Positions 1 through 64,000 are shown, numbered from the stretch's first letter. The stretch: DNA of 64,000 nucleotides from Spirochaetia bacterium (GCA_963662795.1 OY759746.1:1504001-1568000); one strand, 5' to 3'. The notes: generated by a model from the sequence alone, not told the origin. Program-made: numbers and translations.

Positions 1-198
1 GGCGTACTTGAAATACTTGATCTCCCTTCAAATAAGGAGAGGGATAATTTTCTTCATTCGCTTTTTCTGGACAGGAATGCAGGTGTTGATGCTGTGGAAG
101 AGAAACTTGGCCTTGACAGCCTTTCCTCTTTACCGGATGATCTTACTTTCCTGATGATAGAAAAAAACAAAAGTGCGGAAGGCTTTTCCGATGAGTGA
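1..198 (+). CDS. PP2C/SpoIIE-type phosphatase, C-terminal part (truncated by window edge)
   Basis: Frame 1 reads GVLEIL...LPDDLTFLMIEK...* ; the DD-x-T-hydrophobic motif fits PP2C, and the stop overlaps the start of a STAS gene. Confidence 0.7.
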   Translation, partial: GVLEILDLPSNKERDNFLHSLFLDRNAGVDAVEEKLGLDSLSSLPDDLTFLMIEKNKSAEGFSDE

Positions 199-721
199 TG
201 GGAAATATTACTTTGCGCGGGAAGGCGCAAAAGTTTTTTTTAAATTTACCGGCACGCTGAAATACACGATAAGCAGTAAATTTGACGCGTTTCTCGACAA
301 CCTTCTTGATGAGGGTGATAATATCGAGGATGTTTTTATTGACCTTTCTGAAGCCGCATTTCTCGACAGCACAAATCTCGGCTTCCTTGCCAGAATATCT
401 GAATACATTACTGAAAAAAACGGAAAAAAGGTTACAATCTATTCACCTGACAATGACATAAACATGCTGCTTGAAAGCGTAGGGTTTGATGAGGTTTTTA
501 TAATTATTACAGATAAAGATACTGACCGCGCATCTGAGGCCCCTCTTGCGGAAATACCGGACGCCCTGACGGAAGAGAGACAGAGGTCGCTTATGATGCT
601 TGACGCCCACAGGGCCTTAATGAAAATCTCTGAAAAAAATACTGATACCTTCCGCAACGTTGTTGAACTTCTTGAACAAAGCATTAAAAAAACTGACAGG
701 GATTTAAATAACAGGAAATAA
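191..721 (+). CDS. STAS-domain anti-anti-sigma factor
   Basis: IDLSEAAFLDSTNLGFLA motif with phosphorylatable Ser; ATG at 191 overlaps the upstream stop. Confidence 0.85.
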   Translation: MSDGKYYFAREGAKVFFKFTGTLKYTISSKFDAFLDNLLDEGDNIEDVFIDLSEAAFLDSTNLGFLARISEYITEKNGKKVTIYSPDNDINMLLESVGFDEVFIIITDKDTDRASEAPLAEIPDALTEERQRSLMMLDAHRALMKISEKNTDTFRNVVELLEQSIKKTDRDLNNRK

Positions 722-745
722 TCAAAAAATCTGCCCATAGTTCTG

Positions 746-1477
746 TCAGAGGTGGTAAGCTTCCCCGAAGCTGTTAAAAAGCTGGCCCGAGAGCCAGTTT
801 TTCTGTTCCCTGCTTCCCCCTTTTTCCCTGAGGGGCGAATTGATTGTTACAATCTGTCCTCTCGCGGACCTTGAATGATAGTTTTTATACCGCAGATTCA
901 TTTTTTCGTAAACTATTCCCTGTTCATAGTGATAATGTATATAAACAATATTACCCTGTTTGTCGCATGAGACTACCATCCCGATATGCGTCAGTCTGTC
1001 ATCATCCTTCCCGTTTTTGTTTTTATCAAAGGTGTTGTCCCAGAATATTATATCTCCCGGTTCGGGAAGCCAGTATTTTTTAAGAAGTTTCCGCTCTTCA
1101 AGTGCGCTGTAGATTCTTTCCGTGCCTGTTCCATCATATTTCGGATAGTATTTTTGGAGATCAATTCCCGCGTAATAGTAGATCGCGCTCACTACGCCGG
1201 AACAGTCCATGTTGAATTTTCTGTCCCCGACAGAAAGGTTCTGTGTTTTACGGTAAATCCCGGCTGCCTCGACCAGGGCTTTTTTTATTTTCTCAGTTTC
1301 CGAATCCGGCTTCCGGAATTCGCTGTTATCAGGCTTTCCTTCTTTTTTGCCGCTGTTTTCCATTGTTACGCATGAGATTAACAGTAAAAAAAGAATGCAG
1401 ATTGCAAGGAATGAAGCTGCCAGTCTGACCGGCGGCATCAGATTTCGTACATTAATACGGTTTTTATGGTTTATCAT
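746..1477 (-). CDS. NlpC/P60 (CHAP-like) lipoprotein peptidase
   Basis: Lipobox LISC; DCSGVV, PGDIIFW and THIGMV motifs. Confidence 0.85.
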   Translation of the reverse strand: MINHKNRINVRNLMPPVRLAASFLAICILFLLLISCVTMENSGKKEGKPDNSEFRKPDSETEKIKKALVEAAGIYRKTQNLSVGDRKFNMDCSGVVSAIYYYAGIDLQKYYPKYDGTGTERIYSALEERKLLKKYWLPEPGDIIFWDNTFDKNKNGKDDDRLTHIGMVVSCDKQGNIVYIHYHYEQGIVYEKMNLRYKNYHSRSARGQIVTINSPLREKGGSREQKNWLSGQLFNSFGEAYHL

Positions 1478-2123
1478 TGTCAGGTCTTTCTTCCTTCACT
1501 GCAGTATCAGGGGTTTTCCGGCGCCTGATAAAACCTGTGCCGACAAGATATGTCTCAAATGACATTTTTCTTACTGCTTCAGGTTTGAACGATTTTGCAG
1601 AAGTAAACATTTTTTTCATTCTGTTCATCAGTTCTTTTTCATCTCCTCCCTGAAATATCTTTACGGCAATATTCCCTCCGGGCAGCAGGACTTTTTCGGC
1701 AAGATCAAGAACAGAGGATACCAGCTGGAAAGACCTTTCCGTATCCACGGTTTTATTCCCTGTTGTAGAGGGGGCGGCATCGCTTAATACAGTATTATAA
1801 GGTCCTTTATCAAGGATTGTTCCGATATTGCTCTCTGAAAAAGCATCTCCCTGGATAAAAAAGAAATTATCCCCTTTGCAGGCAGGGTCAAGGGGCAGCA
1901 GGTCAACAGCTGTAATAACACTCTTTTCTCCGAGTTCCCTGATCAGGTAAAGGCTCCAGCTTCCAGGGGCGGCCCCTATATCAAGGACAGATGAGGACCT
2001 GTCTAAAATCCTGAATTTTTTCTGTATTTCCATCAGCTTATAAACAGATCGTGCGGGATATCCTTCCTTTTTTGCTTTAAGCGTATAATGGTCATCAGCT
2101 CTGGGATTATTCTTTTTGCTCAT
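1464..2123 (-). CDS. rlmE: 23S rRNA methyltransferase RlmE/FtsJ
   Basis: RSVYKLMEI, LDIGAAPGSWS, VLSDAAP, KPEAVRKMSFETY. Confidence 0.95.
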   Translation of the reverse strand: MSKKNNPRADDHYTLKAKKEGYPARSVYKLMEIQKKFRILDRSSSVLDIGAAPGSWSLYLIRELGEKSVITAVDLLPLDPACKGDNFFFIQGDAFSESNIGTILDKGPYNTVLSDAAPSTTGNKTVDTERSFQLVSSVLDLAEKVLLPGGNIAVKIFQGGDEKELMNRMKKMFTSAKSFKPEAVRKMSFETYLVGTGFIRRRKTPDTAVKEERPDNDKP

Positions 2124-2124
2124 A

Positions 2125-2152
2125 TTGACTAATTCTGTTTTCCCTTTAAAGT
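2125..2152 (+). promoter_or_regulatory. Putative sigma70 promoter of the prenyl synthase gene (possibly leaderless)
   Basis: TTGACT-16 nt-TAAAGT, followed 6 nt later by the ATG at 2159; no Shine-Dalgarno. Confidence 0.4.
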
Positions 2153-2158
2153 ATTGTT

Positions 2159-3211
2159 ATGACTACTGATTATAATCAGAGATTGGAAAAAATAGAAGAA
2201 TATATTTTTGCTATTCTCCCTGAAAAGGCCGGCCCATCATGGATGAGCGATATTGCCGGCATCACTGATTCTGACAGGATTATCCGTTCTTTTTTGTTTG
2301 ATAATATAAACAGACCGGCACTGGATCTTGTCCAAAGGGGAGGAAAGAGATGGCGCCCCATGCTGATGGTCCTTCTGTGCGAGGCAAGGTGCGGCAGCAT
2401 GGACATGGCCCTGCCGCTTGCCCCTCTTGTGGAGCTTGCCCACAACGGCAGTCTTATAATTGATGATATAGAGGACAATGCTGATTTCAGAAGGGGAAAA
2501 CCGGCAGTACACCTTCTGCACGGGACAGATATGGCAATAAACAGCGCCAACTTCCTCTACTTTCTTTCACAGCTTGTTATTGAGAAGTCTGACCTTCCTG
2601 AAAAGTCAAGACTTAAGCTTTATACCCTTTACTCGCAGGCAATGCGCCGGCTGCACCTGGGGCAGGGGCTTGATATACATTGGCACGGCAGCAGCATTTT
2701 TATTCCGGATGAAGGTGAATACCTGCAGATGTGCCGTTTCAAGACAGGTTCCCTTTCAAGGCTTGCAGCTGAAGCAGGCATAACCGCAGCCGGCGGAAAC
2801 CCGCTGGAGATTGCTGAAACAGGTCTTGCCTGCGAAGAGATGGGAGTGGGCTTTCAGATCCTTGATGATATTACAAACCTTACGACAGGCAATCCCGGTA
2901 AAAAAAGGGGAGACGATATAGTTGAAGGAAAAAAAAGCCTTCCTGTCATCCTGTACGCCGCAGGGGGAGGAGACAAGGAAAAACTCCTTGAATGTTTCAG
3001 GGAAGCAGGCTCCCTTGGGATAGAAAAAGGTGAAGGGGCCGTGACAAGAGCAATAGAACTTCTGGAAAACAGGAATTCTCTTGAAAAAGCAAGGGAAAAA
3101 GCACTGGAAATACTTTATAATTCAAGGACGAGTATTGAGAAAAGGTACCCTAAATGCAGGGCGCTGGATTTGATTTTGTTTATTTTTGATACTTTTACAA
3201 AAAGTTTCTGA
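2159..3211 (+). CDS. Polyprenyl diphosphate synthase
   Basis: GGKRWRP, IIDDIED, RRGKP, FQILDD, GDDIVEGKKS. Confidence 0.95.
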   Translation: MTTDYNQRLEKIEEYIFAILPEKAGPSWMSDIAGITDSDRIIRSFLFDNINRPALDLVQRGGKRWRPMLMVLLCEARCGSMDMALPLAPLVELAHNGSLIIDDIEDNADFRRGKPAVHLLHGTDMAINSANFLYFLSQLVIEKSDLPEKSRLKLYTLYSQAMRRLHLGQGLDIHWHGSSIFIPDEGEYLQMCRFKTGSLSRLAAEAGITAAGGNPLEIAETGLACEEMGVGFQILDDITNLTTGNPGKKRGDDIVEGKKSLPVILYAAGGGDKEKLLECFREAGSLGIEKGEGAVTRAIELLENRNSLEKAREKALEILYNSRTSIEKRYPKCRALDLILFIFDTFTKSF

Positions 3212-3256
3212 ACAGCAGTCAATATTATACTGAACTTATAATTCAAGGCGGAGAAA

Positions 3257-3889
3257 ATGAAAAATATTATAAAAAAACAATTTTCATACAGTTTTGATAA
3301 CTATCTTTTAATAATAATCGGAATAAATGTATTTGTCTTTCTGCTTACCACAATGAAACCGTCCCTGCTTGTTAATATCGCGATGAATCCGGTAATGGTT
3401 TTAAAAAGGTATGCCTTCTGGCAGTTTATAACATACATGTTTGCCCATGCAAATATGTCTCACATTTTTTTCAACATGCTGGGTCTTTTTTTCTTCGGGT
3501 TTCCAGTTGAGAGAAGTATGGGAAGCAGGGAGTTCCTTCTTTTCTATTTTTTCTGCGGCATAGCTGCCGGGATATTCTCTTTTCTTGTATATTATACAAC
3601 CGGAAACTACAGGGTTTTTCTTCTTGGGGCATCGGGTGTTGTATACGCCGTTCTTCTGGCTTATGCCCTTTATTTCCCTGATTCATTGATTTACATTATG
3701 GGGATTGTTCCGGTAAAAGCCCTCTATCTGGTAATAGGGTATACAGCTATCGAGCTTTTTTCCCATATCAGCAATCCATATTCAGGAGTTGCCCACCTTA
3801 CCCATCTTGCCGGATTCGCGTTTGCCTATATCTATTTCATGGTGCGGCTTGGAATAAACCCGGCAGATGTTTTTTTCAGGAGAAGATAA
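3257..3889 (+). CDS. Rhomboid intramembrane serine protease
   Basis: WQFITYMFAH, HIFFNM, GASG, HLAG. Confidence 0.95.
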   Translation: MKNIIKKQFSYSFDNYLLIIIGINVFVFLLTTMKPSLLVNIAMNPVMVLKRYAFWQFITYMFAHANMSHIFFNMLGLFFFGFPVERSMGSREFLLFYFFCGIAAGIFSFLVYYTTGNYRVFLLGASGVVYAVLLAYALYFPDSLIYIMGIVPVKALYLVIGYTAIELFSHISNPYSGVAHLTHLAGFAFAYIYFMVRLGINPADVFFRRR

Positions 3890-3922
3890 CAGATTTCCCT
3901 TTTCCGCCGATAATTTTTACAG

Positions 3923-4627
3923 ATGAAACATATTAGTGTTCCGGCTTCGGTATTGCTGATCCTCCTGCTTTCCGCTTCTGCCGCATCGGGCCAGGGGCGT
4001 GATTATCCGGTATTTGACGCAGAATTCTGGTTTTTTAATGAACATGAACCCCTCTTTTCAGGTCCGGAACAGGATATCAGGAAACCCGGGACAGGGGATG
4101 ACACACGGAAAAAAATTGAGCAGCTTCTAGAAGAGGCATCGTTTGCTTTTTCGGGAATGATATACGGTTTCAATTTCAGCTATACTCCTTCGGATATTTC
4201 AAGAGGGGTCGATGAAATGTTTGAGTTTACACCTGCTGCCGTTATCCGGAAAGGGGATCCTGCCCTTACTGTAAAAAAAACCCGCAGGGATAAAGAGAAG
4301 ACTTATGTTTCAATTGAATACCGGTGTGATGAAAGACATGGAAACTGGATATCATACTGGAACAGCGCAGCTTTTCCTGTTACCGGCGGCAGCGGAAAGG
4401 GAATCCCTGATGCCGCTCCTGATGCGAGAAAAAACGCGGCAGCCGATGCGGTAAAGGAAGCTGTCAGGGAGTATATGAGGGGACGGGTTCATAATAAACC
4501 AAGAAGCATTTCAGGCAGCTGTGTTTTTTCAGAACCTCCCGTGATTACACATATGGCAGGACTTTATAACGCGTCAGTTAAAATCAGGCTTGAAGTTAAA
4601 GATGTGGAACGATACACTGTTTTTTAA
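3923..4627 (+). CDS. Exported hypothetical protein
   Basis: Signal peptide and 234-aa ORF co-directional with neighbours. Confidence 0.7.
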   Translation: MKHISVPASVLLILLLSASAASGQGRDYPVFDAEFWFFNEHEPLFSGPEQDIRKPGTGDDTRKKIEQLLEEASFAFSGMIYGFNFSYTPSDISRGVDEMFEFTPAAVIRKGDPALTVKKTRRDKEKTYVSIEYRCDERHGNWISYWNSAAFPVTGGSGKGIPDAAPDARKNAAADAVKEAVREYMRGRVHNKPRSISGSCVFSEPPVITHMAGLYNASVKIRLEVKDVERYTVF

Positions 4628-4649
4628 ATAAAGTGGTGCGGAGATATCT

Positions 4650-5510
4650 ATGGAAATAATACTTACCGGCACAGCCGCCAGTTTTAATATTCCGGCCTTC
4701 AGGTGCGTATGCGATGTATGCAGGCAGGCGCGCGAAAGCAGGGACAGGAAATTGAAAAGGAGAAACAGCTGTGCCGTAGTAACCGGAGATCATGGCGAGA
4801 AAATTCTGATAGACGCCCCGCCTCAGTTCATGAACCAGCTTGAGCTGTGCGGTATAGATGATACCGGGATTGATTCCCTTCTTCTGACTCACAGGCATGA
4901 AGACCATGTGCTTGGCCTTTTTTATATGCTTTCGCTTAAAAAATCCAAAGGCGGTATTGTAAGAACTCCTCTTAAAGTATACCTCGGCACTGATACCTAT
5001 AATTCAATTGCGGCAAATTTCAAGACACTTGCAAATGCTGAAAAAATGGAAGATCTTGACGGAATAATCGAGTTCCGGACAATAAATGAGCTTGAGGAAT
5101 TCCGTCCCGGAAGCATTAGTGTTACACCGCTTGAGACTAACCACCTTAACGCTAAATATTTATCCTCTACAGGGGAAAAGGAACAGTCGTTCGGTTTTCA
5201 TTTTTCTGAAAGGGGAAAGAACCTTTATTATCTTGTGGATGCAGCTAAAACACTGCCTGCAAAAACAATCGACTTCATGAAGAGAAGAAGACCTTCCTGC
5301 ATTATAGTTGACTGCACATATGAAAAATCAGAAGAGTCCTCCGGACACGGTGATATAGAAAGCGTAATGGCCCTTCGGGACCTTTTTCCCGAGGGGAGAA
5401 TGATTATCTCACACCTCGGGCATAAAAACCTCACCCCTGAAAGGCTTGCATCAGTTTTCGATAAAGAGGGTATTGAAGTCGGCTATGACGGACTTAAGGT
5501 TGTTGTCTGA
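4650..5510 (+). CDS. MBL-fold phosphodiesterase, PhnP-like
   Basis: LTGTA, CVCDVC zinc motif, THRHEDH, terminal SHLGH and GYDG. Confidence 0.85.
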   Translation: MEIILTGTAASFNIPAFRCVCDVCRQARESRDRKLKRRNSCAVVTGDHGEKILIDAPPQFMNQLELCGIDDTGIDSLLLTHRHEDHVLGLFYMLSLKKSKGGIVRTPLKVYLGTDTYNSIAANFKTLANAEKMEDLDGIIEFRTINELEEFRPGSISVTPLETNHLNAKYLSSTGEKEQSFGFHFSERGKNLYYLVDAAKTLPAKTIDFMKRRRPSCIIVDCTYEKSEESSGHGDIESVMALRDLFPEGRMIISHLGHKNLTPERLASVFDKEGIEVGYDGLKVVV

Positions 5511-5525
5511 TTAACCGGAAATGTT

Positions 5526-6269
5526 TCAATTGATGAGGCTGAAATGGTTAAGGATATCTTCAAGTCCTTCAGCAAGGCTTTTGTCGGAACAGTAGAGGGC
5601 CGCTTTCTTTACCGCGTCCCCGGCGTTTGACGGCGCTGCGCTGAATCCTGTTTTTACCATAAACGGGATATCAACTTCTGAATCACCCACACCCAGGATG
5701 GCCTCAAGGGGAACTCCGCTCTCTCTGGAGAGGAAGTCTATCCCTTTTCCCTTGTGAAAACCTTTAGGGATAATATTAATGCTGTCGGATGAATAGATTA
5801 TATCAAAACTGCCGCAGAGCTTTCCGCCGGCTTCAAGAATCAGCTCTTTGAGGCGCGGCGTAATGCTTTTATCCCTGCTGAAAAGGCTTAATGAGTAATC
5901 CTTTCCCCCCTGCATGATTGCCTGCCCTCTTTTGACAAGGGTTCTGTTTATTATTTTTTTAAGATTTTCAAGCTCATCAAGGCAAATGAGATCAGGGTGT
6001 GCCTTAAACACATAATCTTTGGGGTTGTATAACCCGGTACCGTGTTCAAACACGGCAGGGGCGAACCCGTGAATTGCCTGAAGAAGCGATTCAACATAGG
6101 TGCCGGGCCTCCCCGTAATTACAGTAACCGGCGGAAGGCTCCGGTCAGCTGATGCCTTGTCGTTCATCTCTGCAAGGAGCTTTACTATCCTGCCGGAGTA
6201 AAAAGCCCCCTTTGATTTTGATATTACGCCGTCGATATCAAGCGCGATCAGTTTTATTGTGTTTTCCAT
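5526..6269 (-). CDS. HAD-IIB hydrolase
   Basis: DIDGVI, ITGR, KGKG, VGDSEVDIP. Confidence 0.9.
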   Translation of the reverse strand: MENTIKLIALDIDGVISKSKGAFYSGRIVKLLAEMNDKASADRSLPPVTVITGRPGTYVESLLQAIHGFAPAVFEHGTGLYNPKDYVFKAHPDLICLDELENLKKIINRTLVKRGQAIMQGGKDYSLSLFSRDKSITPRLKELILEAGGKLCGSFDIIYSSDSINIIPKGFHKGKGIDFLSRESGVPLEAILGVGDSEVDIPFMVKTGFSAAPSNAGDAVKKAALYCSDKSLAEGLEDILNHFSLIN

Positions 6270-6327
6270 AAGTATCTGCCTTTATAATCCTCTGTCCGCT
6301 GACGCTGTATTACTGTTTTTGAGCCTT

Positions 6328-7191
6328 TTATGCGTCTTCATACACTTTTGCCAGTATATCGATACTTGCGCTGAAAGCTCCCAGGATATCCTGCTCCTTA
6401 AATCTTTCAGGGCTCAGTTCAAGGTTGTAAAGCCCCCTGTACCCGCCGGCCTTAAGCAGTTTTACATTATTTAATATCGGGATTGTGCCGCAGGTAAGCG
6501 GCCAGTGGGTCGCGTCTGTTCCCGGGTAAAGATCGTGAATATGGGTGTGTATTGCCCCTTTAATAAATTCCGGAACAGGATATTCCGCAATAATGCCCCT
6601 CCCGTAATTTGACCAGGCATGCCCCATGTCCCAGCATAATCCTATACTGCCGCTGTTTGTCTCTGCAGCTGCGGAAACAAGATCCTTATAATCAACCGCC
6701 GGATCCGGGAAACCCTTGTCCCTCTGATTTTCATAGGCGATAACAACCGGCAGTTTTTTATTTTCAATTTCCCTGCAGAGGTGGCTTAATATCGATACTG
6801 ATTTTTTATAATTCTCTTCTATGCTTTTCCCTCTGGTTTTAACAGGATGCATTGTTATTACAAGCGGTTTCCCGTCAGGCTGTGAGGCGTTTTCAAGATA
6901 TGCCGGGAGCCACGGCATGCTTTGCATGATATCGAGTGAATCGTAATTTTCTTCAACTTCTCCATGTACTGTTATCTGAAAACCGGCATCGCTTACTGTT
7001 TTAAAACCCTTCCCCGCATGGGCAAGTATTTCTTCCTGCCAGTGCCTGAATTCTATTGAGGAGACTCCCTTTTCTTTCAGTGACTCCAGAAAACTACCTA
7101 TGGTGTGATTCTGTTTCTTAATAGCTGTGCTTCCTTCATCTGTATACAATCCTGAGATGAAAGGCCATGGTAAAGATACTCCAATATTCAT
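6328..7191 (-). CDS. Sugar-phosphate isomerase/epimerase (xylose-isomerase-like TIM barrel)
   Basis: YEN, WDMGH, HTHIHD, HWP and LE motifs; start placed at ATG 7191 after a GGGG-type RBS. Confidence 0.8.
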   Translation of the reverse strand: MNIGVSLPWPFISGLYTDEGSTAIKKQNHTIGSFLESLKEKGVSSIEFRHWQEEILAHAGKGFKTVSDAGFQITVHGEVEENYDSLDIMQSMPWLPAYLENASQPDGKPLVITMHPVKTRGKSIEENYKKSVSILSHLCREIENKKLPVVIAYENQRDKGFPDPAVDYKDLVSAAAETNSGSIGLCWDMGHAWSNYGRGIIAEYPVPEFIKGAIHTHIHDLYPGTDATHWPLTCGTIPILNNVKLLKAGGYRGLYNLELSPERFKEQDILGAFSASIDILAKVYEDA

Positions 7192-7219
7192 ATATACCCC
7201 TTTCTTATATACTGATAAT

Positions 7220-7301
7220 ATGTAATAAATCTTGCAAAATGTCATCACTAAAAACCTGTAATGAAAATATAATTGCATTTATGACATAATAATTATATAA
7301 T
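7220..7301. promoter_or_regulatory. Divergent promoter region with two candidate RpiR operators
   Basis: 18-bp imperfect palindromes at 7220-7237 (ATGTAA-N6-TTGCAA) and 7261-7278 (ATGAAA-N6-TTGCAT); TTGCAT-17-TATAAT at 7273-7301. Confidence 0.55.
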
Positions 7302-7322
7302 TGGGAAAAAGGAGCATGTATC

Positions 7323-8231
7323 ATGAACTGCTATAAAAAGATTTTAAATACCTATGATTCTCTCCCGAAACAGCAGAAAAAGATCGCAGATTACATCGTG
7401 TTAAATATCAACGAAGTTGTGTTTTTTTCAATAACAATGCTCGCTTCAGAGCTCAGTGTAAGTGAAGCCACTATTGTCAGGTTTGCCCAGAATCTGGGTT
7501 ACAAGGGTTTTCCGGAACTTAAAAAAGACCTTGTCCATTATTATCAGAATTATCTGACTCCGGGCGAAAGGCTTAAAAATTCAATTGAGATCCTCGCGGG
7601 CGGGGCTTTCTCGTTTGAAAAGGCGATGAGACACGAACTTAAATGCCTTGAAGAGACAATTGATACTGTCAACGCCTCAATGTTTACAGATATTGTAGAT
7701 TCAATCTGTAAAAAGGATAAAATTTTTATTTTCGGGTTGGGTCTCAGCAACGAACCGATAGTAAATTATCTCTCATTCCGCCTTCGGAGATTCGGCCTTG
7801 ATGTCAGGGATGCGCCCCATTCGGGCAGCAATATGATGGAGTGCATTCCTTCAATCAGAAAAAATGATCTTGTAATAATCTATCAGTTCCTTAAAGCCTC
7901 CCCCGACTACTACAGCCTTACCAATGCACTCCAGAGCACCGGCGCTACCCTGTTTCTTATTACTGACAATAAAAAACTGGATCTTGTAAAAGCGGTCGAC
8001 AAGGTAATTACTGTTAACCGCGGTCCGGTTGAAAATTATCATACGCTTACTGTCCCCTTTACCGTTACAAGCGCGATTATTCTCGGTGTTGCTGAAAAAA
8101 TGGGTGATAAGGCTATTGATTTTACATCAAAGATAGGTCAGCTGCGGCGCGGATACTATCAAAGCATGCATGAGGCATTTCTGCCCTACAATAAGGGAGA
8201 AATTATAAAAGAAGATGTTAAGGAGGATTAA
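7323..8231 (+). CDS. MurR/RpiR family transcriptional regulator
   Basis: SEATIVRFAQNLGYKGFPELK helix-turn-helix plus C-terminal SIS domain. Confidence 0.95.
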   Translation: MNCYKKILNTYDSLPKQQKKIADYIVLNINEVVFFSITMLASELSVSEATIVRFAQNLGYKGFPELKKDLVHYYQNYLTPGERLKNSIEILAGGAFSFEKAMRHELKCLEETIDTVNASMFTDIVDSICKKDKIFIFGLGLSNEPIVNYLSFRLRRFGLDVRDAPHSGSNMMECIPSIRKNDLVIIYQFLKASPDYYSLTNALQSTGATLFLITDNKKLDLVKAVDKVITVNRGPVENYHTLTVPFTVTSAIILGVAEKMGDKAIDFTSKIGQLRRGYYQSMHEAFLPYNKGEIIKEDVKED

Positions 8232-9556
8232 TGGGTATTGTAAAGGCAAATGATATCAGGGGTATATATCCGGATGAGCTGAATGAAGAGACAGCCTGGA
8301 GGATCGGATTTTACCTTAAGGAAGTATTAGGCTGTAAAAAGATTCTCATAGGAAGAGACGGCCGGAGATCCTCAGATATTCTATTCAGTTCGCTTTGCGC
8401 CGGCATAACAGCGTCAGGTGCGGATGCTGTTTCAATCGGCAGGTGCGATACCCCTGCTGTATATTTTGCGACAGCCGGATATGGATTTGAAGGGAGTGTT
8501 ATGATAACGGCTTCCCATAATCCGCCGCACTACAACGGATTCAAGATTTCCGGAAAAGATTCAGTTCCGGTCGGGAAAGAAGACGGGCTTAACGTTCTGG
8601 GCGAATTGATCAGGGTAAAACCTGCTGCTTCTGCAGGAAAGGGGACAATCACAGAACTCGATATTACGGAAGATTATATAAATCATGCAGTCAGATTTGC
8701 CAAAGTGGAAAAACCCCTTAAGGTTGTTGTCGACTGCTCACAGGGTGCTGCCTGCTTTTTCGGGAAAAAAATACTCGCTGGTGTCGCATCTGAATTTATC
8801 TATATTTTTGATGAGCCGGACGGTTCTTTCTCTCTCCATGATCCTAATCCGCTTAAAAAAAGTGTCCATGAAATTGTTGCGCAGGCAGTAATCAGGGAAA
8901 ACGCCGATTTCGGAGTCTGTTTTGACGGAGATGCTGACAGGGCTGTTTTTTTTGATGAGAAAGGCCGTTTTATCTCGCCTGACATTATTACATCATTTTT
9001 TGCATCCTACTACTCGGGCGCGGAAAAAGGGTGGAAAGCTTTTTACGATGTCAGATCATCAAATTGTGTACGGGAATATATAGAAAAAAACGGCGGTGAG
9101 GCATCAGCCTGCAGGACCGGGCATTCCCATATAAAAAAAATAATGAAAGAAAGCAATGCGGTTTTTGCAGGAGAGCTTTCAGGCCATTATTATTTCAGGG
9201 ACAACTTTTTCTGCGATTCCGGGTTCATTGCTTTTCTTATAGTGCTTTCCGCCCTTTCCTCCCAGGAAAAAAAATTAAGCGCTCTTTTAAGCGATATAAA
9301 TCCTTACAGTTTTTCGGGTGAAATTAATTTTGAGGTAAGTGATATAGAGCAGGCAATAAAAAGGATCGGGGAGCACTACAGTCATGGGAAGATTGATACG
9401 ACAGAAGGCTTAAGAATTAATTTTGATGACTGGTGGTTTATTGTAAGACAGTCCACAGCAGAGCCTGTCCTGAGGCTTGTGGTTGAGGCGGACAATGATG
9501 AAATAATGAAAAAACATATAAGCGGTATAACTGATGTTATTAAAAACAGGGGATAA
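8231..9556 (+). CDS. Alpha-D-phosphohexomutase (PMM/PGM), paralog 1
   Basis: TASHNP, FDGDADR, GELSGH. Confidence 0.95.
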   Translation: MGIVKANDIRGIYPDELNEETAWRIGFYLKEVLGCKKILIGRDGRRSSDILFSSLCAGITASGADAVSIGRCDTPAVYFATAGYGFEGSVMITASHNPPHYNGFKISGKDSVPVGKEDGLNVLGELIRVKPAASAGKGTITELDITEDYINHAVRFAKVEKPLKVVVDCSQGAACFFGKKILAGVASEFIYIFDEPDGSFSLHDPNPLKKSVHEIVAQAVIRENADFGVCFDGDADRAVFFDEKGRFISPDIITSFFASYYSGAEKGWKAFYDVRSSNCVREYIEKNGGEASACRTGHSHIKKIMKESNAVFAGELSGHYYFRDNFFCDSGFIAFLIVLSALSSQEKKLSALLSDINPYSFSGEINFEVSDIEQAIKRIGEHYSHGKIDTTEGLRINFDDWWFIVRQSTAEPVLRLVVEADNDEIMKKHISGITDVIKNRG

Positions 9557-9560
9557 AAAA

Positions 9561-9667
9561 TTTAATATGATATGAAAGATTATTTTCATATCATATTAAA
9601 TATGAAAATAATTGTTTACAAAAGAAAATAATTGCTCTATAATTTACAAAAGAAAATTATTTTACAT
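9561..9667 (+). promoter_or_regulatory. Promoter with long palindrome and candidate RpiR operators
   Basis: Perfect 17-bp inverted repeat at 9561-9600 (core ATGAAA-N6-TTTCAT); TTTACA-17-TATAAT at 9615-9643; further site AAGAAA-N6-TTACAT at 9650-9667. Confidence 0.65.
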
Positions 9668-9783
9668 GATGGAAATAATCAGAAAGATTATTTGTATTTG
9701 GCAGTTTACTTTGTTGTCCGTTTTTTCTCTTTTATCAGCGGAGCCCCGGGGTAAAATGCAGTATTTCTGATAAACCATCAAAC

Positions 9784-9888
9784 ATGGCTGAAAACTTCAC
9801 AATTGTAAAACATCAGCCTGAAGAGGAATACCGGGAAGCTGTAAAAGTTGAAGAAACGGTGCTGTATATTCCACTTCATCATAGGTAA
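9784..9888 (+). CDS. Possible 34-aa small ORF in the operon leader
   Basis: MAENFTIVKHQPEEEYREAVKVEETVLYIPLHHR*; no clear RBS. Confidence 0.25.
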   Translation: MAENFTIVKHQPEEEYREAVKVEETVLYIPLHHR

Positions 9889-9906
9889 ATAAATTTTGGA
9901 GGAGCC

Positions 9907-10698
9907 GTGTCTCTTAAAGCTATTTTTTTTGATTTCGGAGGAACCCTGGATCTTTATCCGGATGTTCCCGAAAAAAGTGCTGCCGCTGCCGGGAAGATGC
10001 TTGATCTTCTGGAATCCGCGGGCCTTGATATGAAAAACAGATTCAGCAATGAAGAATTTTATCATTTTGTCAGGGATAAAAACAGGGAGTATAAAAAGTG
10101 GAAAGACGAAACCCTGATCGAACTTCCGGAGAAAAAAGTCTGGAAAGATTATATTCTCTGCAATGAGTCAAGGAAGGAGCTTCTGGACTGCAATACCGTA
10201 AGGGAACTTACATATCTGATGGACAATGGTTTTCATTCAAGACATGTGAGACCCGAGGCTAAGGAGGCCCTTGAAATCCTGAAACAATACGGACTTGTCA
10301 TGGGAATAATCAGCAATGTCCTAAGTTCCCTCCAGGTACCCAGAGATCTGGAACGTTATGGGTTAGCGGATTTTTTTAATCCTGTTGTAACATCAGCTGA
10401 TTTTGGCAGAGTAAAACCCCATTCTTCAATTTTTTCTCATGCAGTCGAAGCAGCCGGCCTTGAGGCCAGTGAATGTGTTTATGTCGGCAACAGTCCCGTG
10501 AGTGACATACAGGGAGCAAAGGATGCCGGTTTTAAGGCCGCTGTTTTGATCAATTATGAACATACTCCGCTGCGCGACAGAATGACACATGTGAAACCTG
10601 ATTATTATATTGAGAATCTGCTTGAGCTTCCCGCTATAATCGGAATGCTGCTGGAAGAAGGTTCTTTTATTAATCCGGTTTGCCGCGCGAAAAAATAA
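9907..10698 (+). CDS. HAD-IA hydrolase
   Basis: FDFGGTL, ISN, KPHSSIF, VGNSPVSDI; GTG start after GGAGG. Confidence 0.9.
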   Translation: MSLKAIFFDFGGTLDLYPDVPEKSAAAAGKMLDLLESAGLDMKNRFSNEEFYHFVRDKNREYKKWKDETLIELPEKKVWKDYILCNESRKELLDCNTVRELTYLMDNGFHSRHVRPEAKEALEILKQYGLVMGIISNVLSSLQVPRDLERYGLADFFNPVVTSADFGRVKPHSSIFSHAVEAAGLEASECVYVGNSPVSDIQGAKDAGFKAAVLINYEHTPLRDRMTHVKPDYYIENLLELPAIIGMLLEEGSFINPVCRAKK

Positions 10699-10728
10699 AG
10701 CGGTGAAATATTTTTTATGTAGTTAATT

Positions 10729-10765
10729 ATCCGGCTGAAATATCTTACTGCTGTTTCAGCCGGAT
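10729..10765 (+). other. Intergenic stem-loop
   Basis: ATCCGGCTGAAA...TTTCAGCCGGAT, 12-bp stem, no U-tract. Confidence 0.5.
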
Positions 10766-10811
10766 CTGATATTACAGTTAAATAGCCTGGGAAAGGAGTT
10801 GCTGAATAAAT

Positions 10812-11900
10812 ATGGCAAATAAAGTTAAACTGAAAATTGAAAACCTGTCCAAGATATGGGGGGATGTAAAGGCAATAGACAATATTTCAATGGAAATTGA
10901 GGAAGGAAGTTTTTTAACACTGCTCGGCCCTTCCGGCTGCGGTAAAACAACAACTTTAAGATCTATCGCCGGGCTTGAAGAGCCTACTAACGGTAAAATA
11001 TTTATTAATAATAAACTTGTTTATTCAAAAAAAGAAGAAATTGTTGTTGAGCCGGTAAAGAGGGATATTGGACTGATTTTTCAGTCTTATGCCCTTTGGC
11101 CGCACATGACAGTCTACGACAATATTGCTTTCAGCCTTTTATTGAAAAAAATTCCCAAAGACGAAGTAAGCAGAAGAGTCAACGCTATGCTCAGGAATGT
11201 TCATCTGGAAGAACTCGGCGGACGGTTCCCGAATGAACTTTCAGGAGGACAGCAGCAGAGGGTCGCTATAGCGAGAATGCTGATTACATCACCTGACATT
11301 TTTCTTATGGATGAGCCGCTTTCAAATCTTGACGCAAAGCTCAGAATGGGGATGAGGAGCGAATTAAAGAGACTCCACCAGGAGTCGGGCGCTACAACTG
11401 TATATGTTACACATGACCAGGAAGAGGCAATGACAATGTCTACCCATATCTGTGTAATGAAAGACGGTGTAATCAGGCAGCTGGATTCACCTGAGACGCT
11501 TTACAGAAAGCCCGCAGATCTTTTTGTGGCTGATTTTATCAGCAACCCCAAGATGAATTTTTATGATGCTGTTGCAGCACGGGAAAATGGAAAGACTTAT
11601 ATTTCTTTTGCGGGTTTCAGGATTAATGTTGATTCCGGTCTTATCGGAGAGAGAAAAGAAGTAAAAGTTGCGGTACGGCCTGAAGATTATATCCTGGACC
11701 CGAATGGTTCTGATTTCAGGGTTATAACACAGCTCCCGACAGGCCCTGATCAGATACTGAACCTTGAAAAGGATGGCCTTTCCACAACCATGGTTTCTCC
11801 GGATTACATTAAGGTTAATCCGGGTGAAAATATCAGAATCGGAATCAGGGAAGGGGTATACAACCTGTTTGATACTTCAACTGAAAAAAGAATTTATTAG
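10812..11900 (+). CDS. Carbohydrate ABC transporter ATPase (MalK/MsmX-like)
   Basis: GPSGCGKT, LSGGQQQR, MDEPLSNLD, YVTHD. Confidence 0.95.
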   Translation: MANKVKLKIENLSKIWGDVKAIDNISMEIEEGSFLTLLGPSGCGKTTTLRSIAGLEEPTNGKIFINNKLVYSKKEEIVVEPVKRDIGLIFQSYALWPHMTVYDNIAFSLLLKKIPKDEVSRRVNAMLRNVHLEELGGRFPNELSGGQQQRVAIARMLITSPDIFLMDEPLSNLDAKLRMGMRSELKRLHQESGATTVYVTHDQEEAMTMSTHICVMKDGVIRQLDSPETLYRKPADLFVADFISNPKMNFYDAVAARENGKTYISFAGFRINVDSGLIGERKEVKVAVRPEDYILDPNGSDFRVITQLPTGPDQILNLEKDGLSTTMVSPDYIKVNPGENIRIGIREGVYNLFDTSTEKRIY

Positions 11901-11984
11901 AGATATTTATTTATTCCAGGATAAATTTGAAAACAGCCGGCAGAATGTTTTGTATTGCCGCAAATAAATTTTCGGAGAAATATT

Positions 11985-13337
11985 TTGGGTGTTTTTAACG
12001 CAAATGACATCAGAGGGATCTTTGATAAAGAGTGGGACCTTACTACAGCATACAGAATCGGTTATTTTCTCCCTGAGATCCTTGACTCTGATATCATAGT
12101 TGTAGGCCGTGATGCGCGCCTTACCTCGGGACAAATCTTTGATCATCTCTGCAGCGGGATAAACGACGCGGGAGCTGATGTAATTGATATCGGCCTCTGC
12201 GATACTCCTGCCATGTATTTTACTGTCGGAATGTACGGGTTTGGAGGGGGAGCCATGATTACAGCTTCACACAATCCTGCTGAATATAATGGAATTAAAA
12301 TTGTAAGAAAAGGACCGACGGCCATAGGTTATAAAGACGGAATTGCTGAGCTGGAGAAAATGGTAAATGAGAGCAAGGAACGTGAACCGGATAAAAAAAA
12401 GAAGAAAGGCCGGATAGTCTTTAAAAATATTGAAAAAGACTATATCAGTTTTTATTCTGAATATACAAAAAATATAGGTAATCTTAAAATTGTTGTGGAC
12501 TGTTCAAACGGCAGCGCAGGTGTTTACGGAAGAAAAATTCTTGCAGGAAGCAATGTGAATGCTGTTTATATTAACGAAAAACCTGACGGACACTTCCCCG
12601 GACACGGTCCTGACCCCATGAAAAGTGAAAACCTTGCGCAGCTCTCTGAATCTGTAAAAAATGAGAAAGCGGATATCGGACTCTGTTTTGACGGAGATGC
12701 TGACCGTGTTGTTTTTATTGATGAGAACGGAAATCCGGTCTCTCCTGATATGATAATTGCGATTCTGGGTAAATATTTTTTAAAGAACGGAAAAGAGACA
12801 ATACTGTATGATCTAAGATGTTCAAACGGTATTGCCGAGTTTATTTCCGAATGCGGCGGAGAAGCTGTAATGTGTCCTGTCGGGCATGTATTTTTAAAGA
12901 AAAAATTAAAAGAAACGGGAAGCGCTTTCGGTGGTGAACTTGCCGGGCACTATTATTTCCGAGACTTCTTTTTCTGCGATTCAGGATGGATGACAGCGCT
13001 CCTTGTACTGAGCGTTCTTTCGAAGATTGACGGAGGGGAGAAGCTGTCAGACATGGTAAGCACCATTAGAAAATATTATTTTTCAGGAGAACTCAACTTT
13101 CCGGTAAACGGAGGGGACAGGGAAAGTCTTTATTCCATGCTTAAGGAAAAATATAAAGATGGAGTAAAAAATGAAATCGACGGCATACGAATTGATTATC
13201 CCGACTGGTGGTTTGTTGTAAGGAGATCTACCAATGAACCGCTTGTAAGACTGATTGTTGAAACAAAAACAGAAAATGAGCTCGAAAACAGAATTAAAGA
13301 GCTTGCCGGATTGATCCAGACTTCAGGCAGCAAATAG
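11985..13337 (+). CDS. Alpha-D-phosphohexomutase, paralog 2
   Basis: TASHNP, FDGDADR, GELAGH; TTG start at 11985 chosen from the GGAG RBS and alignment to paralog 1. Confidence 0.95.
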   Translation: MGVFNANDIRGIFDKEWDLTTAYRIGYFLPEILDSDIIVVGRDARLTSGQIFDHLCSGINDAGADVIDIGLCDTPAMYFTVGMYGFGGGAMITASHNPAEYNGIKIVRKGPTAIGYKDGIAELEKMVNESKEREPDKKKKKGRIVFKNIEKDYISFYSEYTKNIGNLKIVVDCSNGSAGVYGRKILAGSNVNAVYINEKPDGHFPGHGPDPMKSENLAQLSESVKNEKADIGLCFDGDADRVVFIDENGNPVSPDMIIAILGKYFLKNGKETILYDLRCSNGIAEFISECGGEAVMCPVGHVFLKKKLKETGSAFGGELAGHYYFRDFFFCDSGWMTALLVLSVLSKIDGGEKLSDMVSTIRKYYFSGELNFPVNGGDRESLYSMLKEKYKDGVKNEIDGIRIDYPDWWFVVRRSTNEPLVRLIVETKTENELENRIKELAGLIQTSGSK

Positions 13338-13353
13338 AAAAGGCAGGTACGGA

Positions 13354-14109
13354 ATGACTAACGTAAAAACTGATGTGTCGGAAATTGATTTTATTTTTTT
13401 TGACAAAGGCGGGACTTTAAGTTATCAGGAACCGCATGAAGACGGAGGGGTAGCAGCGGCGAAAGAGATAATGGATTTTCTCGGATATAAGGGCGACCCG
13501 TCAGAGTTCCGGAAGATGCTTAAGGAACGGGACAAAAAATACAAGAATTGGTCTCTTGAATCATGCTGTGAAGAAACAGTCGAGAATATGTGCGTGAAAT
13601 GGTATTTTTATGACGCACCGGATTTAACAAAAGCGGCTGATAACGCGGACAGGCTTATTAGAATGAATTCCTATGTCAAGGGCGAGAGAATAATGCATGC
13701 TGAGGCCGCCCCTCTTTTAAAAACACTTAGGGAAAGAGGTTACAGGGTGGGCCTAATAAGCAATACCGTAAGTCCTACAATGGTCCCTGAAGAGCTGAAG
13801 GAAGCGGGTATTTTTGATGGCCTTGAAGTTGTTATATTGTCATCTGTCGAAAGACTGCGCAAACCGGACCCGGCGATTTTTCTTCTTGCGTGCGAGAGGG
13901 CAGGTGTTGCCCCTGAAAAATGTGCCTACATCGGAGATGCCCCGAACCGGGATGTCGAAGGACCGAGAAGGGCGGGTTTTGCATCTGTAGTAATAATAAG
14001 CGGCAAAAACTATAATCCTGAATCTGATAAAGGGGCTCTGAGAGAGCCGGACGTTGTAGTTGCAAATCTTGCCGGTCTTTATGAAGTTTTCCCGGAAAAA
14101 AGGGGTTAG
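13354..14109 (+). CDS. HAD-IA hydrolase
   Basis: FDKGGTL, ISN, KPDPAIF, IGDAPNRD. Confidence 0.9.
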   Translation: MTNVKTDVSEIDFIFFDKGGTLSYQEPHEDGGVAAAKEIMDFLGYKGDPSEFRKMLKERDKKYKNWSLESCCEETVENMCVKWYFYDAPDLTKAADNADRLIRMNSYVKGERIMHAEAAPLLKTLRERGYRVGLISNTVSPTMVPEELKEAGIFDGLEVVILSSVERLRKPDPAIFLLACERAGVAPEKCAYIGDAPNRDVEGPRRAGFASVVIISGKNYNPESDKGALREPDVVVANLAGLYEVFPEKRG

Positions 14110-14115
14110 CCAGAT

Positions 14116-15174
14116 ATGAGAGACGGAGGATTGGAAATGAAGAGCAGAAGAATAACAGACTGCCGCTTTACCGGAGCGTGGATGACAGATATTGATGACA
14201 CAATAATCAGGTCAGGTGAAATGCCGGATGAAAACTGGGTTAAATGGATCTCTTCCAGAATTGAAAAATTAAACAGCCATAACATTTTGTGGATACCTAT
14301 GAGCGGTGTAGCCCTTGTAAAACTGGGACCCAGGATCCTTTACCGGCTGCCTGAAAACATACTTGATTCAGTCCTTTATTACGGCGGAGACGGAAGCCAG
14401 AAATACTATTTTGATAAGGCAGCCGGAAAATGGGCGGAAGACCTCGACTACAAAAGGGTGTTCACGGATGAACAGGCCCTTGCAGTAATAGGAAAGGATG
14501 AGTTTCTGAAAACAGTTCATGATGAAGGGCGGTATGAAAAGGCGGCCTCTGCACTTGCTGAAGGAAGATTTAAATCAGAAAACGGAATACTTGACACAAT
14601 GAAAAAGATGCTTTCCGATAACGGCTATGATCCGGACCTTTCTGAGACATACTTCCGCGGAGGCTCTGTGAGCTGGATGATGCTGGGAGATATATCTGCC
14701 GAACCCTATAAAACAGAGAAAGCGGCAGAGGTCAGAAGGAAACTTATTGAATACGCGGAAAAGACCCTTGAGGAAGAAGGTTTCCTTAAGCGTTTTGGAA
14801 AAGAGGGGATAAATATTCCATTTCACGGGGCCCGCGGGATAAAATTTGTTATGATGGGCAACGACAAGGAAAGAGGAACGCGTGACCTGGTGGAAAAGGA
14901 AGGGATAAAGCCTGAAAACATTGTATTTGCGGGAAACGAACTTTTCGCTGGCGGAAACGATAACATGATCAGGAAAGTAAAGGGTGTGACCATATTGTCT
15001 GTAGGTGAAAAGACAGATCCGGGAGAGCATGTGATAGCTGCGGGGGAGGGGATTGAAGCGAACAACCTGTGGCTTGATGAGATATGCGGTTCACTTGACA
15101 GGGGTGAGAAATGGGAAGATATTTTTGCAGCCATAAGAATCCAGGGAAAAAAATGGATAGGAAATAAATTATGA
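14116..15174 (+). CDS. HAD-IIB protein resembling eukaryotic-type phosphomannomutase
   Basis: DIDDT motif I, MSG, DKERG, FAGNELFAGGND motif IV. Confidence 0.6.
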   Translation: MRDGGLEMKSRRITDCRFTGAWMTDIDDTIIRSGEMPDENWVKWISSRIEKLNSHNILWIPMSGVALVKLGPRILYRLPENILDSVLYYGGDGSQKYYFDKAAGKWAEDLDYKRVFTDEQALAVIGKDEFLKTVHDEGRYEKAASALAEGRFKSENGILDTMKKMLSDNGYDPDLSETYFRGGSVSWMMLGDISAEPYKTEKAAEVRRKLIEYAEKTLEEEGFLKRFGKEGINIPFHGARGIKFVMMGNDKERGTRDLVEKEGIKPENIVFAGNELFAGGNDNMIRKVKGVTILSVGEKTDPGEHVIAAGEGIEANNLWLDEICGSLDRGEKWEDIFAAIRIQGKKWIGNKL

Positions 15175-16529
15175 ATGAAGCGTTTAAATCAGGCTGTGTA
15201 AGAGGTCCTTACCCCCGGCAGTGGGATGCGGTTACTGCCTACAGGATAGGCAGGTATCTTCCTTCATTGCTTGATACGGAAAGTATTGTTATAGGACGTG
15301 ACGCAAGGCTTTCCTCTGTTGAAATTTTTGAACATCTGGCAAAAGGGATATCAGAAAGCGGAGCCGATGTATTTGATATCGGCCTTGTCGATACCCCCGC
15401 CCTTTATTTTGCAAATGTAAAATATGATTTCAGCGCATCGCTGATGATAACCGCTTCGCATAACCCCGCGGGAGACAACGGGCTTAAAATACACCGCGGC
15501 AACGCAGTCCCGGTAGACGGCAAAACCGGGCTTAAAGAGCTTGAAGCTCTCATAGAAACTGCTCCGCCTGAGCCGGCTGGAAAAAAGGGGAAAATAGAAT
15601 ATCTTGATATAGAAAAGGATTATTTGTCCCTTCTCGAAACATTCACGCACGGGATAAAAAAACTCAAAGTTGTACTTGACTGTTCTTCCGGAAGCGCCGG
15701 AAGGTTTATACATAAGATCTTAAAGATGATTCCCCAGGGCGAGTTTATAATTTTAAACGATAAGCCGGATGGCAGTTTTCCTGCACACGGACCTAATCCG
15801 CTTAAAGAATCAAGCCAGATTCAGATCAGGGAAAAAATAGCAGAGGCTAATGCTGATTTCGGCATAATTTTTGACGGAGACTGCGACAGGACAATATTTA
15901 TTACAGGGAAAGGCGATATGGTTATGCCTGACCTTATCCTGCCGTATCTGGCAAGGTATTATTTTATCCACTTCCCGGAAAAAAAGAAAGGGGACGACGG
16001 GATAATATATGACCTCAGGTGTTCAAGCAATGTCCGTGAATATGTGGAAAAGCTGGGCGGAAAGGCGCATCAGTGTAAAACCGGTCATACCGCGATACAG
16101 TCTGCCATTCACGGTAATAAAGGGCTTATAGGGGCAGAGCTTGCGGGGCACTACTATTTTCGGGATTTTTACGGACAGGACTCAGCTTATATCGCAATGC
16201 TTATGTCTTTCGCAATTGCATCAAACAGCACCCGGAAATTCTCTGAAGAGATCAGGGAAATTGAGAAATATGCTTTTTCCGGTGAAATAAACTTCAGGGT
16301 AAAAAACAGTATTGGAGTTCTGGATGAACTTCAAAAAGTTTATACCGCTATCGGCGCTAAAATTGACAGGAGCGAAGGAGTCAAAGCTGTTTTGGGCAAC
16401 TGGTGGTTCCTTGCGAGGGTATCAAATACCGAGCCAGTGCTGAGGCTTGTTGTTGAAGCAGATGACAGGGATACAATGAAGAAAAAAGTTGAAGAGCTGA
16501 CAAAAATAATTACAGGAGAACCCGGGTAA
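15171..16529 (+). CDS. Alpha-D-phosphohexomutase, paralog 3
   Basis: TASHNP, FDGDCDR, AELAGH, RVSNTEP. Confidence 0.95.
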   Translation: MNEAFKSGCVRGPYPRQWDAVTAYRIGRYLPSLLDTESIVIGRDARLSSVEIFEHLAKGISESGADVFDIGLVDTPALYFANVKYDFSASLMITASHNPAGDNGLKIHRGNAVPVDGKTGLKELEALIETAPPEPAGKKGKIEYLDIEKDYLSLLETFTHGIKKLKVVLDCSSGSAGRFIHKILKMIPQGEFIILNDKPDGSFPAHGPNPLKESSQIQIREKIAEANADFGIIFDGDCDRTIFITGKGDMVMPDLILPYLARYYFIHFPEKKKGDDGIIYDLRCSSNVREYVEKLGGKAHQCKTGHTAIQSAIHGNKGLIGAELAGHYYFRDFYGQDSAYIAMLMSFAIASNSTRKFSEEIREIEKYAFSGEINFRVKNSIGVLDELQKVYTAIGAKIDRSEGVKAVLGNWWFLARVSNTEPVLRLVVEADDRDTMKKKVEELTKIITGEPG

Positions 16530-16581
16530 AAACCGCCTTACGGCTGCACCCCGGGCTCCATTAAATAATCAGGAGACAGTC

Positions 16582-17463
16582 ATGAAAAAAGAATACAACA
16601 TAGTATCAATCGGTCATGTGACAAATGATGTGAGAAACATGATGGGAACAAAAACACCGTTTGTCGGGGGGGCGGCTTTCTTTTCTCCCCATGCGGCTAA
16701 AAGGTCAGGGGCGGATGTTCTTGTAATTACCAAGATGGCCCAGAAGGACAGGCATACACTTTCCACCCTTACGGATGCCGGTATTGATGTTCTTCCTCTT
16801 CCTTCAAAAGCAACTACGTCAATTGAGAACATATTTGTCACGGAGGACCAGGACAACAGGAAGCTTAAGCTTCTGTCCCTTGCAGACCCGTTCAGCGCGG
16901 ATGAGGTCCCGTCAGATATAAAAGCAGAGGTTTTTCATATCGCCGCCCTTTTCAGCGGAGAAGTTCCGGATGAAATGATTAAAAGCCTTTCAAAGAGGGG
17001 TAAAGTCGCCCTTGACCTTCAGGCTGCGCTCCGCTACATAGGGGAGGAAGATGTTTATTTCGAGGACTGGAAGGACAAGGAAAAATATCTTCCCTACGCT
17101 TATTATATCAAGGCAGACTCTCTTGAAATAAAGGTAATAACCGGGACCGATGACAGGGAAAAGGCGGCTAAGATACTTTACGGATGGGGCGGTAAAGAGA
17201 TAGTCATAACAAGAAAAGATGAAGTTCTCGTTTATGACGGTAAAAATTTCTATAGAGCGCCGTTTAACGCGAAAAACCTTGACGGCAGGGCAGGAAGAGG
17301 CGACACCTGTTTTCTCTCATACATTACAAGAAGATTCACACACACACCTGATGAGGCAACTCACTACGCGGCAGCCCTTACAAGCATCAAGATGGAGAAA
17401 TCAGCGCCGTTTTCAGGAACTGTCCAGGATGTTCTTGACAGGATGAAGACTCAAGTCTACTGA
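16582..17463 (+). CDS. PfkB family carbohydrate kinase
   Basis: IGHVTND, GGAAFF, DGRAGRGDTC. Confidence 0.9.
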   Translation: MKKEYNIVSIGHVTNDVRNMMGTKTPFVGGAAFFSPHAAKRSGADVLVITKMAQKDRHTLSTLTDAGIDVLPLPSKATTSIENIFVTEDQDNRKLKLLSLADPFSADEVPSDIKAEVFHIAALFSGEVPDEMIKSLSKRGKVALDLQAALRYIGEEDVYFEDWKDKEKYLPYAYYIKADSLEIKVITGTDDREKAAKILYGWGGKEIVITRKDEVLVYDGKNFYRAPFNAKNLDGRAGRGDTCFLSYITRRFTHTPDEATHYAAALTSIKMEKSAPFSGTVQDVLDRMKTQVY

Positions 17464-17519
17464 TTTTTAAAAATATTTTCCTGTTTACTTCTATAATCCT
17501 GTTCCGGGATTTATATCAG

Positions 17520-17551
17520 GGGCTGATATTTAAAAACAGCCCTGTCTTTTT
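17520..17551 (+). terminator. Possible intrinsic terminator after pfkB
   Basis: GGGCTG...CAGCCC stem followed by TGTCTTTTT. Confidence 0.4.
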
Positions 17552-17657
17552 ATAAATGAACTGTCCCCGTCTTGAATAATTACCTGTGCAGATTTATGAT
17601 TTTCCATGATACTGTTAAGATGAATTTTTCAATTATCAGAAGTCAACAGGAGAAATT

Positions 17658-18587
17658 ATGGAGCTTGATGCGGGGAACAGGATTATTGATAACATGTCGA
17701 AAGTTATTGTCGGTAAAAAGGACGCGCTTGAAATGGTTGTTGTCGCGCTTCTTGCCGGAGGGCATATCCTGCTAGAGGATGTTCCGGGTGTCGGAAAAAC
17801 CGTTATAGGCAAATGCCTGGCAAGAAGCATAAACGGCACATTTACGCGGATACAGTTTACCCCGGATGTCCTTCCCGGGGATGTGACAGGCTTTAATGTC
17901 TATGATAATAAAACCGGCCAGTTTAATTTTCAGCCGGGCCCTGTTATGACGAATATCCTCCTCGCTGATGAAATAAACAGGGCAATCCCGAGAACTCAGT
18001 CAAGCCTCCTTGAAAGTATGGAAGAGTGTCAGGTTACGGTAGATTCAAAAACCTGGATCCTTCCGGTCCCTTTCATGGTGATCGCGACACAGAATCCGAT
18101 AGAACTTGAGGGGACTTTTCCCCTTCCTGAAGCTCAGCTTGACAGGTTCCTGCTTAAAATATCACTGGGTTATCCTGACCCTGAAGAGGAAAATATAATC
18201 CTTCAGAGGTTTCAGAAGGATGACCCTCTTCCCTCCCTGACTCCTGTTTTTACCCCTGATGAGATTATGGTTCTGCAGGGAATGAGAAAAGAGGTGATGG
18301 TATCGGAACCTGTGCGCAGGTATATTACTGAAATAACCTCAGCGACAAGGCGCAGCAGAAAGATTAAATACGGGTCCAGCCCGAGGGGTTCGCTGGGGCT
18401 GATGAGGGCCGCGCAGAGTCTTGCCGTCCTTGATAAACGGGACTACGTTATACCTGATGATGTCAAAAAAGTTTCTGTTCCTGTTCTTGCCCACAGGATA
18501 ATCCTTGAGGAAGCGGTTATACTCGGCGGTGAGAAGCCTGAGGATATAATTAACGGAATAGTCAAAAAAACTGAGGTTCCGGTTTGA
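17658..18587 (+). CDS. MoxR family AAA ATPase
   Basis: LEDVPGVGKT, RIQFTPD, LADEINR, ATQNP, EAQLDRF. Confidence 0.97.
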   Translation: MELDAGNRIIDNMSKVIVGKKDALEMVVVALLAGGHILLEDVPGVGKTVIGKCLARSINGTFTRIQFTPDVLPGDVTGFNVYDNKTGQFNFQPGPVMTNILLADEINRAIPRTQSSLLESMEECQVTVDSKTWILPVPFMVIATQNPIELEGTFPLPEAQLDRFLLKISLGYPDPEEENIILQRFQKDDPLPSLTPVFTPDEIMVLQGMRKEVMVSEPVRRYITEITSATRRSRKIKYGSSPRGSLGLMRAAQSLAVLDKRDYVIPDDVKKVSVPVLAHRIILEEAVILGGEKPEDIINGIVKKTEVPV

Positions 18588-18602
18588 AGCAGGATCTTTG
18601 AG

Positions 18603-19850
18603 ATGAAGATCAGTTTTAACGAGGTTCCCTCTTCAATATTTTTTGTCCTTCCTGTTCAGATATTCCTTGCCGTTTTACTGGCGGCAGGACTTATTCTTAA
18701 CATCAGTGAACTTGTAATCTTTTCTCTTTTATTAATTACCGTTAAAATTTTTACTTATCTGTGGAGCCTCGCAAGTCTTGAGAAAGTCCAATGCAGCATA
18801 ACTCCTGAGAGATACAGGCTTTTTCCGGGTGATCAGCTTAATATTTTATTGAATGTAAACAACATGAAAATTCTTCCGGTTCTTATAAAAGTAGAACTTT
18901 TTCTCCATCATTCCCTTTCAGCGCAAGGTGAAGCAGCAGGTGGGGAAACAGCTGAGGGCAGGTGGATAAATCTGGAAAAAACTTTTATGTGGTTCGAGGG
19001 ATCGGAGTTTACAGTTAAAGCGTTTCCCTCCAGAAGGGGTGTGTATAATCTTGGCCCGCCGGTTCTTACGGGCTGTGATATTTTTTATTTTAACCGGAAA
19101 AAGAAAAAAACAGACACAGCCGCGGAAATACTTGTTTACCCGTCCGCCGTTAAGATAAAAAAATATAAGCTCCTCGAAAGGGAATATTTCGGCCTGCATT
19201 CAGGAATCAGCCCGGTTAAAAATCCTCTGCTTGTCTCAGGAACAAGGGATTATCAAAACGGGACCCCGGCCCGGAGCATTCACTGGAAAGCAAGCGCGAG
19301 GTTTAACCGGCTTCAGGTGAAAATATTTGAATCTGTAAGACAGGAAAAAGTACTGATAATACTTGAGGTGTCAGGTTTTAAAAAGAGCCGGGCAATATCC
19401 GGCAGTCCCGGAACACATGATAATGAAAATTTTGAAAAAATGCTTCAGGTCATTGCAGCTTTTATCCACTCTCTTCAGCACAGGGGAATCCCCTCGGGGT
19501 TTGTTACCAACGGGGTCCTTAACGGCGGAGGGTCAAGAATTATACCGTTTTCATGCAGCAGCGAGCATCACGCACTGGTTCTTGAAACACTTGCAAGACT
19601 TAAGATGGAAGAAGATTCGGGGAATGATATTACAGATTTGATAAAAAAGGGAGACTACCTTTCGGGCAGCGCCGGCTGCATATGCTTTTCTGATAAATAT
19701 TCCGGTTTGACCATGAAAATTTCCGACTGTCTTCTGGCGGGGAAAATACGAAGCAGATTCGTTTTTACTGAAAAAAGAGAAAATGATGTTATCCCTGTCA
19801 ATGCTGAATACCTCGATGACATTATTATAAGCGGAAAGGAGGAATCATGA
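18603..19850 (+). CDS. DUF58 domain protein
   Basis: TRDYQNGTPARSIHWKASAR; N-terminal TM segments; follows MoxR. Confidence 0.9.
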   Translation: MKISFNEVPSSIFFVLPVQIFLAVLLAAGLILNISELVIFSLLLITVKIFTYLWSLASLEKVQCSITPERYRLFPGDQLNILLNVNNMKILPVLIKVELFLHHSLSAQGEAAGGETAEGRWINLEKTFMWFEGSEFTVKAFPSRRGVYNLGPPVLTGCDIFYFNRKKKKTDTAAEILVYPSAVKIKKYKLLEREYFGLHSGISPVKNPLLVSGTRDYQNGTPARSIHWKASARFNRLQVKIFESVRQEKVLIILEVSGFKKSRAISGSPGTHDNENFEKMLQVIAAFIHSLQHRGIPSGFVTNGVLNGGGSRIIPFSCSSEHHALVLETLARLKMEEDSGNDITDLIKKGDYLSGSAGCICFSDKYSGLTMKISDCLLAGKIRSRFVFTEKRENDVIPVNAEYLDDIIISGKEES

Positions 19851-21247
19851 TACGGCCGGATAAAGCAGTTCCGGTTTTATTACAGCCGGTTATGCTTATG
19901 AGCGTTCTCTATCCCTGGATTTCCTTTCTGTTTAAAGCTGCCGGTATAAGGCCGCCGCATTTAATTGATCTTTTTCTGATATTTACTATTGCCCTGGTAT
20001 TTTTATATACAGGTAAAAGAAAAAACCTCAGAAGGGTTTACAGGCTTCTTCTGTATTCTGCCGGATTAAGTTTTACAGTGTTCTTAATTTTTCCCGGATA
20101 TTTCAGTGTAAATATCCGGGAAGGACTTCCTTCCGGCTTAATGGAATTGTTTTTCCCGGATAAAACCTTTAAAGGGGTAACCGCCGCGTTTTTATTTTAT
20201 CTGTTTACCGGGATAATATGGCGTTCAGTGTACGGTCTTATTAATAAAAAACTGAATAAAGATACGGCAATCATCAGGTTTGACCTCGCCCTTGCCTTTT
20301 TTCTTCTGCTTCTCCTCGTTAAGACTATTTTTGTCTATAAGGGAGCAGCTTTACCGGCGGATAATTCTACAGCAGGCGGATTTGTCCTTTTTATAATCAC
20401 CGGACTGTTTTATCTGGGTTTTGCCGGTATGGATCAGGAGGGAAATAAGCGTTATTCCGGTTACGCTAAAAACGCATTTGTAATATCAGGATTCAGTTTT
20501 TTTATTATTTTTTTTGTTTCCGCCGTATTTTCCTTTTTTTCCCCTGAACTTAAGCAGGCGGCGGAAACTGTATCAACTCTCGCGGGCAGGGCCTCGGTTC
20601 CTGCTGAAAATACTTTCCTCTTTTTTATAAGGTTTTTTATGAACAGCCCTTACAGGCGCAGTATTAGTGTCGAAAGAGAGTCCGAAAGCCCTCCGTCCGT
20701 TTCTGTACCGGTCGAAGCACCAGGATCTTTTAATGAGACTGTTTTTTATATTTTCGCCGGACTTTTGATTCTCTTTTTTGTACTGGCGGCAGCTGCTGTT
20801 TTATATTTGATATTTAAAAAGCTGATTGCCTGGCTGCTTGAAAGGCCATTGGATAAAACAGGAAGAAGGTCCTTTGCCGCGGGCTGTAAAGATATTCTTT
20901 CCCTGATTGCAGATATATTGACGCGGTTTACTGAAAAACTGATATCTGTAATTTCCGGCAGGAGAAAGCTTAACCCTGCAAAGAGATATTACAGAAAACT
21001 TTTGTTATGGGGCAAACTGAAAGGGCAGAGCAATTCCGCATCCGAGACGCCGAGAGAATATGCGCTGCGCCTCGGGATAAAGTATCCCCGGTTAAAAAAT
21101 GAGATAAGTTATATAGTCAATCTGCATGATGAATTTGTCTATGGCAATATACCGCCGGGAAAAGATCAGATAAAAAAGGGCAGGCATTCTTTGAAGAGGA
21201 TAAACAACCTGTTAAAAATGTTCAAATTTAAAAGGGAAGAGTTCTGA
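19847..21247 (+). CDS. Membrane protein with C-terminal DUF4129
   Basis: Multiple TM segments; YYRKLL...SETPREYA...FVYG. Confidence 0.8.
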   Translation: MIRPDKAVPVLLQPVMLMSVLYPWISFLFKAAGIRPPHLIDLFLIFTIALVFLYTGKRKNLRRVYRLLLYSAGLSFTVFLIFPGYFSVNIREGLPSGLMELFFPDKTFKGVTAAFLFYLFTGIIWRSVYGLINKKLNKDTAIIRFDLALAFFLLLLLVKTIFVYKGAALPADNSTAGGFVLFIITGLFYLGFAGMDQEGNKRYSGYAKNAFVISGFSFFIIFFVSAVFSFFSPELKQAAETVSTLAGRASVPAENTFLFFIRFFMNSPYRRSISVERESESPPSVSVPVEAPGSFNETVFYIFAGLLILFFVLAAAAVLYLIFKKLIAWLLERPLDKTGRRSFAAGCKDILSLIADILTRFTEKLISVISGRRKLNPAKRYYRKLLLWGKLKGQSNSASETPREYALRLGIKYPRLKNEISYIVNLHDEFVYGNIPPGKDQIKKGRHSLKRINNLLKMFKFKREEF

Positions 21248-21250
21248 TGC

Positions 21251-21496
21251 CTAAATACGTCCTGAATTGACCCTTGTCCGCAGTTTGACGCCTGCGACAG
21301 AGCATGCTATTTTTACAGAGTCTGTTACATCGGTTTTTGCTGTAACTTCAATCAAACCTTTGACAGGGGAGACTGCGACGCTTTTTACACCCGGAACTGT
21401 TTCAAGTGCGGTTTTCAGAACTTTCCCGTTAGTGCTGTTGAGTGAATCAATCAGATAAAGATAGCTGTTAACTCCAAACATAACTAAATATTGCAT
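21251..21496 (-). CDS. HMA-fold small protein lacking CxxC
   Basis: LKTALETVPGVKSVAVS resembles the HMA core. Confidence 0.6.
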   Translation of the reverse strand: MQYLVMFGVNSYLYLIDSLNSTNGKVLKTALETVPGVKSVAVSPVKGLIEVTAKTDVTDSVKIACSVAGVKLRTRVNSGRI

Positions 21497-21511
21497 AATC
21501 CGTGATTGTTG

Positions 21512-22582
21512 TCAAACCATGCTCTTTCTTATTTCCTCATAACCTGGTTTGATGATATCGTAAATTATTTCAAGCCGTTCATCATAATGAATGAATGCGG
21601 ATTTTATTGCGTTAAGCGTGAGCTTTTCAACATCCTTAAGAGTAAGTGAAAACAGGGAAGAAGCAATCGCGAATTCCTTTGTAAGGGTTGTGTTGCTCAT
21701 AAGCCGGTTGTCTGTACATAGAAAAACCCTGAATCCGTTCCGGTAATAGATGATGAAAGGGTGCTGCTCAAGTGAGACGGCGGCACCGGTATGGATATTT
21801 GATGAAAGGCAGATTTCAAGAGGTATTCTCCTGTCCCTGATAAAATGGGAAAGCGTTCCCATCTTTACCGCTCCGGCGGTAGTAACAGTCATGTCTTCCA
21901 TAAGCCTTGTCGCGTGTCCTATCCTGTGGCTGCCGCAAATCTGCAGTGCCTGCCAGATTGATTCAGTTCCGAAAGCTTCTCCGGCGTGTACGGTTATATT
22001 GAAATTCTTGCTTGTGATATATTTAAAAGCCTCAAGATGCCTTCTCGGAGGATGTCCGAATTCATCTCCCGCGATATCGAATCCGACAACACCTCTCGAC
22101 CTGAAAGAAACCGCAAGCTCTGCAATCTCAAGTGAATCGCTTTTGTCGCGCATGGCGCATAGGATCAGCCCGTACATTATTCCGGTCTCGGCGCTCCCCT
22201 GCTCAAGGCCCGCGAGAACAGATTCAACAATCTCTTCAAGGTTAAGCCCTTTAAGCGTATGAAGCGACGGGGCAAACCTCATTTCAACATAGACTATATT
22301 CTCTTCCGCCCTGTCAATTATTGCTTCCCTTGCCGCTCTTTCCAGCGCTTCCCTGTGCTGCAGGATACTTACCGTAACCGCAAACCCTTCAAGGTATGCC
22401 GAAAGGCTTTTCCTGTCAGCGCCCCTGTGAAACCAGGCTGAGATATCTTCCGGCGTATCTGCCTGCAGCGGGATGCCGTAGCGGGATGCAAGTTCAAGGA
22501 TTGTGAGAGGTCTTAAGCCCCCGTCGAGATGGTCATGAAGCTCAACCTTGGGAACTGCTTTTAAAATTTGCATATCTATCAT
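21512..22582 (-). CDS. add: Adenosine deaminase
   Basis: PKVELHDHLDG, TVHAGE, RIGHA, EICLSSN, CTDN. Confidence 0.95.
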   Translation of the reverse strand: MIDMQILKAVPKVELHDHLDGGLRPLTILELASRYGIPLQADTPEDISAWFHRGADRKSLSAYLEGFAVTVSILQHREALERAAREAIIDRAEENIVYVEMRFAPSLHTLKGLNLEEIVESVLAGLEQGSAETGIMYGLILCAMRDKSDSLEIAELAVSFRSRGVVGFDIAGDEFGHPPRRHLEAFKYITSKNFNITVHAGEAFGTESIWQALQICGSHRIGHATRLMEDMTVTTAGAVKMGTLSHFIRDRRIPLEICLSSNIHTGAAVSLEQHPFIIYYRNGFRVFLCTDNRLMSNTTLTKEFAIASSLFSLTLKDVEKLTLNAIKSAFIHYDERLEIIYDIIKPGYEEIRKSMV

Positions 22583-22642
22583 ATATTAAGGATATCCCTG
22601 CTTTTTAATTATGGCAATTATTATATTTTAAAGGAGCCGGAG

Positions 22643-23524
22643 ATGATATTTGAGATTGACAGAGATACCCGTCTTTATTACAGAATCTGGGAACCCTCCT
22701 GCGGTGATTCTGAAAATGAATCTGCCGGCGGGTCTAAAAATCTGTCCGGGGCAGCTTCGGTAAATGTTATTATAGTGCATGGATACGCCGAACACAGCGG
22801 CAGGTATGAATATACGGGACAATACCTTTCCCGGAAAGGATTCAGGGTTTTTGCTTATGACCATCCCGGCCATGGAAAATCAGCCGGCAGCCGGGGACTC
22901 GTCAGCAGTATTGATGATCTGGTTTCAAAACTTGAATACTTTGTTCAGTTTGTAAAAAAAACTGACAAACACAGCATGCATGGGAAAACATTCATGATCG
23001 GCCACAGTATGGGAGGGGTTATCTCAGCTTTGTTCGCATCCGGATCAGGGTCTGAAATTGACGGACTTATAACAAGCGGCGCTGCTGTTATGCCTCTTCC
23101 TGATCTTAAAGGGCTGCCGCGGAAACTTGCAGAGGAAGCTTCATTCTTTTTTCCGGAATTAAGGACAATTCCGCTTGATCCCGGAAAACTTTCAAGGGAT
23201 GAAAAGGTTGTTAAGGATTACAAAGGCGATTCCTTAAATTATAACGGAAAGGTTAAGCTTAAAACCGCGGTTGAGCTCTCAGGCGCCGGAGAGCGGATTG
23301 AAAAGCTTGCGGAAAAAATAAAAGTCCCCCTGCTAGTCCTGCACGGCTCTGAAGACATGCTTGCAAAGCCTGATGGGAGCAGACTGCTTTTTGAAAAAGC
23401 CTCTTCCGAAGACAAGCAGATCAGAATATTTGAGGGGTTGAGGCATGAAATATTTAATGAACCGGAAAAAGACTTAGTTCTTGAAACAGTGGGGGAATGG
23501 ATTGATTTCAGGTTGTCCCGATAA
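22643..23524 (+). CDS. Alpha/beta hydrolase (lysophospholipase/monoglyceride lipase)
   Basis: HGYAEH, GHSMGG, HGSED, RHEIFNE; start at ATG 22643 after AGGAG. Confidence 0.92.
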   Translation: MIFEIDRDTRLYYRIWEPSCGDSENESAGGSKNLSGAASVNVIIVHGYAEHSGRYEYTGQYLSRKGFRVFAYDHPGHGKSAGSRGLVSSIDDLVSKLEYFVQFVKKTDKHSMHGKTFMIGHSMGGVISALFASGSGSEIDGLITSGAAVMPLPDLKGLPRKLAEEASFFFPELRTIPLDPGKLSRDEKVVKDYKGDSLNYNGKVKLKTAVELSGAGERIEKLAEKIKVPLLVLHGSEDMLAKPDGSRLLFEKASSEDKQIRIFEGLRHEIFNEPEKDLVLETVGEWIDFRLSR

Positions 23525-23578
23525 TGATTATGTGAATAATGCTAGTTGTGGTAAAATTCCGAGAAAAGAGGTGCACCG

Positions 23579-23773
23579 ATGAACTGTGAAAATAAAAGTA
23601 AAAATATGAATAACTGCAACTGCAGTTACTCCGGCTGTCCGAGAATGGGGATTTGCTGTGAGTGTGTTTTATATCACAGGTCGAGAAACGAGCTTCCCGC
23701 CTGTTATTTTCCGGATAACATTGAAAAAACATATGACAGATCGATCAAACGTTTTATTAAGATTTATTCATGA
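23579..23773 (+). CDS. Small Cys-rich protein (DUF6485-like)
   Basis: CNCSY-x2[14 protein letters not shown]...LPACYF; GAGG RBS. Confidence 0.75.
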
Positions 23774-23785
23774 AAAAAAATCAGC

Positions 23786-24367
23786 ATGACAGATAAAAAA
23801 GAACTTTACAGAATAGTTGATTTCATTTTGAACAAGGCGGATGAGGGAGACCTTGAGGTTGTCGGGGAAGCTCTTAAAAAACGGCTTGCGGCAAGAAGCA
23901 GAAGCCCCGGCGGCATTGATATAAATTATCTTGCCCATTCAATGGGTGAGAATATTTCGAAACAGGTTTCCGCATCAAAGGATCAGCTGAGGGAAACTAT
24001 CACCGGGTTTGTCGCGAGGACCATTAAACAGCAGGTTCCCGATATAAGCGATGAACACCTGGAAATTCTTCTAAAAGAGTGGGTCGCCGACCCGGAAACA
24101 AAAGAGCGGAATACCGGCAAAAGACTTCCGCGTGATGTTGAATTAAAGATGATAGACCAGTTCCTCAGGTTCAGCAGCGGAAAGATGCCTCTTGAAGAGC
24201 AGTCCCGCCTGCGTGAAAGCATTCCCGACTGGCAGCAGGCATACTGGCAGAGGTTTACCCGGAAAATAAGGGGCCTTTTGACATTGTATCTTAAAGGCAG
24301 GATAGACAGCGAAACATGCTGGAGAGAAATACAGAAGGAGCTTTTTGATGAGCAGCAGGAGCAGTAA
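23786..24367 (+). CDS. Hypothetical protein
   Basis: 193-aa ORF in operon context. Confidence 0.7.
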   Translation: MTDKKELYRIVDFILNKADEGDLEVVGEALKKRLAARSRSPGGIDINYLAHSMGENISKQVSASKDQLRETITGFVARTIKQQVPDISDEHLEILLKEWVADPETKERNTGKRLPRDVELKMIDQFLRFSSGKMPLEEQSRLRESIPDWQQAYWQRFTRKIRGLLTLYLKGRIDSETCWREIQKELFDEQQEQ

Positions 24368-25568
24368 AAAGATAAACAGGAAGGAGCTATTCACCCTTGC
24401 CGGAGGCATAGCAGATGAAATTATTGAGATAAGGCATACCCTGCATGCGAATCCAGAGATTATGTTCAAAGAGAGTGAAACAGCATCGCTTATAAGGGAT
24501 TATCTTGACAGACACGGAATAAGGATTCTTAAGCCGTATCTTGAAACTGATACTACAGCTGTAATAAAGGGAAACGGACCCGGACCCGGCAGGACTGTTC
24601 TGCTCCGTGCCGATATTGACGCTCTTAAGCTGGATGAAAAAACTGATATCCCCTGGAAGTCGGTTAAAGATGGCTTTTCCCATTCCTGCGGGCATGACGG
24701 GCACACTGCGATTCTCCTTGGAGCTGCCCGTATTCTTTCAGAACTTACCGGCTCTTTTTCCGGAAACGTAAAGCTTGTTTTCCAGCCTGCAGAAGAAGAA
24801 GGAGGCGGGGGAAAAGTCCTTGTTGAAAAAGGGATCCTTGAGGATGCGCCTTATGTCGATGAAGTATACGCCCTGCACGGCTGGCCTGGCATTGCAGAAG
24901 GGTCATTCGAAAGTGCACCCGGCGCCATGATGGCAGCTGTTGATAATTTTGAAATTGAAGTTTCTGCTAAAGGGGGGCATGCGGCCATGCCTCATCTGGC
25001 ATCTGACGCTGTACTGACTGCTGCGCAGATTGTAACAGCGCTGCAGGGAATTGTTTCAAGGAATACGGATCCGAAAGATGCGGCAGTTCTTTCTGTATGT
25101 ACAATTCACGGCGGAGAGCTTAACAATGTTCTTCCGGATTCTGTAAAAATGAAGGGAACAGTCAGATATTTCAGAAAAGATATGCAGTCATTCTTTAAGG
25201 AAAGGATTACTCAGATCGTAAATGGAGTATGCTCTGCCAATATGACTTCAGGCAGTCTGAAATATATTCCCAATTATATCCCTCTTGTCAACAGCAGTGA
25301 AAAAGTACGGTTTACAGGCGATGTCATAAAAAGCATATTCGGAAAAGAGAATTGGTCGGATTCTGCCGTTCCAACGGCAGGAGGGGAGGATTTCTCCTTT
25401 TACCTTGACAAAAGACCCGGCGCATTCTACAGACTGGGGCTTGGAGTCGATTATCCTTCCCTGCACAACAGCTGTTTTGATTTTAACGACGCTGTTGTTG
25501 CCGGCGGGATTGTTTCGCTGTGCGCAATTGCACTGTGCTCGCTCGGCGTAAAGTTATCTGATTTTTGA
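24345..25568 (+). CDS. M20 family amidohydrolase
   Basis: LRADIDAL, HSCGHDGH, FQPAEE, GEDF. Confidence 0.95.
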   Translation: MMSSRSSKKINRKELFTLAGGIADEIIEIRHTLHANPEIMFKESETASLIRDYLDRHGIRILKPYLETDTTAVIKGNGPGPGRTVLLRADIDALKLDEKTDIPWKSVKDGFSHSCGHDGHTAILLGAARILSELTGSFSGNVKLVFQPAEEEGGGGKVLVEKGILEDAPYVDEVYALHGWPGIAEGSFESAPGAMMAAVDNFEIEVSAKGGHAAMPHLASDAVLTAAQIVTALQGIVSRNTDPKDAAVLSVCTIHGGELNNVLPDSVKMKGTVRYFRKDMQSFFKERITQIVNGVCSANMTSGSLKYIPNYIPLVNSSEKVRFTGDVIKSIFGKENWSDSAVPTAGGEDFSFYLDKRPGAFYRLGLGVDYPSLHNSCFDFNDAVVAGGIVSLCAIALCSLGVKLSDF

Positions 25569-26510
25569 TACAAGCTGTGAAGATTCCGAGATTACCTGAA
25601 GCATTGTTTTAATCATTTCTTCGCTTATAAACGGATTGTTAAGCTCTTCAAGGACAGCGATAAGAGTTCTCTTGGTTACGAGGACCTGTTTTTCAAGTAT
25701 AACCTGTTCGTCAAAGCTGCTGTTTTCAAGCCAGGAAGTTAAAGTTTTAATGAGATTGATTGTTTTTTCCTTTACAAACCGTTTTTGTTCGGTAATTTCA
25801 GGATCTTCCTTCTGTACCGAGATCATGTCTGCTATATCGCTTATTTCAGAAATATCAAAAAATTCCTCAAGGCTTAATACAGGATTCTCAAGGAGGGCTT
25901 TGCCCCCATAAAGAAAAGCGTCACTCATCACGTCAGCAACCATCTGAAGTTTTTTATTTTTTTCAAAAACTGTTTTAAACCCGTTTTCAAGTGTATCAAC
26001 CCATTCTGCCGTATCCATATTTTTTGTATCCGGAATGTGCGTTGAAACTTTGTATATCCCTTTTTCCCAGTCATCAATTTTAAAAACAAGTGCAGTTTTC
26101 TGTATAGCCGGCCTCTGGGTGCCAGACTCAGGCAGTATAAGTGATAAATCATAAACTGTAGCACTAAGTTTATAGGTATTGCCTGCTCCGTTTAAAATTA
26201 TTCCGGAGTTCTCATGTCTGTCATCAATAAGGAGAAAAAGGAAATTTTCTTCCCCGTAAAGAGAATAAAAGGGTTTGAGTATTTCGGGATTTGCAGAAAC
26301 GGTTTTCCGGGAAATGTTCTTTCCGTTCTGATCTGTTATTTTAACGTTCCATGGCCTTACGGCGGGGTTTAGAAACGGGATAAATCTGTGGCCCGGAATA
26401 AAAACCTTATTTGAAATTTCAAGGGGGGAGAGATTAACCGTGAAAGAGCCCCCCTTGAAAAAATCTGTTTTAATACTAAAGTCTGTGCTAAAATTATTTT
26501 TTTCCATCAT
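25554..26510 (-). CDS. Hypothetical protein
   Basis: 318-aa ORF downstream of leuD. Confidence 0.7.
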   Translation of the reverse strand: MMEKNNFSTDFSIKTDFFKGGSFTVNLSPLEISNKVFIPGHRFIPFLNPAVRPWNVKITDQNGKNISRKTVSANPEILKPFYSLYGEENFLFLLIDDRHENSGIILNGAGNTYKLSATVYDLSLILPESGTQRPAIQKTALVFKIDDWEKGIYKVSTHIPDTKNMDTAEWVDTLENGFKTVFEKNKKLQMVADVMSDAFLYGGKALLENPVLSLEEFFDISEISDIADMISVQKEDPEITEQKRFVKEKTINLIKTLTSWLENSSFDEQVILEKQVLVTKRTLIAVLEELNNPFISEEMIKTMLQVISESSQLVSKIR

Positions 26511-26539
26511 ACCCCGCCTGATTTTAATCTTCCATGAAA

Positions 26540-27061
26540 TCAGTATTTCGTATCAGCGTAATTTACCCAGCCTCCGGATGTAACAAGATCTTTGTTAAAT
26601 CCTGATATTTCAAAGCTGCATACTTTATTTATATTATTAGCATAAAACGTGATTGTCTGTTTAGCAAGGTCTGTACTGACTTCGACCCCGGTTTTTGAGC
26701 AGGTCCTGAAAATTTCTTCAATCTCAGCTTCCGGAAGCTCTATGGCAAGCATGCCGCAGTTAAACATGTTCTGCCTGAATATTCTCGCAAAACTTATCCC
26801 GATGACCATATTTATTCCGTTTACTTCAAAAGCCCAGGGGGCGTGTTCTCTTGAAGAGCCGCAACCGAAATTTGATTTTGTTATAACTACATTTTTTCCT
26901 GCAATCATGTCAACAGAAAACCCTTCGAGTTTAAGATCTTCAAGTAAATACGGTTTTAATGCTTTTTTATCAACTTCTGTAAGATATTTAGCCGGAATTA
27001 TCTCATCAGTATTTATATCGCTTCTGTCAATGAAGAGCGCTTTGCCGTTAAAATTTTTCAT
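26540..27061 (-). CDS. leuD: 3-isopropylmalate dehydratase small subunit
   Basis: DINTDEIIP, NFGCGSSREHA, SFARIF. Confidence 0.92.
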   Translation of the reverse strand: MKNFNGKALFIDRSDINTDEIIPAKYLTEVDKKALKPYLLEDLKLEGFSVDMIAGKNVVITKSNFGCGSSREHAPWAFEVNGINMVIGISFARIFRQNMFNCGMLAIELPEAEIEEIFRTCSKTGVEVSTDLAKQTITFYANNINKVCSFEISGFNKDLVTSGGWVNYADTKY

Positions 27062-27065
27062 ATTT

Positions 27066-28361
27066 TTACTGCTCCTTTCCTGTATAGAGGCTGGAATTGG
27101 TTATAAAGCCTTTTACCGCTGCTGTCGCGGCTGAAGCGGGACTCATCAGGTGAACCATCCCCCCTTTTCCCATCCTGCCGTTAAAATTCCTGTTTGTTGT
27201 TGATGCGCACACTTCGCCATCCGCAAGTACTCCGTTGCTCATCCCCAGGCATGCGCCGCAGGTCGGGTTAGTCACACAAAAACCTGCTTCCATGAAGATG
27301 TCAATAATACCCTCTTTCAGTGCCTGCGAGAATATCGCGGGGCTTGCGGGTGAGACGATCGCCCTTACGGAATCGGCAATTTTCCTGCCCTTTAGTACTC
27401 TTGCCGCAATCCGCAGGTCTTCGAGCCTGCCGTTTGTGCAGGAGCCGATATAAATCTGGTCAAGCTTTGTCCCTTCAAGCTCTGCTATAGTTTTAACCTG
27501 GTCCGGTTTGTACCCGAAAGTCGCAAGCGGCTGGAGGTCTGATATGTCATGGACAATAACTTTATCATAGACAGCGTCAGGATCGGATATCCATTTCTTG
27601 TAATCAAGGACCGCGTCATCAATTGTTTTGTAACTGTCCTTTATAAATTCCCAGAGGTATTCTGCCGTAGTTCTGTCCGGATAGCATATCCCTGATGTCC
27701 CGCCTGCCTCTACCGCCATATTGCAGAGAGTCATCCGCTCTTCCATGCTCATTTTATCTATAACCGGGCCTGTAAATTCAATAACCCTGTCTGTCGCGCC
27801 GTTTACGCCGATTTTTTTGATTACAGAAAGAATGATATCCTTGGAGTATACTCCTGATTTAAGTTTCCCCGTTATTTCAATCTTTATTGTTTTGGGACGC
27901 TGGAACGAACAAACTCCTTTTAATATTCCCACTTCAAGATCTGTAGTGCCTACTCCCGCAGCAAAAGAGCCGAATGCCCCGTGTGTACAGGTGTGGGAAT
28001 CTCCCATAATGACAGTATAACCCGGCCTCACAAAACCCTTCTCAGGGAAAATTACGTGGCATACACCGTTTCTTCCTATGTCAAAAAAGTCTTTTATGCC
28101 GTGTCTTCTTGCCCAGTTCCTTAAGATAAGCCCCTGAACTGCTGTTTTTGAATCCTTGGCAGGCGTTACATGATCGATAACCGCCTTTATTTTTGAAGGA
28201 TCAAATACAGTATCCATTCCCCTTTCCCCGAGATCGAGAATGGCAGTGGGAGTTGTGATTTCATGACAGAAAACAGCATCGAGACTGATAACAAAAATAT
28301 CATCTGCCGGCTGATCAATCTTATGCGAATCAAAAATCTTTTCCGCTATTGTTTTTCCCAT
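27066..28361 (-). CDS. leuC: 3-isopropylmalate dehydratase large subunit (short type)
   Basis: DSHTCT, IGSCTN, CGACLG, STTNRNF. Confidence 0.92.
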   Translation of the reverse strand: MGKTIAEKIFDSHKIDQPADDIFVISLDAVFCHEITTPTAILDLGERGMDTVFDPSKIKAVIDHVTPAKDSKTAVQGLILRNWARRHGIKDFFDIGRNGVCHVIFPEKGFVRPGYTVIMGDSHTCTHGAFGSFAAGVGTTDLEVGILKGVCSFQRPKTIKIEITGKLKSGVYSKDIILSVIKKIGVNGATDRVIEFTGPVIDKMSMEERMTLCNMAVEAGGTSGICYPDRTTAEYLWEFIKDSYKTIDDAVLDYKKWISDPDAVYDKVIVHDISDLQPLATFGYKPDQVKTIAELEGTKLDQIYIGSCTNGRLEDLRIAARVLKGRKIADSVRAIVSPASPAIFSQALKEGIIDIFMEAGFCVTNPTCGACLGMSNGVLADGEVCASTTNRNFNGRMGKGGMVHLMSPASAATAAVKGFITNSSLYTGKEQ

Positions 28362-28434
28362 AACTTTACTCCTTTATATTCATTATTGTAAAACGCCGGA
28401 AGTCTTAAAATCCCCGGTTAAATGTATCCATGCA

Positions 28435-29004
28435 TTAAAAAATTCTCGGAGGCGAAAGGACCCATATAGCCCTGAGTGTCTCTTTCCCTGTGTTTTTAAG
28501 AATATGCGGGATGTCTGATGAAAATGAAATGCTGTCGCCCCCGGAAAGGGTGTATTCATCCGTACCGTATGTAAGACTCCCCTGCCCCTCAATAATTATC
28601 CCGATTTCGCTCCCGGGATGGCCGTATTCTATATTGCCTTTTTCCCTGCCGCTTTCTATCTCAAGCCAAACCGCCTCTACCGGCGCAGAACTTTCAGTAC
28701 CCGGGATGGAACAGAGCTGACTGTATGTGCTGCTCTGGGACTTCAGGATGTTTCCTTTGTTTCTTCTCGTGATCATCACTTTCCCCGATTTCTTGTAATC
28801 GCTGAAAAGGTAATCAATATCTATTCCCAGATAATCGGCAACCGAAAGGAGCGTATCAATCGATGGGGAAACCTTGTTTCTTTCAATCTGGCTTACCATG
28901 CTTTCGCTGATGCCCACCGCCTCTGCGACCTGACGCAGGGTTACCTGCCTGCGTTCTCTTATTGTCCTTATTTTCTCACCGAAACTGTATTCCTTCTTAA
29001 TCAA
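28435..29004 (-). CDS. XRE-family HTH regulator with cupin domain
   Basis: SQIERNKVSPS HTH; HPGSE and SDIPH cupin motifs. Confidence 0.92.
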   Translation of the reverse strand: MIKKEYSFGEKIRTIRERRQVTLRQVAEAVGISESMVSQIERNKVSPSIDTLLSVADYLGIDIDYLFSDYKKSGKVMITRRNKGNILKSQSSTYSQLCSIPGTESSAPVEAVWLEIESGREKGNIEYGHPGSEIGIIIEGQGSLTYGTDEYTLSGGDSISFSSDIPHILKNTGKETLRAIWVLSPPRIF

Positions 29005-29156
29005 TAATAAAGCTCCTGAAGTATTTATAAAAATATAAACTGCATTCTATGTTTTTGTCAATAATATTTTTAAAGGCGGTAATTAGTAAATTGACATAAG
29101 GAATAAGTAAAAATAGAATCACACATACATAAATCAGTTTAAAAAGGAATCATTCT

Positions 29157-30488
29157 TTGACTGCATCTTCTTCGGACAGGGTTTTTCTGAACCTGAAAAC
29201 GGTAGTATTTCTGGTTTTGCTTATCACGCCGCATCTTTCATCCCAGGAAAAGTCATTAAGGTATAAACCGCATCTTGATATAACACTTTCTCCTTCCGCC
29301 GTAGTGAGCATGGTTACAGTATATCCCGGTGATGAGATCTACTCCCTCTTCGGCCACAGCTCTTTCCGGGTATATGACCCTGAAAACAGGATTGACTGGA
29401 TGTATAATTACGGAACATTTGATTTTGATGACCCTCATTTTGTTCCCAAATTTGTTTCAGGCAGACTTGAATACTATCTTGATATAAACAGTTACCAGAG
29501 CGCTTTTAAATTTTATAAATTTGTTGAAAAAAGAAAGATAGTTGAACAGGTTTTAAATCTTGATCCGGGTGAAAGACAGAAGCTTTTTGATTTTCTGCAG
29601 AATAACGGAGAAATGGAAAACCGGTTCTATAAATATGATTTTATATGGGACAACTGCTCAACCCGGATTGCCGACGCGCTTGATAAATCCCTTCCGGGCT
29701 TTGCGGATTATTCTGCCTATAAAAGCAGCGGAGAGAGCTTCAGAACAATGATCCGGCATTATCTTGTCTCCCGTCCTTTTACTGATTTCGGAATCCAGCT
29801 TGCACTGGGCTCAGGCGCTGATGCAATCCCTGAAGGCAATGAGGTTTTCTTTCTTCCTATTCCCATGATGGAAGCATTCTCGGCAGCAGTCGTGAGTAAA
29901 ATATATTCTCCCTTGCCCGGGGAAGGAAAGGGAGGCGAGCCGCTAGTAATTGAGGAACTTGTTCCCGGAGATTCAGAGAGGACTTATTCAAAGAGAGGTG
30001 ATTATCCCCTTCTTATTTTTTCATCCCTCCTTGTTTTATATGGCGTTTTATTATTTGCGTTAAACCGGAAGAAAGGCTGCGGCATCCCTGCCGGCTGCGC
30101 CAAAGCCGCACGTATAGGTATCAGGATAATTGAAAGCTTTGTATTTCTTCTTGCAGGAACGGCAGGTATTATTATTTCCTATTTGTGGTTTTTCTCAGAT
30201 CATACAATTACAGCTGCCAACTACAATCTCCTCTGGTGCACCCCGTTTAACCTGATCCTTCTTTTTACGTGGCCGGGAAAAGGCAATCCAGTCAGCGGGA
30301 GGAAGGCGTGGCGGCTAGCAGAGAGCCTGTCCCTCATCCTGTTTGCGTTATGCGTAGTTTATCTTCTTGCTTCGCTGTTCCGGGCGCAGGCTTTTCTTCC
30401 TGCCTTCCTCCCCCTTATCCTTATTCTTCTGCTGGCAGAGGGGCGGCGCGCTTCCGGTTGTTTAATCAAAGGCAACAGAGAAAGATGA
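29157..30488 (+). CDS. DUF4105 / Lnb-like lipoprotein N-acyltransferase
   Basis: YSLFGHS, YNYGTFDF, YDFIWDNCSTR, then several C-terminal TM helices. Confidence 0.75.
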   Translation: MTASSSDRVFLNLKTVVFLVLLITPHLSSQEKSLRYKPHLDITLSPSAVVSMVTVYPGDEIYSLFGHSSFRVYDPENRIDWMYNYGTFDFDDPHFVPKFVSGRLEYYLDINSYQSAFKFYKFVEKRKIVEQVLNLDPGERQKLFDFLQNNGEMENRFYKYDFIWDNCSTRIADALDKSLPGFADYSAYKSSGESFRTMIRHYLVSRPFTDFGIQLALGSGADAIPEGNEVFFLPIPMMEAFSAAVVSKIYSPLPGEGKGGEPLVIEELVPGDSERTYSKRGDYPLLIFSSLLVLYGVLLFALNRKKGCGIPAGCAKAARIGIRIIESFVFLLAGTAGIIISYLWFFSDHTITAANYNLLWCTPFNLILLFTWPGKGNPVSGRKAWRLAESLSLILFALCVVYLLASLFRAQAFLPAFLPLILILLLAEGRRASGCLIKGNRER

Positions 30489-32090
30489 AGTTGTTATTGC
30501 TGTAATAGAGACTCCGGGATCACCGGTTTTGCTTGTAAGTGCTTCCGATGTATAATAATTTGCGTTGGGTTTTGTTGAACTGTCAGCAGAATATGCGAGG
30601 CTGCTTACTGAATTTGGGAAGGGCATCTTTGAATAGATAATACCGCTTCCCGTCCAGAGAGAGCTTCTGCCGGCGCTGTCATATGAGCTTCCGGCTTCAA
30701 CAATATTAACTCCATGAACCCGGTTGTCTCCATAGTTTACCTTATTTGAACCTATGTAGCTGTTTATAACATTTTCGTGTATGTGCGTTATCAGAATACC
30801 TGAAGCAGGTACAAAAGGCACAGTGCCTGAGGCGGCTGTTTTCTTTTCGATCAGCAGATGCTGACCCGTCCCCTCATCAAGTTCAATATTAAAAGCCTCT
30901 TTGCCAATTTCAATATCCTCAATAGTTTGTCCTGCTTTATCTGCTGTAATATCAGTAAGAGTTACCCAGTCCGAACCTCCGACCCTGTCTCTTTCCCATG
31001 CAAGAAGCGGTGCCGGATCTTTCCCGTCATCACTTCCCCAGCTTCCGCTTCCCATCAGGCTCCAGCTGCCAACTCCGCTGGTTTGTCCTGAAGTGTCGTA
31101 AAGGTCGGGCAGTCCCAGCACATGACCGAACTCATGGCAGAAAACGCCTATTGTCGGAATACCGGGGGTTTTTGTGTATTCTGGCTGGAGCGTATAGTTA
31201 TTTATTGTGACACCGTCATAATTTCTTGAGCCCTCCCCGTCGCCATAGGCTGCTGCAGATGAAAGTGTCCAGTTGTGGGACCATATACTGTCTTCTTCCC
31301 CTGTATATTCTTCCCCGGATCCGGCGTGTATTACTATAACCGTGTCCGCAATATGGTCTGCGTCATTGTCATAAACAGAAAAGTCAACACCAGCCTGTTC
31401 CGCCATGTCAACAGCTTCCCCGACAAATTTTCCAGGATACAAATCATACCCGGCAGAATCATTTGTCCCATAATACTGCCACCCTTTTGAAACACGGTAA
31501 GGCCCGACTACATCAAAAGTTAGAGTAAGTTTATCCTTGGACATATCTAAATAATACTTCTGCATTGTAAGCCCTGTACCTGTTTCAAGTATCTCTTTAT
31601 AAACAGATTTATCAGTATTGAAATAAAGGGGGTCTCCGTAATCAATTCCAGCTCCGCTTGAAGGGCAGCTCGACAATACAATAAAATATGCGCTTAGTGG
31701 CAATATCCATTTCCATTTTTTTATTACAAAGATAAATAATATGGCGGTTAACACACTTAAAAACAAAAATCCTGGCCTCCCGCTATACAGAGTCATGTTA
31801 TCATCTTTGAAACCAACAGGCGGTGTGGCTGCAACATCTGCCCCGAAATCAGCCAGTATTACCAGCACCCTGACAGTCCCTGTTGCCGGGGCAGAAGATG
31901 AGACCCGGCCCGCGGCTGAACTTCTCATCAGCGACTGGTAAAGAGGTGTATCTCCTTCCAGCGGGGCGGGAGGCCTTTCTCTTCCTGATGGATTTGTGTT
32001 CCCCGGGTGGGGCGGCATAGCCTCTGCCTGGAAAGCTGTAAATATTATAAATGCAATAAAAAGCACATATTTTCTTAAATCCTTAAACAT
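30462..32090 (-). CDS. M6 family (immune inhibitor A-like) metalloprotease
   Basis: Signal peptide, IHAG, IWSH, HEFGHVLGLPDLY, WSLMGSG. Confidence 0.92.
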   Translation of the reverse strand: MFKDLRKYVLFIAFIIFTAFQAEAMPPHPGNTNPSGRERPPAPLEGDTPLYQSLMRSSAAGRVSSSAPATGTVRVLVILADFGADVAATPPVGFKDDNMTLYSGRPGFLFLSVLTAILFIFVIKKWKWILPLSAYFIVLSSCPSSGAGIDYGDPLYFNTDKSVYKEILETGTGLTMQKYYLDMSKDKLTLTFDVVGPYRVSKGWQYYGTNDSAGYDLYPGKFVGEAVDMAEQAGVDFSVYDNDADHIADTVIVIHAGSGEEYTGEEDSIWSHNWTLSSAAAYGDGEGSRNYDGVTINNYTLQPEYTKTPGIPTIGVFCHEFGHVLGLPDLYDTSGQTSGVGSWSLMGSGSWGSDDGKDPAPLLAWERDRVGGSDWVTLTDITADKAGQTIEDIEIGKEAFNIELDEGTGQHLLIEKKTAASGTVPFVPASGILITHIHENVINSYIGSNKVNYGDNRVHGVNIVEAGSSYDSAGRSSLWTGSGIIYSKMPFPNSVSSLAYSADSSTKPNANYYTSEALTSKTGDPGVSITAITTSSFSVAFD

Positions 32091-32114
32091 TATCCTCTAA
32101 TCCTTACTCTGCAA

Positions 32115-32145
32115 TGAACCTGCCCTTTAAAAAACGGAGAGCAGG
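32115..32145 (-). mobile_element. Probable IS3-family right terminal inverted repeat
   Basis: TGAACCTGCCC...GGAGAG on the plus strand; ends ...CA on the minus strand just downstream of the transposase remnant. Confidence 0.5.
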
Positions 32146-32166
32146 TAAAGCAATATTTCCTTTCTC

Positions 32167-32400
32167 TTAATATTTACGTTCTTTCTCTTCAGGAGTCAAC
32201 CAATTATTTGCCGTGTACTTCCTAATCCTGTTGTAATAAATTTCAATATCCCAATAAAGATCCTTAATCAATTCATCCATACTTCAATATTTTCGGTAAT
32301 AAACCAAGGGAGTTTTTACTGTATGAAAGAATGACTCTGCTGCTACATTATACCACAGGTAAGCTTCGCTCTCCCAATAGTTTCCTTTCCTGCTTATACC
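32167..32400 (-). pseudogene. IS3-family transposase OrfB C-terminal remnant
   Basis: SRKGNYW...NVAAESFFHTVKTPLVYYRKY*...IEIYYNRIRKY...LTP matches the IS3 integrase core and has an internal stop. Confidence 0.85.
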
Positions 32401-32448
32401 TTATTCTATTAAAAATCATCTTAACTACTACTTCGGGAAATCAAGGCA
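32397..32448. repeat. 52-bp direct repeat, copy 1 (IS left-end-like)
   Basis: Matches 34780-34832 with 4 substitutions and 1 indel. Confidence 0.9.
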
Positions 32449-33814
32449 TGATCATTTTCTTAAGTTCGGGTTTTCTGAATACATTCTTTGATTCCCGACC
32501 CACAACAACAAAAGACAGGACTCCGATGGTTATGAAGCTGATCAGGATGGCGGTGAACACCCCGTTGACACCCAAAAATCGGGACAACAGATATGCCAGG
32601 GGGACTGCAACAACAGCAATCTGCACCAGAGAAAGGGCCCCGGCCAGAAAAGGTTTGTGGAAAGTGTTCAGAACTGCCGCTCCAATCTGGCCGCAGCCAT
32701 ACATTCCGTATCCGATAGGGACGATCATCAGGTAGGCTTCCGCTGTGTTCCGTATCAGACGCTCCCCGTTGAAGATGCCGGCAAGTGAGCCTCCGGTGAA
32801 GAAGAGGAGGACCGCCGACAAAATCCCTATGATATGGGCATAAAGACGCATCAAGCGGATTCCCTGCTTTGCTCTGTCTATGTTTCCTGCACCCAGGTTT
32901 TGTCCTACAAAGACTGTGGCGGTGACTGCCAGTGCGTTGAATACGGCAAGCACAATCCCTTCTATTTTAGCCGCTACACCGAAACCTGCAACTGTTTCGT
33001 GTCCGTAACCGGCAAGGATCGAGGTGAATATGGCCGTTCCCAGGGGCAAGATCGCTTTTATAGCCGAATTCGGCAGACCGATATGCAACAGGGCTTTCCA
33101 TTTGTTCCATACGCTGGAAACTCTCAGGCCGCGAATGGTTATCAGTTTTTCCCGGAATACCTGAATGAGAATGGAAACGGTTGCCGCAATGGCTCGTGAG
33201 AATATAGTGGCCAATGCTGCTCCCGCGACACCCATCTTCGGGAAGGGACCGATGCCGAAGATAAGAAGAGGATCAAATATTGCGTTTACTACAGCTACTG
33301 TCAGCATGACAAAGGCTGGGGTAAAGGTGTCACCGAGCCCCCGGAGGATAGAATCGCCCAGCATTGGAATGACCATGAAGGCTGACCCCAGGTACCATAT
33401 TCTCATATATGTGATGATGACGGGCATCAGTTCGTCTCCGGCTCCGAGCAGGCGGAAGATCGGTTCGATGGTGAAGAATCCGATCATGCCTACGACAATA
33501 GACATGGAAATGCCCAGGGCCAGGGAGGATGTGGCCAGCAGTCGTTCCTCTTCAAGATTATGATTTCCTACGGCACGGGAAAACAGAGCCATGGAGGCTG
33601 TTCCAATACCGAAGACGATACTGCCGATGACCATGATCACGGGGAATGTGAATGATATGGCCGCCAGTTCAAGCGCGCCCAGGCGTCCCACAAAAAACGT
33701 GTCTACTACGTTAAATATCATCATCCCGAGCATCCCGACAATCGAGGGAAGGGTAATGCGGATCAGGGTAGTGGGCAGGGGCCCATTAAGTATAGCTTGT
33801 CTTTTCTCTTTCAT
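32441..33814 (-). CDS. MATE family efflux transporter
   Basis: NVVDTFFVGRLG, LRGLGDT, GVAGAALAT, GQNLGAG. Confidence 0.95.
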   Translation of the reverse strand: MKEKRQAILNGPLPTTLIRITLPSIVGMLGMMIFNVVDTFFVGRLGALELAAISFTFPVIMVIGSIVFGIGTASMALFSRAVGNHNLEEERLLATSSLALGISMSIVVGMIGFFTIEPIFRLLGAGDELMPVIITYMRIWYLGSAFMVIPMLGDSILRGLGDTFTPAFVMLTVAVVNAIFDPLLIFGIGPFPKMGVAGAALATIFSRAIAATVSILIQVFREKLITIRGLRVSSVWNKWKALLHIGLPNSAIKAILPLGTAIFTSILAGYGHETVAGFGVAAKIEGIVLAVFNALAVTATVFVGQNLGAGNIDRAKQGIRLMRLYAHIIGILSAVLLFFTGGSLAGIFNGERLIRNTAEAYLMIVPIGYGMYGCGQIGAAVLNTFHKPFLAGALSLVQIAVVAVPLAYLLSRFLGVNGVFTAILISFITIGVLSFVVVGRESKNVFRKPELKKMIMP

Positions 33815-34248
33815 TTCAATTCTACCATGTTGCTGTGAACGGTTGATGAGAAAGAGTCCAGCATCTTTATGAATTGTTCCAGTTCTTTCTCCGAAAGCTC
33901 ATCGGACAGGAGTCGGTCAAGGCGGTTAAGAATCTTCACGACCTCGGGGAAAATAGCCCGGCCCAGGTCGGTAAGATAGACTCCATTGATCCGGTTGTCC
34001 TGCCGGTTCGTCCTCCGTTCTGCGTAATTTGTCTTTACAAGGTGATTGACCGCTTTGGTGGTTCTTGTTTTATCGGTAACAACCTTTTCCATAAGTTCTT
34101 TCTGGGAAATTCCCTCGTTATGAGCCACGGTCAGATAGAAGGGCAGGGTCCGTTGACCCAGTCCGAAAGATTCGAGATGATGGTTAATATATCGTTCCTG
34201 CCATCGGGCAGCCCGGGCCAGGGAATGGCCTAGTTTTTGAATGTCCAT
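33811..34248 (-). CDS. MarR family regulator
   Basis: ISQKEL, DKTRTTKAV, DNR...LTDLG; 4-nt overlap with the MATE start. Confidence 0.92.
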   Translation of the reverse strand: MDIQKLGHSLARAARWQERYINHHLESFGLGQRTLPFYLTVAHNEGISQKELMEKVVTDKTRTTKAVNHLVKTNYAERRTNRQDNRINGVYLTDLGRAIFPEVVKILNRLDRLLSDELSEKELEQFIKMLDSFSSTVHSNMVELK

Positions 34249-34263
34249 GGCAAGTGTGTAACA

Positions 34264-34292
34264 CTTAATAGTTGCCGATGTCAACCATTAAG
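34264..34292 (-). promoter_or_regulatory. Candidate MarR operator overlapping a TTGACA -35
   Basis: CTTAATAGTTG-N7-CAACCATTAAG inverted repeat with 1 mismatch, directly upstream of marR. Confidence 0.7.
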
Positions 34293-34609
34293 AGCTTGAA
34301 TCTATTCATATTGAAACTGCATATGAGAGTAATCAGCCAAACTTTACTGAGTAAACACTGTTTTAAAAAAATACAATGGTGATGGTTTTCCGGGTCTCAC
34401 TCAATCTGCAAGCTTGTAGTGAGAATCCAATATTCCCTGAGGGTCGTGCGTTAGTTTTTTATATCTTTAAGCACTTGAACGATAATAAGGATAATGCAAG
34501 TCAGATAAGATCTCCATTTTCCTGATTCTCATGATGCATTCAGGTTGGGTTAAGCAAAAGAAGTGAGGAGTCCTTTAATACCATAAATCCGCTCTCGGAT
34601 AATTTGAGA

Positions 34610-34779
34610 TTATCTCCCATTATCAGAAAGCTGACGCTTCCAATTGCCAATTAAGCCATTAGCAATTCCTGAAGATTGCTCAACGCTGTGGGGTGTCCTG
34701 TCTGGATATTCTGATAGAGCTATGGTATTCCTTTTAAACCCTGCGTCATAACGGCATCTTTTTTTTCATTCATAGTCAT
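34610..34779 (-). pseudogene. IS3-family transposase OrfA remnant
   Basis: KKRCRYDAGFKRNTIALSE...GIANGLIGNWKRQL HTH pattern, out of frame with its ATG at an A8 run and prematurely stopped. Confidence 0.7.
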
Positions 34780-34832
34780 TACCTTATTTTATTAAAAATC
34801 GGTCTTAACTACTCCTCCGGGAAATCAAGGCA
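34780..34832. repeat. 53-bp direct repeat, copy 2
   Basis: Minus strand reads TGCCT-TGATTTCCCGGAGGAGTAGTTAAGAC...AAGGTA directly before the OrfA ATG. Confidence 0.9.
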
Positions 34833-35346
34833 GGAACACAATATCGAGAGACGCAACCTCTATTCTGTAGCCTGCGTCAAAAGGTGCCCTTCCTTTGGCT
34901 GCCGGCTCATCCGATGGTATCCGCGAAAGACTTTTTATGTAGCCCAGTTTTTCATCATAAACTGCTTTAAGAACCATGGGAGATGGCTTATCCGATTCAA
35001 GGCTCCCTTTCATTTTCTCAAACATGCTTTTTACTGTAAGAGACTGAATAAAACTCTCTGAAAGAGAGGCCCTGTCCGTATTACCGGTTTTCCAGTCTGT
35101 TACAATATCATCCGCAACTGTAATATTTATTTCTTCAGGCACAAACGTCCCGCGTATATAGATAATATCAGCCTTATAAGATGTAATCTTCAGCCTGTCC
35201 CACTTTTTTTCTGACTTTTCGAGCATTTTCAGCTCACTTTTTTTATCTGTCAGAGTGTTTTCCCTCTTTTCAGACCTTCCCGAAGCGTAAAGGGTTGAGT
35301 ATGCAAGAACAGCAAAAATTATCAATAAAAGAGCTTTTTTGGACAA
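34825..35346 (-). CDS. Exported protein, DUF6174-like
   Basis: Signal peptide; KKWDRLKITSY and YDEKLGY pattern; TTG start after GGAG. Confidence 0.6.
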   Translation of the reverse strand: MSKKALLLIIFAVLAYSTLYASGRSEKRENTLTDKKSELKMLEKSEKKWDRLKITSYKADIIYIRGTFVPEEINITVADDIVTDWKTGNTDRASLSESFIQSLTVKSMFEKMKGSLESDKPSPMVLKAVYDEKLGYIKSLSRIPSDEPAAKGRAPFDAGYRIEVASLDIVFLP

Positions 35347-35482
35347 CTGTTTATCTCCCGCAAATATACACTTATTATAAGGCAATTATATTTTTTATGC
35401 GTAAAAGTTACAAATAAAGTGTATATACATCAAGGATTTAAAGTCTTAAAATAGGAGTGAAAGCAGATAAGGGAAAAAAATA

Positions 35483-36382
35483 ATGGATGTGATAAAACTA
35501 AAATCATTTATCGCTGTCGCAAAACTCAGGAATTTCAGAAAAGCATCTGAAGAGCTGTTTTTCTCCCAGCCTGCAATCAGCGCCCAGATAAAAGAACTTG
35601 AAAACTATTACAACGTGATTTTATTTGAACGGACAGGAAAAAAGGTTGAACTTACCGAGGCAGGAGAACTTCTGCTTCCTTACGCCGTTGACCTTGTGAG
35701 TAAATTTGAAGAGTCGAGGTACAGTGTCCAGAATGCTGCCAGTGCAGACAGGGGACGGATCAAGATCGGCACAAGCATTCTTCCCGGACTTTATTATCTG
35801 CCTGACCTTATTGCAGAATTCAAGGAAAAGAATCCTGATATTGTTTTTGATATATCACTTTTATATTCTGCAGAAATTGAAAAACTTGTCTATGACATGA
35901 ATATTCACCTGGGTGTTATCGGTACTCCGGAAGATTTCACATTTCAGGAGCACCTGTCCTATGAAAGTGTTTTCAGGGACCGTCTTGTAGGCTGTGTATA
36001 TTCCGGACATCCGTTTTTTGAACGGGAATTTGTTTCTCTTTCGGAATTTGCCGATGAAGAGCTTATTCTTCCCACAAAAAACACCTTTACCCGGAAAATA
36101 GTTGAAAAAAGCATGAAGGAGAAAGGGATCCCGTTCAAGACAGCTTATGAAATAGCGAATAACGAAATGATAAAGCGAATGGTTGAGAAGAAACTGGGAA
36201 TAACTATTATGTGCTCTTCAATGATACAGAGTGATCACCCTGTTCTCAAGCCTGTTATTATAGATGATCTTCACTCGTACAGGCACATAAACATTGTTTT
36301 CCGGAAAGACAGAAAACTGTCCCCGCCTCTCCGGAATTTTATAGAATTTTTAACTTCACATCCCAAGAAAAACGTTATTTAG
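35483..36382 (+). CDS. LysR family transcriptional regulator
   Basis: NFRKASEELFFSQPAISAQIKELE, LFER, LTEAG. Confidence 0.97.
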   Translation: MDVIKLKSFIAVAKLRNFRKASEELFFSQPAISAQIKELENYYNVILFERTGKKVELTEAGELLLPYAVDLVSKFEESRYSVQNAASADRGRIKIGTSILPGLYYLPDLIAEFKEKNPDIVFDISLLYSAEIEKLVYDMNIHLGVIGTPEDFTFQEHLSYESVFRDRLVGCVYSGHPFFEREFVSLSEFADEELILPTKNTFTRKIVEKSMKEKGIPFKTAYEIANNEMIKRMVEKKLGITIMCSSMIQSDHPVLKPVIIDDLHSYRHINIVFRKDRKLSPPLRNFIEFLTSHPKKNVI

Positions 36383-36390
36383 AATTTTTT
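36258..36390 (+). repeat. 133-bp direct repeat, copy 1 (lysR 3' end)
   Basis: Near-identical to 36913-37044 (about 5 differences). Confidence 0.95.
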
Positions 36391-36454
36391 ACAAGAAAAT
36401 TTAACAAGACAGGCTTTAAATATAAAATCAACCTCATTCAATGATTCAAAACAA

Positions 36455-36556
36455 TTACGCAGTTCTGTCTCCAATTCCCAGTAAAAGGCCTGAGACACTG
36501 ATATCTTCGTCTGTCCAGACTTTTGATGCAAATACTTCTTTAATTAAAGTATTCAT
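36455..36556 (-). pseudogene. DUF2442-type protein with internal deletion
   Basis: MNTLIKEVFASKVWTDED|ISVSGLLLG: family N- and C-termini joined; AGGAG RBS. Confidence 0.7.
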
Positions 36557-36781
36557 GCCACTTTCTCCTTATTAACTCCTGATTTTCTTCTATCATTCTT
36601 TCTATTGTATTAAGTTCTTTTGAAGTCATACCATAATTTGAAGCAATAATTACTTCGGAGTCTAACCAATATTTTGCAACTTTTGTATGTTTTCTGACAT
36701 GAATATGACATTTCTCCAGAGGTTCTCCCTCATTAGAGTAAAAAAAGAATTTATAACGTCTATTTCAAGAATCTTCGGCAT
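36540..36781 (-). pseudogene. DUF4160-type protein, frameshifted
   Basis: MPKILEID / YKFFFYSNEGEPLEKCHIHVRK...AKYWL...KWHEYFN; one base missing after codon 8. Confidence 0.8.
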
Positions 36782-36912
36782 TCACGTTCCTGAATTAATT
36801 ATACTATTAATAGATTTTTGTTGCATCACTTTATTCTGATGATCTTGCTTTTGAAAAAAGTATTTTTTAAATTTTCTCCGGCAGTAAGATACGTCTCTCA
36901 TTGGCCGGGTTT

Positions 36913-37044
36913 TTATAGATGATCTTCACTCGTACAGGCATATAAACAGGTTTTCCGGAAAGACAGAAAACTGTCCCCGCCTCTCCGGAATTTTATGGAA
37001 TTTTTAACTTCACATCCCAGGAAAAACGTTATTTAGAATTTTTT
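36913..37044 (+). repeat. 132-bp direct repeat, copy 2
   Basis: Degenerate copy of the lysR 3' end; contains the stop codon of the convergent DHH gene. Confidence 0.95.
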
Positions 37045-38117
37045 GCAAAGTATTCCTGTACAACCGGCTGAAGCTTTTTCCTTGACCATCCGATATTTCC
37101 CTGAAGATAAAATCCGGCTCTTCTGTCTACAGGCACTTTGATCTGAGCCGGGGCAAGTTCCCCTCCATTATCCTGAAGGTATGCGTATACGCTTTCAAGC
37201 AGTACAGCATCTTTTGAAAATAGAATCAGCTCTCTTGTAAATTCAGGCTCTGTGTAGGCAATCATTATAAAGAGTATATCAAGGGAGTTTTTTGTATAAT
37301 ATTTATCAGCTGCTTCAAGCAGCTGAGGGTCTTTTTTCAGCCAGTTTTCCATTGAAATGAGGGCAGAGCTGAAACCTGTTTTTTTACTGCCCATTACCCA
37401 TTCCTTGTAGTCTTTTCTTAGAATATCGTAGCTTGAAAGAGGGGCAGTATTAAACTTTTCAAACTGAAGCCTGTCGAAAACCTTGTTCCGGTCAATCTTG
37501 AATGCTGTAGTGATGTAGTCAATAACTTTTATGTCTTTCTCTGTTGTTCTTCCTGCTTCCTTTGAAAAGTTTACTGTATCAAGCAGTATAGGTCCGGCAA
37601 GCAACAGCGCCTCTTCCCTGTTTTCCAGTGCTCCTGCTTTGTCCCTGATTTTTTCCGCCACCAGAGTCGCGCATGATCCCACAGGCTCAATAGTTTTGTT
37701 TTTAACAGGATATGCGTTTTCATCCTTGTGATGGTCAAGGATCTCCTCAATACATCCGGAAAGATATTCCTGTCCGCCGGAAAGTTTATTGTGATCAATT
37801 AATGTGATTTTAAGTCTTCCTGATTTAAAAATTTCTTCAATATTAATTTCATCAATGAAGAGAAGGTTTGTTGTTTCAATTCCTGCTTCCGCAAAAAGAT
37901 ATACAGCTTCTGTCCTTAATTTAAAATCTGCCGCCGGTATGTTTATCAGCGGAATAAAAAGCTCATCATCACTTTTACTTGTTTTTTCCAGAAAGCTTGC
38001 ATAAACTATTGATGATGCCATGGAGTCAAGGTCTGAAGCTTCATTTCCCATGACTACATGAATGATCTTTTTATTGTTTAGATTGAATTTTGAATCAAAA
38101 AGATAGTTATTTAACAT
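37029..38117 (-). CDS. DHH/DHHA2 phosphatase, Prune/PPX1 exopolyphosphatase-like
   Basis: HVVMGNEASDLDS, LIDHN, LDHH, VGSCATLV, ILLDT, LRKDYK, SRKKLQP. Confidence 0.85.
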   Translation of the reverse strand: MLNNYLFDSKFNLNNKKIIHVVMGNEASDLDSMASSIVYASFLEKTSKSDDELFIPLINIPAADFKLRTEAVYLFAEAGIETTNLLFIDEINIEEIFKSGRLKITLIDHNKLSGGQEYLSGCIEEILDHHKDENAYPVKNKTIEPVGSCATLVAEKIRDKAGALENREEALLLAGPILLDTVNFSKEAGRTTEKDIKVIDYITTAFKIDRNKVFDRLQFEKFNTAPLSSYDILRKDYKEWVMGSKKTGFSSALISMENWLKKDPQLLEAADKYYTKNSLDILFIMIAYTEPEFTRELILFSKDAVLLESVYAYLQDNGGELAPAQIKVPVDRRAGFYLQGNIGWSRKKLQPVVQEYFAKNSK

Positions 38118-38191
38118 AATATTCCTCCATAATAACCTGTATTCAGAATAGAACATTGTCAGTATTCGTCAATAAGATATTGATGATCTTG

Positions 38192-38260
38192 TGATAGAAG
38201 TTTTCTATCAGGCTGATAGATTTTTTTCATTGGAAAAATTATACGCCGGGCAGGTATAAT
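38192..38260 (+). promoter_or_regulatory. LysR-type binding site and promoter
   Basis: TGATAGAA-GTT-TTCTATCA palindrome containing T-N11-A, a second half-site TGATAGA downstream, and TATAAT at 38255-38260. Confidence 0.7.
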
Positions 38261-38288
38261 GTCGTATAATCGATGGAGGAGATCAGAA

Positions 38289-38930
38289 ATGCCAGACGTG
38301 TTTGAGAAAAACAAGGCAACTTCAGCAGAAGAAGCTGCGAAAATAATTCCAAGGGCTGAGTTCAGAGTATTCGGTCAGGGTATAATTGATATTGTAAAAA
38401 GTAAAATGTGGAATGGAAAGACAATTCTTTTTCAGGCGAGAAAAATGCCGCTTGAGACATATTTTCTTTCAGGACTTACCAACGAGGCAAATGTCAAGGT
38501 TAGAGACGGTCTTCTTGATATAAAAGTAAAAGTCGGTGAGACTCCGGAAGGTTATGAGATTTTCCAGCCAAGCGGAAAATTCCAGTTCCCCGTAAAAAAA
38601 GCAGATCTTGCAACTATTGTTTCCCATCTGAAAGCTGACATGAAACTTGACAAAGAGACTTACACAATTGATGAATTTATCGAAATGGCGAGGAAACATC
38701 CTGACCTTGCGCCTGTCACTGTTGAGAAAATGCGCTACGGTTTTACAATTGACGGTATTATCTGCGAATATGCCCAGGTCTGGTTTAACGGCGCACTGAT
38801 AGAAACCGCATGCGCTGAGAGTGAGAATTACGCTGGCATGAAAGTTGTAGTAGAAGGGCTGGGCATTTCTGAAATGCCGAATACAAGTTATTTAAGAGCT
38901 GCAAAACGTGTTATTGGAATGGCAAAATAG
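38289..38930 (+). CDS. CYTH-like (triphosphate tunnel) protein
   Basis: RAEFRVF, ETYF, NVKVR, DIKVK, VEKMRYGF, CEY, AESE, TSY pattern; GGAGG RBS. Confidence 0.65.
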   Translation: MPDVFEKNKATSAEEAAKIIPRAEFRVFGQGIIDIVKSKMWNGKTILFQARKMPLETYFLSGLTNEANVKVRDGLLDIKVKVGETPEGYEIFQPSGKFQFPVKKADLATIVSHLKADMKLDKETYTIDEFIEMARKHPDLAPVTVEKMRYGFTIDGIICEYAQVWFNGALIETACAESENYAGMKVVVEGLGISEMPNTSYLRAAKRVIGMAK

Positions 38931-38980
38931 TATTATAATTAAGTAATACTGGAAATATAAAATATTTTTGGAGGAAAATA

Positions 38981-39961
38981 ATGAAAAAATTGTATATTGT
39001 ACTGTTGATATTATTGGTATCAGCAACAATGGTTTTCGCTGGCGGCGGACAGGAAGCAAAAAAAGCTGATACTGCAAAGGCAGCTGCGCCGGCATTTCCT
39101 GAAAAACCGATAAAACTTGTTGTTTATCTTGCGCCGGGCGGAGCCGGAGATATTCTTGCGAGAAAATTCACCGATGTTGCATCAAAGTATACAGATGCGA
39201 CTTTTGTTGTTGAGAACAAACCAGGCGCAGGCGGAATCGTAGCTCTTGAATATATCAGAAGCCTTCCTGCGGACGGTTATAACCTGATGTATGTAACAAA
39301 ATCAATTGTATCCAAAGTAGCGACAACTGAAACAGATATTGATATTACAAAAGAATATGACTGGATAGCGATGCTCCAGGTCGACCCTGAATGTGTAATT
39401 ACCAATGTAAAAAACAAGGCAAATACATGGGAACAGATTTTCGAAGACTCTAAAGCTAAAAACGGAAACCAGCTCTGGCTCGGACCGGCTGCAGGCGGAC
39501 TTGACCATGTAACAGCACAGAAAATATGGGCTTCTGCAGGAATGCAGGCAAAATGGGTTCCTTTTGACAGCGGCGCAAAAGCGATTGCAGCTCTTCTCGG
39601 ACAGCAGGGAGTTGTTTATGTTGGAAACCCGGCAGAAGTTAAGGGAAAACCCGATCTTAAGGTTGCCGCGGTATGCTATTCGGAGAGGCTTCCCGAATTC
39701 AAGGATGTGCCGACATTCAAGGAACTCGGTATTAACGGAGTTGAAAATGAGGTTATGTGGAGAGGTTTTGCCGTAAAAGCCGGAACACCTGATCCTGTAG
39801 TTGCGTGGTATGAAGATCTTTTCGCAAAGGTATCCAACGATGCTGAATGGAAAAAAACATACGAGTCAGACGGTATAGCTGTTGTTAACTGGAAGAAAGA
39901 CAAATTCAACAAGCTTGTTGCTGATGACCTGGCTGAAGGAAAAGCAGCCGCAGCAAAATAA
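38981..39961 (+). CDS. tctC: Tripartite tricarboxylate transporter substrate-binding protein
   Basis: FPEKPIKLVV, PGGAGD, VENKPGAGG, ADGY, VPTFKELG. Confidence 0.93.
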   Translation: MKKLYIVLLILLVSATMVFAGGGQEAKKADTAKAAAPAFPEKPIKLVVYLAPGGAGDILARKFTDVASKYTDATFVVENKPGAGGIVALEYIRSLPADGYNLMYVTKSIVSKVATTETDIDITKEYDWIAMLQVDPECVITNVKNKANTWEQIFEDSKAKNGNQLWLGPAAGGLDHVTAQKIWASAGMQAKWVPFDSGAKAIAALLGQQGVVYVGNPAEVKGKPDLKVAAVCYSERLPEFKDVPTFKELGINGVENEVMWRGFAVKAGTPDPVVAWYEDLFAKVSNDAEWKKTYESDGIAVVNWKKDKFNKLVADDLAEGKAAAAK

Positions 39962-40000
39962 TATTTCAGTTGATAAAGTAACTAAATAATTCTATCAAAC

Positions 40001-40031
40001 AGAGGAGGAGGGCATATTGTCTTCTTCCTCT
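40001..40031 (+). other. Stem-loop after tctC
   Basis: AGAGGAGGAGGGCA-TAT-TGTCTTCTTCCTCT with GU pairs. Confidence 0.55.
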
Positions 40032-40059
40032 TTAAAATTACAATTCTTGCAGGCAAAAA

Positions 40060-40623
40060 ATGGAAACTTTTAAATATTTCGGAAAAGGGACAGGTCTTTA
40101 CATGATGGTATCGGTTTTAATCCTGCTGTTTGCTGTCATCGCATTTGTCATTTCAAGATCATCAAAAAAGGAATACTTCTGGAGACTTATTATTCCTGTT
40201 TTTTTAATTGAAGCATCTCTCGGCTTCCTCATGGTATCACTGGGCCTCCCTGTGAAAGGGGATGAGGTAGGCCCTTCGGTAGTTCCCAACCTCTGGATTA
40301 CCGGTATAATATTATTAAGTATTTTAATCATTATCAGGACACTGTTTGGTTTAGAAGATAAAGACCCCAAATGGGGAAGAATTGGAATAGCGGGAATTTT
40401 TCTTGCGTTTACCATCTTTTACCTATACATGATAATTTATATCGGTTATTACATTGCTACATTTCTCTACTTATCAATCAGTATTTACTCACTTTCATAC
40501 AGAAACCTCAAAGTTATTGCCGGTCTTACATTCGGCTGGATTCTGGTTTCATATTTTGGCTTTTACCGGCTTCTCTATGTTCCTCTTCCCAAGGGAATGC
40601 TGATAGAACGGATATTCGGATAA
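40060..40623 (+). CDS. tctB: Tripartite tricarboxylate transporter small subunit
   Basis: VGPSVVP, IGYYIAT, LYVPLPKG. Confidence 0.9.
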   Translation: METFKYFGKGTGLYMMVSVLILLFAVIAFVISRSSKKEYFWRLIIPVFLIEASLGFLMVSLGLPVKGDEVGPSVVPNLWITGIILLSILIIIRTLFGLEDKDPKWGRIGIAGIFLAFTIFYLYMIIYIGYYIATFLYLSISIYSLSYRNLKVIAGLTFGWILVSYFGFYRLLYVPLPKGMLIERIFG

Positions 40624-40636
40624 GGAGTACACTTTT

Positions 40637-42139
40637 ATGGATTTATTAATTAATCTCTACAATGGTTTCGGATATCTTGCAGGATGGGAACCTGTTGTGG
40701 CCATGATCGTCGGCGTTATTCTGGGAATTCTTGTAGGCGCCATGCCGGGGCTTTCCCCTTCAATGGGTGTTGCCCTTCTTGTTCCCTTTACCTACAAAAT
40801 GGCGCCCCAGATTGCGCTGATCCTGCTTGTTTCAATATATATTGCATCGAATTACGGCGGTTCAATTACAGCTGTTACAATAAATACCCCCGGTACGCCA
40901 TCTGCAGTTGTTACGGCATTTGACGGATATCCTCTTACGCTTCAGGGAAAAGCAGGCGTCGGGCTTGGAGTTTCTCTTGTTGCTTCAACAATCGGCGGAA
41001 TTATAGGAACAATCATTCTGATTTTCTTTTCCGTTCCGCTTGCCTCCCTTGCGGTAAAGCTTCATCCTGCTGAGTATTTCGCTCTTGCAATATTCGGGCT
41101 TACAACTGTCGCCTCCCTTGGCGGTAAAAACTGGCCCAAGGCATTTATCGCTGCTTTACTGGGGCTTCTGATAAATACAATCGGACTTGATCCCATATCA
41201 GGCGTAAAAAGGTTTACTTTCGGCACATACCGGCTTTTTGACGGGTTTGCCCTTATTCCCGCCCTTATCGGACTTTTTGCGTTAAGTGAAGTTTTTATGA
41301 GGCTTGAAGAGTTCAAGCTGGATAAGGAAAAGATGGACACAGATATTAAAAAAACTGTGTGGCCGTCAATTCTTGATTACTGGAAGCTGAAGTATACAAT
41401 CCTTAAAACTTCAATAATAGGTACGCTGATTGGAATCTTCCCCGGAGCTGGCGCTACAATTGCTACCTTTATCGCATACGATTTTACAAAGAGGGGGAGC
41501 AAGGATCCTGACAGTTTTGGAAAAGGCAATCCCGAAGGTGTTGCTGCAGCTGAGGCGTCAAATTCGAGCTCAGTCGGCGGCGCGCTTGTTCCTCTCCTTG
41601 CGCTTGGTATTCCAGGAAGCGCTACAACCGCGGTCCTTGTCGGCGCGCTTATGATTCACGACCTTAATCCCGGCCCTCTCCTTTTTACGGAACGGCCTGA
41701 CATTGTATATTCCCTTTTCGCCTCCTGTCTTGTCGCAAACGGCATTATGCTTGTTCTCGGTCTTATGGGTTCGAGACTCTGGATAAAGGTTACAGACATC
41801 CCGAAGAAAGTTCTTTTCCCAAGTATACTTGCTATTTCCATAATCGGAAGCTTTGCGGTCAATTACTCATTCTTTGATGTATCTGTATGCATAGCATTCG
41901 GAGTTGCAGGATGGCTGCTTAAAAAATATGATTATCCGGTCGCGCCGATAGTTCTGGGTATGGTACTTGGAAATCTTGCTGAAACAAATTTCAGAAGAGC
42001 GGTAATTATGGGAGGATATCCCGTATTCTTTGTAAGACCTGTCAGCGTTATACTCCTGCTTGTCTCTGCCTTATCACTGGCATATCCTTTTTATCAGAGC
42101 TACAGAAATAAGAAAAAATCTACAGCTGCCGGCAAATAA
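40637..42139 (+). CDS. tctA: Tripartite tricarboxylate transporter permease
   Basis: GAMPGLS, NTPGTPS, DGYP, LGIPGS, GPLLF. Confidence 0.96.
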   Translation: MDLLINLYNGFGYLAGWEPVVAMIVGVILGILVGAMPGLSPSMGVALLVPFTYKMAPQIALILLVSIYIASNYGGSITAVTINTPGTPSAVVTAFDGYPLTLQGKAGVGLGVSLVASTIGGIIGTIILIFFSVPLASLAVKLHPAEYFALAIFGLTTVASLGGKNWPKAFIAALLGLLINTIGLDPISGVKRFTFGTYRLFDGFALIPALIGLFALSEVFMRLEEFKLDKEKMDTDIKKTVWPSILDYWKLKYTILKTSIIGTLIGIFPGAGATIATFIAYDFTKRGSKDPDSFGKGNPEGVAAAEASNSSSVGGALVPLLALGIPGSATTAVLVGALMIHDLNPGPLLFTERPDIVYSLFASCLVANGIMLVLGLMGSRLWIKVTDIPKKVLFPSILAISIIGSFAVNYSFFDVSVCIAFGVAGWLLKKYDYPVAPIVLGMVLGNLAETNFRRAVIMGGYPVFFVRPVSVILLLVSALSLAYPFYQSYRNKKKSTAAGK

Positions 42140-42168
42140 TCGGTTATAGTATTTAAACAATTTTCCAT

Positions 42169-42201
42169 GCCGTCCTGCAGTCACTGCGGGGCGGTTTTTT
42201 T
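42169..42201 (+). terminator. Intrinsic terminator after tctA
   Basis: GCCGTCCTGCAG-TCA-CTGCGGGGCGGT stem followed by a T-run. Confidence 0.85.
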
Positions 42202-42207
42202 ATTTTT

Positions 42208-42906
42208 ATGGAACTCTCCATGTGCAGGGTCTATAATAATTTTATTATGAAAATCAGTATGAAAAAAGTTATTATACCGCTTTGTACGGCAGGTTTAGTT
42301 CTGTCAGCTTATTCCGCATGGCAGCTGTTTTCTTCTTCCGGTTTTGTATTCAGGCTTGTCATAAGATCCGGGTTTTTCGCATTGAAAATATGCGCGGGTC
42401 TTATAAAACTGCTTTTTATTAAATCACTACCCGTAATCTGGTTCCCTGTTCTTGCATATTTTGTTCTCTCCTGGTTTGTAAGGGACAGTCTGAAAAAGAA
42501 AATATTTCTTTTCGTGATTGTTTCTGTAGAGGCCGCTATACTTGTAAATATTATTCTCCCTTCGCTGACCTCTGTAATGTTTGCCCTTACCCGCTTCCCT
42601 TTTGTCTTCTGCATGACCCTTCAGTTTTACATGTTTCTTCTTTTTCTGCTTCCCAATGAACTCTGGAATTTCCTGGGAGGACTTGTCCTTTTCCTGAAAG
42701 GCTCAGCCGTTATCCTTCTTCCTGATTTTCCGACCTTTATTGATGACATCGGAATACTTTTTGCCATCTTCTTTTTTCTGTTTTTGTATATAAATACTCT
42801 CTCAGCACTTGTGAAAAGAATTGGAAACAGGGAATCCATGGAGACGGCGGAAAAAGTTTTTAAAAACCTGATTTTACGGTTAAGCAAAAAAAATGAAACA
42901 ACCTGA
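42208..42906 (+). CDS. Hypothetical membrane protein
   Basis: Several hydrophobic segments; start codon uncertain. Confidence 0.65.
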   Translation: MELSMCRVYNNFIMKISMKKVIIPLCTAGLVLSAYSAWQLFSSSGFVFRLVIRSGFFALKICAGLIKLLFIKSLPVIWFPVLAYFVLSWFVRDSLKKKIFLFVIVSVEAAILVNIILPSLTSVMFALTRFPFVFCMTLQFYMFLLFLLPNELWNFLGGLVLFLKGSAVILLPDFPTFIDDIGILFAIFFFLFLYINTLSALVKRIGNRESMETAEKVFKNLILRLSKKNETT

Positions 42907-42969
42907 TTGGCTGTATACTGTTTAAAATGATACAGGATAGGACTTATAAGATTTAATAATTATCTTAAT

Positions 42970-43749
42970 TCAGTTTGCTATAATCAGCTTAATATTAAGA
43001 TCCTCTATCGTTTCCCTGTATTCCTGCGATATCTTATTATCAGTTATAATTGTGTCAATATTTGAAAGATCTCCAAAATGCGAAGGACTTACCATTCCGA
43101 ATTTGCTCGAATCTGCCACAACAATGACCTGCTTGCTGGACCGCATTAAAATATTTTTTATTGTTACGTGAAAGTTATGGTAGCAGGTCAATCCCAGTTT
43201 TTTTTCAATACCTGCAGCCGAAATAAAAACTTTATCTGTTCGTATTTTACTTAGAAATGAAATTCCCTCTTCCGAATAGAAAACATCTGAATCACGGTCA
43301 AGATAACCGCCTGGGAGGATTATATTGGCATTTTTCTTGTTATAAAGTTCGCATGCGCATTCAAAGGTAACACAAATGGCGCTAATTCTTTTATCCCCGG
43401 GAATATATTTTGCAATTAATGGTACTGTTGTGCCAATATCAAATCCTATCGTTTCATTTTCATTAATCATGGAAGCTGCGCAATAGCCGATGGCGCTTTT
43501 TAAATTTACATTTTTAGACATTTCATTACCGATCAGGTATTTATTGCTTTCAGTAATATTAAATGATGATATTGGTATAGCTCCGCCATGAATTCTCTTA
43601 ATCAGGCCATTATCTTCAAGATTATCCAGATATCTCCTTACAGTCATTTCGGACGTCAGAAGTTTGTCAGAGAGTGTTTTAACGCTAACTTCACCTTCTC
43701 TCTGGAGCATTTCAACAATCTGTTTCATACGTTTATCTTTTTTTGACAT
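42970..43749 (-). CDS. DeoR/GlpR family regulator
   Basis: SEMTVRRYL, RIHGGA, DIGTT, ADSSKFG. Confidence 0.95.
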   Translation of the reverse strand: MSKKDKRMKQIVEMLQREGEVSVKTLSDKLLTSEMTVRRYLDNLEDNGLIKRIHGGAIPISSFNITESNKYLIGNEMSKNVNLKSAIGYCAASMINENETIGFDIGTTVPLIAKYIPGDKRISAICVTFECACELYNKKNANIILPGGYLDRDSDVFYSEEGISFLSKIRTDKVFISAAGIEKKLGLTCYHNFHVTIKNILMRSSKQVIVVADSSKFGMVSPSHFGDLSNIDTIITDNKISQEYRETIEDLNIKLIIAN

Positions 43750-44194
43750 TTAATCTCTCATTACTCAATTTTATTTATTATAAAGAGTAAAGTACCATTT
43801 TGCAATACAAATTGCATTAATTACAATTATTAGTGAGATAAATAACAATAAAACAATCATAAAAACAATAATAATCTGTTATAATCAGGAAAGTAATGAC
43901 AAAAAACATACTTTACCAATGCTGTATTGATAAGGACAATTAGTTAAAAACACATAATAAAGTTTATATATGTCTGTAAGTAATCTAAAAAAACAATATA
44001 AAAGCTTTAATGTGAGTATTACCCTTTAAAAAACTATTAAAATGAATTGACATGAACAAATAAACAGTATAAAGTGTTTTTGGTGTTTGCAAAAAGAACA
44101 CAATGACATGATAATGTTCTTTTTATGATGTTTCAAGCTTGTTGAATGGTTTGTGCTGCTGAAAAATAATGAATACAAGTAATTAGAGGTTAAA

Positions 44195-45682
44195 ATGAGA
44201 GAAATTACATGCGATAAAGAAAAAAATCGATATAGAATGTATATAAATGGTAACTGGCGTGAAAATCGTGATAATAAAGTCATTGAAGTAATCAATCCTT
44301 CAAATCTTGAAGTTATAGGAATAGTTGAGGAATCTGACGATGCTGATGTAAATGAAGCAGTTGAGAGTGCGGATGCTGCCTTTAAAAAATGGTCAAGAAC
44401 TTCACCCGAGGCAAGATCTGAATTGTTATTTAAGGCCTCCGGAATTATCAGGGATCGCGCGGATATACTAGCCTACCTTATGACACTGGAACAGGGAAAG
44501 CCTCTTGCTGAAGCAAGGGGAGAGGTTCTCAAGGGAGCTGAAATCCTTCATTTTTACGGGGAAGAAGCAAAACGTATCCATGGAGAAGTTATTCCCGGGT
44601 TTGATCCGGCAACAACCAGTTTTACAGTATATGAACCGGTTGGGGCCGCGGCTGCGATTTCTCCATGGAATTATCCAATTGAGCTGATTGCGTGGAAAAT
44701 CGGCGCGGCATTAGGCAGCGGTTGTACAATAGTTATAAAACCGCCCTCGGAGACTCCGCTGTCTCCCGCGGGATTTGTTGAATGTATTGCAGATGCCGGT
44801 GCACTGCCTGGAATAATTAATCTTATTTTTGGCCGGGGCAGCCGGATTGGCCCAAAGCTTATTAATAACCCGAAAATCAGAAAGGTCGCATTTACAGGTT
44901 CTACCAGGGCCGGAATTGAAGTCGCATCTTTATGCGGAAATGTCATGAAAAAGGTTTCTCTTGAGCTTGGAGGTCAGTGTCCGCTTATCGTGACAAAGAA
45001 TGCCAATCTTGATGAAGCGGCTAAAGCGGCGGCCAGGAGGAGTTTTAGAAATAATGGACAGATATGTATTGCGATAAACAGAATTTATGTTGAGAGGCCG
45101 GTTTATGACCAGTTTATTGAAAAATTTGTTAAATTGACCTCAAAACTTGTTATTGGCGACGGTATTCAAAATCCAAAGGCAGATATGGGCCCTATGGCTA
45201 CAATTGCAGGACTTAATAAAACAAAAGAACATATAAATGACGCATTATCAAAAGGAGCGAAACTTTGCTGGGGCGGGAAAAAACCCGAAGGCAAAGAATT
45301 TGAAAAAGGATTTTTCTATATGCCTACAATTCTGGCTGACGCAAACCATAATATGAGAATAATGCAGGAAGAAACATTCGGCCCCGCGGTAGGGGTCATG
45401 CCTTACGATAGCACAGATGAAGCAGTAAATCTGGCTAATGGAACAAATTATGGACTTGCTGCCTATGTGTTTACTGATAATATCAATGAGGCTGATAAAT
45501 TTGCCAGAGAACTTGAAATGGGGAATGTGGCTATAAATAATCCGGATGCCGGTGTTATAAACGCTCCATACGGCGGATTCAAGGCAAGCGGCACAGGGTA
45601 TGAACATGCCAAAGCCGGTATGATGGAATACCTTCATACAAAACATATACGGATAAAATATTCCATGCGCGGAAATAATTAG
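44195..45682 (+). CDS. NAD(P)-dependent aldehyde dehydrogenase
   Basis: PWNYP, FTGS, LELGG, GQIC, EETFGP. Confidence 0.95.
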   Translation: MREITCDKEKNRYRMYINGNWRENRDNKVIEVINPSNLEVIGIVEESDDADVNEAVESADAAFKKWSRTSPEARSELLFKASGIIRDRADILAYLMTLEQGKPLAEARGEVLKGAEILHFYGEEAKRIHGEVIPGFDPATTSFTVYEPVGAAAAISPWNYPIELIAWKIGAALGSGCTIVIKPPSETPLSPAGFVECIADAGALPGIINLIFGRGSRIGPKLINNPKIRKVAFTGSTRAGIEVASLCGNVMKKVSLELGGQCPLIVTKNANLDEAAKAAARRSFRNNGQICIAINRIYVERPVYDQFIEKFVKLTSKLVIGDGIQNPKADMGPMATIAGLNKTKEHINDALSKGAKLCWGGKKPEGKEFEKGFFYMPTILADANHNMRIMQEETFGPAVGVMPYDSTDEAVNLANGTNYGLAAYVFTDNINEADKFARELEMGNVAINNPDAGVINAPYGGFKASGTGYEHAKAGMMEYLHTKHIRIKYSMRGNN

Positions 45683-45690
45683 AAAAGGAG

Positions 45691-47244
45691 TTGTCTATGG
45701 CTGAAAATCCTCTGCTTTTAGGAATTGATATTGGAACAAGCGGGTGCAAAACAATATTAATTGATGCTTCAGGAAATGTTATTGAAAAGGCTATAGAAAA
45801 TTATCCGCTTTATATCGAAAGACACGGTTGGTCTGAGCAGGACCCGGAAGACTGGTGGAAGGCAGTATTGCTGTCAATGAAAAAAGTTCTCGGAGCTTCC
45901 TCTGATTATGCAAAAAGAGTTAAGGGGATAGGTCTTACCGGCCAGATGCATGGTCTTGTTATACTAGGTAAAAAGGGAAATATACTCAGGCGAAGTATTT
46001 TGTGGAATGATCAAAGAACTGCCGAACAGTGCGAAGAAGTTTACAAAAAGGTTGGTGGATTGGATAATCTTCTTCAAATAACGAATAATCCAATGCTGCC
46101 GGGTTATACCGGGGGCAAAATTCTCTGGATCAAAAAATATGAACAGGAAATATATAATCAAATATCCGGTTTTTTAAATCCGAAGGATTATATCAGATTC
46201 AAGCTTACCGGAGTCCTGGCCACCGATGTTTCTGATGCTTCGGGTACAGGGCTTTTCAATGTAGGAAAAAGGAAATGGGCAACAGAACTTTTTTCTGCGC
46301 TTGATATTCCTTTTCAGTTTGCTCCCGAGGTTTTTGAATCTATGGAAATAACAGGGTACGCGAGTAAAAACATCTGTTCTGAATTTGGTATTCCTTTTGA
46401 TACTCCGGTAACCGCCGGCGGCGGGGATGCCGTAATTCAGACATTGGGTTCAGGCGTTATATCTGATAAGGATCTTATGACAACTATAGGAACTGCGGGA
46501 ATAATTTCAACAGCACTTGAAAAATGCCAGAATAATCCCGGAGGGAGACTTCAGATATTCTGTAATGTAATTCCTGATACCTGGCATTTAATGGGTGTTA
46601 CACTATCGGCAGGTTCTTCATTACGCTGGTTCCGTGACAGATTCTGTCAGCCTGAAAAATTTGTGGCAGAAATACTTGGAAAAGATGATTATGAAATATT
46701 GACTGAAGAGGCCTCCAATGCAGCAGCCGGATCCGGCGGATTAATTTTTCTTCCTTATCTCGGGGGAGAGCGCTGTCCGTATACGGATCCGAACCTCAAG
46801 GCTGCATTTACAGGAATAAGTTATAATACAACCAGGGCAGAGTTAATAAGAAGTGTAATGGAGGGTGTTATCTTCAGTTTGTGGGATGTTCACTCGCTTA
46901 TTAAGAAAATGGATATGGAGTTTGATCAAATAAGCACATCCGGCGGAGGATCACAATCTAAATTATGGAGACAGATACACGCGGATGTTTTTCAGAAAAA
47001 AGTGATTACAGTTAATGGAAGCCGTGAAGGGGCAGCCTATGGCGCAGCAATGGTAGCCGCAGTTGGAACAGGTGTCTGGAATTCCTTTAAACAGGGTGTT
47101 GATATGATGAAAATTGAAAATGAAGCAAAACCTGATAAAAAAATGAAAAACTTGTATCAGCACCTTTTCGGAATTTATAACAGTTTGTATGGCAGACTAA
47201 AACCAGAGTTTGATAGTTTGGCTGAATTTGAAAAATTATACTAA
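45691..47244 (+). CDS. xylB: FGGY pentulose kinase (xylulokinase-like)
   Basis: GIDIGTS, TGQMHG, WNDQR, SDASGT, PYLGGER. Confidence 0.85.
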   Translation: MSMAENPLLLGIDIGTSGCKTILIDASGNVIEKAIENYPLYIERHGWSEQDPEDWWKAVLLSMKKVLGASSDYAKRVKGIGLTGQMHGLVILGKKGNILRRSILWNDQRTAEQCEEVYKKVGGLDNLLQITNNPMLPGYTGGKILWIKKYEQEIYNQISGFLNPKDYIRFKLTGVLATDVSDASGTGLFNVGKRKWATELFSALDIPFQFAPEVFESMEITGYASKNICSEFGIPFDTPVTAGGGDAVIQTLGSGVISDKDLMTTIGTAGIISTALEKCQNNPGGRLQIFCNVIPDTWHLMGVTLSAGSSLRWFRDRFCQPEKFVAEILGKDDYEILTEEASNAAAGSGGLIFLPYLGGERCPYTDPNLKAAFTGISYNTTRAELIRSVMEGVIFSLWDVHSLIKKMDMEFDQISTSGGGSQSKLWRQIHADVFQKKVITVNGSREGAAYGAAMVAAVGTGVWNSFKQGVDMMKIENEAKPDKKMKNLYQHLFGIYNSLYGRLKPEFDSLAEFEKLY

Positions 47245-47268
47245 ATATATTTATATCAGGAGGATGCT

Positions 47269-47976
47269 TTGACTCAACAACAAATGAAAGTTCTGGTCGC
47301 CAGGACAGTCGTCGATCAATATGTACGCAGCGGTATGAAGCTTGGACTTGGAAGCGGAACAACTTCGGAATATGCTGTACGCTATATTGGACAGCTTTTA
47401 AATGAAAAAAAACTTTCAAATATTATTGGTGTTACAACAAGTACACAGACTGAATTTGTCTGTCATGAATTAGGTATTCCAATAACAACTTTAAATGATC
47501 CGTTAATAGATGGCCGGCTTGATGTAGCCATTGATGGTCCGGATGAAGTAGACAGAAGGCTTAATCTGACCAAAGGCGGCGGCGGGTGTTTGACTCAGGA
47601 AAAAATCGTTGACTATGCAGCTGATGAATTTATAATAATTGCGGATGAAACAAAGCTTGTAGATGAACTGGGGATACTATTCCCAATCCCGATAGAGGTA
47701 ATGCCGTTAGCACGGGTACCTGTTATGCATGCCCTCGAAAAAATGTCTGCAACAGTAGAAATCAGGATGGCATTGAAAAAAATGGGAGCGGTTATTACTG
47801 ATAATGGAAATATTATACTTGATATTAAATTTTCTTCTCCGTTTGATCCTGTAGAATACGAAAAAATATTTAACACAATTCCAGGCGTTATTGAAAACGG
47901 GCTCTTCGCGTTAAAAAAATCCAAAGTATTTATTGGCTATAAGAATGGAGAAGTTAAAGAGTATAACGGAAGATAA
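47269..47976 (+). CDS. rpiA: Ribose-5-phosphate isomerase A
   Basis: GLGSGTT, DGPDE, KGGGG, TDNGN; TTG start after AGGAGG. Confidence 0.93.
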   Translation: MTQQQMKVLVARTVVDQYVRSGMKLGLGSGTTSEYAVRYIGQLLNEKKLSNIIGVTTSTQTEFVCHELGIPITTLNDPLIDGRLDVAIDGPDEVDRRLNLTKGGGGCLTQEKIVDYAADEFIIIADETKLVDELGILFPIPIEVMPLARVPVMHALEKMSATVEIRMALKKMGAVITDNGNIILDIKFSSPFDPVEYEKIFNTIPGVIENGLFALKKSKVFIGYKNGEVKEYNGR

Positions 47977-48362
47977 TCAGGATATTGCTCTAATATAAAC
48001 AATTAAAAAGCATAATAAATAGCATAAAATTAATATAAAACATGTAAATAGCACAATAAATAAATTTTAATGGATAGATACATTTTTAAAAATGTGCAAG
48101 TAAACATATAAACTTCTATAAAGGCTGTTATAATGATTATAAGAACTTTATAAACAGCATTATGGTGTTTATTATGATGCAAAATGTATAATTTGTTCGT
48201 ATATATTAACATATAAAGCTTGACATCTGAAACAGCAGTGTTATACTTCTTTTATCTTTATTATCATGTTCATCGTTTTTCTGAATAATCTATTTTTATT
48301 TATCTGCGATAGATATAAGCAGAAAAAATGAATTGTTTAAAAAATAACAGGAGGATTTATTA

Positions 48363-49868
48363 ATGAAACGAGTGATTCTATCATTGCTTGTGATTTTACT
48401 TATCGCAAGTGCGGGATTTGCCGGAGGAAAACCGGAAGTCAAGGCGTCTGAAGAAAAAGCCGTAGTAAAATCAACCCAGCCAATACCAGCATTGTTCAGT
48501 CTCAAAGATATTCCGGAAATAAAAAATAAAAAAACCATTACTATGGCTGTAGAGACCGGTGAAGCGTGGGATAAGGTTATTGCCTATATCAAGGATTTTT
48601 CAAAGAAAACGGGTGTTGAGGTTAACGTTGAAAGGGTTGCTTCTCCAGTTGTTTATTCCAAGGAAAATGTAGAGCTTTTAGGCGGAACCGGTTACTACGA
48701 TGTAGTTTATGTGGAAACAGCCTGGACAGTAGAATGGTCAGATTATCTATATAAACTAAAAGAACTCGCAAATACCTATGACCCGTGGGGAGCTGCGGGA
48801 TTTGAGGCAGAATTAAAGAATTTCTCACCGTCAATTCTGGTTTGCGGACAGGCTTACGGCGACCAGATGGTAATGCCGTTTTACACATATCATGTAGCCA
48901 TGTTTGTAAGACAGGATGTATTTGATAATCAGCTTGAAAAAGAAAATTTCAGGAAAAAGTACGGATACGATCTTAAACCCGCAAAAACAAACAAGGAACT
49001 AAGCGATCAGGGTGAATTTTTTACCAGGAAAAAAGGCGAAAAACTGATGGGTAAGACTCTTGATTATGATATTTACGGACTTGCCATGATGGCCGGGGCA
49101 TATCAGATCAATGATGAAATCAGCGGAAGGCTGTGGGGAAAAAACTCGGATTACGCAACTGTAGTTCGTGACGGAAGCGGAAATATCAAGGAATTTGTTA
49201 TTACAAAAGAAAACAAGAAGATGCTTGCCGAAACCCTTAAGGAATACAAGGATCAGCTTGAATACTGCTCGCCTGGATGTCTTACAGCTAATTTCGACTT
49301 TGTTGTTGCCCAGATGGGCGAAGGCAGAGCTATTATTCAGCCGCATCAGTTCTCGAGCTGTTTCGCATGGAACGCGGGAATACTGAAAAAGAATCTCCCT
49401 GAAGCAAAACTGGGTGTCTATAATGCTGTTGGAGAACAGCCTTATACCGGCGCATGGTCTGTAGGTGTTGCCAAGGCTTCAAAGAATCCGGAAGCTGCTT
49501 ACTGGCTTTTAAGATATCTTTCCTCATTTGAAACACAGATGGTTGTAATGTCTGAAGGCGGCCAGATTAGCACAAGAATGGATGTTGTTGGAGATAAAAA
49601 ATGGCAGACACCTGAAAACAGATATCCAATGGGTGAACTTGCCGATGTATTGCTTGCATCATGGAAAACCCAAGCCAAATATGTTCCCAACTACTGGTAT
49701 TTCAACACAAAAGCGGGCGGGAAAGTTTATGAAATGCAGATGAATGTATTCCACAAACCAATGAGCGGTGAAACAACTGTTGAACAGGCTGTCGCAGAGT
49801 CTGTAGCAAAGACGCTTGAACTTACTTCCAAATTTGATAAAAAAGTACCGATACGCGAAGAAAAGTAA
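48363..49868 (+). CDS. Carbohydrate ABC transporter substrate-binding protein
   Basis: Signal peptide, YYDVV, GAWSVGV, SKNPEAAY; precedes permeases. Confidence 0.9.
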   Translation: MKRVILSLLVILLIASAGFAGGKPEVKASEEKAVVKSTQPIPALFSLKDIPEIKNKKTITMAVETGEAWDKVIAYIKDFSKKTGVEVNVERVASPVVYSKENVELLGGTGYYDVVYVETAWTVEWSDYLYKLKELANTYDPWGAAGFEAELKNFSPSILVCGQAYGDQMVMPFYTYHVAMFVRQDVFDNQLEKENFRKKYGYDLKPAKTNKELSDQGEFFTRKKGEKLMGKTLDYDIYGLAMMAGAYQINDEISGRLWGKNSDYATVVRDGSGNIKEFVITKENKKMLAETLKEYKDQLEYCSPGCLTANFDFVVAQMGEGRAIIQPHQFSSCFAWNAGILKKNLPEAKLGVYNAVGEQPYTGAWSVGVAKASKNPEAAYWLLRYLSSFETQMVVMSEGGQISTRMDVVGDKKWQTPENRYPMGELADVLLASWKTQAKYVPNYWYFNTKAGGKVYEMQMNVFHKPMSGETTVEQAVAESVAKTLELTSKFDKKVPIREEK

Positions 49869-49875
49869 ATAAAAA

Positions 49876-49902
49876 CAGGGCCGTCTTTAATGGGCGACCC
49901 TG
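49876..49902 (+). other. Stem-loop after the binding-protein gene
   Basis: CAGGGCCGTCT-TTAAT-GGGCGACCCTG. Confidence 0.55.
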
Positions 49903-49982
49903 GCATTTATCACATAATTAAAAATAATTATTAATTTTCAAATTGCAGTAATCATTTCAGGTACTGTGATAATGACTTAAAA

Positions 49983-50948
49983 ATGAATCTAAGGACGGCG
50001 ATAATGTCAGAGGTTGAAAAAGCAGTAAAAACTTCTGCTGCAGCAAGGGCATCTTTCGGAAACAGGAAAGAATCATTCCTGGAAAAACTGACTAACGAAA
50101 AGTATTTTAAGTGGACGCTATTAATTCCGCTGATTATAGTATTGCTTATTTTTATGCTATATCCGCTTATCTACTGTATTTACTATTCTTTTCATGAATG
50201 GGGCATGGTCGGCGACCCGATTTTTATCGGGCTGGATAACTATCGCGAAATGTTTAAGGATGAGTCCTTTTTAAAAGCTCTCGGAAGAACTTTCGAAGTA
50301 ACTGTAATATGTATTGTCATGGAAATATCCATTGGCCTTGGTCTGGCGCTTCTCTGGAACAAGGATTTTAAAGGGCAGTCCATTGTAAGAGGCCTTACTT
50401 TAATTCCTCTTTTAATTGCTCCGCTGGTTCTTTCCCTGTTATGGAATTTTCTGCTTGAATATGATTTCGGGGCTCTTAATCTCCTTCTTGAATCAATTGG
50501 ATTGAAAAAAGTGTACTGGTGGTCTCCTGACGTCGCTCTTTTTACAATTTGCGGTATTACCATATGGCAGTGGTTCCCTTTCGCGACTTTTGTTCTGGTT
50601 GCAGGATTAAAAAGCCTTCCCAGGGATGTTTTTGAAGCGGCCAGAGTTGACGGCGCAAAAGGGTGGTATATATTCAGGCGGCTGACACTTCCCATGTTAA
50701 GCCCACTCATAATGATTATTATTGTGCTAAGAGTCATGTGGTTAATAAGGTTGTTTGATCCGTTATACGGGACAACACGCGGGGGAGTAAAAACCGAACT
50801 TCTTGACTGGCTCGTTTACAGGACCTCTTTTGTATATTTTGATATCGGATATGGTTCGGCAATGGCAATATTCTCGTTATTCCTGACTATTACTGTATGC
50901 GCCATAATGTTCAGGGTACTTATGAAAGTTCTGGGTGTCATAAAGTAA
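49983..50948 (+). CDS. Carbohydrate ABC permease
   Basis: FIGLDNY, EAARVDGA. Confidence 0.95.
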   Translation: MNLRTAIMSEVEKAVKTSAAARASFGNRKESFLEKLTNEKYFKWTLLIPLIIVLLIFMLYPLIYCIYYSFHEWGMVGDPIFIGLDNYREMFKDESFLKALGRTFEVTVICIVMEISIGLGLALLWNKDFKGQSIVRGLTLIPLLIAPLVLSLLWNFLLEYDFGALNLLLESIGLKKVYWWSPDVALFTICGITIWQWFPFATFVLVAGLKSLPRDVFEAARVDGAKGWYIFRRLTLPMLSPLIMIIIVLRVMWLIRLFDPLYGTTRGGVKTELLDWLVYRTSFVYFDIGYGSAMAIFSLFLTITVCAIMFRVLMKVLGVIK

Positions 50949-50984
50949 AAAGATTTATTGGCACAATTTATTGGAAGGTGAATA

Positions 50985-51800
50985 ATGTTAAAAAAAATTG
51001 TTTTTTGGATGGTAACTATCTCGGTTTTATTGATTGTTGTTTCTCCGCTTGTGTGGGTGTATCTGACATCAATAAAAGCCCCGGATGATATTTTTACAAC
51101 TGAATTAAAAAAACTGGTTGTCTTTAAACCTACCCTTGATAATTATTTTAGGCTTTTTAATGATTATCCATTCTGGAATAATCTAATTAATACAGCAATA
51201 GTAAGTATTGTCAGTACAATTATAGTAATGTTTGTTGCATTGCTTTCCGCGTACAGTTTTGTAAGATGGAATACCGGCGGAGGGCATCTCCTGTTTACCA
51301 CTATTTCGACAAGAATGTTTCCGGGAGTTGTGGCCGCGATACCATTTTTCGTCGCATTCCGGTCTCTTGGAATGATTGACACACATCTGGCGCTTATTCT
51401 TCTTTATGTTTATTTCAATACTTCATTCGCTACATTTCTATTATACGGATTTTTCAGGGAAGTTCCGGTTGAACTTGAGCAGGCCGCGATGATTGACGGA
51501 TACAGCAGGCTGGAAATATTCAGAAAAATTGTTTTCCCCCTGATACTGCCGGGCCTTGCCGTTACTACGGTATTCTGCCTTATCTGGTCATGGAATGAAT
51601 TCTTTTATGCATTTTTGTTTACACGGGTTGCGGCTAAAACCGCAACAGTGCTTATATCCTCTTTCTGGGGATCAATAGAAGTTCAGTACGGACCAATGGC
51701 AGCGGGTGCGGCATTTACAATTCTGCCGACACTTATCGCGGCACTTGCAATGCAGAGATATATTATCAGAGGCCTTACTTTCGGTGCAGTAAAAGGCTGA
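50985..51800 (+). CDS. Carbohydrate ABC permease
   Basis: EQAAMIDG, SWNEF, GLTFGAVKG. Confidence 0.95.
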   Translation: MLKKIVFWMVTISVLLIVVSPLVWVYLTSIKAPDDIFTTELKKLVVFKPTLDNYFRLFNDYPFWNNLINTAIVSIVSTIIVMFVALLSAYSFVRWNTGGGHLLFTTISTRMFPGVVAAIPFFVAFRSLGMIDTHLALILLYVYFNTSFATFLLYGFFREVPVELEQAAMIDGYSRLEIFRKIVFPLILPGLAVTTVFCLIWSWNEFFYAFLFTRVAAKTATVLISSFWGSIEVQYGPMAAGAAFTILPTLIAALAMQRYIIRGLTFGAVKG

Positions 51801-51834
51801 TATCCTAAAAATTATAGAGGAAAGGTGATTATAT

Positions 51835-52029
51835 ATGTTACCAAGAATGACAACAGGCAACTGGATATTCTGGGCGATTATTATCTGGATCGGAGTAAAT
51901 TTTTTCTGGCTCGCGATTTTTGAAAGATTTATAACTCAATGGGTTGGTTTTGCTCTTGCAACAACTGCGGCGGTACTGGTATTAAAGTATGGCCCCAGGC
52001 CGGAAGAATCTGACGAGGGGGATGAATAA
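51835..52029 (+). CDS. Small 2-TM membrane protein within the ABC operon
   Basis: 64 aa, two hydrophobic helices, AAGGTG RBS, between permease and ATPases. Confidence 0.75.
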   Translation: MLPRMTTGNWIFWAIIIWIGVNFFWLAIFERFITQWVGFALATTAAVLVLKYGPRPEESDEGDE

Positions 52030-52031
52030 CC

Positions 52032-53156
52032 GTGGCAGAAGTAAGAATTGAAAATGTGTCAAAATTATATGGCCGAAAAAAGGCTGTTAAAAATGTTTCC
52101 TTTACATGCAAAGAAGGCGGTTTTCTTTCTATAGTAGGGCCAACCGGCGCAGGCAAGAGCACTTTACTTAAAATGGTTGCCGGAATTGAAAGCGTCAGTG
52201 AAGGGAAAATCTATTTCAATGATACGGTTGTAAATGATTTACCCCCGCAGGAACGAAATGTCTCAATGGCGTTTGAGACATATAATCTTTATCCTCATAT
52301 AAAGGTTTATGACAATATAGCTTTTCCCTTAAGGGCAAAAAGATGGAACCTGAATCTTTCAAGGGAAGAGGAACGGGCCAGGGTTTTGGAAATCGCGACA
52401 TTTCTCGGTATTGATGAGTATCTTGAAAGACTTCCCCAGAATCTCAGCGGCGGACAGAAGCAGAGAGTGTCTCTCGCGAGGGCTCTTGTCAGAAAGCCTG
52501 AAGTTTATCTTCTTGATGAGCCTATTGCTCATCTTGACGCGCGTCTCAAATTTTCCACACAGACACTTCTCAAGGAGTTCGCTCAGGAATACAAGAGTAC
52601 GATAATCTATGTTACCCATGATTACAGGGAAGCTCTTGCTTTATCAGACACCCTGATTGTTTTACGAAATGGCGAAGTTGTTCAGAACGGTTCACCGGAA
52701 GACGTATATAATTATCCTGAAACTCCTTTTGTAGGCAGAACATTGGGCGAACCTCCAATGAATATTATCCGCGGAGACAGCGTCAGGACAGGTGAAAAGA
52801 TCAGATTCAAGGCAGGCAATGATTTCTCTTTTATATGCAATGATTTGCTTGCGGAAAAAGCATCTGCCCTCATGAAAGGGAACAGCGACAAAACCACTCT
52901 GCTGGCCGGGATAAGAAGTGAATATATAAGTCTTGGAAGAGATAAAATGTCAGAGCATTCCTTTCCTCTGCCGGTATATGCCATAACTCACGAGTCTGAA
53001 AGTTCCATTGTAACGTTCAAGCTTGAAGACGGCACTTTTTTGTATGTGCGGACTGGAAGTGAACAGGACAGTAATTATGAAATAACAGAGGTTGTCTGGC
53101 TTGATTTTGATCAGGAGAAAACTTTTTTTTATACCGAGCAAAGTATAGATAATTAA
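52032..53156 (+). CDS. Carbohydrate ABC ATPase
   Basis: GPTGAGKS, LSGGQKQR, LDEP. Confidence 0.95.
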   Translation: MAEVRIENVSKLYGRKKAVKNVSFTCKEGGFLSIVGPTGAGKSTLLKMVAGIESVSEGKIYFNDTVVNDLPPQERNVSMAFETYNLYPHIKVYDNIAFPLRAKRWNLNLSREEERARVLEIATFLGIDEYLERLPQNLSGGQKQRVSLARALVRKPEVYLLDEPIAHLDARLKFSTQTLLKEFAQEYKSTIIYVTHDYREALALSDTLIVLRNGEVVQNGSPEDVYNYPETPFVGRTLGEPPMNIIRGDSVRTGEKIRFKAGNDFSFICNDLLAEKASALMKGNSDKTTLLAGIRSEYISLGRDKMSEHSFPLPVYAITHESESSIVTFKLEDGTFLYVRTGSEQDSNYEITEVVWLDFDQEKTFFYTEQSIDN

Positions 53157-53175
53157 AATAGAGAGGTTCCGGAAT

Positions 53176-54297
53176 ATGAGCAGAATTGATGTTAATCATG
53201 TGTGGAAAATATATGACGGTAATGTAACAGGCGTTAAGGATATTACATTTACCTGTGAAGATAAAGAATTTCTCGCGATCCTCGGCCCCTCCGGCGGCGG
53301 TAAAAGTTCAACTTTGAGAATGCTTGCGGGACTTGAAGAAATTTCCAGAGGTGAAATTTCTTTTGACGGTAAAATTGTCAACAAAATGGAACCAGCTGAG
53401 AGAAATATTGCGCTTGCCTTTGAGTCATATGCCCTTTATCAGCGGTTAAATGTATTTGAAAATATTGCTTTTCCGTTGCGCGCTAAAAAAATGAGCAATA
53501 ACGATATAAATAAAAAAGTAAACGAGATTGCAGAGCTTATGAATCTGGGAGCAATACTTCACAAGATGCCCGGCGGGCTTGCAGGCGGACAGCAGCAGAG
53601 GGTATCCCTTGCCAGGGCTTTTGTGAGGAATCCGAACCTTACTCTGCTCGATGAGCCGATATCGCACATGGATCAGCGCGTCAGGATGGAGCTTCGGGCC
53701 AGAATAAGAAGGCTCCACAATGAATTGGGGCTAACGACGATATATGTTACCCATGACCAGTCTGAAGCAACTTCCCTTTGCGACAGGCTGCTTGTAATAA
53801 ACAGGGCAGAACTGCAGCAGATCGGCACGGTAAATGAAATATGGAATAAACCGGCAAATAAATTTATTGCCGCTTTTGTCGGCGAACCGAGCATGAATTT
53901 TATTGATGCGGTGATTGAAGATTCAAAAAGCGTTTCGGTTTTTCAGGGTGATAAAAAAATTATTTTCCCGTTTTCGGGAGAGCTTGAAAATATTCCGGCC
54001 TCATCGCCTGTAACAATGGGATACAGGCCCCAGGAAGTTAAAATTGAGAGAAAAACAAGTAAAGAGCAATCTGAAATAAATGGAATTGTCAAAGTTGTGG
54101 AGTTCCAGGGACATTTAACAATACTTACAATAGAATTAGAAGATAACAACAGAACGGAAATGAAAGCCGTCGTTGAAGCGCATGAAAAATATAAAGTGAA
54201 TGAGAAAATCAGCGTAATTGTAAATCCGGAAATTATTCATCTTTTCAAAGGAGAAGAACCGGTTCTTGTCCGCAAGGGATTCAAGGAAAAAAAGTAA
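53176..54297 (+). CDS. Carbohydrate ABC ATPase
   Basis: GPSGGGKS, LAGGQQQR, LDEP. Confidence 0.95.
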   Translation: MSRIDVNHVWKIYDGNVTGVKDITFTCEDKEFLAILGPSGGGKSSTLRMLAGLEEISRGEISFDGKIVNKMEPAERNIALAFESYALYQRLNVFENIAFPLRAKKMSNNDINKKVNEIAELMNLGAILHKMPGGLAGGQQQRVSLARAFVRNPNLTLLDEPISHMDQRVRMELRARIRRLHNELGLTTIYVTHDQSEATSLCDRLLVINRAELQQIGTVNEIWNKPANKFIAAFVGEPSMNFIDAVIEDSKSVSVFQGDKKIIFPFSGELENIPASSPVTMGYRPQEVKIERKTSKEQSEINGIVKVVEFQGHLTILTIELEDNNRTEMKAVVEAHEKYKVNEKISVIVNPEIIHLFKGEEPVLVRKGFKEKK

Positions 54298-54330
54298 AAT
54301 ATTCTGCCCTGCCAGCGCAGGGTTTGAGGG

Positions 54331-55125
54331 GTGATTATGAACAGAATGCCTGATCGTTTTAGTCTTGAAGGTAAAAAAGCAGTTATCACCGGCGGAGCGA
54401 GAGGAATTGGCGCTGCAATCGCAGCAGGGCTTGCCGAAGCCGGCGCAGATATTGCAATTGCTGATATCGCACAGATGGATAGTGCGCAGCATGTACTGTC
54501 AGGCATTAAAAATACTTACGGATGCGATACCTGCTACCTCAGGACTGATGTCACAAAGGATAAGGAAATAGCGCTTTTTTTTGAGACTGTAGAAAAAAAG
54601 TGGGGATCTGTTGACATACTTGTTAACGCTGCGGGTATCTGCATTAATACCCCCGCGGAGACAACCAGCCGGGATGACTGGTATAAGCTTATTGACGTAA
54701 ACCTTAACGCCGTATTTTTCTGCTGCAGGGAAGCGGCTAAAATAATGATAAGGCAAAAAAGCGGCACAATAATCAATATCGGATCAATGTCTGGCGACGT
54801 TGTTAATTACCCCCAGCCGCAGGTATCATACAATGTGTCAAAGGCCGGTGTTCATATGATGACAAAATCACTGGCCGTAGAGTGGGCAAAGTATAATATT
54901 AGGGTTAATGCAATTGCTCCCGGATATATCGAAACAGAACTTACAAAGCCTTTCATGGAAAAACAGCCTGAAGATTATCACAAGTACTGGATTGGTGGTT
55001 CTGTTCTGAACCGGATTGGTCAACCGGAAGAACTTGTCGGCGCTGCAGTATATCTTGCGTCAGAAGCATCATCATATACAACAGGTGCGGTTATAACCAT
55101 TGATGGCGGATACTCATTGAGATAG
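54331..55125 (+). CDS. SDR oxidoreductase, polyol dehydrogenase-like
   Basis: TGGARGIG, NAAG, SMSG, PQPQVSYNVSK. Confidence 0.9.
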   Translation: MIMNRMPDRFSLEGKKAVITGGARGIGAAIAAGLAEAGADIAIADIAQMDSAQHVLSGIKNTYGCDTCYLRTDVTKDKEIALFFETVEKKWGSVDILVNAAGICINTPAETTSRDDWYKLIDVNLNAVFFCCREAAKIMIRQKSGTIINIGSMSGDVVNYPQPQVSYNVSKAGVHMMTKSLAVEWAKYNIRVNAIAPGYIETELTKPFMEKQPEDYHKYWIGGSVLNRIGQPEELVGAAVYLASEASSYTTGAVITIDGGYSLR

Positions 55126-55313
55126 TCAATCTTGGAGCATCAGGCTTTACATTATTGAGTGGTTGATTATTTCAGAGGTAATCTCCCTGTAAATGGTTTC
55201 AGTCCCGAAGTAATTAAAATATAGGTTTCTCCTTTTTCATTACAGATATTTTTCTCAAATATCTGCTTTTTCTATTTTCCTGCTATTAAAATATATATCA
55301 AATTGTTATTTTA

Positions 55314-56192
55314 ATGGTTATGAAAATCACTGCCAAAGCGAATCGGTTGAGGGGATTGTTAATTTCATCAGCAGGAATAATTATTCTCAGTTTCGATACA
55401 GCTCTCATCAGGCTGGCATCTTCTCCTTCGTGGAAAACCGCATTCTGGAGAGGCACATTAATTGCCGTTATTACATCCTTACTACTTTTTTTCAGGGAAA
55501 AAACAACTGTAGCGGACAAAATCAGAAAAGAAGGGATGCCTCTGGTTTTTTCGGGTATCATGTGGGGATTATCCGGTGTTTTATTTGTAATTTCGGTTAA
55601 ACTTACAGTTGCTGCTAATGTTCTGGTAATGCTTAGTCTTTCTCCCCTCTTTGCAGGCATTCTCGGCTATTTTCTGCTTGGAGAAAGGCTCAAAAAAATA
55701 ACCTATTTTACAATGACAGTTTCCGCGGCAGGAGTTTATATAATATTTGCAGGTGATATTGAAGGTGGAAACATTGCCGGAAATATTCTGGGATTCCTTG
55801 TTCCTGTTTTCCTTGGCGGTAATCTTGTCTGGATGAGAAAACATAAAGAGATAAGCAGATCTGCCGCTGTAGTTATCGGAGGGCTTGTTACAGCAATTAT
55901 TGCTTTTTATTTTGCCTTCCCTTTTAATGTTTCGTTTGTTTCATTTATTTATCTTGCCTTACTTGGTCTTGTTGCAATTCCGATGGGACAGCTTCTTATC
56001 TCGACAGGAACAAGGTTTATCCCTGCCGCAGAGGTTGCCCTGATCGTAATGCTTGAATCAGTTATCGGCCCCTTCTGGGTCTGGGTGCTGATAGGTGAAA
56101 TTCCTCCGGTAAGGACTTTTTTAGGAGGAATGCTGATACTTTCCGGAGTTTTTTTAAATTCTGTTTTTTCTTTTAACAAAGTAAAAGAATGA
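55314..56192 (+). CDS. DMT/EamA family transporter
   Basis: About 10 TM segments, LLGERL, LESVIGPFWVW..GE. Confidence 0.9.
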   Translation: MVMKITAKANRLRGLLISSAGIIILSFDTALIRLASSPSWKTAFWRGTLIAVITSLLLFFREKTTVADKIRKEGMPLVFSGIMWGLSGVLFVISVKLTVAANVLVMLSLSPLFAGILGYFLLGERLKKITYFTMTVSAAGVYIIFAGDIEGGNIAGNILGFLVPVFLGGNLVWMRKHKEISRSAAVVIGGLVTAIIAFYFAFPFNVSFVSFIYLALLGLVAIPMGQLLISTGTRFIPAAEVALIVMLESVIGPFWVWVLIGEIPPVRTFLGGMLILSGVFLNSVFSFNKVKE

Positions 56193-56204
56193 AAAAAATT
56201 ATCA

Positions 56205-56469
56205 TTTGATGCATAAGTAATCCGCCGCTTGCATCAAGCGTTGCACCTGTAATGTATTCGGCTTTATTGGATGCCAAAAAAATTACGGCAGGGGCAACTT
56301 CTCCAGGTTCTGCAATACGGTCGATAGGAATTCTTTTAATATATGATGATTCGTTTTCTGACAATGTTTTTTCTGTCATTGATGTTCTTATCATACCAGG
56401 AGATACTGCGTTTACAGTTATCCCTGATTCAGGCAGCTCTCTTGCAAGAGATTTTGTCATCATGTGAAC
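56205..56469 (-). pseudogene. SDR oxidoreductase C-terminal fragment
   Basis: VHMMTKSLAREL...VNAVSPG...YITGATLDASGG; no Rossmann N-terminus or YxxxK. Confidence 0.85.
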
Positions 56470-56470
56470 A

Positions 56471-56606
56471 CTGGCTGTTGAGAGTTATAACCTTTACCCG
56501 CATATCAAGGTTTCTGGCAACATCGCCTTTCCCCTCATGGCAAAAAGGTGGAATTTAAATCTTTCCCGGGGAAGAGGAAAGAGATAAAGTTGTTGAGATT
56601 GCAGCT
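56471..56606 (+). pseudogene. Fragment of a paralog of the ABC ATPase at 52032
   Basis: LAVESYNLYPHIKVSGNIAFPLMAKRWNLNLSR/EEERDKVVEIA versus MAFETYNLYPHIKVYDNIAFPLRAKRWNLNLSREEERARVLEIA; 1-nt frameshift. Confidence 0.85.
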
Positions 56607-56695
56607 TGCAGGTGAAAAAGATTAATTGATTTCCAATAACATTTTTAATGAAAAAGATATTATAAAGTGTTTTTAACTTTTTCTGCAAAGCTCTT

Positions 56696-58150
56696 TCACT
56701 TTATTACTGATTTTATGGCAACTTCAAACGCTTCATTAATCATAGCTAAAGGCGGTTCTTTAATAAACCCTTCTTTGATCAAAGAATCTATCACTGAACG
56801 CGAATACTGAATGTCCAACTGGGCTTTCTGAAAAACCTCTTCCCTTGTTAAGCTAACTCTGGCCAGGCCTTCTTTTATAGCCTGCATAGCAACATCTGCC
56901 GCCTCATAAGGAAAAACTCCAGGTTCTTCCATTGTTGCAATAATATTATCCGGGCTTATCCCCCTGTTTTCGGCAAACCTGGCTAGAGATCTTGCTGCAG
57001 CTATCGCCATTCCGTCAGATATTTTTTTGGCCCTTACTAACAAGGTCCCTTTGAGGATTCCAGGAAAACCTACTGAATTGTTCACCTGATTAGGAAAATC
57101 ACCTCGGCCGGTAGCAACTATAAAAGCTCCAGCTTTTTTGGCTGCATATGGATAGATTTCAGGAACAGGGTTCGCGCAGACAAAAACAATAGACTTTGGT
57201 GCCATTCGGCGGATATCTTCCTGTTTGACTGTGTCAGGTCCTGGTTGAGAAAGGGCGATCAAAACATCTGCACCAGTCATCGCTTCACTAAAAGTAGATA
57301 TCTCTTTGGGATTAGTGACCAAACACAATTCCCATTTCCGATAAAAACGTTTGTCTGCTTCTATATCTTTGCGCTCTTTATGCAAAGAACCTTTAGTATC
57401 AAAGATTACAATATTTTCGGGTTTTACTCCCGCTGTAATCACGATACGTGCAATAGTAGCATTTGCAGCGCCAGCTCCTAAAAAAACAATTTTTATATCT
57501 TCAAATTTTTTACCCGCTAATTTAACTGCATTGATTAAACCTGCAAGAGTAACACAGGCTGTGCCTTGAGCATCATCATGCCACACAGGGATATCACATT
57601 CTTCACGAAGTGTGTCCAGCACTTTATAACAGTTTGGCTGAGAAATATCTTCAAGATTGATAGCACCAAAAGATGGCTGAGCCATTTTGACAAAATCAAT
57701 AATTTTATCAGGGTCATTTCTGCCGTTATTGCCCCTGCTATCCATACATAGGGCAGTAGCATCAATTCCTCCCAGATATTTCATTAAAAAAGCTTTGCCT
57801 TCCATCACACCAAGACCTCCAAGAGAGGTACAATCTCCATCTCCCAGTACCCTTGTAGAATCGCTGACTACAGCGACATAATTCCCCTTATCAGACAAAT
57901 CATAGGCTGCTTCATTATTATCCCGGATCGTTGTAGAAATTTTTGATACACCGGGTGTATACCAGACGTTAAACCAGTTAAACCCGAAAACACCAGCTTT
58001 AGGGACAGTCTGCATCTTCCCTCCGTAAAAACGGTGTGCTTTTTCCGACAATTCTTTTAAAAACAGTGTTTTGGCTTTAGCAGTCTGGGCCGGGTTTAAG
58101 CCTCTCTTTTCTATCTCATCGTTGATATTTGATAAATCCAGTTTGATCAT
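56696..58150 (-). CDS. NAD(P)-dependent malic enzyme
   Basis: YTPGV, MEGKA, INLEDI, HDDAQGT, GAGAA, ANPVPEI, NQVNN; start at ATG 58150 after AGGAG. Confidence 0.93.
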   Translation of the reverse strand: MIKLDLSNINDEIEKRGLNPAQTAKAKTLFLKELSEKAHRFYGGKMQTVPKAGVFGFNWFNVWYTPGVSKISTTIRDNNEAAYDLSDKGNYVAVVSDSTRVLGDGDCTSLGGLGVMEGKAFLMKYLGGIDATALCMDSRGNNGRNDPDKIIDFVKMAQPSFGAINLEDISQPNCYKVLDTLREECDIPVWHDDAQGTACVTLAGLINAVKLAGKKFEDIKIVFLGAGAANATIARIVITAGVKPENIVIFDTKGSLHKERKDIEADKRFYRKWELCLVTNPKEISTFSEAMTGADVLIALSQPGPDTVKQEDIRRMAPKSIVFVCANPVPEIYPYAAKKAGAFIVATGRGDFPNQVNNSVGFPGILKGTLLVRAKKISDGMAIAAARSLARFAENRGISPDNIIATMEEPGVFPYEAADVAMQAIKEGLARVSLTREEVFQKAQLDIQYSRSVIDSLIKEGFIKEPPLAMINEAFEVAIKSVIK

Positions 58151-58172
58151 TTTTTTCTCCTTGTTTATTATC

Positions 58173-59423
58173 TTAAGCAGGCATGCCCGGTAAGGTAGAT
58201 CCACCGTACGGCATGATATGAACTCTTGCAAGAGGGCCTTGTTCTTTAATAGCTGTTTCCAGAGCTGTCTGTGGATCAACAAAGGGTATCATAAAAATAT
58301 TCCGTACAAAATCGGGATCCATTCTTGATACCAGGTAAATAGAACTTATTTTCAGAATCAGGGCAATTGCTGCAGCTTTATGCCCACCAAGGATAAAGTT
58401 ACGCTGTATTTCTTCGATCATTTCTTCAGAGTGATTATATTTTATCATCCATTCTTCAAAGGATTCACCACCAAGCCCTTCAGTGCAGGCTGCAATAAGA
58501 ATAATGATACCACCTTCTTTCACTGCATATTTGGCATTATCAAGAGCTTTCTGTGCCTGATAAAGATTGATATCTTTGGGGAATCCTCCAGGACATACCA
58601 CAACAATGTCTGCTTTTTCTTTAAGGGTATACATATAGATACTATCAAGGAAAAGACAGCCCTGCCGGTGGGAAGCCATTGGTTCGCCGGCAAAAACTCC
58701 AATTATATTTTTATTTTCATCCAGAACTACATTAAAAAGAAAATCGATTTTCACAAACTTTGCAACTTCTTCAATGTCGTCCCTAACAGGATTTCCGGTC
58801 AGTGTCCCTGCTTGTGCACCGGGTTTTACCATTAGACTATGGTTTTTCTGTATAGCGGTGAATGTTGACACACCAGGCATAATAGCCTTATACCCGCCAC
58901 TGTAACCTGCAAAATAATGGTATTCAATATTGCCCAAAGCAATAATCCGGTCTGCTTCTGTTACAGGCCTGAAAATATCTACAGGCGTTCCATTGGATGT
59001 TATCCCTAATGATGCTACATTTTCGGGATCACTATCGATACAGTTTATACGGTTAAAGGCTTCGGCCCCTGCCAGCCTTATTTGTTCTTCATGGGTATGT
59101 TTGCGATGGCTACCCAACCCGAATACTAAAGTAATATCTTTATCAGAAACCCCAGCCTTGTTTAATCTTTCAAGAATAGCAGGCAGTACTTTATAAGTAG
59201 GCATGGGCCTGGTAATATCACTTGAAATGATTACTATCTTCTCCCCCTGTTTGACTGCTTCCTCAATTCTGTATGAGTGTATGGGGTTATCCAGGGCATT
59301 GGCTATAATATCTTTTTCATTAAGTCTATTTTCAAACTTACCTGACCGTATAATTTCCCCCATATTCTGTTCAGGAACATTTAGCGGCAAATAACTTTTT
59401 TCAAAACCTAAATTGATTTCCAT
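58173..59423 (-). CDS. larA: LarA family nickel-pincer-dependent 2-hydroxyacid racemase
   Basis: SDITRP, GLGSHR, HYFAGYSGGYK, DINLYQ. Confidence 0.88.
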   Translation of the reverse strand: MEINLGFEKSYLPLNVPEQNMGEIIRSGKFENRLNEKDIIANALDNPIHSYRIEEAVKQGEKIVIISSDITRPMPTYKVLPAILERLNKAGVSDKDITLVFGLGSHRKHTHEEQIRLAGAEAFNRINCIDSDPENVASLGITSNGTPVDIFRPVTEADRIIALGNIEYHYFAGYSGGYKAIMPGVSTFTAIQKNHSLMVKPGAQAGTLTGNPVRDDIEEVAKFVKIDFLFNVVLDENKNIIGVFAGEPMASHRQGCLFLDSIYMYTLKEKADIVVVCPGGFPKDINLYQAQKALDNAKYAVKEGGIIILIAACTEGLGGESFEEWMIKYNHSEEMIEEIQRNFILGGHKAAAIALILKISSIYLVSRMDPDFVRNIFMIPFVDPQTALETAIKEQGPLARVHIMPYGGSTLPGMPA

Positions 59424-59551
59424 TATACTCCCTTTTGGTCTTTGATTGCATATTATGTATTATTAGTAATTCAGAATCAAATTGGTATTTTCCAACCCTA
59501 TTTTTTAAACATGAAGATGCTGGTAAATTATTTCTCTATAGATAGCTGTAA

Positions 59552-60421
59552 TCATAACAATTTAGCAATAATTTCAACCATATCTTCAGTCCCTTCAGCT
59601 ATATGTACACCTGCGGCTTTAAGTTCTGTTTCTTTTTTTTCCGCAGAACCTTCCCCGTCAGGCGAAACTATAGCACCAGCATGTCCCATACTTGTATCTT
59701 TAGGTGCATTTTTACCGGCAATCATTGCTACAACCGGCTTTGTGACATTTTCTTTAATATATAATGCCGCAAGTTCCTCTTCATTTCCACCTATTTCACC
59801 AATTATAACAATAATCCTGGTCTCAGGATCTTTTTCAAAATAGGGCAGAAGATCAGTAAATGTTGATCCAGGTATCATGTCTCCGCCCACTCCTATTACA
59901 GTCGATTGCCCTATTCCACGTTTTTTCAGAAGAAAAGCAGATTCGTAACAATTAGTGGCACTGCGGGACATTATTCCAACATGTCCTGGTAAAAATATAC
60001 TGTGAGCCATAAATCCCGCTTTGGATTTTCCGGGAGAAATTATGCCAAATGAATTCGGACCTATCAGATGGCACCTTTTATCTTTTGCCAGGTGATGGAG
60101 TTTCAGCATTTCGTGTACAGGTACCCCGTCTGCTATTGTTATTACAAGAGGAATTCCTGACATAATTGCTTCGTAAGCTGCCCCATACATAAATCTGGGA
60201 GGTACAAATAAAACTGTAGCATTAGCCCCGGTCATTTCCATAGCCTGCTTAATTGTATTAAAAACAGGAACTCCCAGAATTTTTGTTCCGCCTTTCCCGG
60301 GAGTAACTCCGGCCACAATTTTAGTTCCATATTCAAGCATTTGTTCTGTATGAAAGCTTCCTTCACGGCCGGTAATCCCCTGGATAATCAGGCGGGTATT
60401 TTCATCAATAAAAATACTCAT
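59552..60421 (-). CDS. sucD: ADP-forming acyl-CoA synthetase alpha subunit (succinyl-CoA synthetase-like)
   Basis: QGITGREG, IGPNS, GEIGG, MGHAGA phospho-His motif. Confidence 0.9.
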   Translation of the reverse strand: MSIFIDENTRLIIQGITGREGSFHTEQMLEYGTKIVAGVTPGKGGTKILGVPVFNTIKQAMEMTGANATVLFVPPRFMYGAAYEAIMSGIPLVITIADGVPVHEMLKLHHLAKDKRCHLIGPNSFGIISPGKSKAGFMAHSIFLPGHVGIMSRSATNCYESAFLLKKRGIGQSTVIGVGGDMIPGSTFTDLLPYFEKDPETRIIVIIGEIGGNEEELAALYIKENVTKPVVAMIAGKNAPKDTSMGHAGAIVSPDGEGSAEKKETELKAAGVHIAEGTEDMVEIIAKLL

Positions 60422-61560
60422 TGATATCTCTCCTTTGATAGTATTTTCACCCCGTTTCTAAGTCCCTCTGCCATTTTTATTGATCCCCTGACTTTCCGGA
60501 GTATTTCCAGACCTTTTTCTTTATTGGTTCCTTCCAGTCTGAGCACCAGAAGCGTTTTTCCAAGTTTTTCCATTGCGTTTTCAACTCCCCTGGCTATTTC
60601 ATCGCAACGGGTTATACCGCCGAAAATATTTATAAAAATAGTGTTTACTCTGGGGTTGGATGCGACTATCTGCAATGCCCCGTTAATGCGTTCTGCAGTT
60701 GCTCCGCCCCCAAGATCAAGGGCACAGGTAACTGTCATCCCATTTTTGGAAATAAGATCAATTGAAGACATGATCATACCTGATCCATTGCTGATTACAG
60801 CAATGGATCCTTTATTTTTTACTGGTATATACAAAAACTGGTATTTTCTGGCATTAAGAATAAGTAAGTTGTCTTCCATTTCATCCCTGAAAGACTGAAG
60901 ATCTGGATGCCGGTAAAGCGCATTGTTGTCCACATCTATCTTGCCATCCAAAGCCAATATATTATTTTCATAATCTACAATCAATGGGTTTATCTCTGCG
61001 AGCAGGCAATCCTTCTTGACAAACACTTTATACAGCTTGCTGCAGACATCTCTGAAAGATTGATTATATTTCTTTTCCAAGCCTGTTTTATCGATAGCAT
61101 ACTGGATATAATAATCATCCAGTTCCCGAGCAGGATGAAGAAGCACTTTCACAACTTTTTTAGGATATTTTTCAGCTATTTCATTGATATCTATTCCCCC
61201 TTCGGGGCTGAAAATCATTACCGGGAGTTTGTGCTTCCTGTCCAGAGTGAAGCTTAAGTACATCTCTTTTTTGATTTCCAACTTGCTTGTAATGAACACC
61301 TTTTTTACAGAGAGGTTTTTAATTTTCATTTCAAGAATAGCAGCTGTTTTTTCTTCCATTTCCTTAAAATTACCGGCGAACTGAATTCCTCCTGCTTTGC
61401 CGCGGCCACCTGTCTGCACTTGTGCCTTTATTACAACAGGATAGTTAACCGGCTTTTTTCTGCCATTTAATTCCTGGGAAGAACTTACAACAAATCCTTC
61501 ACTGCAGGGTAGTTCAAAATCGCGGAAAATCTCGTGAGCCTTATATTCCAGCAGTTTCAT
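60418..61560 (-). CDS. sucC: ADP-forming acyl-CoA synthetase beta subunit
   Basis: KAQVQTGGRGKAGG, EINPL, NIFGGITRCD, RLEGTN. Confidence 0.9.
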   Translation of the reverse strand: MKLLEYKAHEIFRDFELPCSEGFVVSSSQELNGRKKPVNYPVVIKAQVQTGGRGKAGGIQFAGNFKEMEEKTAAILEMKIKNLSVKKVFITSKLEIKKEMYLSFTLDRKHKLPVMIFSPEGGIDINEIAEKYPKKVVKVLLHPARELDDYYIQYAIDKTGLEKKYNQSFRDVCSKLYKVFVKKDCLLAEINPLIVDYENNILALDGKIDVDNNALYRHPDLQSFRDEMEDNLLILNARKYQFLYIPVKNKGSIAVISNGSGMIMSSIDLISKNGMTVTCALDLGGGATAERINGALQIVASNPRVNTIFINIFGGITRCDEIARGVENAMEKLGKTLLVLRLEGTNKEKGLEILRKVRGSIKMAEGLRNGVKILSKERYQ

Positions 61561-61565
61561 TTTAA

Positions 61566-62939
61566 CTAATCCTCCAGAGCCCAGATTTCTTCATCAGAGG
61601 GAATGACTGTATTCTTCTTAATACTGGCGACTCTGGTGATATTCAGCAGGTGTTTATAATAAAAATTTTCTGAAATACTATTATTACCCCATGAACCGCA
61701 TCCCAGGGTACTGGTAGGATTAAGACTGTTGTAAAAACTGCCCCCAATATTGGTAGAACATGCCTGATTGACCAATACCCGGCTAACTGGAACTTTTTCT
61801 GCAAGCTGCAGAATATGTTCACTGTTTTCAGAATGAATGACAACCGAATGTCCTTTCCCTTCAATATCAAGGTTCTCTAGAGCTATTTGAATAGCCTGAC
61901 TGAAATCCTTATATTTAAAAGGAGTAATAACAGGAAACATTTTTTCCCTGCGCAGCAGACTGTTTTTATTTGATGCTTCCTCTGGAATTACAATTAGCAA
62001 GGTATCTTCAGGCATCATCACTTCGGCAGCTTTTGCTATGGTCTGTATTTCCTGTCCGACAAGTTTTTTATTTAGTTGCCCTTCGGGAAACAGGGTTGAA
62101 ATCAGTTTCTCTCTTTCTTTAATGTCTGAAACTATATATCCACCATTAGCTCGAAGTTCACTTATAACCTCATCATACAGTTCTTCCGGGGCAATTACAG
62201 TCTGTTCACCTGAACAAATAATGCCATTGTCAAAAATCCGGCCGCTAACAAGTGTGGCCACAGCTTTTTTTAATTCAATGCCGCGGTCAATGATGCATTG
62301 CACATTACCCGCACCTACTCCGAAAGAAGGTTTACCGCTGGAATAAACAGCCTTAACCATTCCTGGGCCCCCCGTGGCCACAGAGACATCCGTCATTTTA
62401 ACCAGTAGATTGGTACGCTCTATAGAAATATCTTCAACACACTGAATAATATTTTCCGGTGCCTTAAGTTTTTTGATTGCTTCATTCCATTGATCTACCA
62501 GATACTTTGTACAGGTTTTTGCCCTTGGATGCGGAGCAATAATAATAGTATTACGTCCTTTAAGTGCTGCCATGGCATTTGCCATAGGAGTTACAATCGG
62601 ATTTGTTGTGGGCTGAATAGCACCAACAACTCCAACAGGCTTTGCGATTTCTATAATTCCCGCTTCCTTATCATTTGAGATAATACCCATTGATTTTTTA
62701 CCCTTGAGGCTATACCACATGATACGGGCTTTCCCCTTATTCTTTTGAGTTTTAAATTCTATACTGCCCATAACAGTTTCGTCATATGCCATTTTGGCTA
62801 GTGGTAATGCATTATCATAAACATACTTGCCAATTTCACGAACAATTCTATCCACAGTTTTCTGATCAAAGGATTCATATTCTTTTAAAGCTATTCGTGA
62901 TTTTTTTACCAAACTCTCAATATACATCCTGTCTTCCAT
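61566..62939 (-). CDS. CoA-acylating aldehyde dehydrogenase (succinate-semialdehyde dehydrogenase-like)
   Basis: PTTNP, ATGGPGMV, GVGAGN, FDNGIICSGEQ, LGCGSWG. Confidence 0.88.
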   Translation of the reverse strand: MEDRMYIESLVKKSRIALKEYESFDQKTVDRIVREIGKYVYDNALPLAKMAYDETVMGSIEFKTQKNKGKARIMWYSLKGKKSMGIISNDKEAGIIEIAKPVGVVGAIQPTTNPIVTPMANAMAALKGRNTIIIAPHPRAKTCTKYLVDQWNEAIKKLKAPENIIQCVEDISIERTNLLVKMTDVSVATGGPGMVKAVYSSGKPSFGVGAGNVQCIIDRGIELKKAVATLVSGRIFDNGIICSGEQTVIAPEELYDEVISELRANGGYIVSDIKEREKLISTLFPEGQLNKKLVGQEIQTIAKAAEVMMPEDTLLIVIPEEASNKNSLLRREKMFPVITPFKYKDFSQAIQIALENLDIEGKGHSVVIHSENSEHILQLAEKVPVSRVLVNQACSTNIGGSFYNSLNPTSTLGCGSWGNNSISENFYYKHLLNITRVASIKKNTVIPSDEEIWALED

Positions 62940-62973
62940 AAAGATCTCCAAAATATTTGTTCTCAATACTTAA

Positions 62974-64000
62974 TTATTTTATTGTAAATTTATTTATTGC
63001 TTCTTCTATAATTTCCAGGCCTGCAGTTATTTGTTCATCTGTTGTTACCAAAGGCATCAGCAGTCTGATCGTCTGATTATAAGAACCAGCATTTTTTAGA
63101 AGTAATCCCTTATATTTGCAAAAGTTAATGATTTTTATTGCAGTTTCTGAGTCAGGTTCTTTTGTTGTCCTGTTCTTAACAAATTCAATCGAAAGCATTG
63201 CACCAATACCCCTGTAAATACCTATTGTTGGATATTTTTTATGCCACTCTGCAAACCGCAGCATACATTTCTCATTTATTCTCATTGCTTTAGCTGCATA
63301 ATTGTCCCGTTTCAATATTTCAATTACTTTTAATGCAGAAGCACATGCCAATGGATTTCCTCCATATGTTCCGCCTATTTCTCCAGATTGCAGAGACTGC
63401 ATGATCTCTTCTTTTGCAGTAACAGCACTGATAGGAAGTCCAGCCGCCAGTGACTTTGCACTTACCAGGATATCTGCATACACATCTTCATCGGCCCAAT
63501 AATCTGTAGCAAACATTCTTCCTGTCCGGCAAAAACCAGTCTGGACTTCATCGGCGATTAATAAAATTTCGTACCGGTCACACAGTTTCCTTAATTGCTT
63601 TATATATCCAGTCGGAGGTGCTATAAAACCATTTTCGCCCTGAATTGGTTCGATAATAAATGCAGCAACACTTTTGGGAGCAAGATAATCCACAAACATA
63701 TACTCCAATTGATTGATATAATGTTTAACAATGTCTTCTTTGGGAATATTTTTATCCGTTCTGTATTCATTGGGAAATTCTGCTCGATGAACACCAGGCA
63801 TAAGCGGTATAAACGAGGCTTTATAAATATTTCCACTAGTTAAAGTCATTGCCATATAGGTTCTTCCATGAAATCCACCTGAAAAAGCAATAATCTCTGT
63901 CCGCCCGGTATATTTTCTGGCTATTTTTACTGCATTCTCAATTGCTTCAGATCCACTATTAAAAAATGCTGTTCTTTTTTTAAAATCCCCGGGAGTAATT
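62974..64000 (-). CDS. gabT: 4-aminobutyrate aminotransferase-like class III aminotransferase (5' end outside window)
   Basis: NSGSEAIENAVKIAR, FHGRT, EPIQGE, DEVQTG, AKSLA, GGTYGG; frame open to the window edge. Confidence 0.85.
   Translation of the reverse strand, partial: ITPGDFKKRTAFFNSGSEAIENAVKIARKYTGRTEIIAFSGGFHGRTYMAMTLTSGNIYKASFIPLMPGVHRAEFPNEYRTDKNIPKEDIVKHYINQLEYMFVDYLAPKSVAAFIIEPIQGENGFIAPPTGYIKQLRKLCDRYEILLIADEVQTGFCRTGRMFATDYWADEDVYADILVSAKSLAAGLPISAVTAKEEIMQSLQSGEIGGTYGGNPLACASALKVIEILKRDNYAAKAMRINEKCMLRFAEWHKKYPTIGIYRGIGAMLSIEFVKNRTTKEPDSETAIKIINFCKYKGLLLKNAGSYNQTIRLLMPLVTTDEQITAGLEIIEEAINKFTIK

Follow-up and report, generated by a model that had tools for sequence, protein, structure and literature searches.

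The gene cluster at positions 4650-17463 of the window (the whole 64,000-nucleotide stretch of DNA analyzed, from a Spirochaetia bacterium) is a reduced copy of a locus conserved in Spirochaetia, comprising its cytoplasmic half (enzymes and regulator), and its best reading, which we hold with moderate confidence, is the cytoplasmic processing of imported inositol phosphates. Relatives also have a secreted phytase and an importer at this locus, and this suggests that inositol phosphates are used by a route not yet described. The initial annotation knew of no described pathway with this gene set, and literature searches likewise found no published description of such a locus. Its guess at the substrate, an unusual phosphorylated sugar or cyclitol, gains support for the cyclitol from a TM0415-like kinase, the secreted phytase of relatives, and iolD, iolE, and iolG in the genome.

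Gene content of the cluster

The 12 cluster genes, from MBL to kinase, are all intact open reading frames (ORFs), as initially listed; they encode four HAD-fold proteins and three full-length PMM/PGM paralogs along with an RpiR regulator, a PfkB kinase, an MBL-fold protein, a TIM barrel, and an orphan ABC ATPase. The first is a plus-strand MBL-fold metallohydrolase of the PhnP/PqqB type (4650..5510; Lactamase_B_2, 7.8e-19), followed on the minus strand by a HAD-IIB hydrolase (5526..6269; Pfam Hydrolase_3, 2.3e-13) and a xylose-isomerase-like TIM barrel (6328..7191; AP_endonuc_2, 1.1e-14), whose ORF extends to 7278 and whose start is probably the Met at 7191. Divergent from this pair, as originally described, is the RpiR-family regulator (7323..8231; Pfam HTH_6, 3.3e-22; SIS, 4.4e-08), which, like all the genes that follow, lies on the plus strand. 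Downstream are PGM1 (8231..9556), an alpha-D-phosphohexomutase of the PMM/PGM subgroup; HAD-IA hydrolase 1, TIGR02253/CTE7-like (9907..10698; Pfam Hydrolase, 1.1e-21); a UgpC/MalK-like ABC ATPase (10812..11900; ABC_tran, 6.2e-35); PGM2 (11955..13337); HAD-IA hydrolase 2 (13354..14109; Pfam Hydrolase, 1.2e-23); a 352-aa HAD-IIB protein (14116..15174); PGM3 (15171..16529); and a PfkB, TM0415-like ribokinase-family kinase (16582..17463). PGM2 and PGM3 are also alpha-D-phosphohexomutases, and each of the three PGMs has four PGM_PMM Pfam domains.

Among 23 proteins encoded between 746 and 24367, Pfam gave no match to nucleotidyltransferase or glycosyltransferase families, in agreement with the initial annotation, and no C-P lyase genes were found among the window ORFs scanned with Pfam. 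The intergenic gap at 9557..9906 contains a perfect 18-nt inverted repeat (9560-9577 / 9584-9601) and the region's best promoter-like site (9615-9643; promoter scan, 11/12 matches). The plus-strand flanking gene at 3923..4627 encodes a secreted TP_0983-family protein (atlas TP_0983 clusters, score 0.97) with a visible signal peptide and no match in the local copy of Pfam; it is syntenic in relatives, yet its atlas matches form a broad spirochaete family beyond the locus, and it is probably outside the system.

A complete locus in relatives and a reduced copy in the window

A congener (G002) carries the cluster at 80 to 93% amino acid identity between identical flanks (NlpC-FtsJ-polyprenyl synthase-rhomboid), with four extra genes at the window's 350-, 113-, and 54-nt gaps, encoding a solute-binding protein (SBP), a secreted beta-propeller phytase, a fused anion-type permease, and an NHL lipoprotein. 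The gene order is the same in G011 and, except for PGM1, in G005, and in all three genomes a 395-aa SBP gene stands at the place of the 9557..9906 gap. The complete order is RpiR-PGM1-SBP-HAD-IA-secreted beta-propeller phytase-fused anion-type ABC permease-ATPase-NHL-propeller lipoprotein-PGM2-HAD-IA-HAD-type mutase-like protein-PGM3, to which MBL, TIM barrel, and HAD-IIB genes are variably added, as is, in the window's family, a predicted pyrophosphate-dependent kinase. Signal peptides or lipoboxes occur on the phytase, NHL protein, and SBP of the relatives and not on the locus enzymes. The window genome has lost the SBP, phytase, permease, and NHL genes; searches of the gap for an SBP remnant gave nothing significant (best tblastn E of 0.10), and no phytase was found anywhere in the genome (98% complete, single contig). 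That the window copy is reduced, without uptake and phytase genes, had been overlooked in the initial annotation.

The ABC ATPase, originally recorded without further assignment, is the sole surviving part of an importer that is complete in relatives. It is 76 to 84% identical to the ATPase behind the fused permease in G005, G011, and G002, scores 341 bits against the UgpC model (cut-off, 432), and has a dN/dS of 0.11; the relatives' permease is nearest to PhnU2/ModB/CysT anion-type models.

Absence of the SBP, phytase, permease, and NHL genes at three places, in a genome with no phytase elsewhere, could mean that the window cluster is a functionless leftover, but we regard this as very improbable. 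All 12 remaining genes are intact, and they are under purifying selection, with dN/dS values (0.04 to 0.13 against G002 and 0.08 to 0.12 against the closer contig L112) no higher than those of the flanking housekeeping genes (0.06 to 0.14 for four upstream genes and 0.05 to 0.24 downstream). Furthermore, L112 seems to share the ATPase-PGM2 junction (15 nt of evidence), and the reduced form therefore appears to have persisted in a lineage.

Distribution in the class and in metagenomes

The grouping of these genes is beyond chance, since their order is shared with three relatives from two genera, with distant genomes, and with metagenome contigs. Pfam Phytase, used as an anchor in 401 genomes of the class (a sample that includes the 13 locus-bearing genomes and G000), was found in 17 genomes at 18 places. 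All four places in the window's family were inside the locus. Outside the family, 9 of 14 phytase places (41 to 58% identical) were beside a permease, ATPase, or SBP gene, with PGM paralogs at all seven of those nine that had more than about 5.5 kb of contig, and the other five (29 to 33% identity) had none of the locus genes. With the 352-aa protein as a metagenome anchor, 24 loci were obtained, three of which (L120, L124, and L132) read SBP-phytase-permease-ATPase-NHL-PGM-352aa-HAD-IA at 42 to 52% identity; a second PGM then follows in L120 and L124, and L132 ends at its HAD-IA gene. The initial annotation named a lack of synteny elsewhere as grounds for refutation; instead, synteny is conserved well outside the window genome, and phytase, importer, PGM, and HAD genes are again found together in further Spirochaetia families and on metagenome contigs.

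The kinase, MBL, TIM barrel, and PGM1 genes vary in presence between lineages. This variable composition, the numerous phosphoesterase families packed at the locus, and the six paralogous importers of the window genome, three with a HAD-IA neighbor and one with a metallophosphoesterase neighbor, are what would be expected of a phosphate-scavenging island, in which phytase, importer, and phosphatases serve phosphorus acquisition without a single pathway and the co-regulated PGM paralogs and kinase use released phosphate or inositol only indirectly. We consider such an island improbable. The order PGM-352aa-HAD-IA-PGM is tightly conserved, and its genes overlap or nearly abut; together with gene fusions, such an arrangement speaks for enzymes that act along one substrate chain. 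Moreover, the regulator belongs to the phosphosugar-sensing RpiR family instead of a Pho-type system, and the PGM clades are locus specific.

Phosphohexomutase paralogs

As initially reported, the three PGMs are full length with catalytic motifs; all contain TASHNP, FDGD(A/C)DR, (G/A)EL(S/A)GHYYFRD, and R-x-S-x-x-EP. A paralog tree, also proposed at the outset, places them outside the clade of ordinary single-copy spirochaete PMM/PGM enzymes and in clades of their own: a separate PGM1 clade (SH-aLRT 96) with L030 inside, a PGM2 clade (SH-aLRT 99), and a PGM3 clade (SH-aLRT 97) that takes in the second PGM of the distant loci L120, L121, and L124. PGMs of this roughly 450-aa type were found in 0 of 14 genomes from the family's two small-genome genera and are therefore not core housekeeping genes. 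The true start of PGM2 is probably the TTG at 11985, downstream of a conserved GGAG; the upstream sequence is conserved in L112 and G002.

Substrate-contacting loops carry clade-specific changes: PGM1 has an N-terminal NDIRG and RxSTAEP where the ordinary clade has KAYDIRG and RxSNTEP, PGM2 has RxSTNEP, and PGM3, the most divergent, has SGCVRG, xDNG, FDGDCDR, and AELAGH. The sugar-binding loop, GEL(A/S)GHYYFRD, is common to the three PGMs and the ordinary clade, and the phosphate loop is normal in all three. These loops are no less compatible with hexose phosphates than with inositol phosphates; among solved structures, X. citri PGM and P. aeruginosa PMM/PGM come nearest (E of 7e-75 to 3e-53), and literature searches found no alpha-D-phosphohexomutase with inositol phosphate activity. 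Alternatively, then, the locus could import and process phosphorylated sugars or phosphodiester-linked glycan fragments (teichoic-acid-like or phosphomannan-like), an explanation that we regard as possible but unlikely and that the canonical loops and structural neighbors of the PGMs favor. The three PMM/PGM enzymes and the HAD-type mutase would then interconvert 1- and 6-phosphates of Glc, Man, and GlcN(Ac) for glycolysis, the MBL and TIM proteins would cleave diesters, the HAD-IA enzymes with Gly at Asp+2 would hydrolyze sugar 1-phosphates, and the propeller "phytase" would serve only in phosphate release or polymer attack.

HAD proteins, MBL, TIM barrel, and regulator

The HAD-IIB protein at 5526..6269 is a predicted phosphatase with the canonical DxD motif (LDIDGV); it scores 41.9 bits against NCBIfam HAD-SF-IIB (cut-off, 41.8), stays under the cut-offs of archaeal-type phosphoglycolate phosphatase models, and is syntenic in G002, G005, G011, and G008. 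Motif I of HAD-IA 1 (TIGR02253, 132 bits; cut-off, 170) is FDFGGTL, with Gly in place of Asp+2, and that of HAD-IA 2 is FDKGGTL. FDxGGT is found in 37 of 38 homologs from the loci compared, and the remaining one, FDVGNTL, has Gly at Asp+2 too; because they lack the Asp+2 general acid, these proteins may be other than ordinary monoesterases. A 62% identical paralog of HAD-IA 2 adjoins a paralogous importer, and the HAD-IA 2 family is joined to the 352-aa family in fusion proteins of 565 to 615 aa; a fusion of HAD-IA and the 352-aa family also occurs at L118:7485-9185.

The 352-aa protein, whose stop overlaps the PGM3 start, has no Pfam match. Its family has 86 cluster representatives, with invariant TDIDDT, K, and GND motifs, and all nine organism-named matches are spirochaete MAGs. 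By its TDIDDT motif and predicted fold (AF2 pLDDT of 91.6), it is the fourth HAD; the best Foldseek match is 4BND (2.4e-13), followed by eukaryotic PMMs.

The MBL protein is likely a phosphodiesterase, given an HxHxDH motif, an N-terminal CxCxxC, and PhnP TIGR03307 as its best NCBIfam model (95.4 bits; cut-off, 272); a signal peptide is absent. Its synteny is kept in G002, G005, G011, G008, L120, L121, L118, and L156, and one of its paralogs, at 37% identity, is found close to a second kinase paralog. For the TIM barrel, the fold in the initial annotation holds, but the isomerase label is uncertain, the candidate functions being CbiR-like phosphodiesterase and sugar isomerase/epimerase. At E<=1e-3, 364 representatives of its family were found. 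Of 50 members, 40 match NF041277, the model for the CbiR phosphodiesterase (best, 1.4e-10); the protein of the window has no match to this model and reaches no curated model. Its predicted fold (AF2 pLDDT of 97.4) gives tied matches (Z of 21 to 23) to ketose epimerases, IolI, IolE, and TM0416, and six of six long family forms tested are TIM-MBL fusions. The RpiR protein combines HTH_6 with a SIS phosphosugar-binding domain, its orthologs head the locus in G002, G005, G011, L156, L160, L162, and L163, and RpiR/SIS regulators are sensors of sugar phosphates.

Several of these features are also consistent with hexose phosphates as substrates, namely, the modeled likeness of the 352-aa protein to Glc/Man phosphate enzymes, a weak match of HAD-IA 2 to glucose-1-phosphatase YihX (PDB, 3e-6; NCBIfam, 3.1e-06), the phosphodiesterase model and MBL fusions among TIM barrel relatives, and the sugar-phosphate sensing typical of the regulator family. 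Conversely, glycoside hydrolases, phosphorylases, and the usual types of sugar kinase are missing from the locus, and three paralogs plus a fourth mutase seem excessive when one ordinary PMM/PGM suffices elsewhere in the class. The only family-named extracytoplasmic enzyme is a beta-propeller phytase, a family noted for its strict phytate specificity. The kinase added in the window's family is of the inositol type, and the co-occurrence of iol genes with the locus extends, in one genome, to adjacency.

The kinase and inositol genes

The PfkB assignment stands and can be refined to the TM0415 pyrophosphate-dependent type (1VK4/5YSP; E of 1e-47 over full length). Equivalents of five pyrophosphate-donor residues (K171, F221, R229, R232, and M266, in the numbering of Nagata 2018), of D234, and of the acceptor residues D11, N78, Q141, and R145 are present, S89 is Leu, and the signature residues are invariant in 20 subfamily members. 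The predicted donor is pyrophosphate; myo-inositol, or else a related polyol or sugar acid, is the probable acceptor. The genome has three kinase paralogs; among 79 loci around kinase relatives, the fused permease occurs 21 times, the ATPase 25, GDPD 9, and Gfo/Idh/MocA 7+4.

All over their cut-offs, iolD (931 bits), iolE (424), and iolG (484) are in the window genome about 100 kb from the cluster, and MIPS was not found there; PPi-PFK (814 bits), PPDK (1346), and H+-PPase (885) are also present. iolD occurs in 9 of 13 locus-bearing genomes versus 87 of 401 in the class sample, and in G541 LacI-iolD-iolE-iolG lies 3.4 kb from the locus.

A proposed model of inositol phosphate use

In the inositol phosphate reading that we prefer, the phytase, perhaps with the NHL propeller, would trim Ca-phytate to lower inositol phosphates outside the cytoplasm, and the SBP, permease, and ATPase would import them. 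In the cytoplasm, HAD phosphatases may take phosphates off, the four mutase-type enzymes may move phosphates to removable positions, and the MBL and TIM proteins may open diester or cyclic phosphate forms. Through the kinase, inositol and its monophosphate would be connected with the PPi/Pi pool of a PPi-based glycolysis, RpiR would sense a phosphorylated intermediate, and free inositol would enter the IolG/E/D pathway. In the window genome, the enzymes would have to be fed through one of the six paralogous importers or from internal pools.

Several observations weigh against inositol phosphates as substrates. Placed beside phosphatases, the kinase would seem to create a futile cycle, except if it worked in the reverse direction or on a different position, and it is absent from distant versions of the locus, within contig reach. 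The window genome has no phytase and its locus no importer, iolD was not found in 4 of the 13 locus-bearing genomes (completeness, 68 to 94%), the HAD-IA proteins lack Asp+2, the PGMs keep hexose-type loops, and the proteins' activities are predicted only. Nagata 2018 (PMC5931981) describes Thermotoga maritima TM0415 as a PPi-dependent myo-inositol kinase of the ribokinase family; its Km for myo-inositol is 12 mM, and the authors question whether inositol is the true acceptor.

Comparison with known systems

In common with beta-propeller phytase systems (Bacillus PhyC type) and microbial phytate degradation as described, for instance, in Mitsuokella jalaludinii (PMC7618129), the relatives' locus includes a secreted PF02333 phytase, and the window genome has an inositol catabolic operon; unlike those systems, the window's own copy is without a phytase. 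An importer and four mutase-type enzymes beside a phytase were not found in literature searches, and "mutase," "ABC transporter," and "kinase" have 0 occurrences each in a term search of a phytate review (PMC12482443).

The cluster PGMs share four domains and the phosphoserine, metal, sugar, and phosphate loops with the PMM/PGM subgroup (P. aeruginosa AlgC, 1K35/1P5D; X. citri XanA, 5BMN/6NN2) but are three paralogs at one locus that is no polysaccharide locus and form clades separate from that of the ordinary spirochaete enzyme, with NDIRG or SGC(V/I)RG replacing KAYDIRG and with altered phosphate-loop residues. The closest folds to the 352-aa protein are the HAD-type alpha-phosphoglucomutase of L. 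lactis (4BND) and eukaryotic PMM1/PMM2, with which it shares a DxDxT nucleophile motif and C2-type cap; however, it is about 100 residues longer and 12 to 18% identical, and its family has no Pfam model, is spirochaete restricted, and is sometimes fused to HAD-IA.

PhnP, the 5-phosphoribosyl 1,2-cyclic phosphate phosphodiesterase of the C-P lyase pathway, is the best curated model for the MBL protein, which aligns end to end (residues 1 to 282 with model positions 1 to 247 of 249) and has the N-terminal Cys cluster and HxHxDH, but whose score is far under the cut-off and whose Pfam-scanned window neighbors include no C-P lyase. With CbiR (NF041277) and the AP_endonuc_2 ketose 3-epimerases, IolI, and IolE, the TIM barrel shares invariant Glu/Asp/His metal ligands, but it differs from these enzymes in extra invariant His residues and, in some organisms, fusion to MBL. 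Finally, the kinase keeps the five donor determinants, the GXGD catalytic Asp, and four acceptor residues of TM0415 but has Leu for S89 and three paralogs in the genome, and its neighbors, in contrast to the oxidative inositol operon TM0411-TM0416, are phosphomutases and HADs.

Results

The genome carrying the window (G000) is a single contig of 3.93 Mb and is 98% complete, and the close protein relatives of the window's genes come from named Spirochaetia MAGs. These relatives, and a search that found no archaeal S3Ae ribosomal protein, mark the organism as bacterial and led us to reject an archaeal origin, which archaeal-type best curated models had hinted at. Open reading frame, Pfam, and curated-model scans placed 12 intact genes between positions 4650 and 17463. 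The first four encode an MBL/PhnP-like protein (plus strand), a HAD-IIB protein and an AP_endonuc_2 TIM barrel (both minus strand), and an RpiR regulator (plus strand); the rest follow in the order PGM1, HAD-IA 1, a UgpC/MalK-like ATPase, PGM2, HAD-IA 2, a 352-aa protein, PGM3, and a PfkB kinase. Given this gene content, and with the phosphoserine, metal, sugar, and phosphate loops complete in each of PGM1 to PGM3, the initial annotation was correct in describing three PMM/PGM paralogs with catalytic loops. Its statement that no nucleotidyltransferase or glycosyltransferase is encoded here also held, with no such family matched in the Pfam scan.

Several features lie beside the cluster. Upstream of the MBL gene is encoded a secreted TP_0983-family protein that is widespread in spirochaetes and is probably a mere neighbor. 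Directly 3' of the kinase gene, positions 17658 to 21247 encode a MoxR AAA ATPase, a DUF58 protein, and a DUF4129 protein, as is likewise the case in three relatives (G002, G011, and G008); this trio is a common one and is probably unrelated to the cluster. A second carbohydrate locus (42970 to 55125) encodes a DeoR regulator, an aldehyde dehydrogenase, an FGGY kinase, ribose-5-phosphate isomerase A, an SBP, two permeases, two ATPases, and an SDR, with GC content falling to 0.35 at 42 to 44 kb.

The cluster is kept in relatives of the same family, and in the sister genus it includes four extra genes, encoding an SBP, a PF02333 beta-propeller phytase (1.9e-45), a fused two-domain ABC permease, and an NHL-repeat propeller. 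The congener G002 shares 80 to 93% amino acid identity and identical flanks with the window; its gene order is RpiR-PGM1-SBP-HAD-IA-phytase-permease-ATPase-NHL-PGM2, and its four additional genes map precisely onto window gaps of 350, 113, and 54 nt. Order and orthology of the genes for RpiR, the PGM paralogs, HAD-IA, the 352-aa HAD-IIB protein, and the ATPase match those of G002 and of two family relatives (G005 and G011). The phytase, SBP, fused permease, and NHL propeller are present in these three genomes and in G008 and are absent from the window locus, and no PF02333 phytase is encoded anywhere in G000. Signal peptides or lipoboxes were found on the phytase, NHL, and SBP proteins and on none of the locus enzymes. 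What the window retains is therefore the cytoplasmic half of a more extensive system, and its copy is a reduced derivative of a phytase-linked importer/mutase locus.

The reduced locus is maintained rather than decaying, as indicated by low dN/dS values and by a junction apparently shared with a closer contig, L112. Against G002, dN/dS was 0.04 to 0.13 for the 12 cluster genes, 0.06 to 0.14 for four upstream flank genes, and 0.05 to 0.24 downstream; against L112 it was 0.08 to 0.12, and the ATPase-PGM2 junction, judged from 15 nt, is apparently common to the window and L112. The window exemplifies how a locus of this kind can lose its outer half with its cytoplasmic enzymes still under selection. 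A remnant of the SBP gene at 9557 to 9906 was considered and not upheld: a signal-peptide-like 34-codon ORF is present there, with a best tblastn E value of 0.10. Searching a protein atlas with the SBP returned solely generic "ABC substrate-binding protein" clusters. Right behind the PGM1 stop codon, at 9560 to 9662, lie a perfect 18-nt AT-rich inverted repeat (9560 to 9601) and then two copies of TTTACAAAAGAAAAT, both of which overlap the region's best sigma-70-like promoter match; the genes that follow may have an operator or an internal promoter here.

Two independent anchors, the 352-aa protein in metagenome contigs and the Pfam Phytase domain in a sample of 401 genomes from the class, were used to follow the spread of the locus. 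The first recovered 24 metagenome loci, several of which, just 42 to 52% identical, have the order SBP-phytase-permease-ATPase-NHL-PGM-352aa-HAD-IA. In two of these contigs a second PGM gene comes next, adjoined by an MBL (L120) or TIM barrel (L124) gene; L132 ends at its own HAD-IA gene, and L121 represents the downstream half, from ATPase through MBL. The second anchor was present in 17 of the 401 genomes, at 18 places. All four places in the window's family have the phytase inside the locus, and 9 of the 14 outside the family (41 to 58% identical) adjoin a permease, ATPase, or SBP gene, with PGM paralogs in all seven of those nine for which over roughly 5.5 kb of contig was available. The remaining five places (29 to 33% identity) have no locus genes. 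In an even sample of 400 genomes from across the phylum, the 352-aa family had no match save in the window's own genome. The distribution of the locus is patchy.

PGM1 to PGM3 are chains of about 450 aa with pairwise identities of 40 to 45%; each has all four PGM_PMM Pfam domains (I to IV) above cut-off and the motifs TASHNP, FDGD(A/C)DR, (G/A)EL(S/A)GH, and R-x-S-x-x-EP. All three fall below every curated named-mutase cut-off (ManB/PGM, CpsG, PgmG, GlmM, and archaeal GlmM), the best scores being 311 to 359 bits for PRK09542 (cut-off 618) and 281 to 355 for TIGR03990 (cut-off 439). Their nearest solved structures are Xanthomonas citri PGM and Pseudomonas aeruginosa PMM/PGM. A tree of the paralogs, which the initial annotation had called for, was built from 38 sequences of these loci (quick IQ-TREE run, with SH-aLRT as the sole support), and in it the locus PGMs stand apart from the ordinary spirochaete enzymes. 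PGMs that occur as a single copy in nine other spirochaete families make up one clade (support 98), and none of the nine has a locus gene close to it. Outside it are the clades of PGM1 (96), PGM2 (99), a "distant first PGM" (100), and PGM3 (97), the last of which joins the window's family with distant contigs. Support for uniting the locus clades is just 80, and the root is set by two outgroup sequences.

In the family's two sister genera with small genomes, none of the 14 genomes yielded this PGM type, which is therefore accessory. A housekeeping GlmM/PGM role was rejected on the same result and on the presence of two other PGM-family genes in G000. These lie at G000:C1:2700354-2702105 (L001, 583 aa) and 3871474-3873303 (L005, 609 aa), and their products likewise score below every curated GlmM/PGM cut-off. 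In a motif comparison, the sugar loop is identical across all PGM clades and the phosphate loop varies from clade to clade; at the N terminus, KAYDIRG in the ordinary clade gives way to NDIRG in PGM1 and PGM2 and to SGC(V/I)RG in PGM3. The main weakness of an inositol phosphate interpretation is that PGM1 to PGM3, judged by sequence, seem fully able to act on ordinary hexose phosphates; a locus that handles sugar phosphates or phosphoglycans therefore stays a serious rival.

The HAD-fold proteins differ in motif I. Its Asp nucleophile and Asp+2 are intact in the HAD-IIB protein (LDIDGV) and the 352-aa protein (TDIDDT). The latter has no Pfam match, and its family numbers 86 cluster representatives, every match that carries an organism name being a spirochaete MAG; some members, including L118, are fused to a HAD-IA domain. 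The best fold matches of its model (pLDDT 91.6) are the Lactococcus lactis HAD-type alpha-PGM and eukaryotic phosphomannomutases, which makes it a fourth mutase-like enzyme. PMM1 is a Glc-1,6-bisphosphatase. A 1368-aa ORF of one metagenome contig (L130:41-4147) has P-loop kinase-like domains and, as its C-terminal portion, the 352-aa family; a 1589-aa PPDK-like protein is encoded beside it. HAD-IA 1 (FDFGGTL) and HAD-IA 2 (FDKGGTL) are HAD-fold by Pfam and have Gly in place of Asp at +2, as do 38 of 38 and 19 of 19 homologs, respectively, tallied across the collected loci. They may not be classical phosphomonoesterases; the solved relatives found are just uncharacterized Pyrococcus HADs and designed enzymes derived from these.

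PhnP opens a ribose cyclic phosphate. The MBL protein scored 95.4 bits against the PhnP model TIGR03307, below its cut-off of 272, and the Pfam scan found no phn genes among the cluster neighbors. The TIM barrel belongs to a small family (364 representatives), and all six long forms tested are fused to an MBL domain. Its fold matches (Foldseek, VIA-align) are tied at Z scores of 21 to 23 across sugar epimerases, IolI, IolE, and TM0416, with no family prominent. The CbiR model NF041277 is weakly matched by 40 of 50 aligned relatives (best 1.4e-10), a tally made regardless of its 105-bit cut-off, and by the window protein not at all at E ≤ 0.01. Invariant E154, D188, H217, and E258 would fit an isomerase E-D-H-E metal site, but there are five extra invariant His/Glu residues; by analogy with the ligand pattern of endonuclease IV, a trinuclear site would be a speculative alternative. 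In view of the tied folds, the CbiR leaning of the relatives, and the MBL fusions, the label "isomerase" is unproven, and a phosphodiesterase acting together with the MBL protein is equally possible.

The closest solved relative of the kinase is TM0415 (E 1e-47). Nagata 2018 (PMC5931981) describes TM0415 as phosphorylating myo-inositol with pyrophosphate, not ATP or ADP, as donor, proposes K171, F221, R229, R232, and M266 as donor determinants, and gives D11, N78, Q141, and R145 as inositol-binding residues; in view of a 12 mM Km for inositol, its authors doubt that inositol is the true acceptor. In the window kinase, K177, F228, R236, R239, and M271 align with the five donor-selectivity residues, which are invariant in 20 subfamily members and two G000 paralogs. 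D16, N83, Q147, R151, and D241 correspond to D11, N78, Q141, R145, and the catalytic D234, and S89 is replaced by Leu. From these alignments the enzyme is predicted to be a TM0415-type kinase with pyrophosphate as donor. A pyrophosphate-using KDG kinase later reported from a Verrucomicrobium (PMC12632266) widens the acceptor range of such kinases beyond inositol. The commonest neighbors of 79 kinase relatives are ATPase (25 loci), fused permease (21 loci), DeoR/LacI regulator, GDPD (9 loci), and Gfo/Idh/MocA dehydrogenase (7+4) genes.

G000 has two further kinase paralogs. One, 45% identical, lies in L022 (G000:C1:1668000-1687999) with genes for a TIM barrel, ROK, LacI, an SBP, two permeases, an ATPase, an HD-domain protein, and GDPD, followed farther along by another TIM barrel, an MBL paralog (37% identical), an ATPase, a permease, and an SBP; the pairing of kinase with GDPD suggests glycerophosphoinositol-type substrates. 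The other, in L023 (G000:C1:2719000-2738999), is 38% identical, with the pyrophosphate signature intact and Met at the N78 equivalent. It adjoins a Cof-type HAD-IIB and a MarR regulator gene, and a Lactamase_B_3 MBL, RidA, and an EAL-GGDEF protein are encoded close by.

Outside the cluster, G000 has six paralogous loci for an SBP, a fused two-domain permease, and an ATPase (L103 to L108, at about 0.07, 0.56, 1.23, 2.60, 2.77, and 3.16 Mb of G000:C1). Their neighbors include an FDxGGT-type HAD-IA gene at three, an RpiR gene at one, and a calcineurin-like phosphoesterase gene at one, and the set has the look of related modules for taking up organophosphates. About 100 kb downstream of the cluster, L153 (G000:C1:1621500-1627500) encodes LacI, an iolB-like protein (below cut-off), and iolD, iolE, and iolG products above cut-offs, with an acylating aldehyde dehydrogenase next; neither iolC nor iolJ occurs in the annotated stretch around it. 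No inositol-phosphate synthase was found in G000, which has PPi-PFK, PPDK, and a membrane pyrophosphatase. In another genome, G541, the distance between the locus and an iolDEG operon is 3.4 kb. iolD is present in 9 of 13 locus-bearing genomes versus 87 of 401 in the class sample, which includes those 13 and G000 and in which relatives are not independent.

Discussion

In this conserved locus, genes for a secreted phytase and an importer of anion type are combined with those for mutases and HADs specific to the locus. Beta-propeller phytases degrade phytate no further than InsP3. Lower inositol phosphates (InsPs) made by the phytase would be imported, then repositioned and dephosphorylated inside the cell; the predicted pyrophosphate-dependent kinase would couple inositol and InsP to the pyrophosphate pool, and inositol would pass into the iol pathway.

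A bolder version, which we think improbable, would make the PGM paralogs and the HAD-type mutase InsP mutases that feed a reverse TM0415-like enzyme, such that phytate phosphoesters are harvested as pyrophosphate. Phosphates left by the phytase would be moved, for example, between para-related ring positions, to the position on which the TM0415-like enzyme acts; that enzyme would run in reverse (InsP + Pi -> inositol + PPi), and the pyrophosphate would serve PPi-dependent glycolysis, so that the phosphoesters would not be wasted by hydrolysis. If true, this would give the phosphohexomutase superfamily a new activity and amount to a new way of conserving energy from organophosphate.

Soils, sediments, manure, and guts contain a major pool of organic phosphorus in the form of phytate. 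In the full-text literature outside subscription journals, we found no description of such a locus and no paper linking beta-propeller phytase to an inositol-phosphate mutase, an InsP ABC importer, or PMM/PGM genes. The locus, which a predicted pyrophosphate-dependent kinase joins in one family, offers a physiological setting for the TM0415 kinase family and supplies candidate enzymes for the synthesis of inositol phosphate isomers of defined structure. To our knowledge, the known microbial routes for phytate end at extracellular dephosphorylation followed by inositol catabolism; the combination of a secreted phytase with a dedicated importer, three lineage-specific PGM paralogs, a HAD-type mutase-like protein, and unusual HAD-IA proteins points to uptake and intracellular processing, a biochemistry not described so far, of partly dephosphorylated inositol phosphates.
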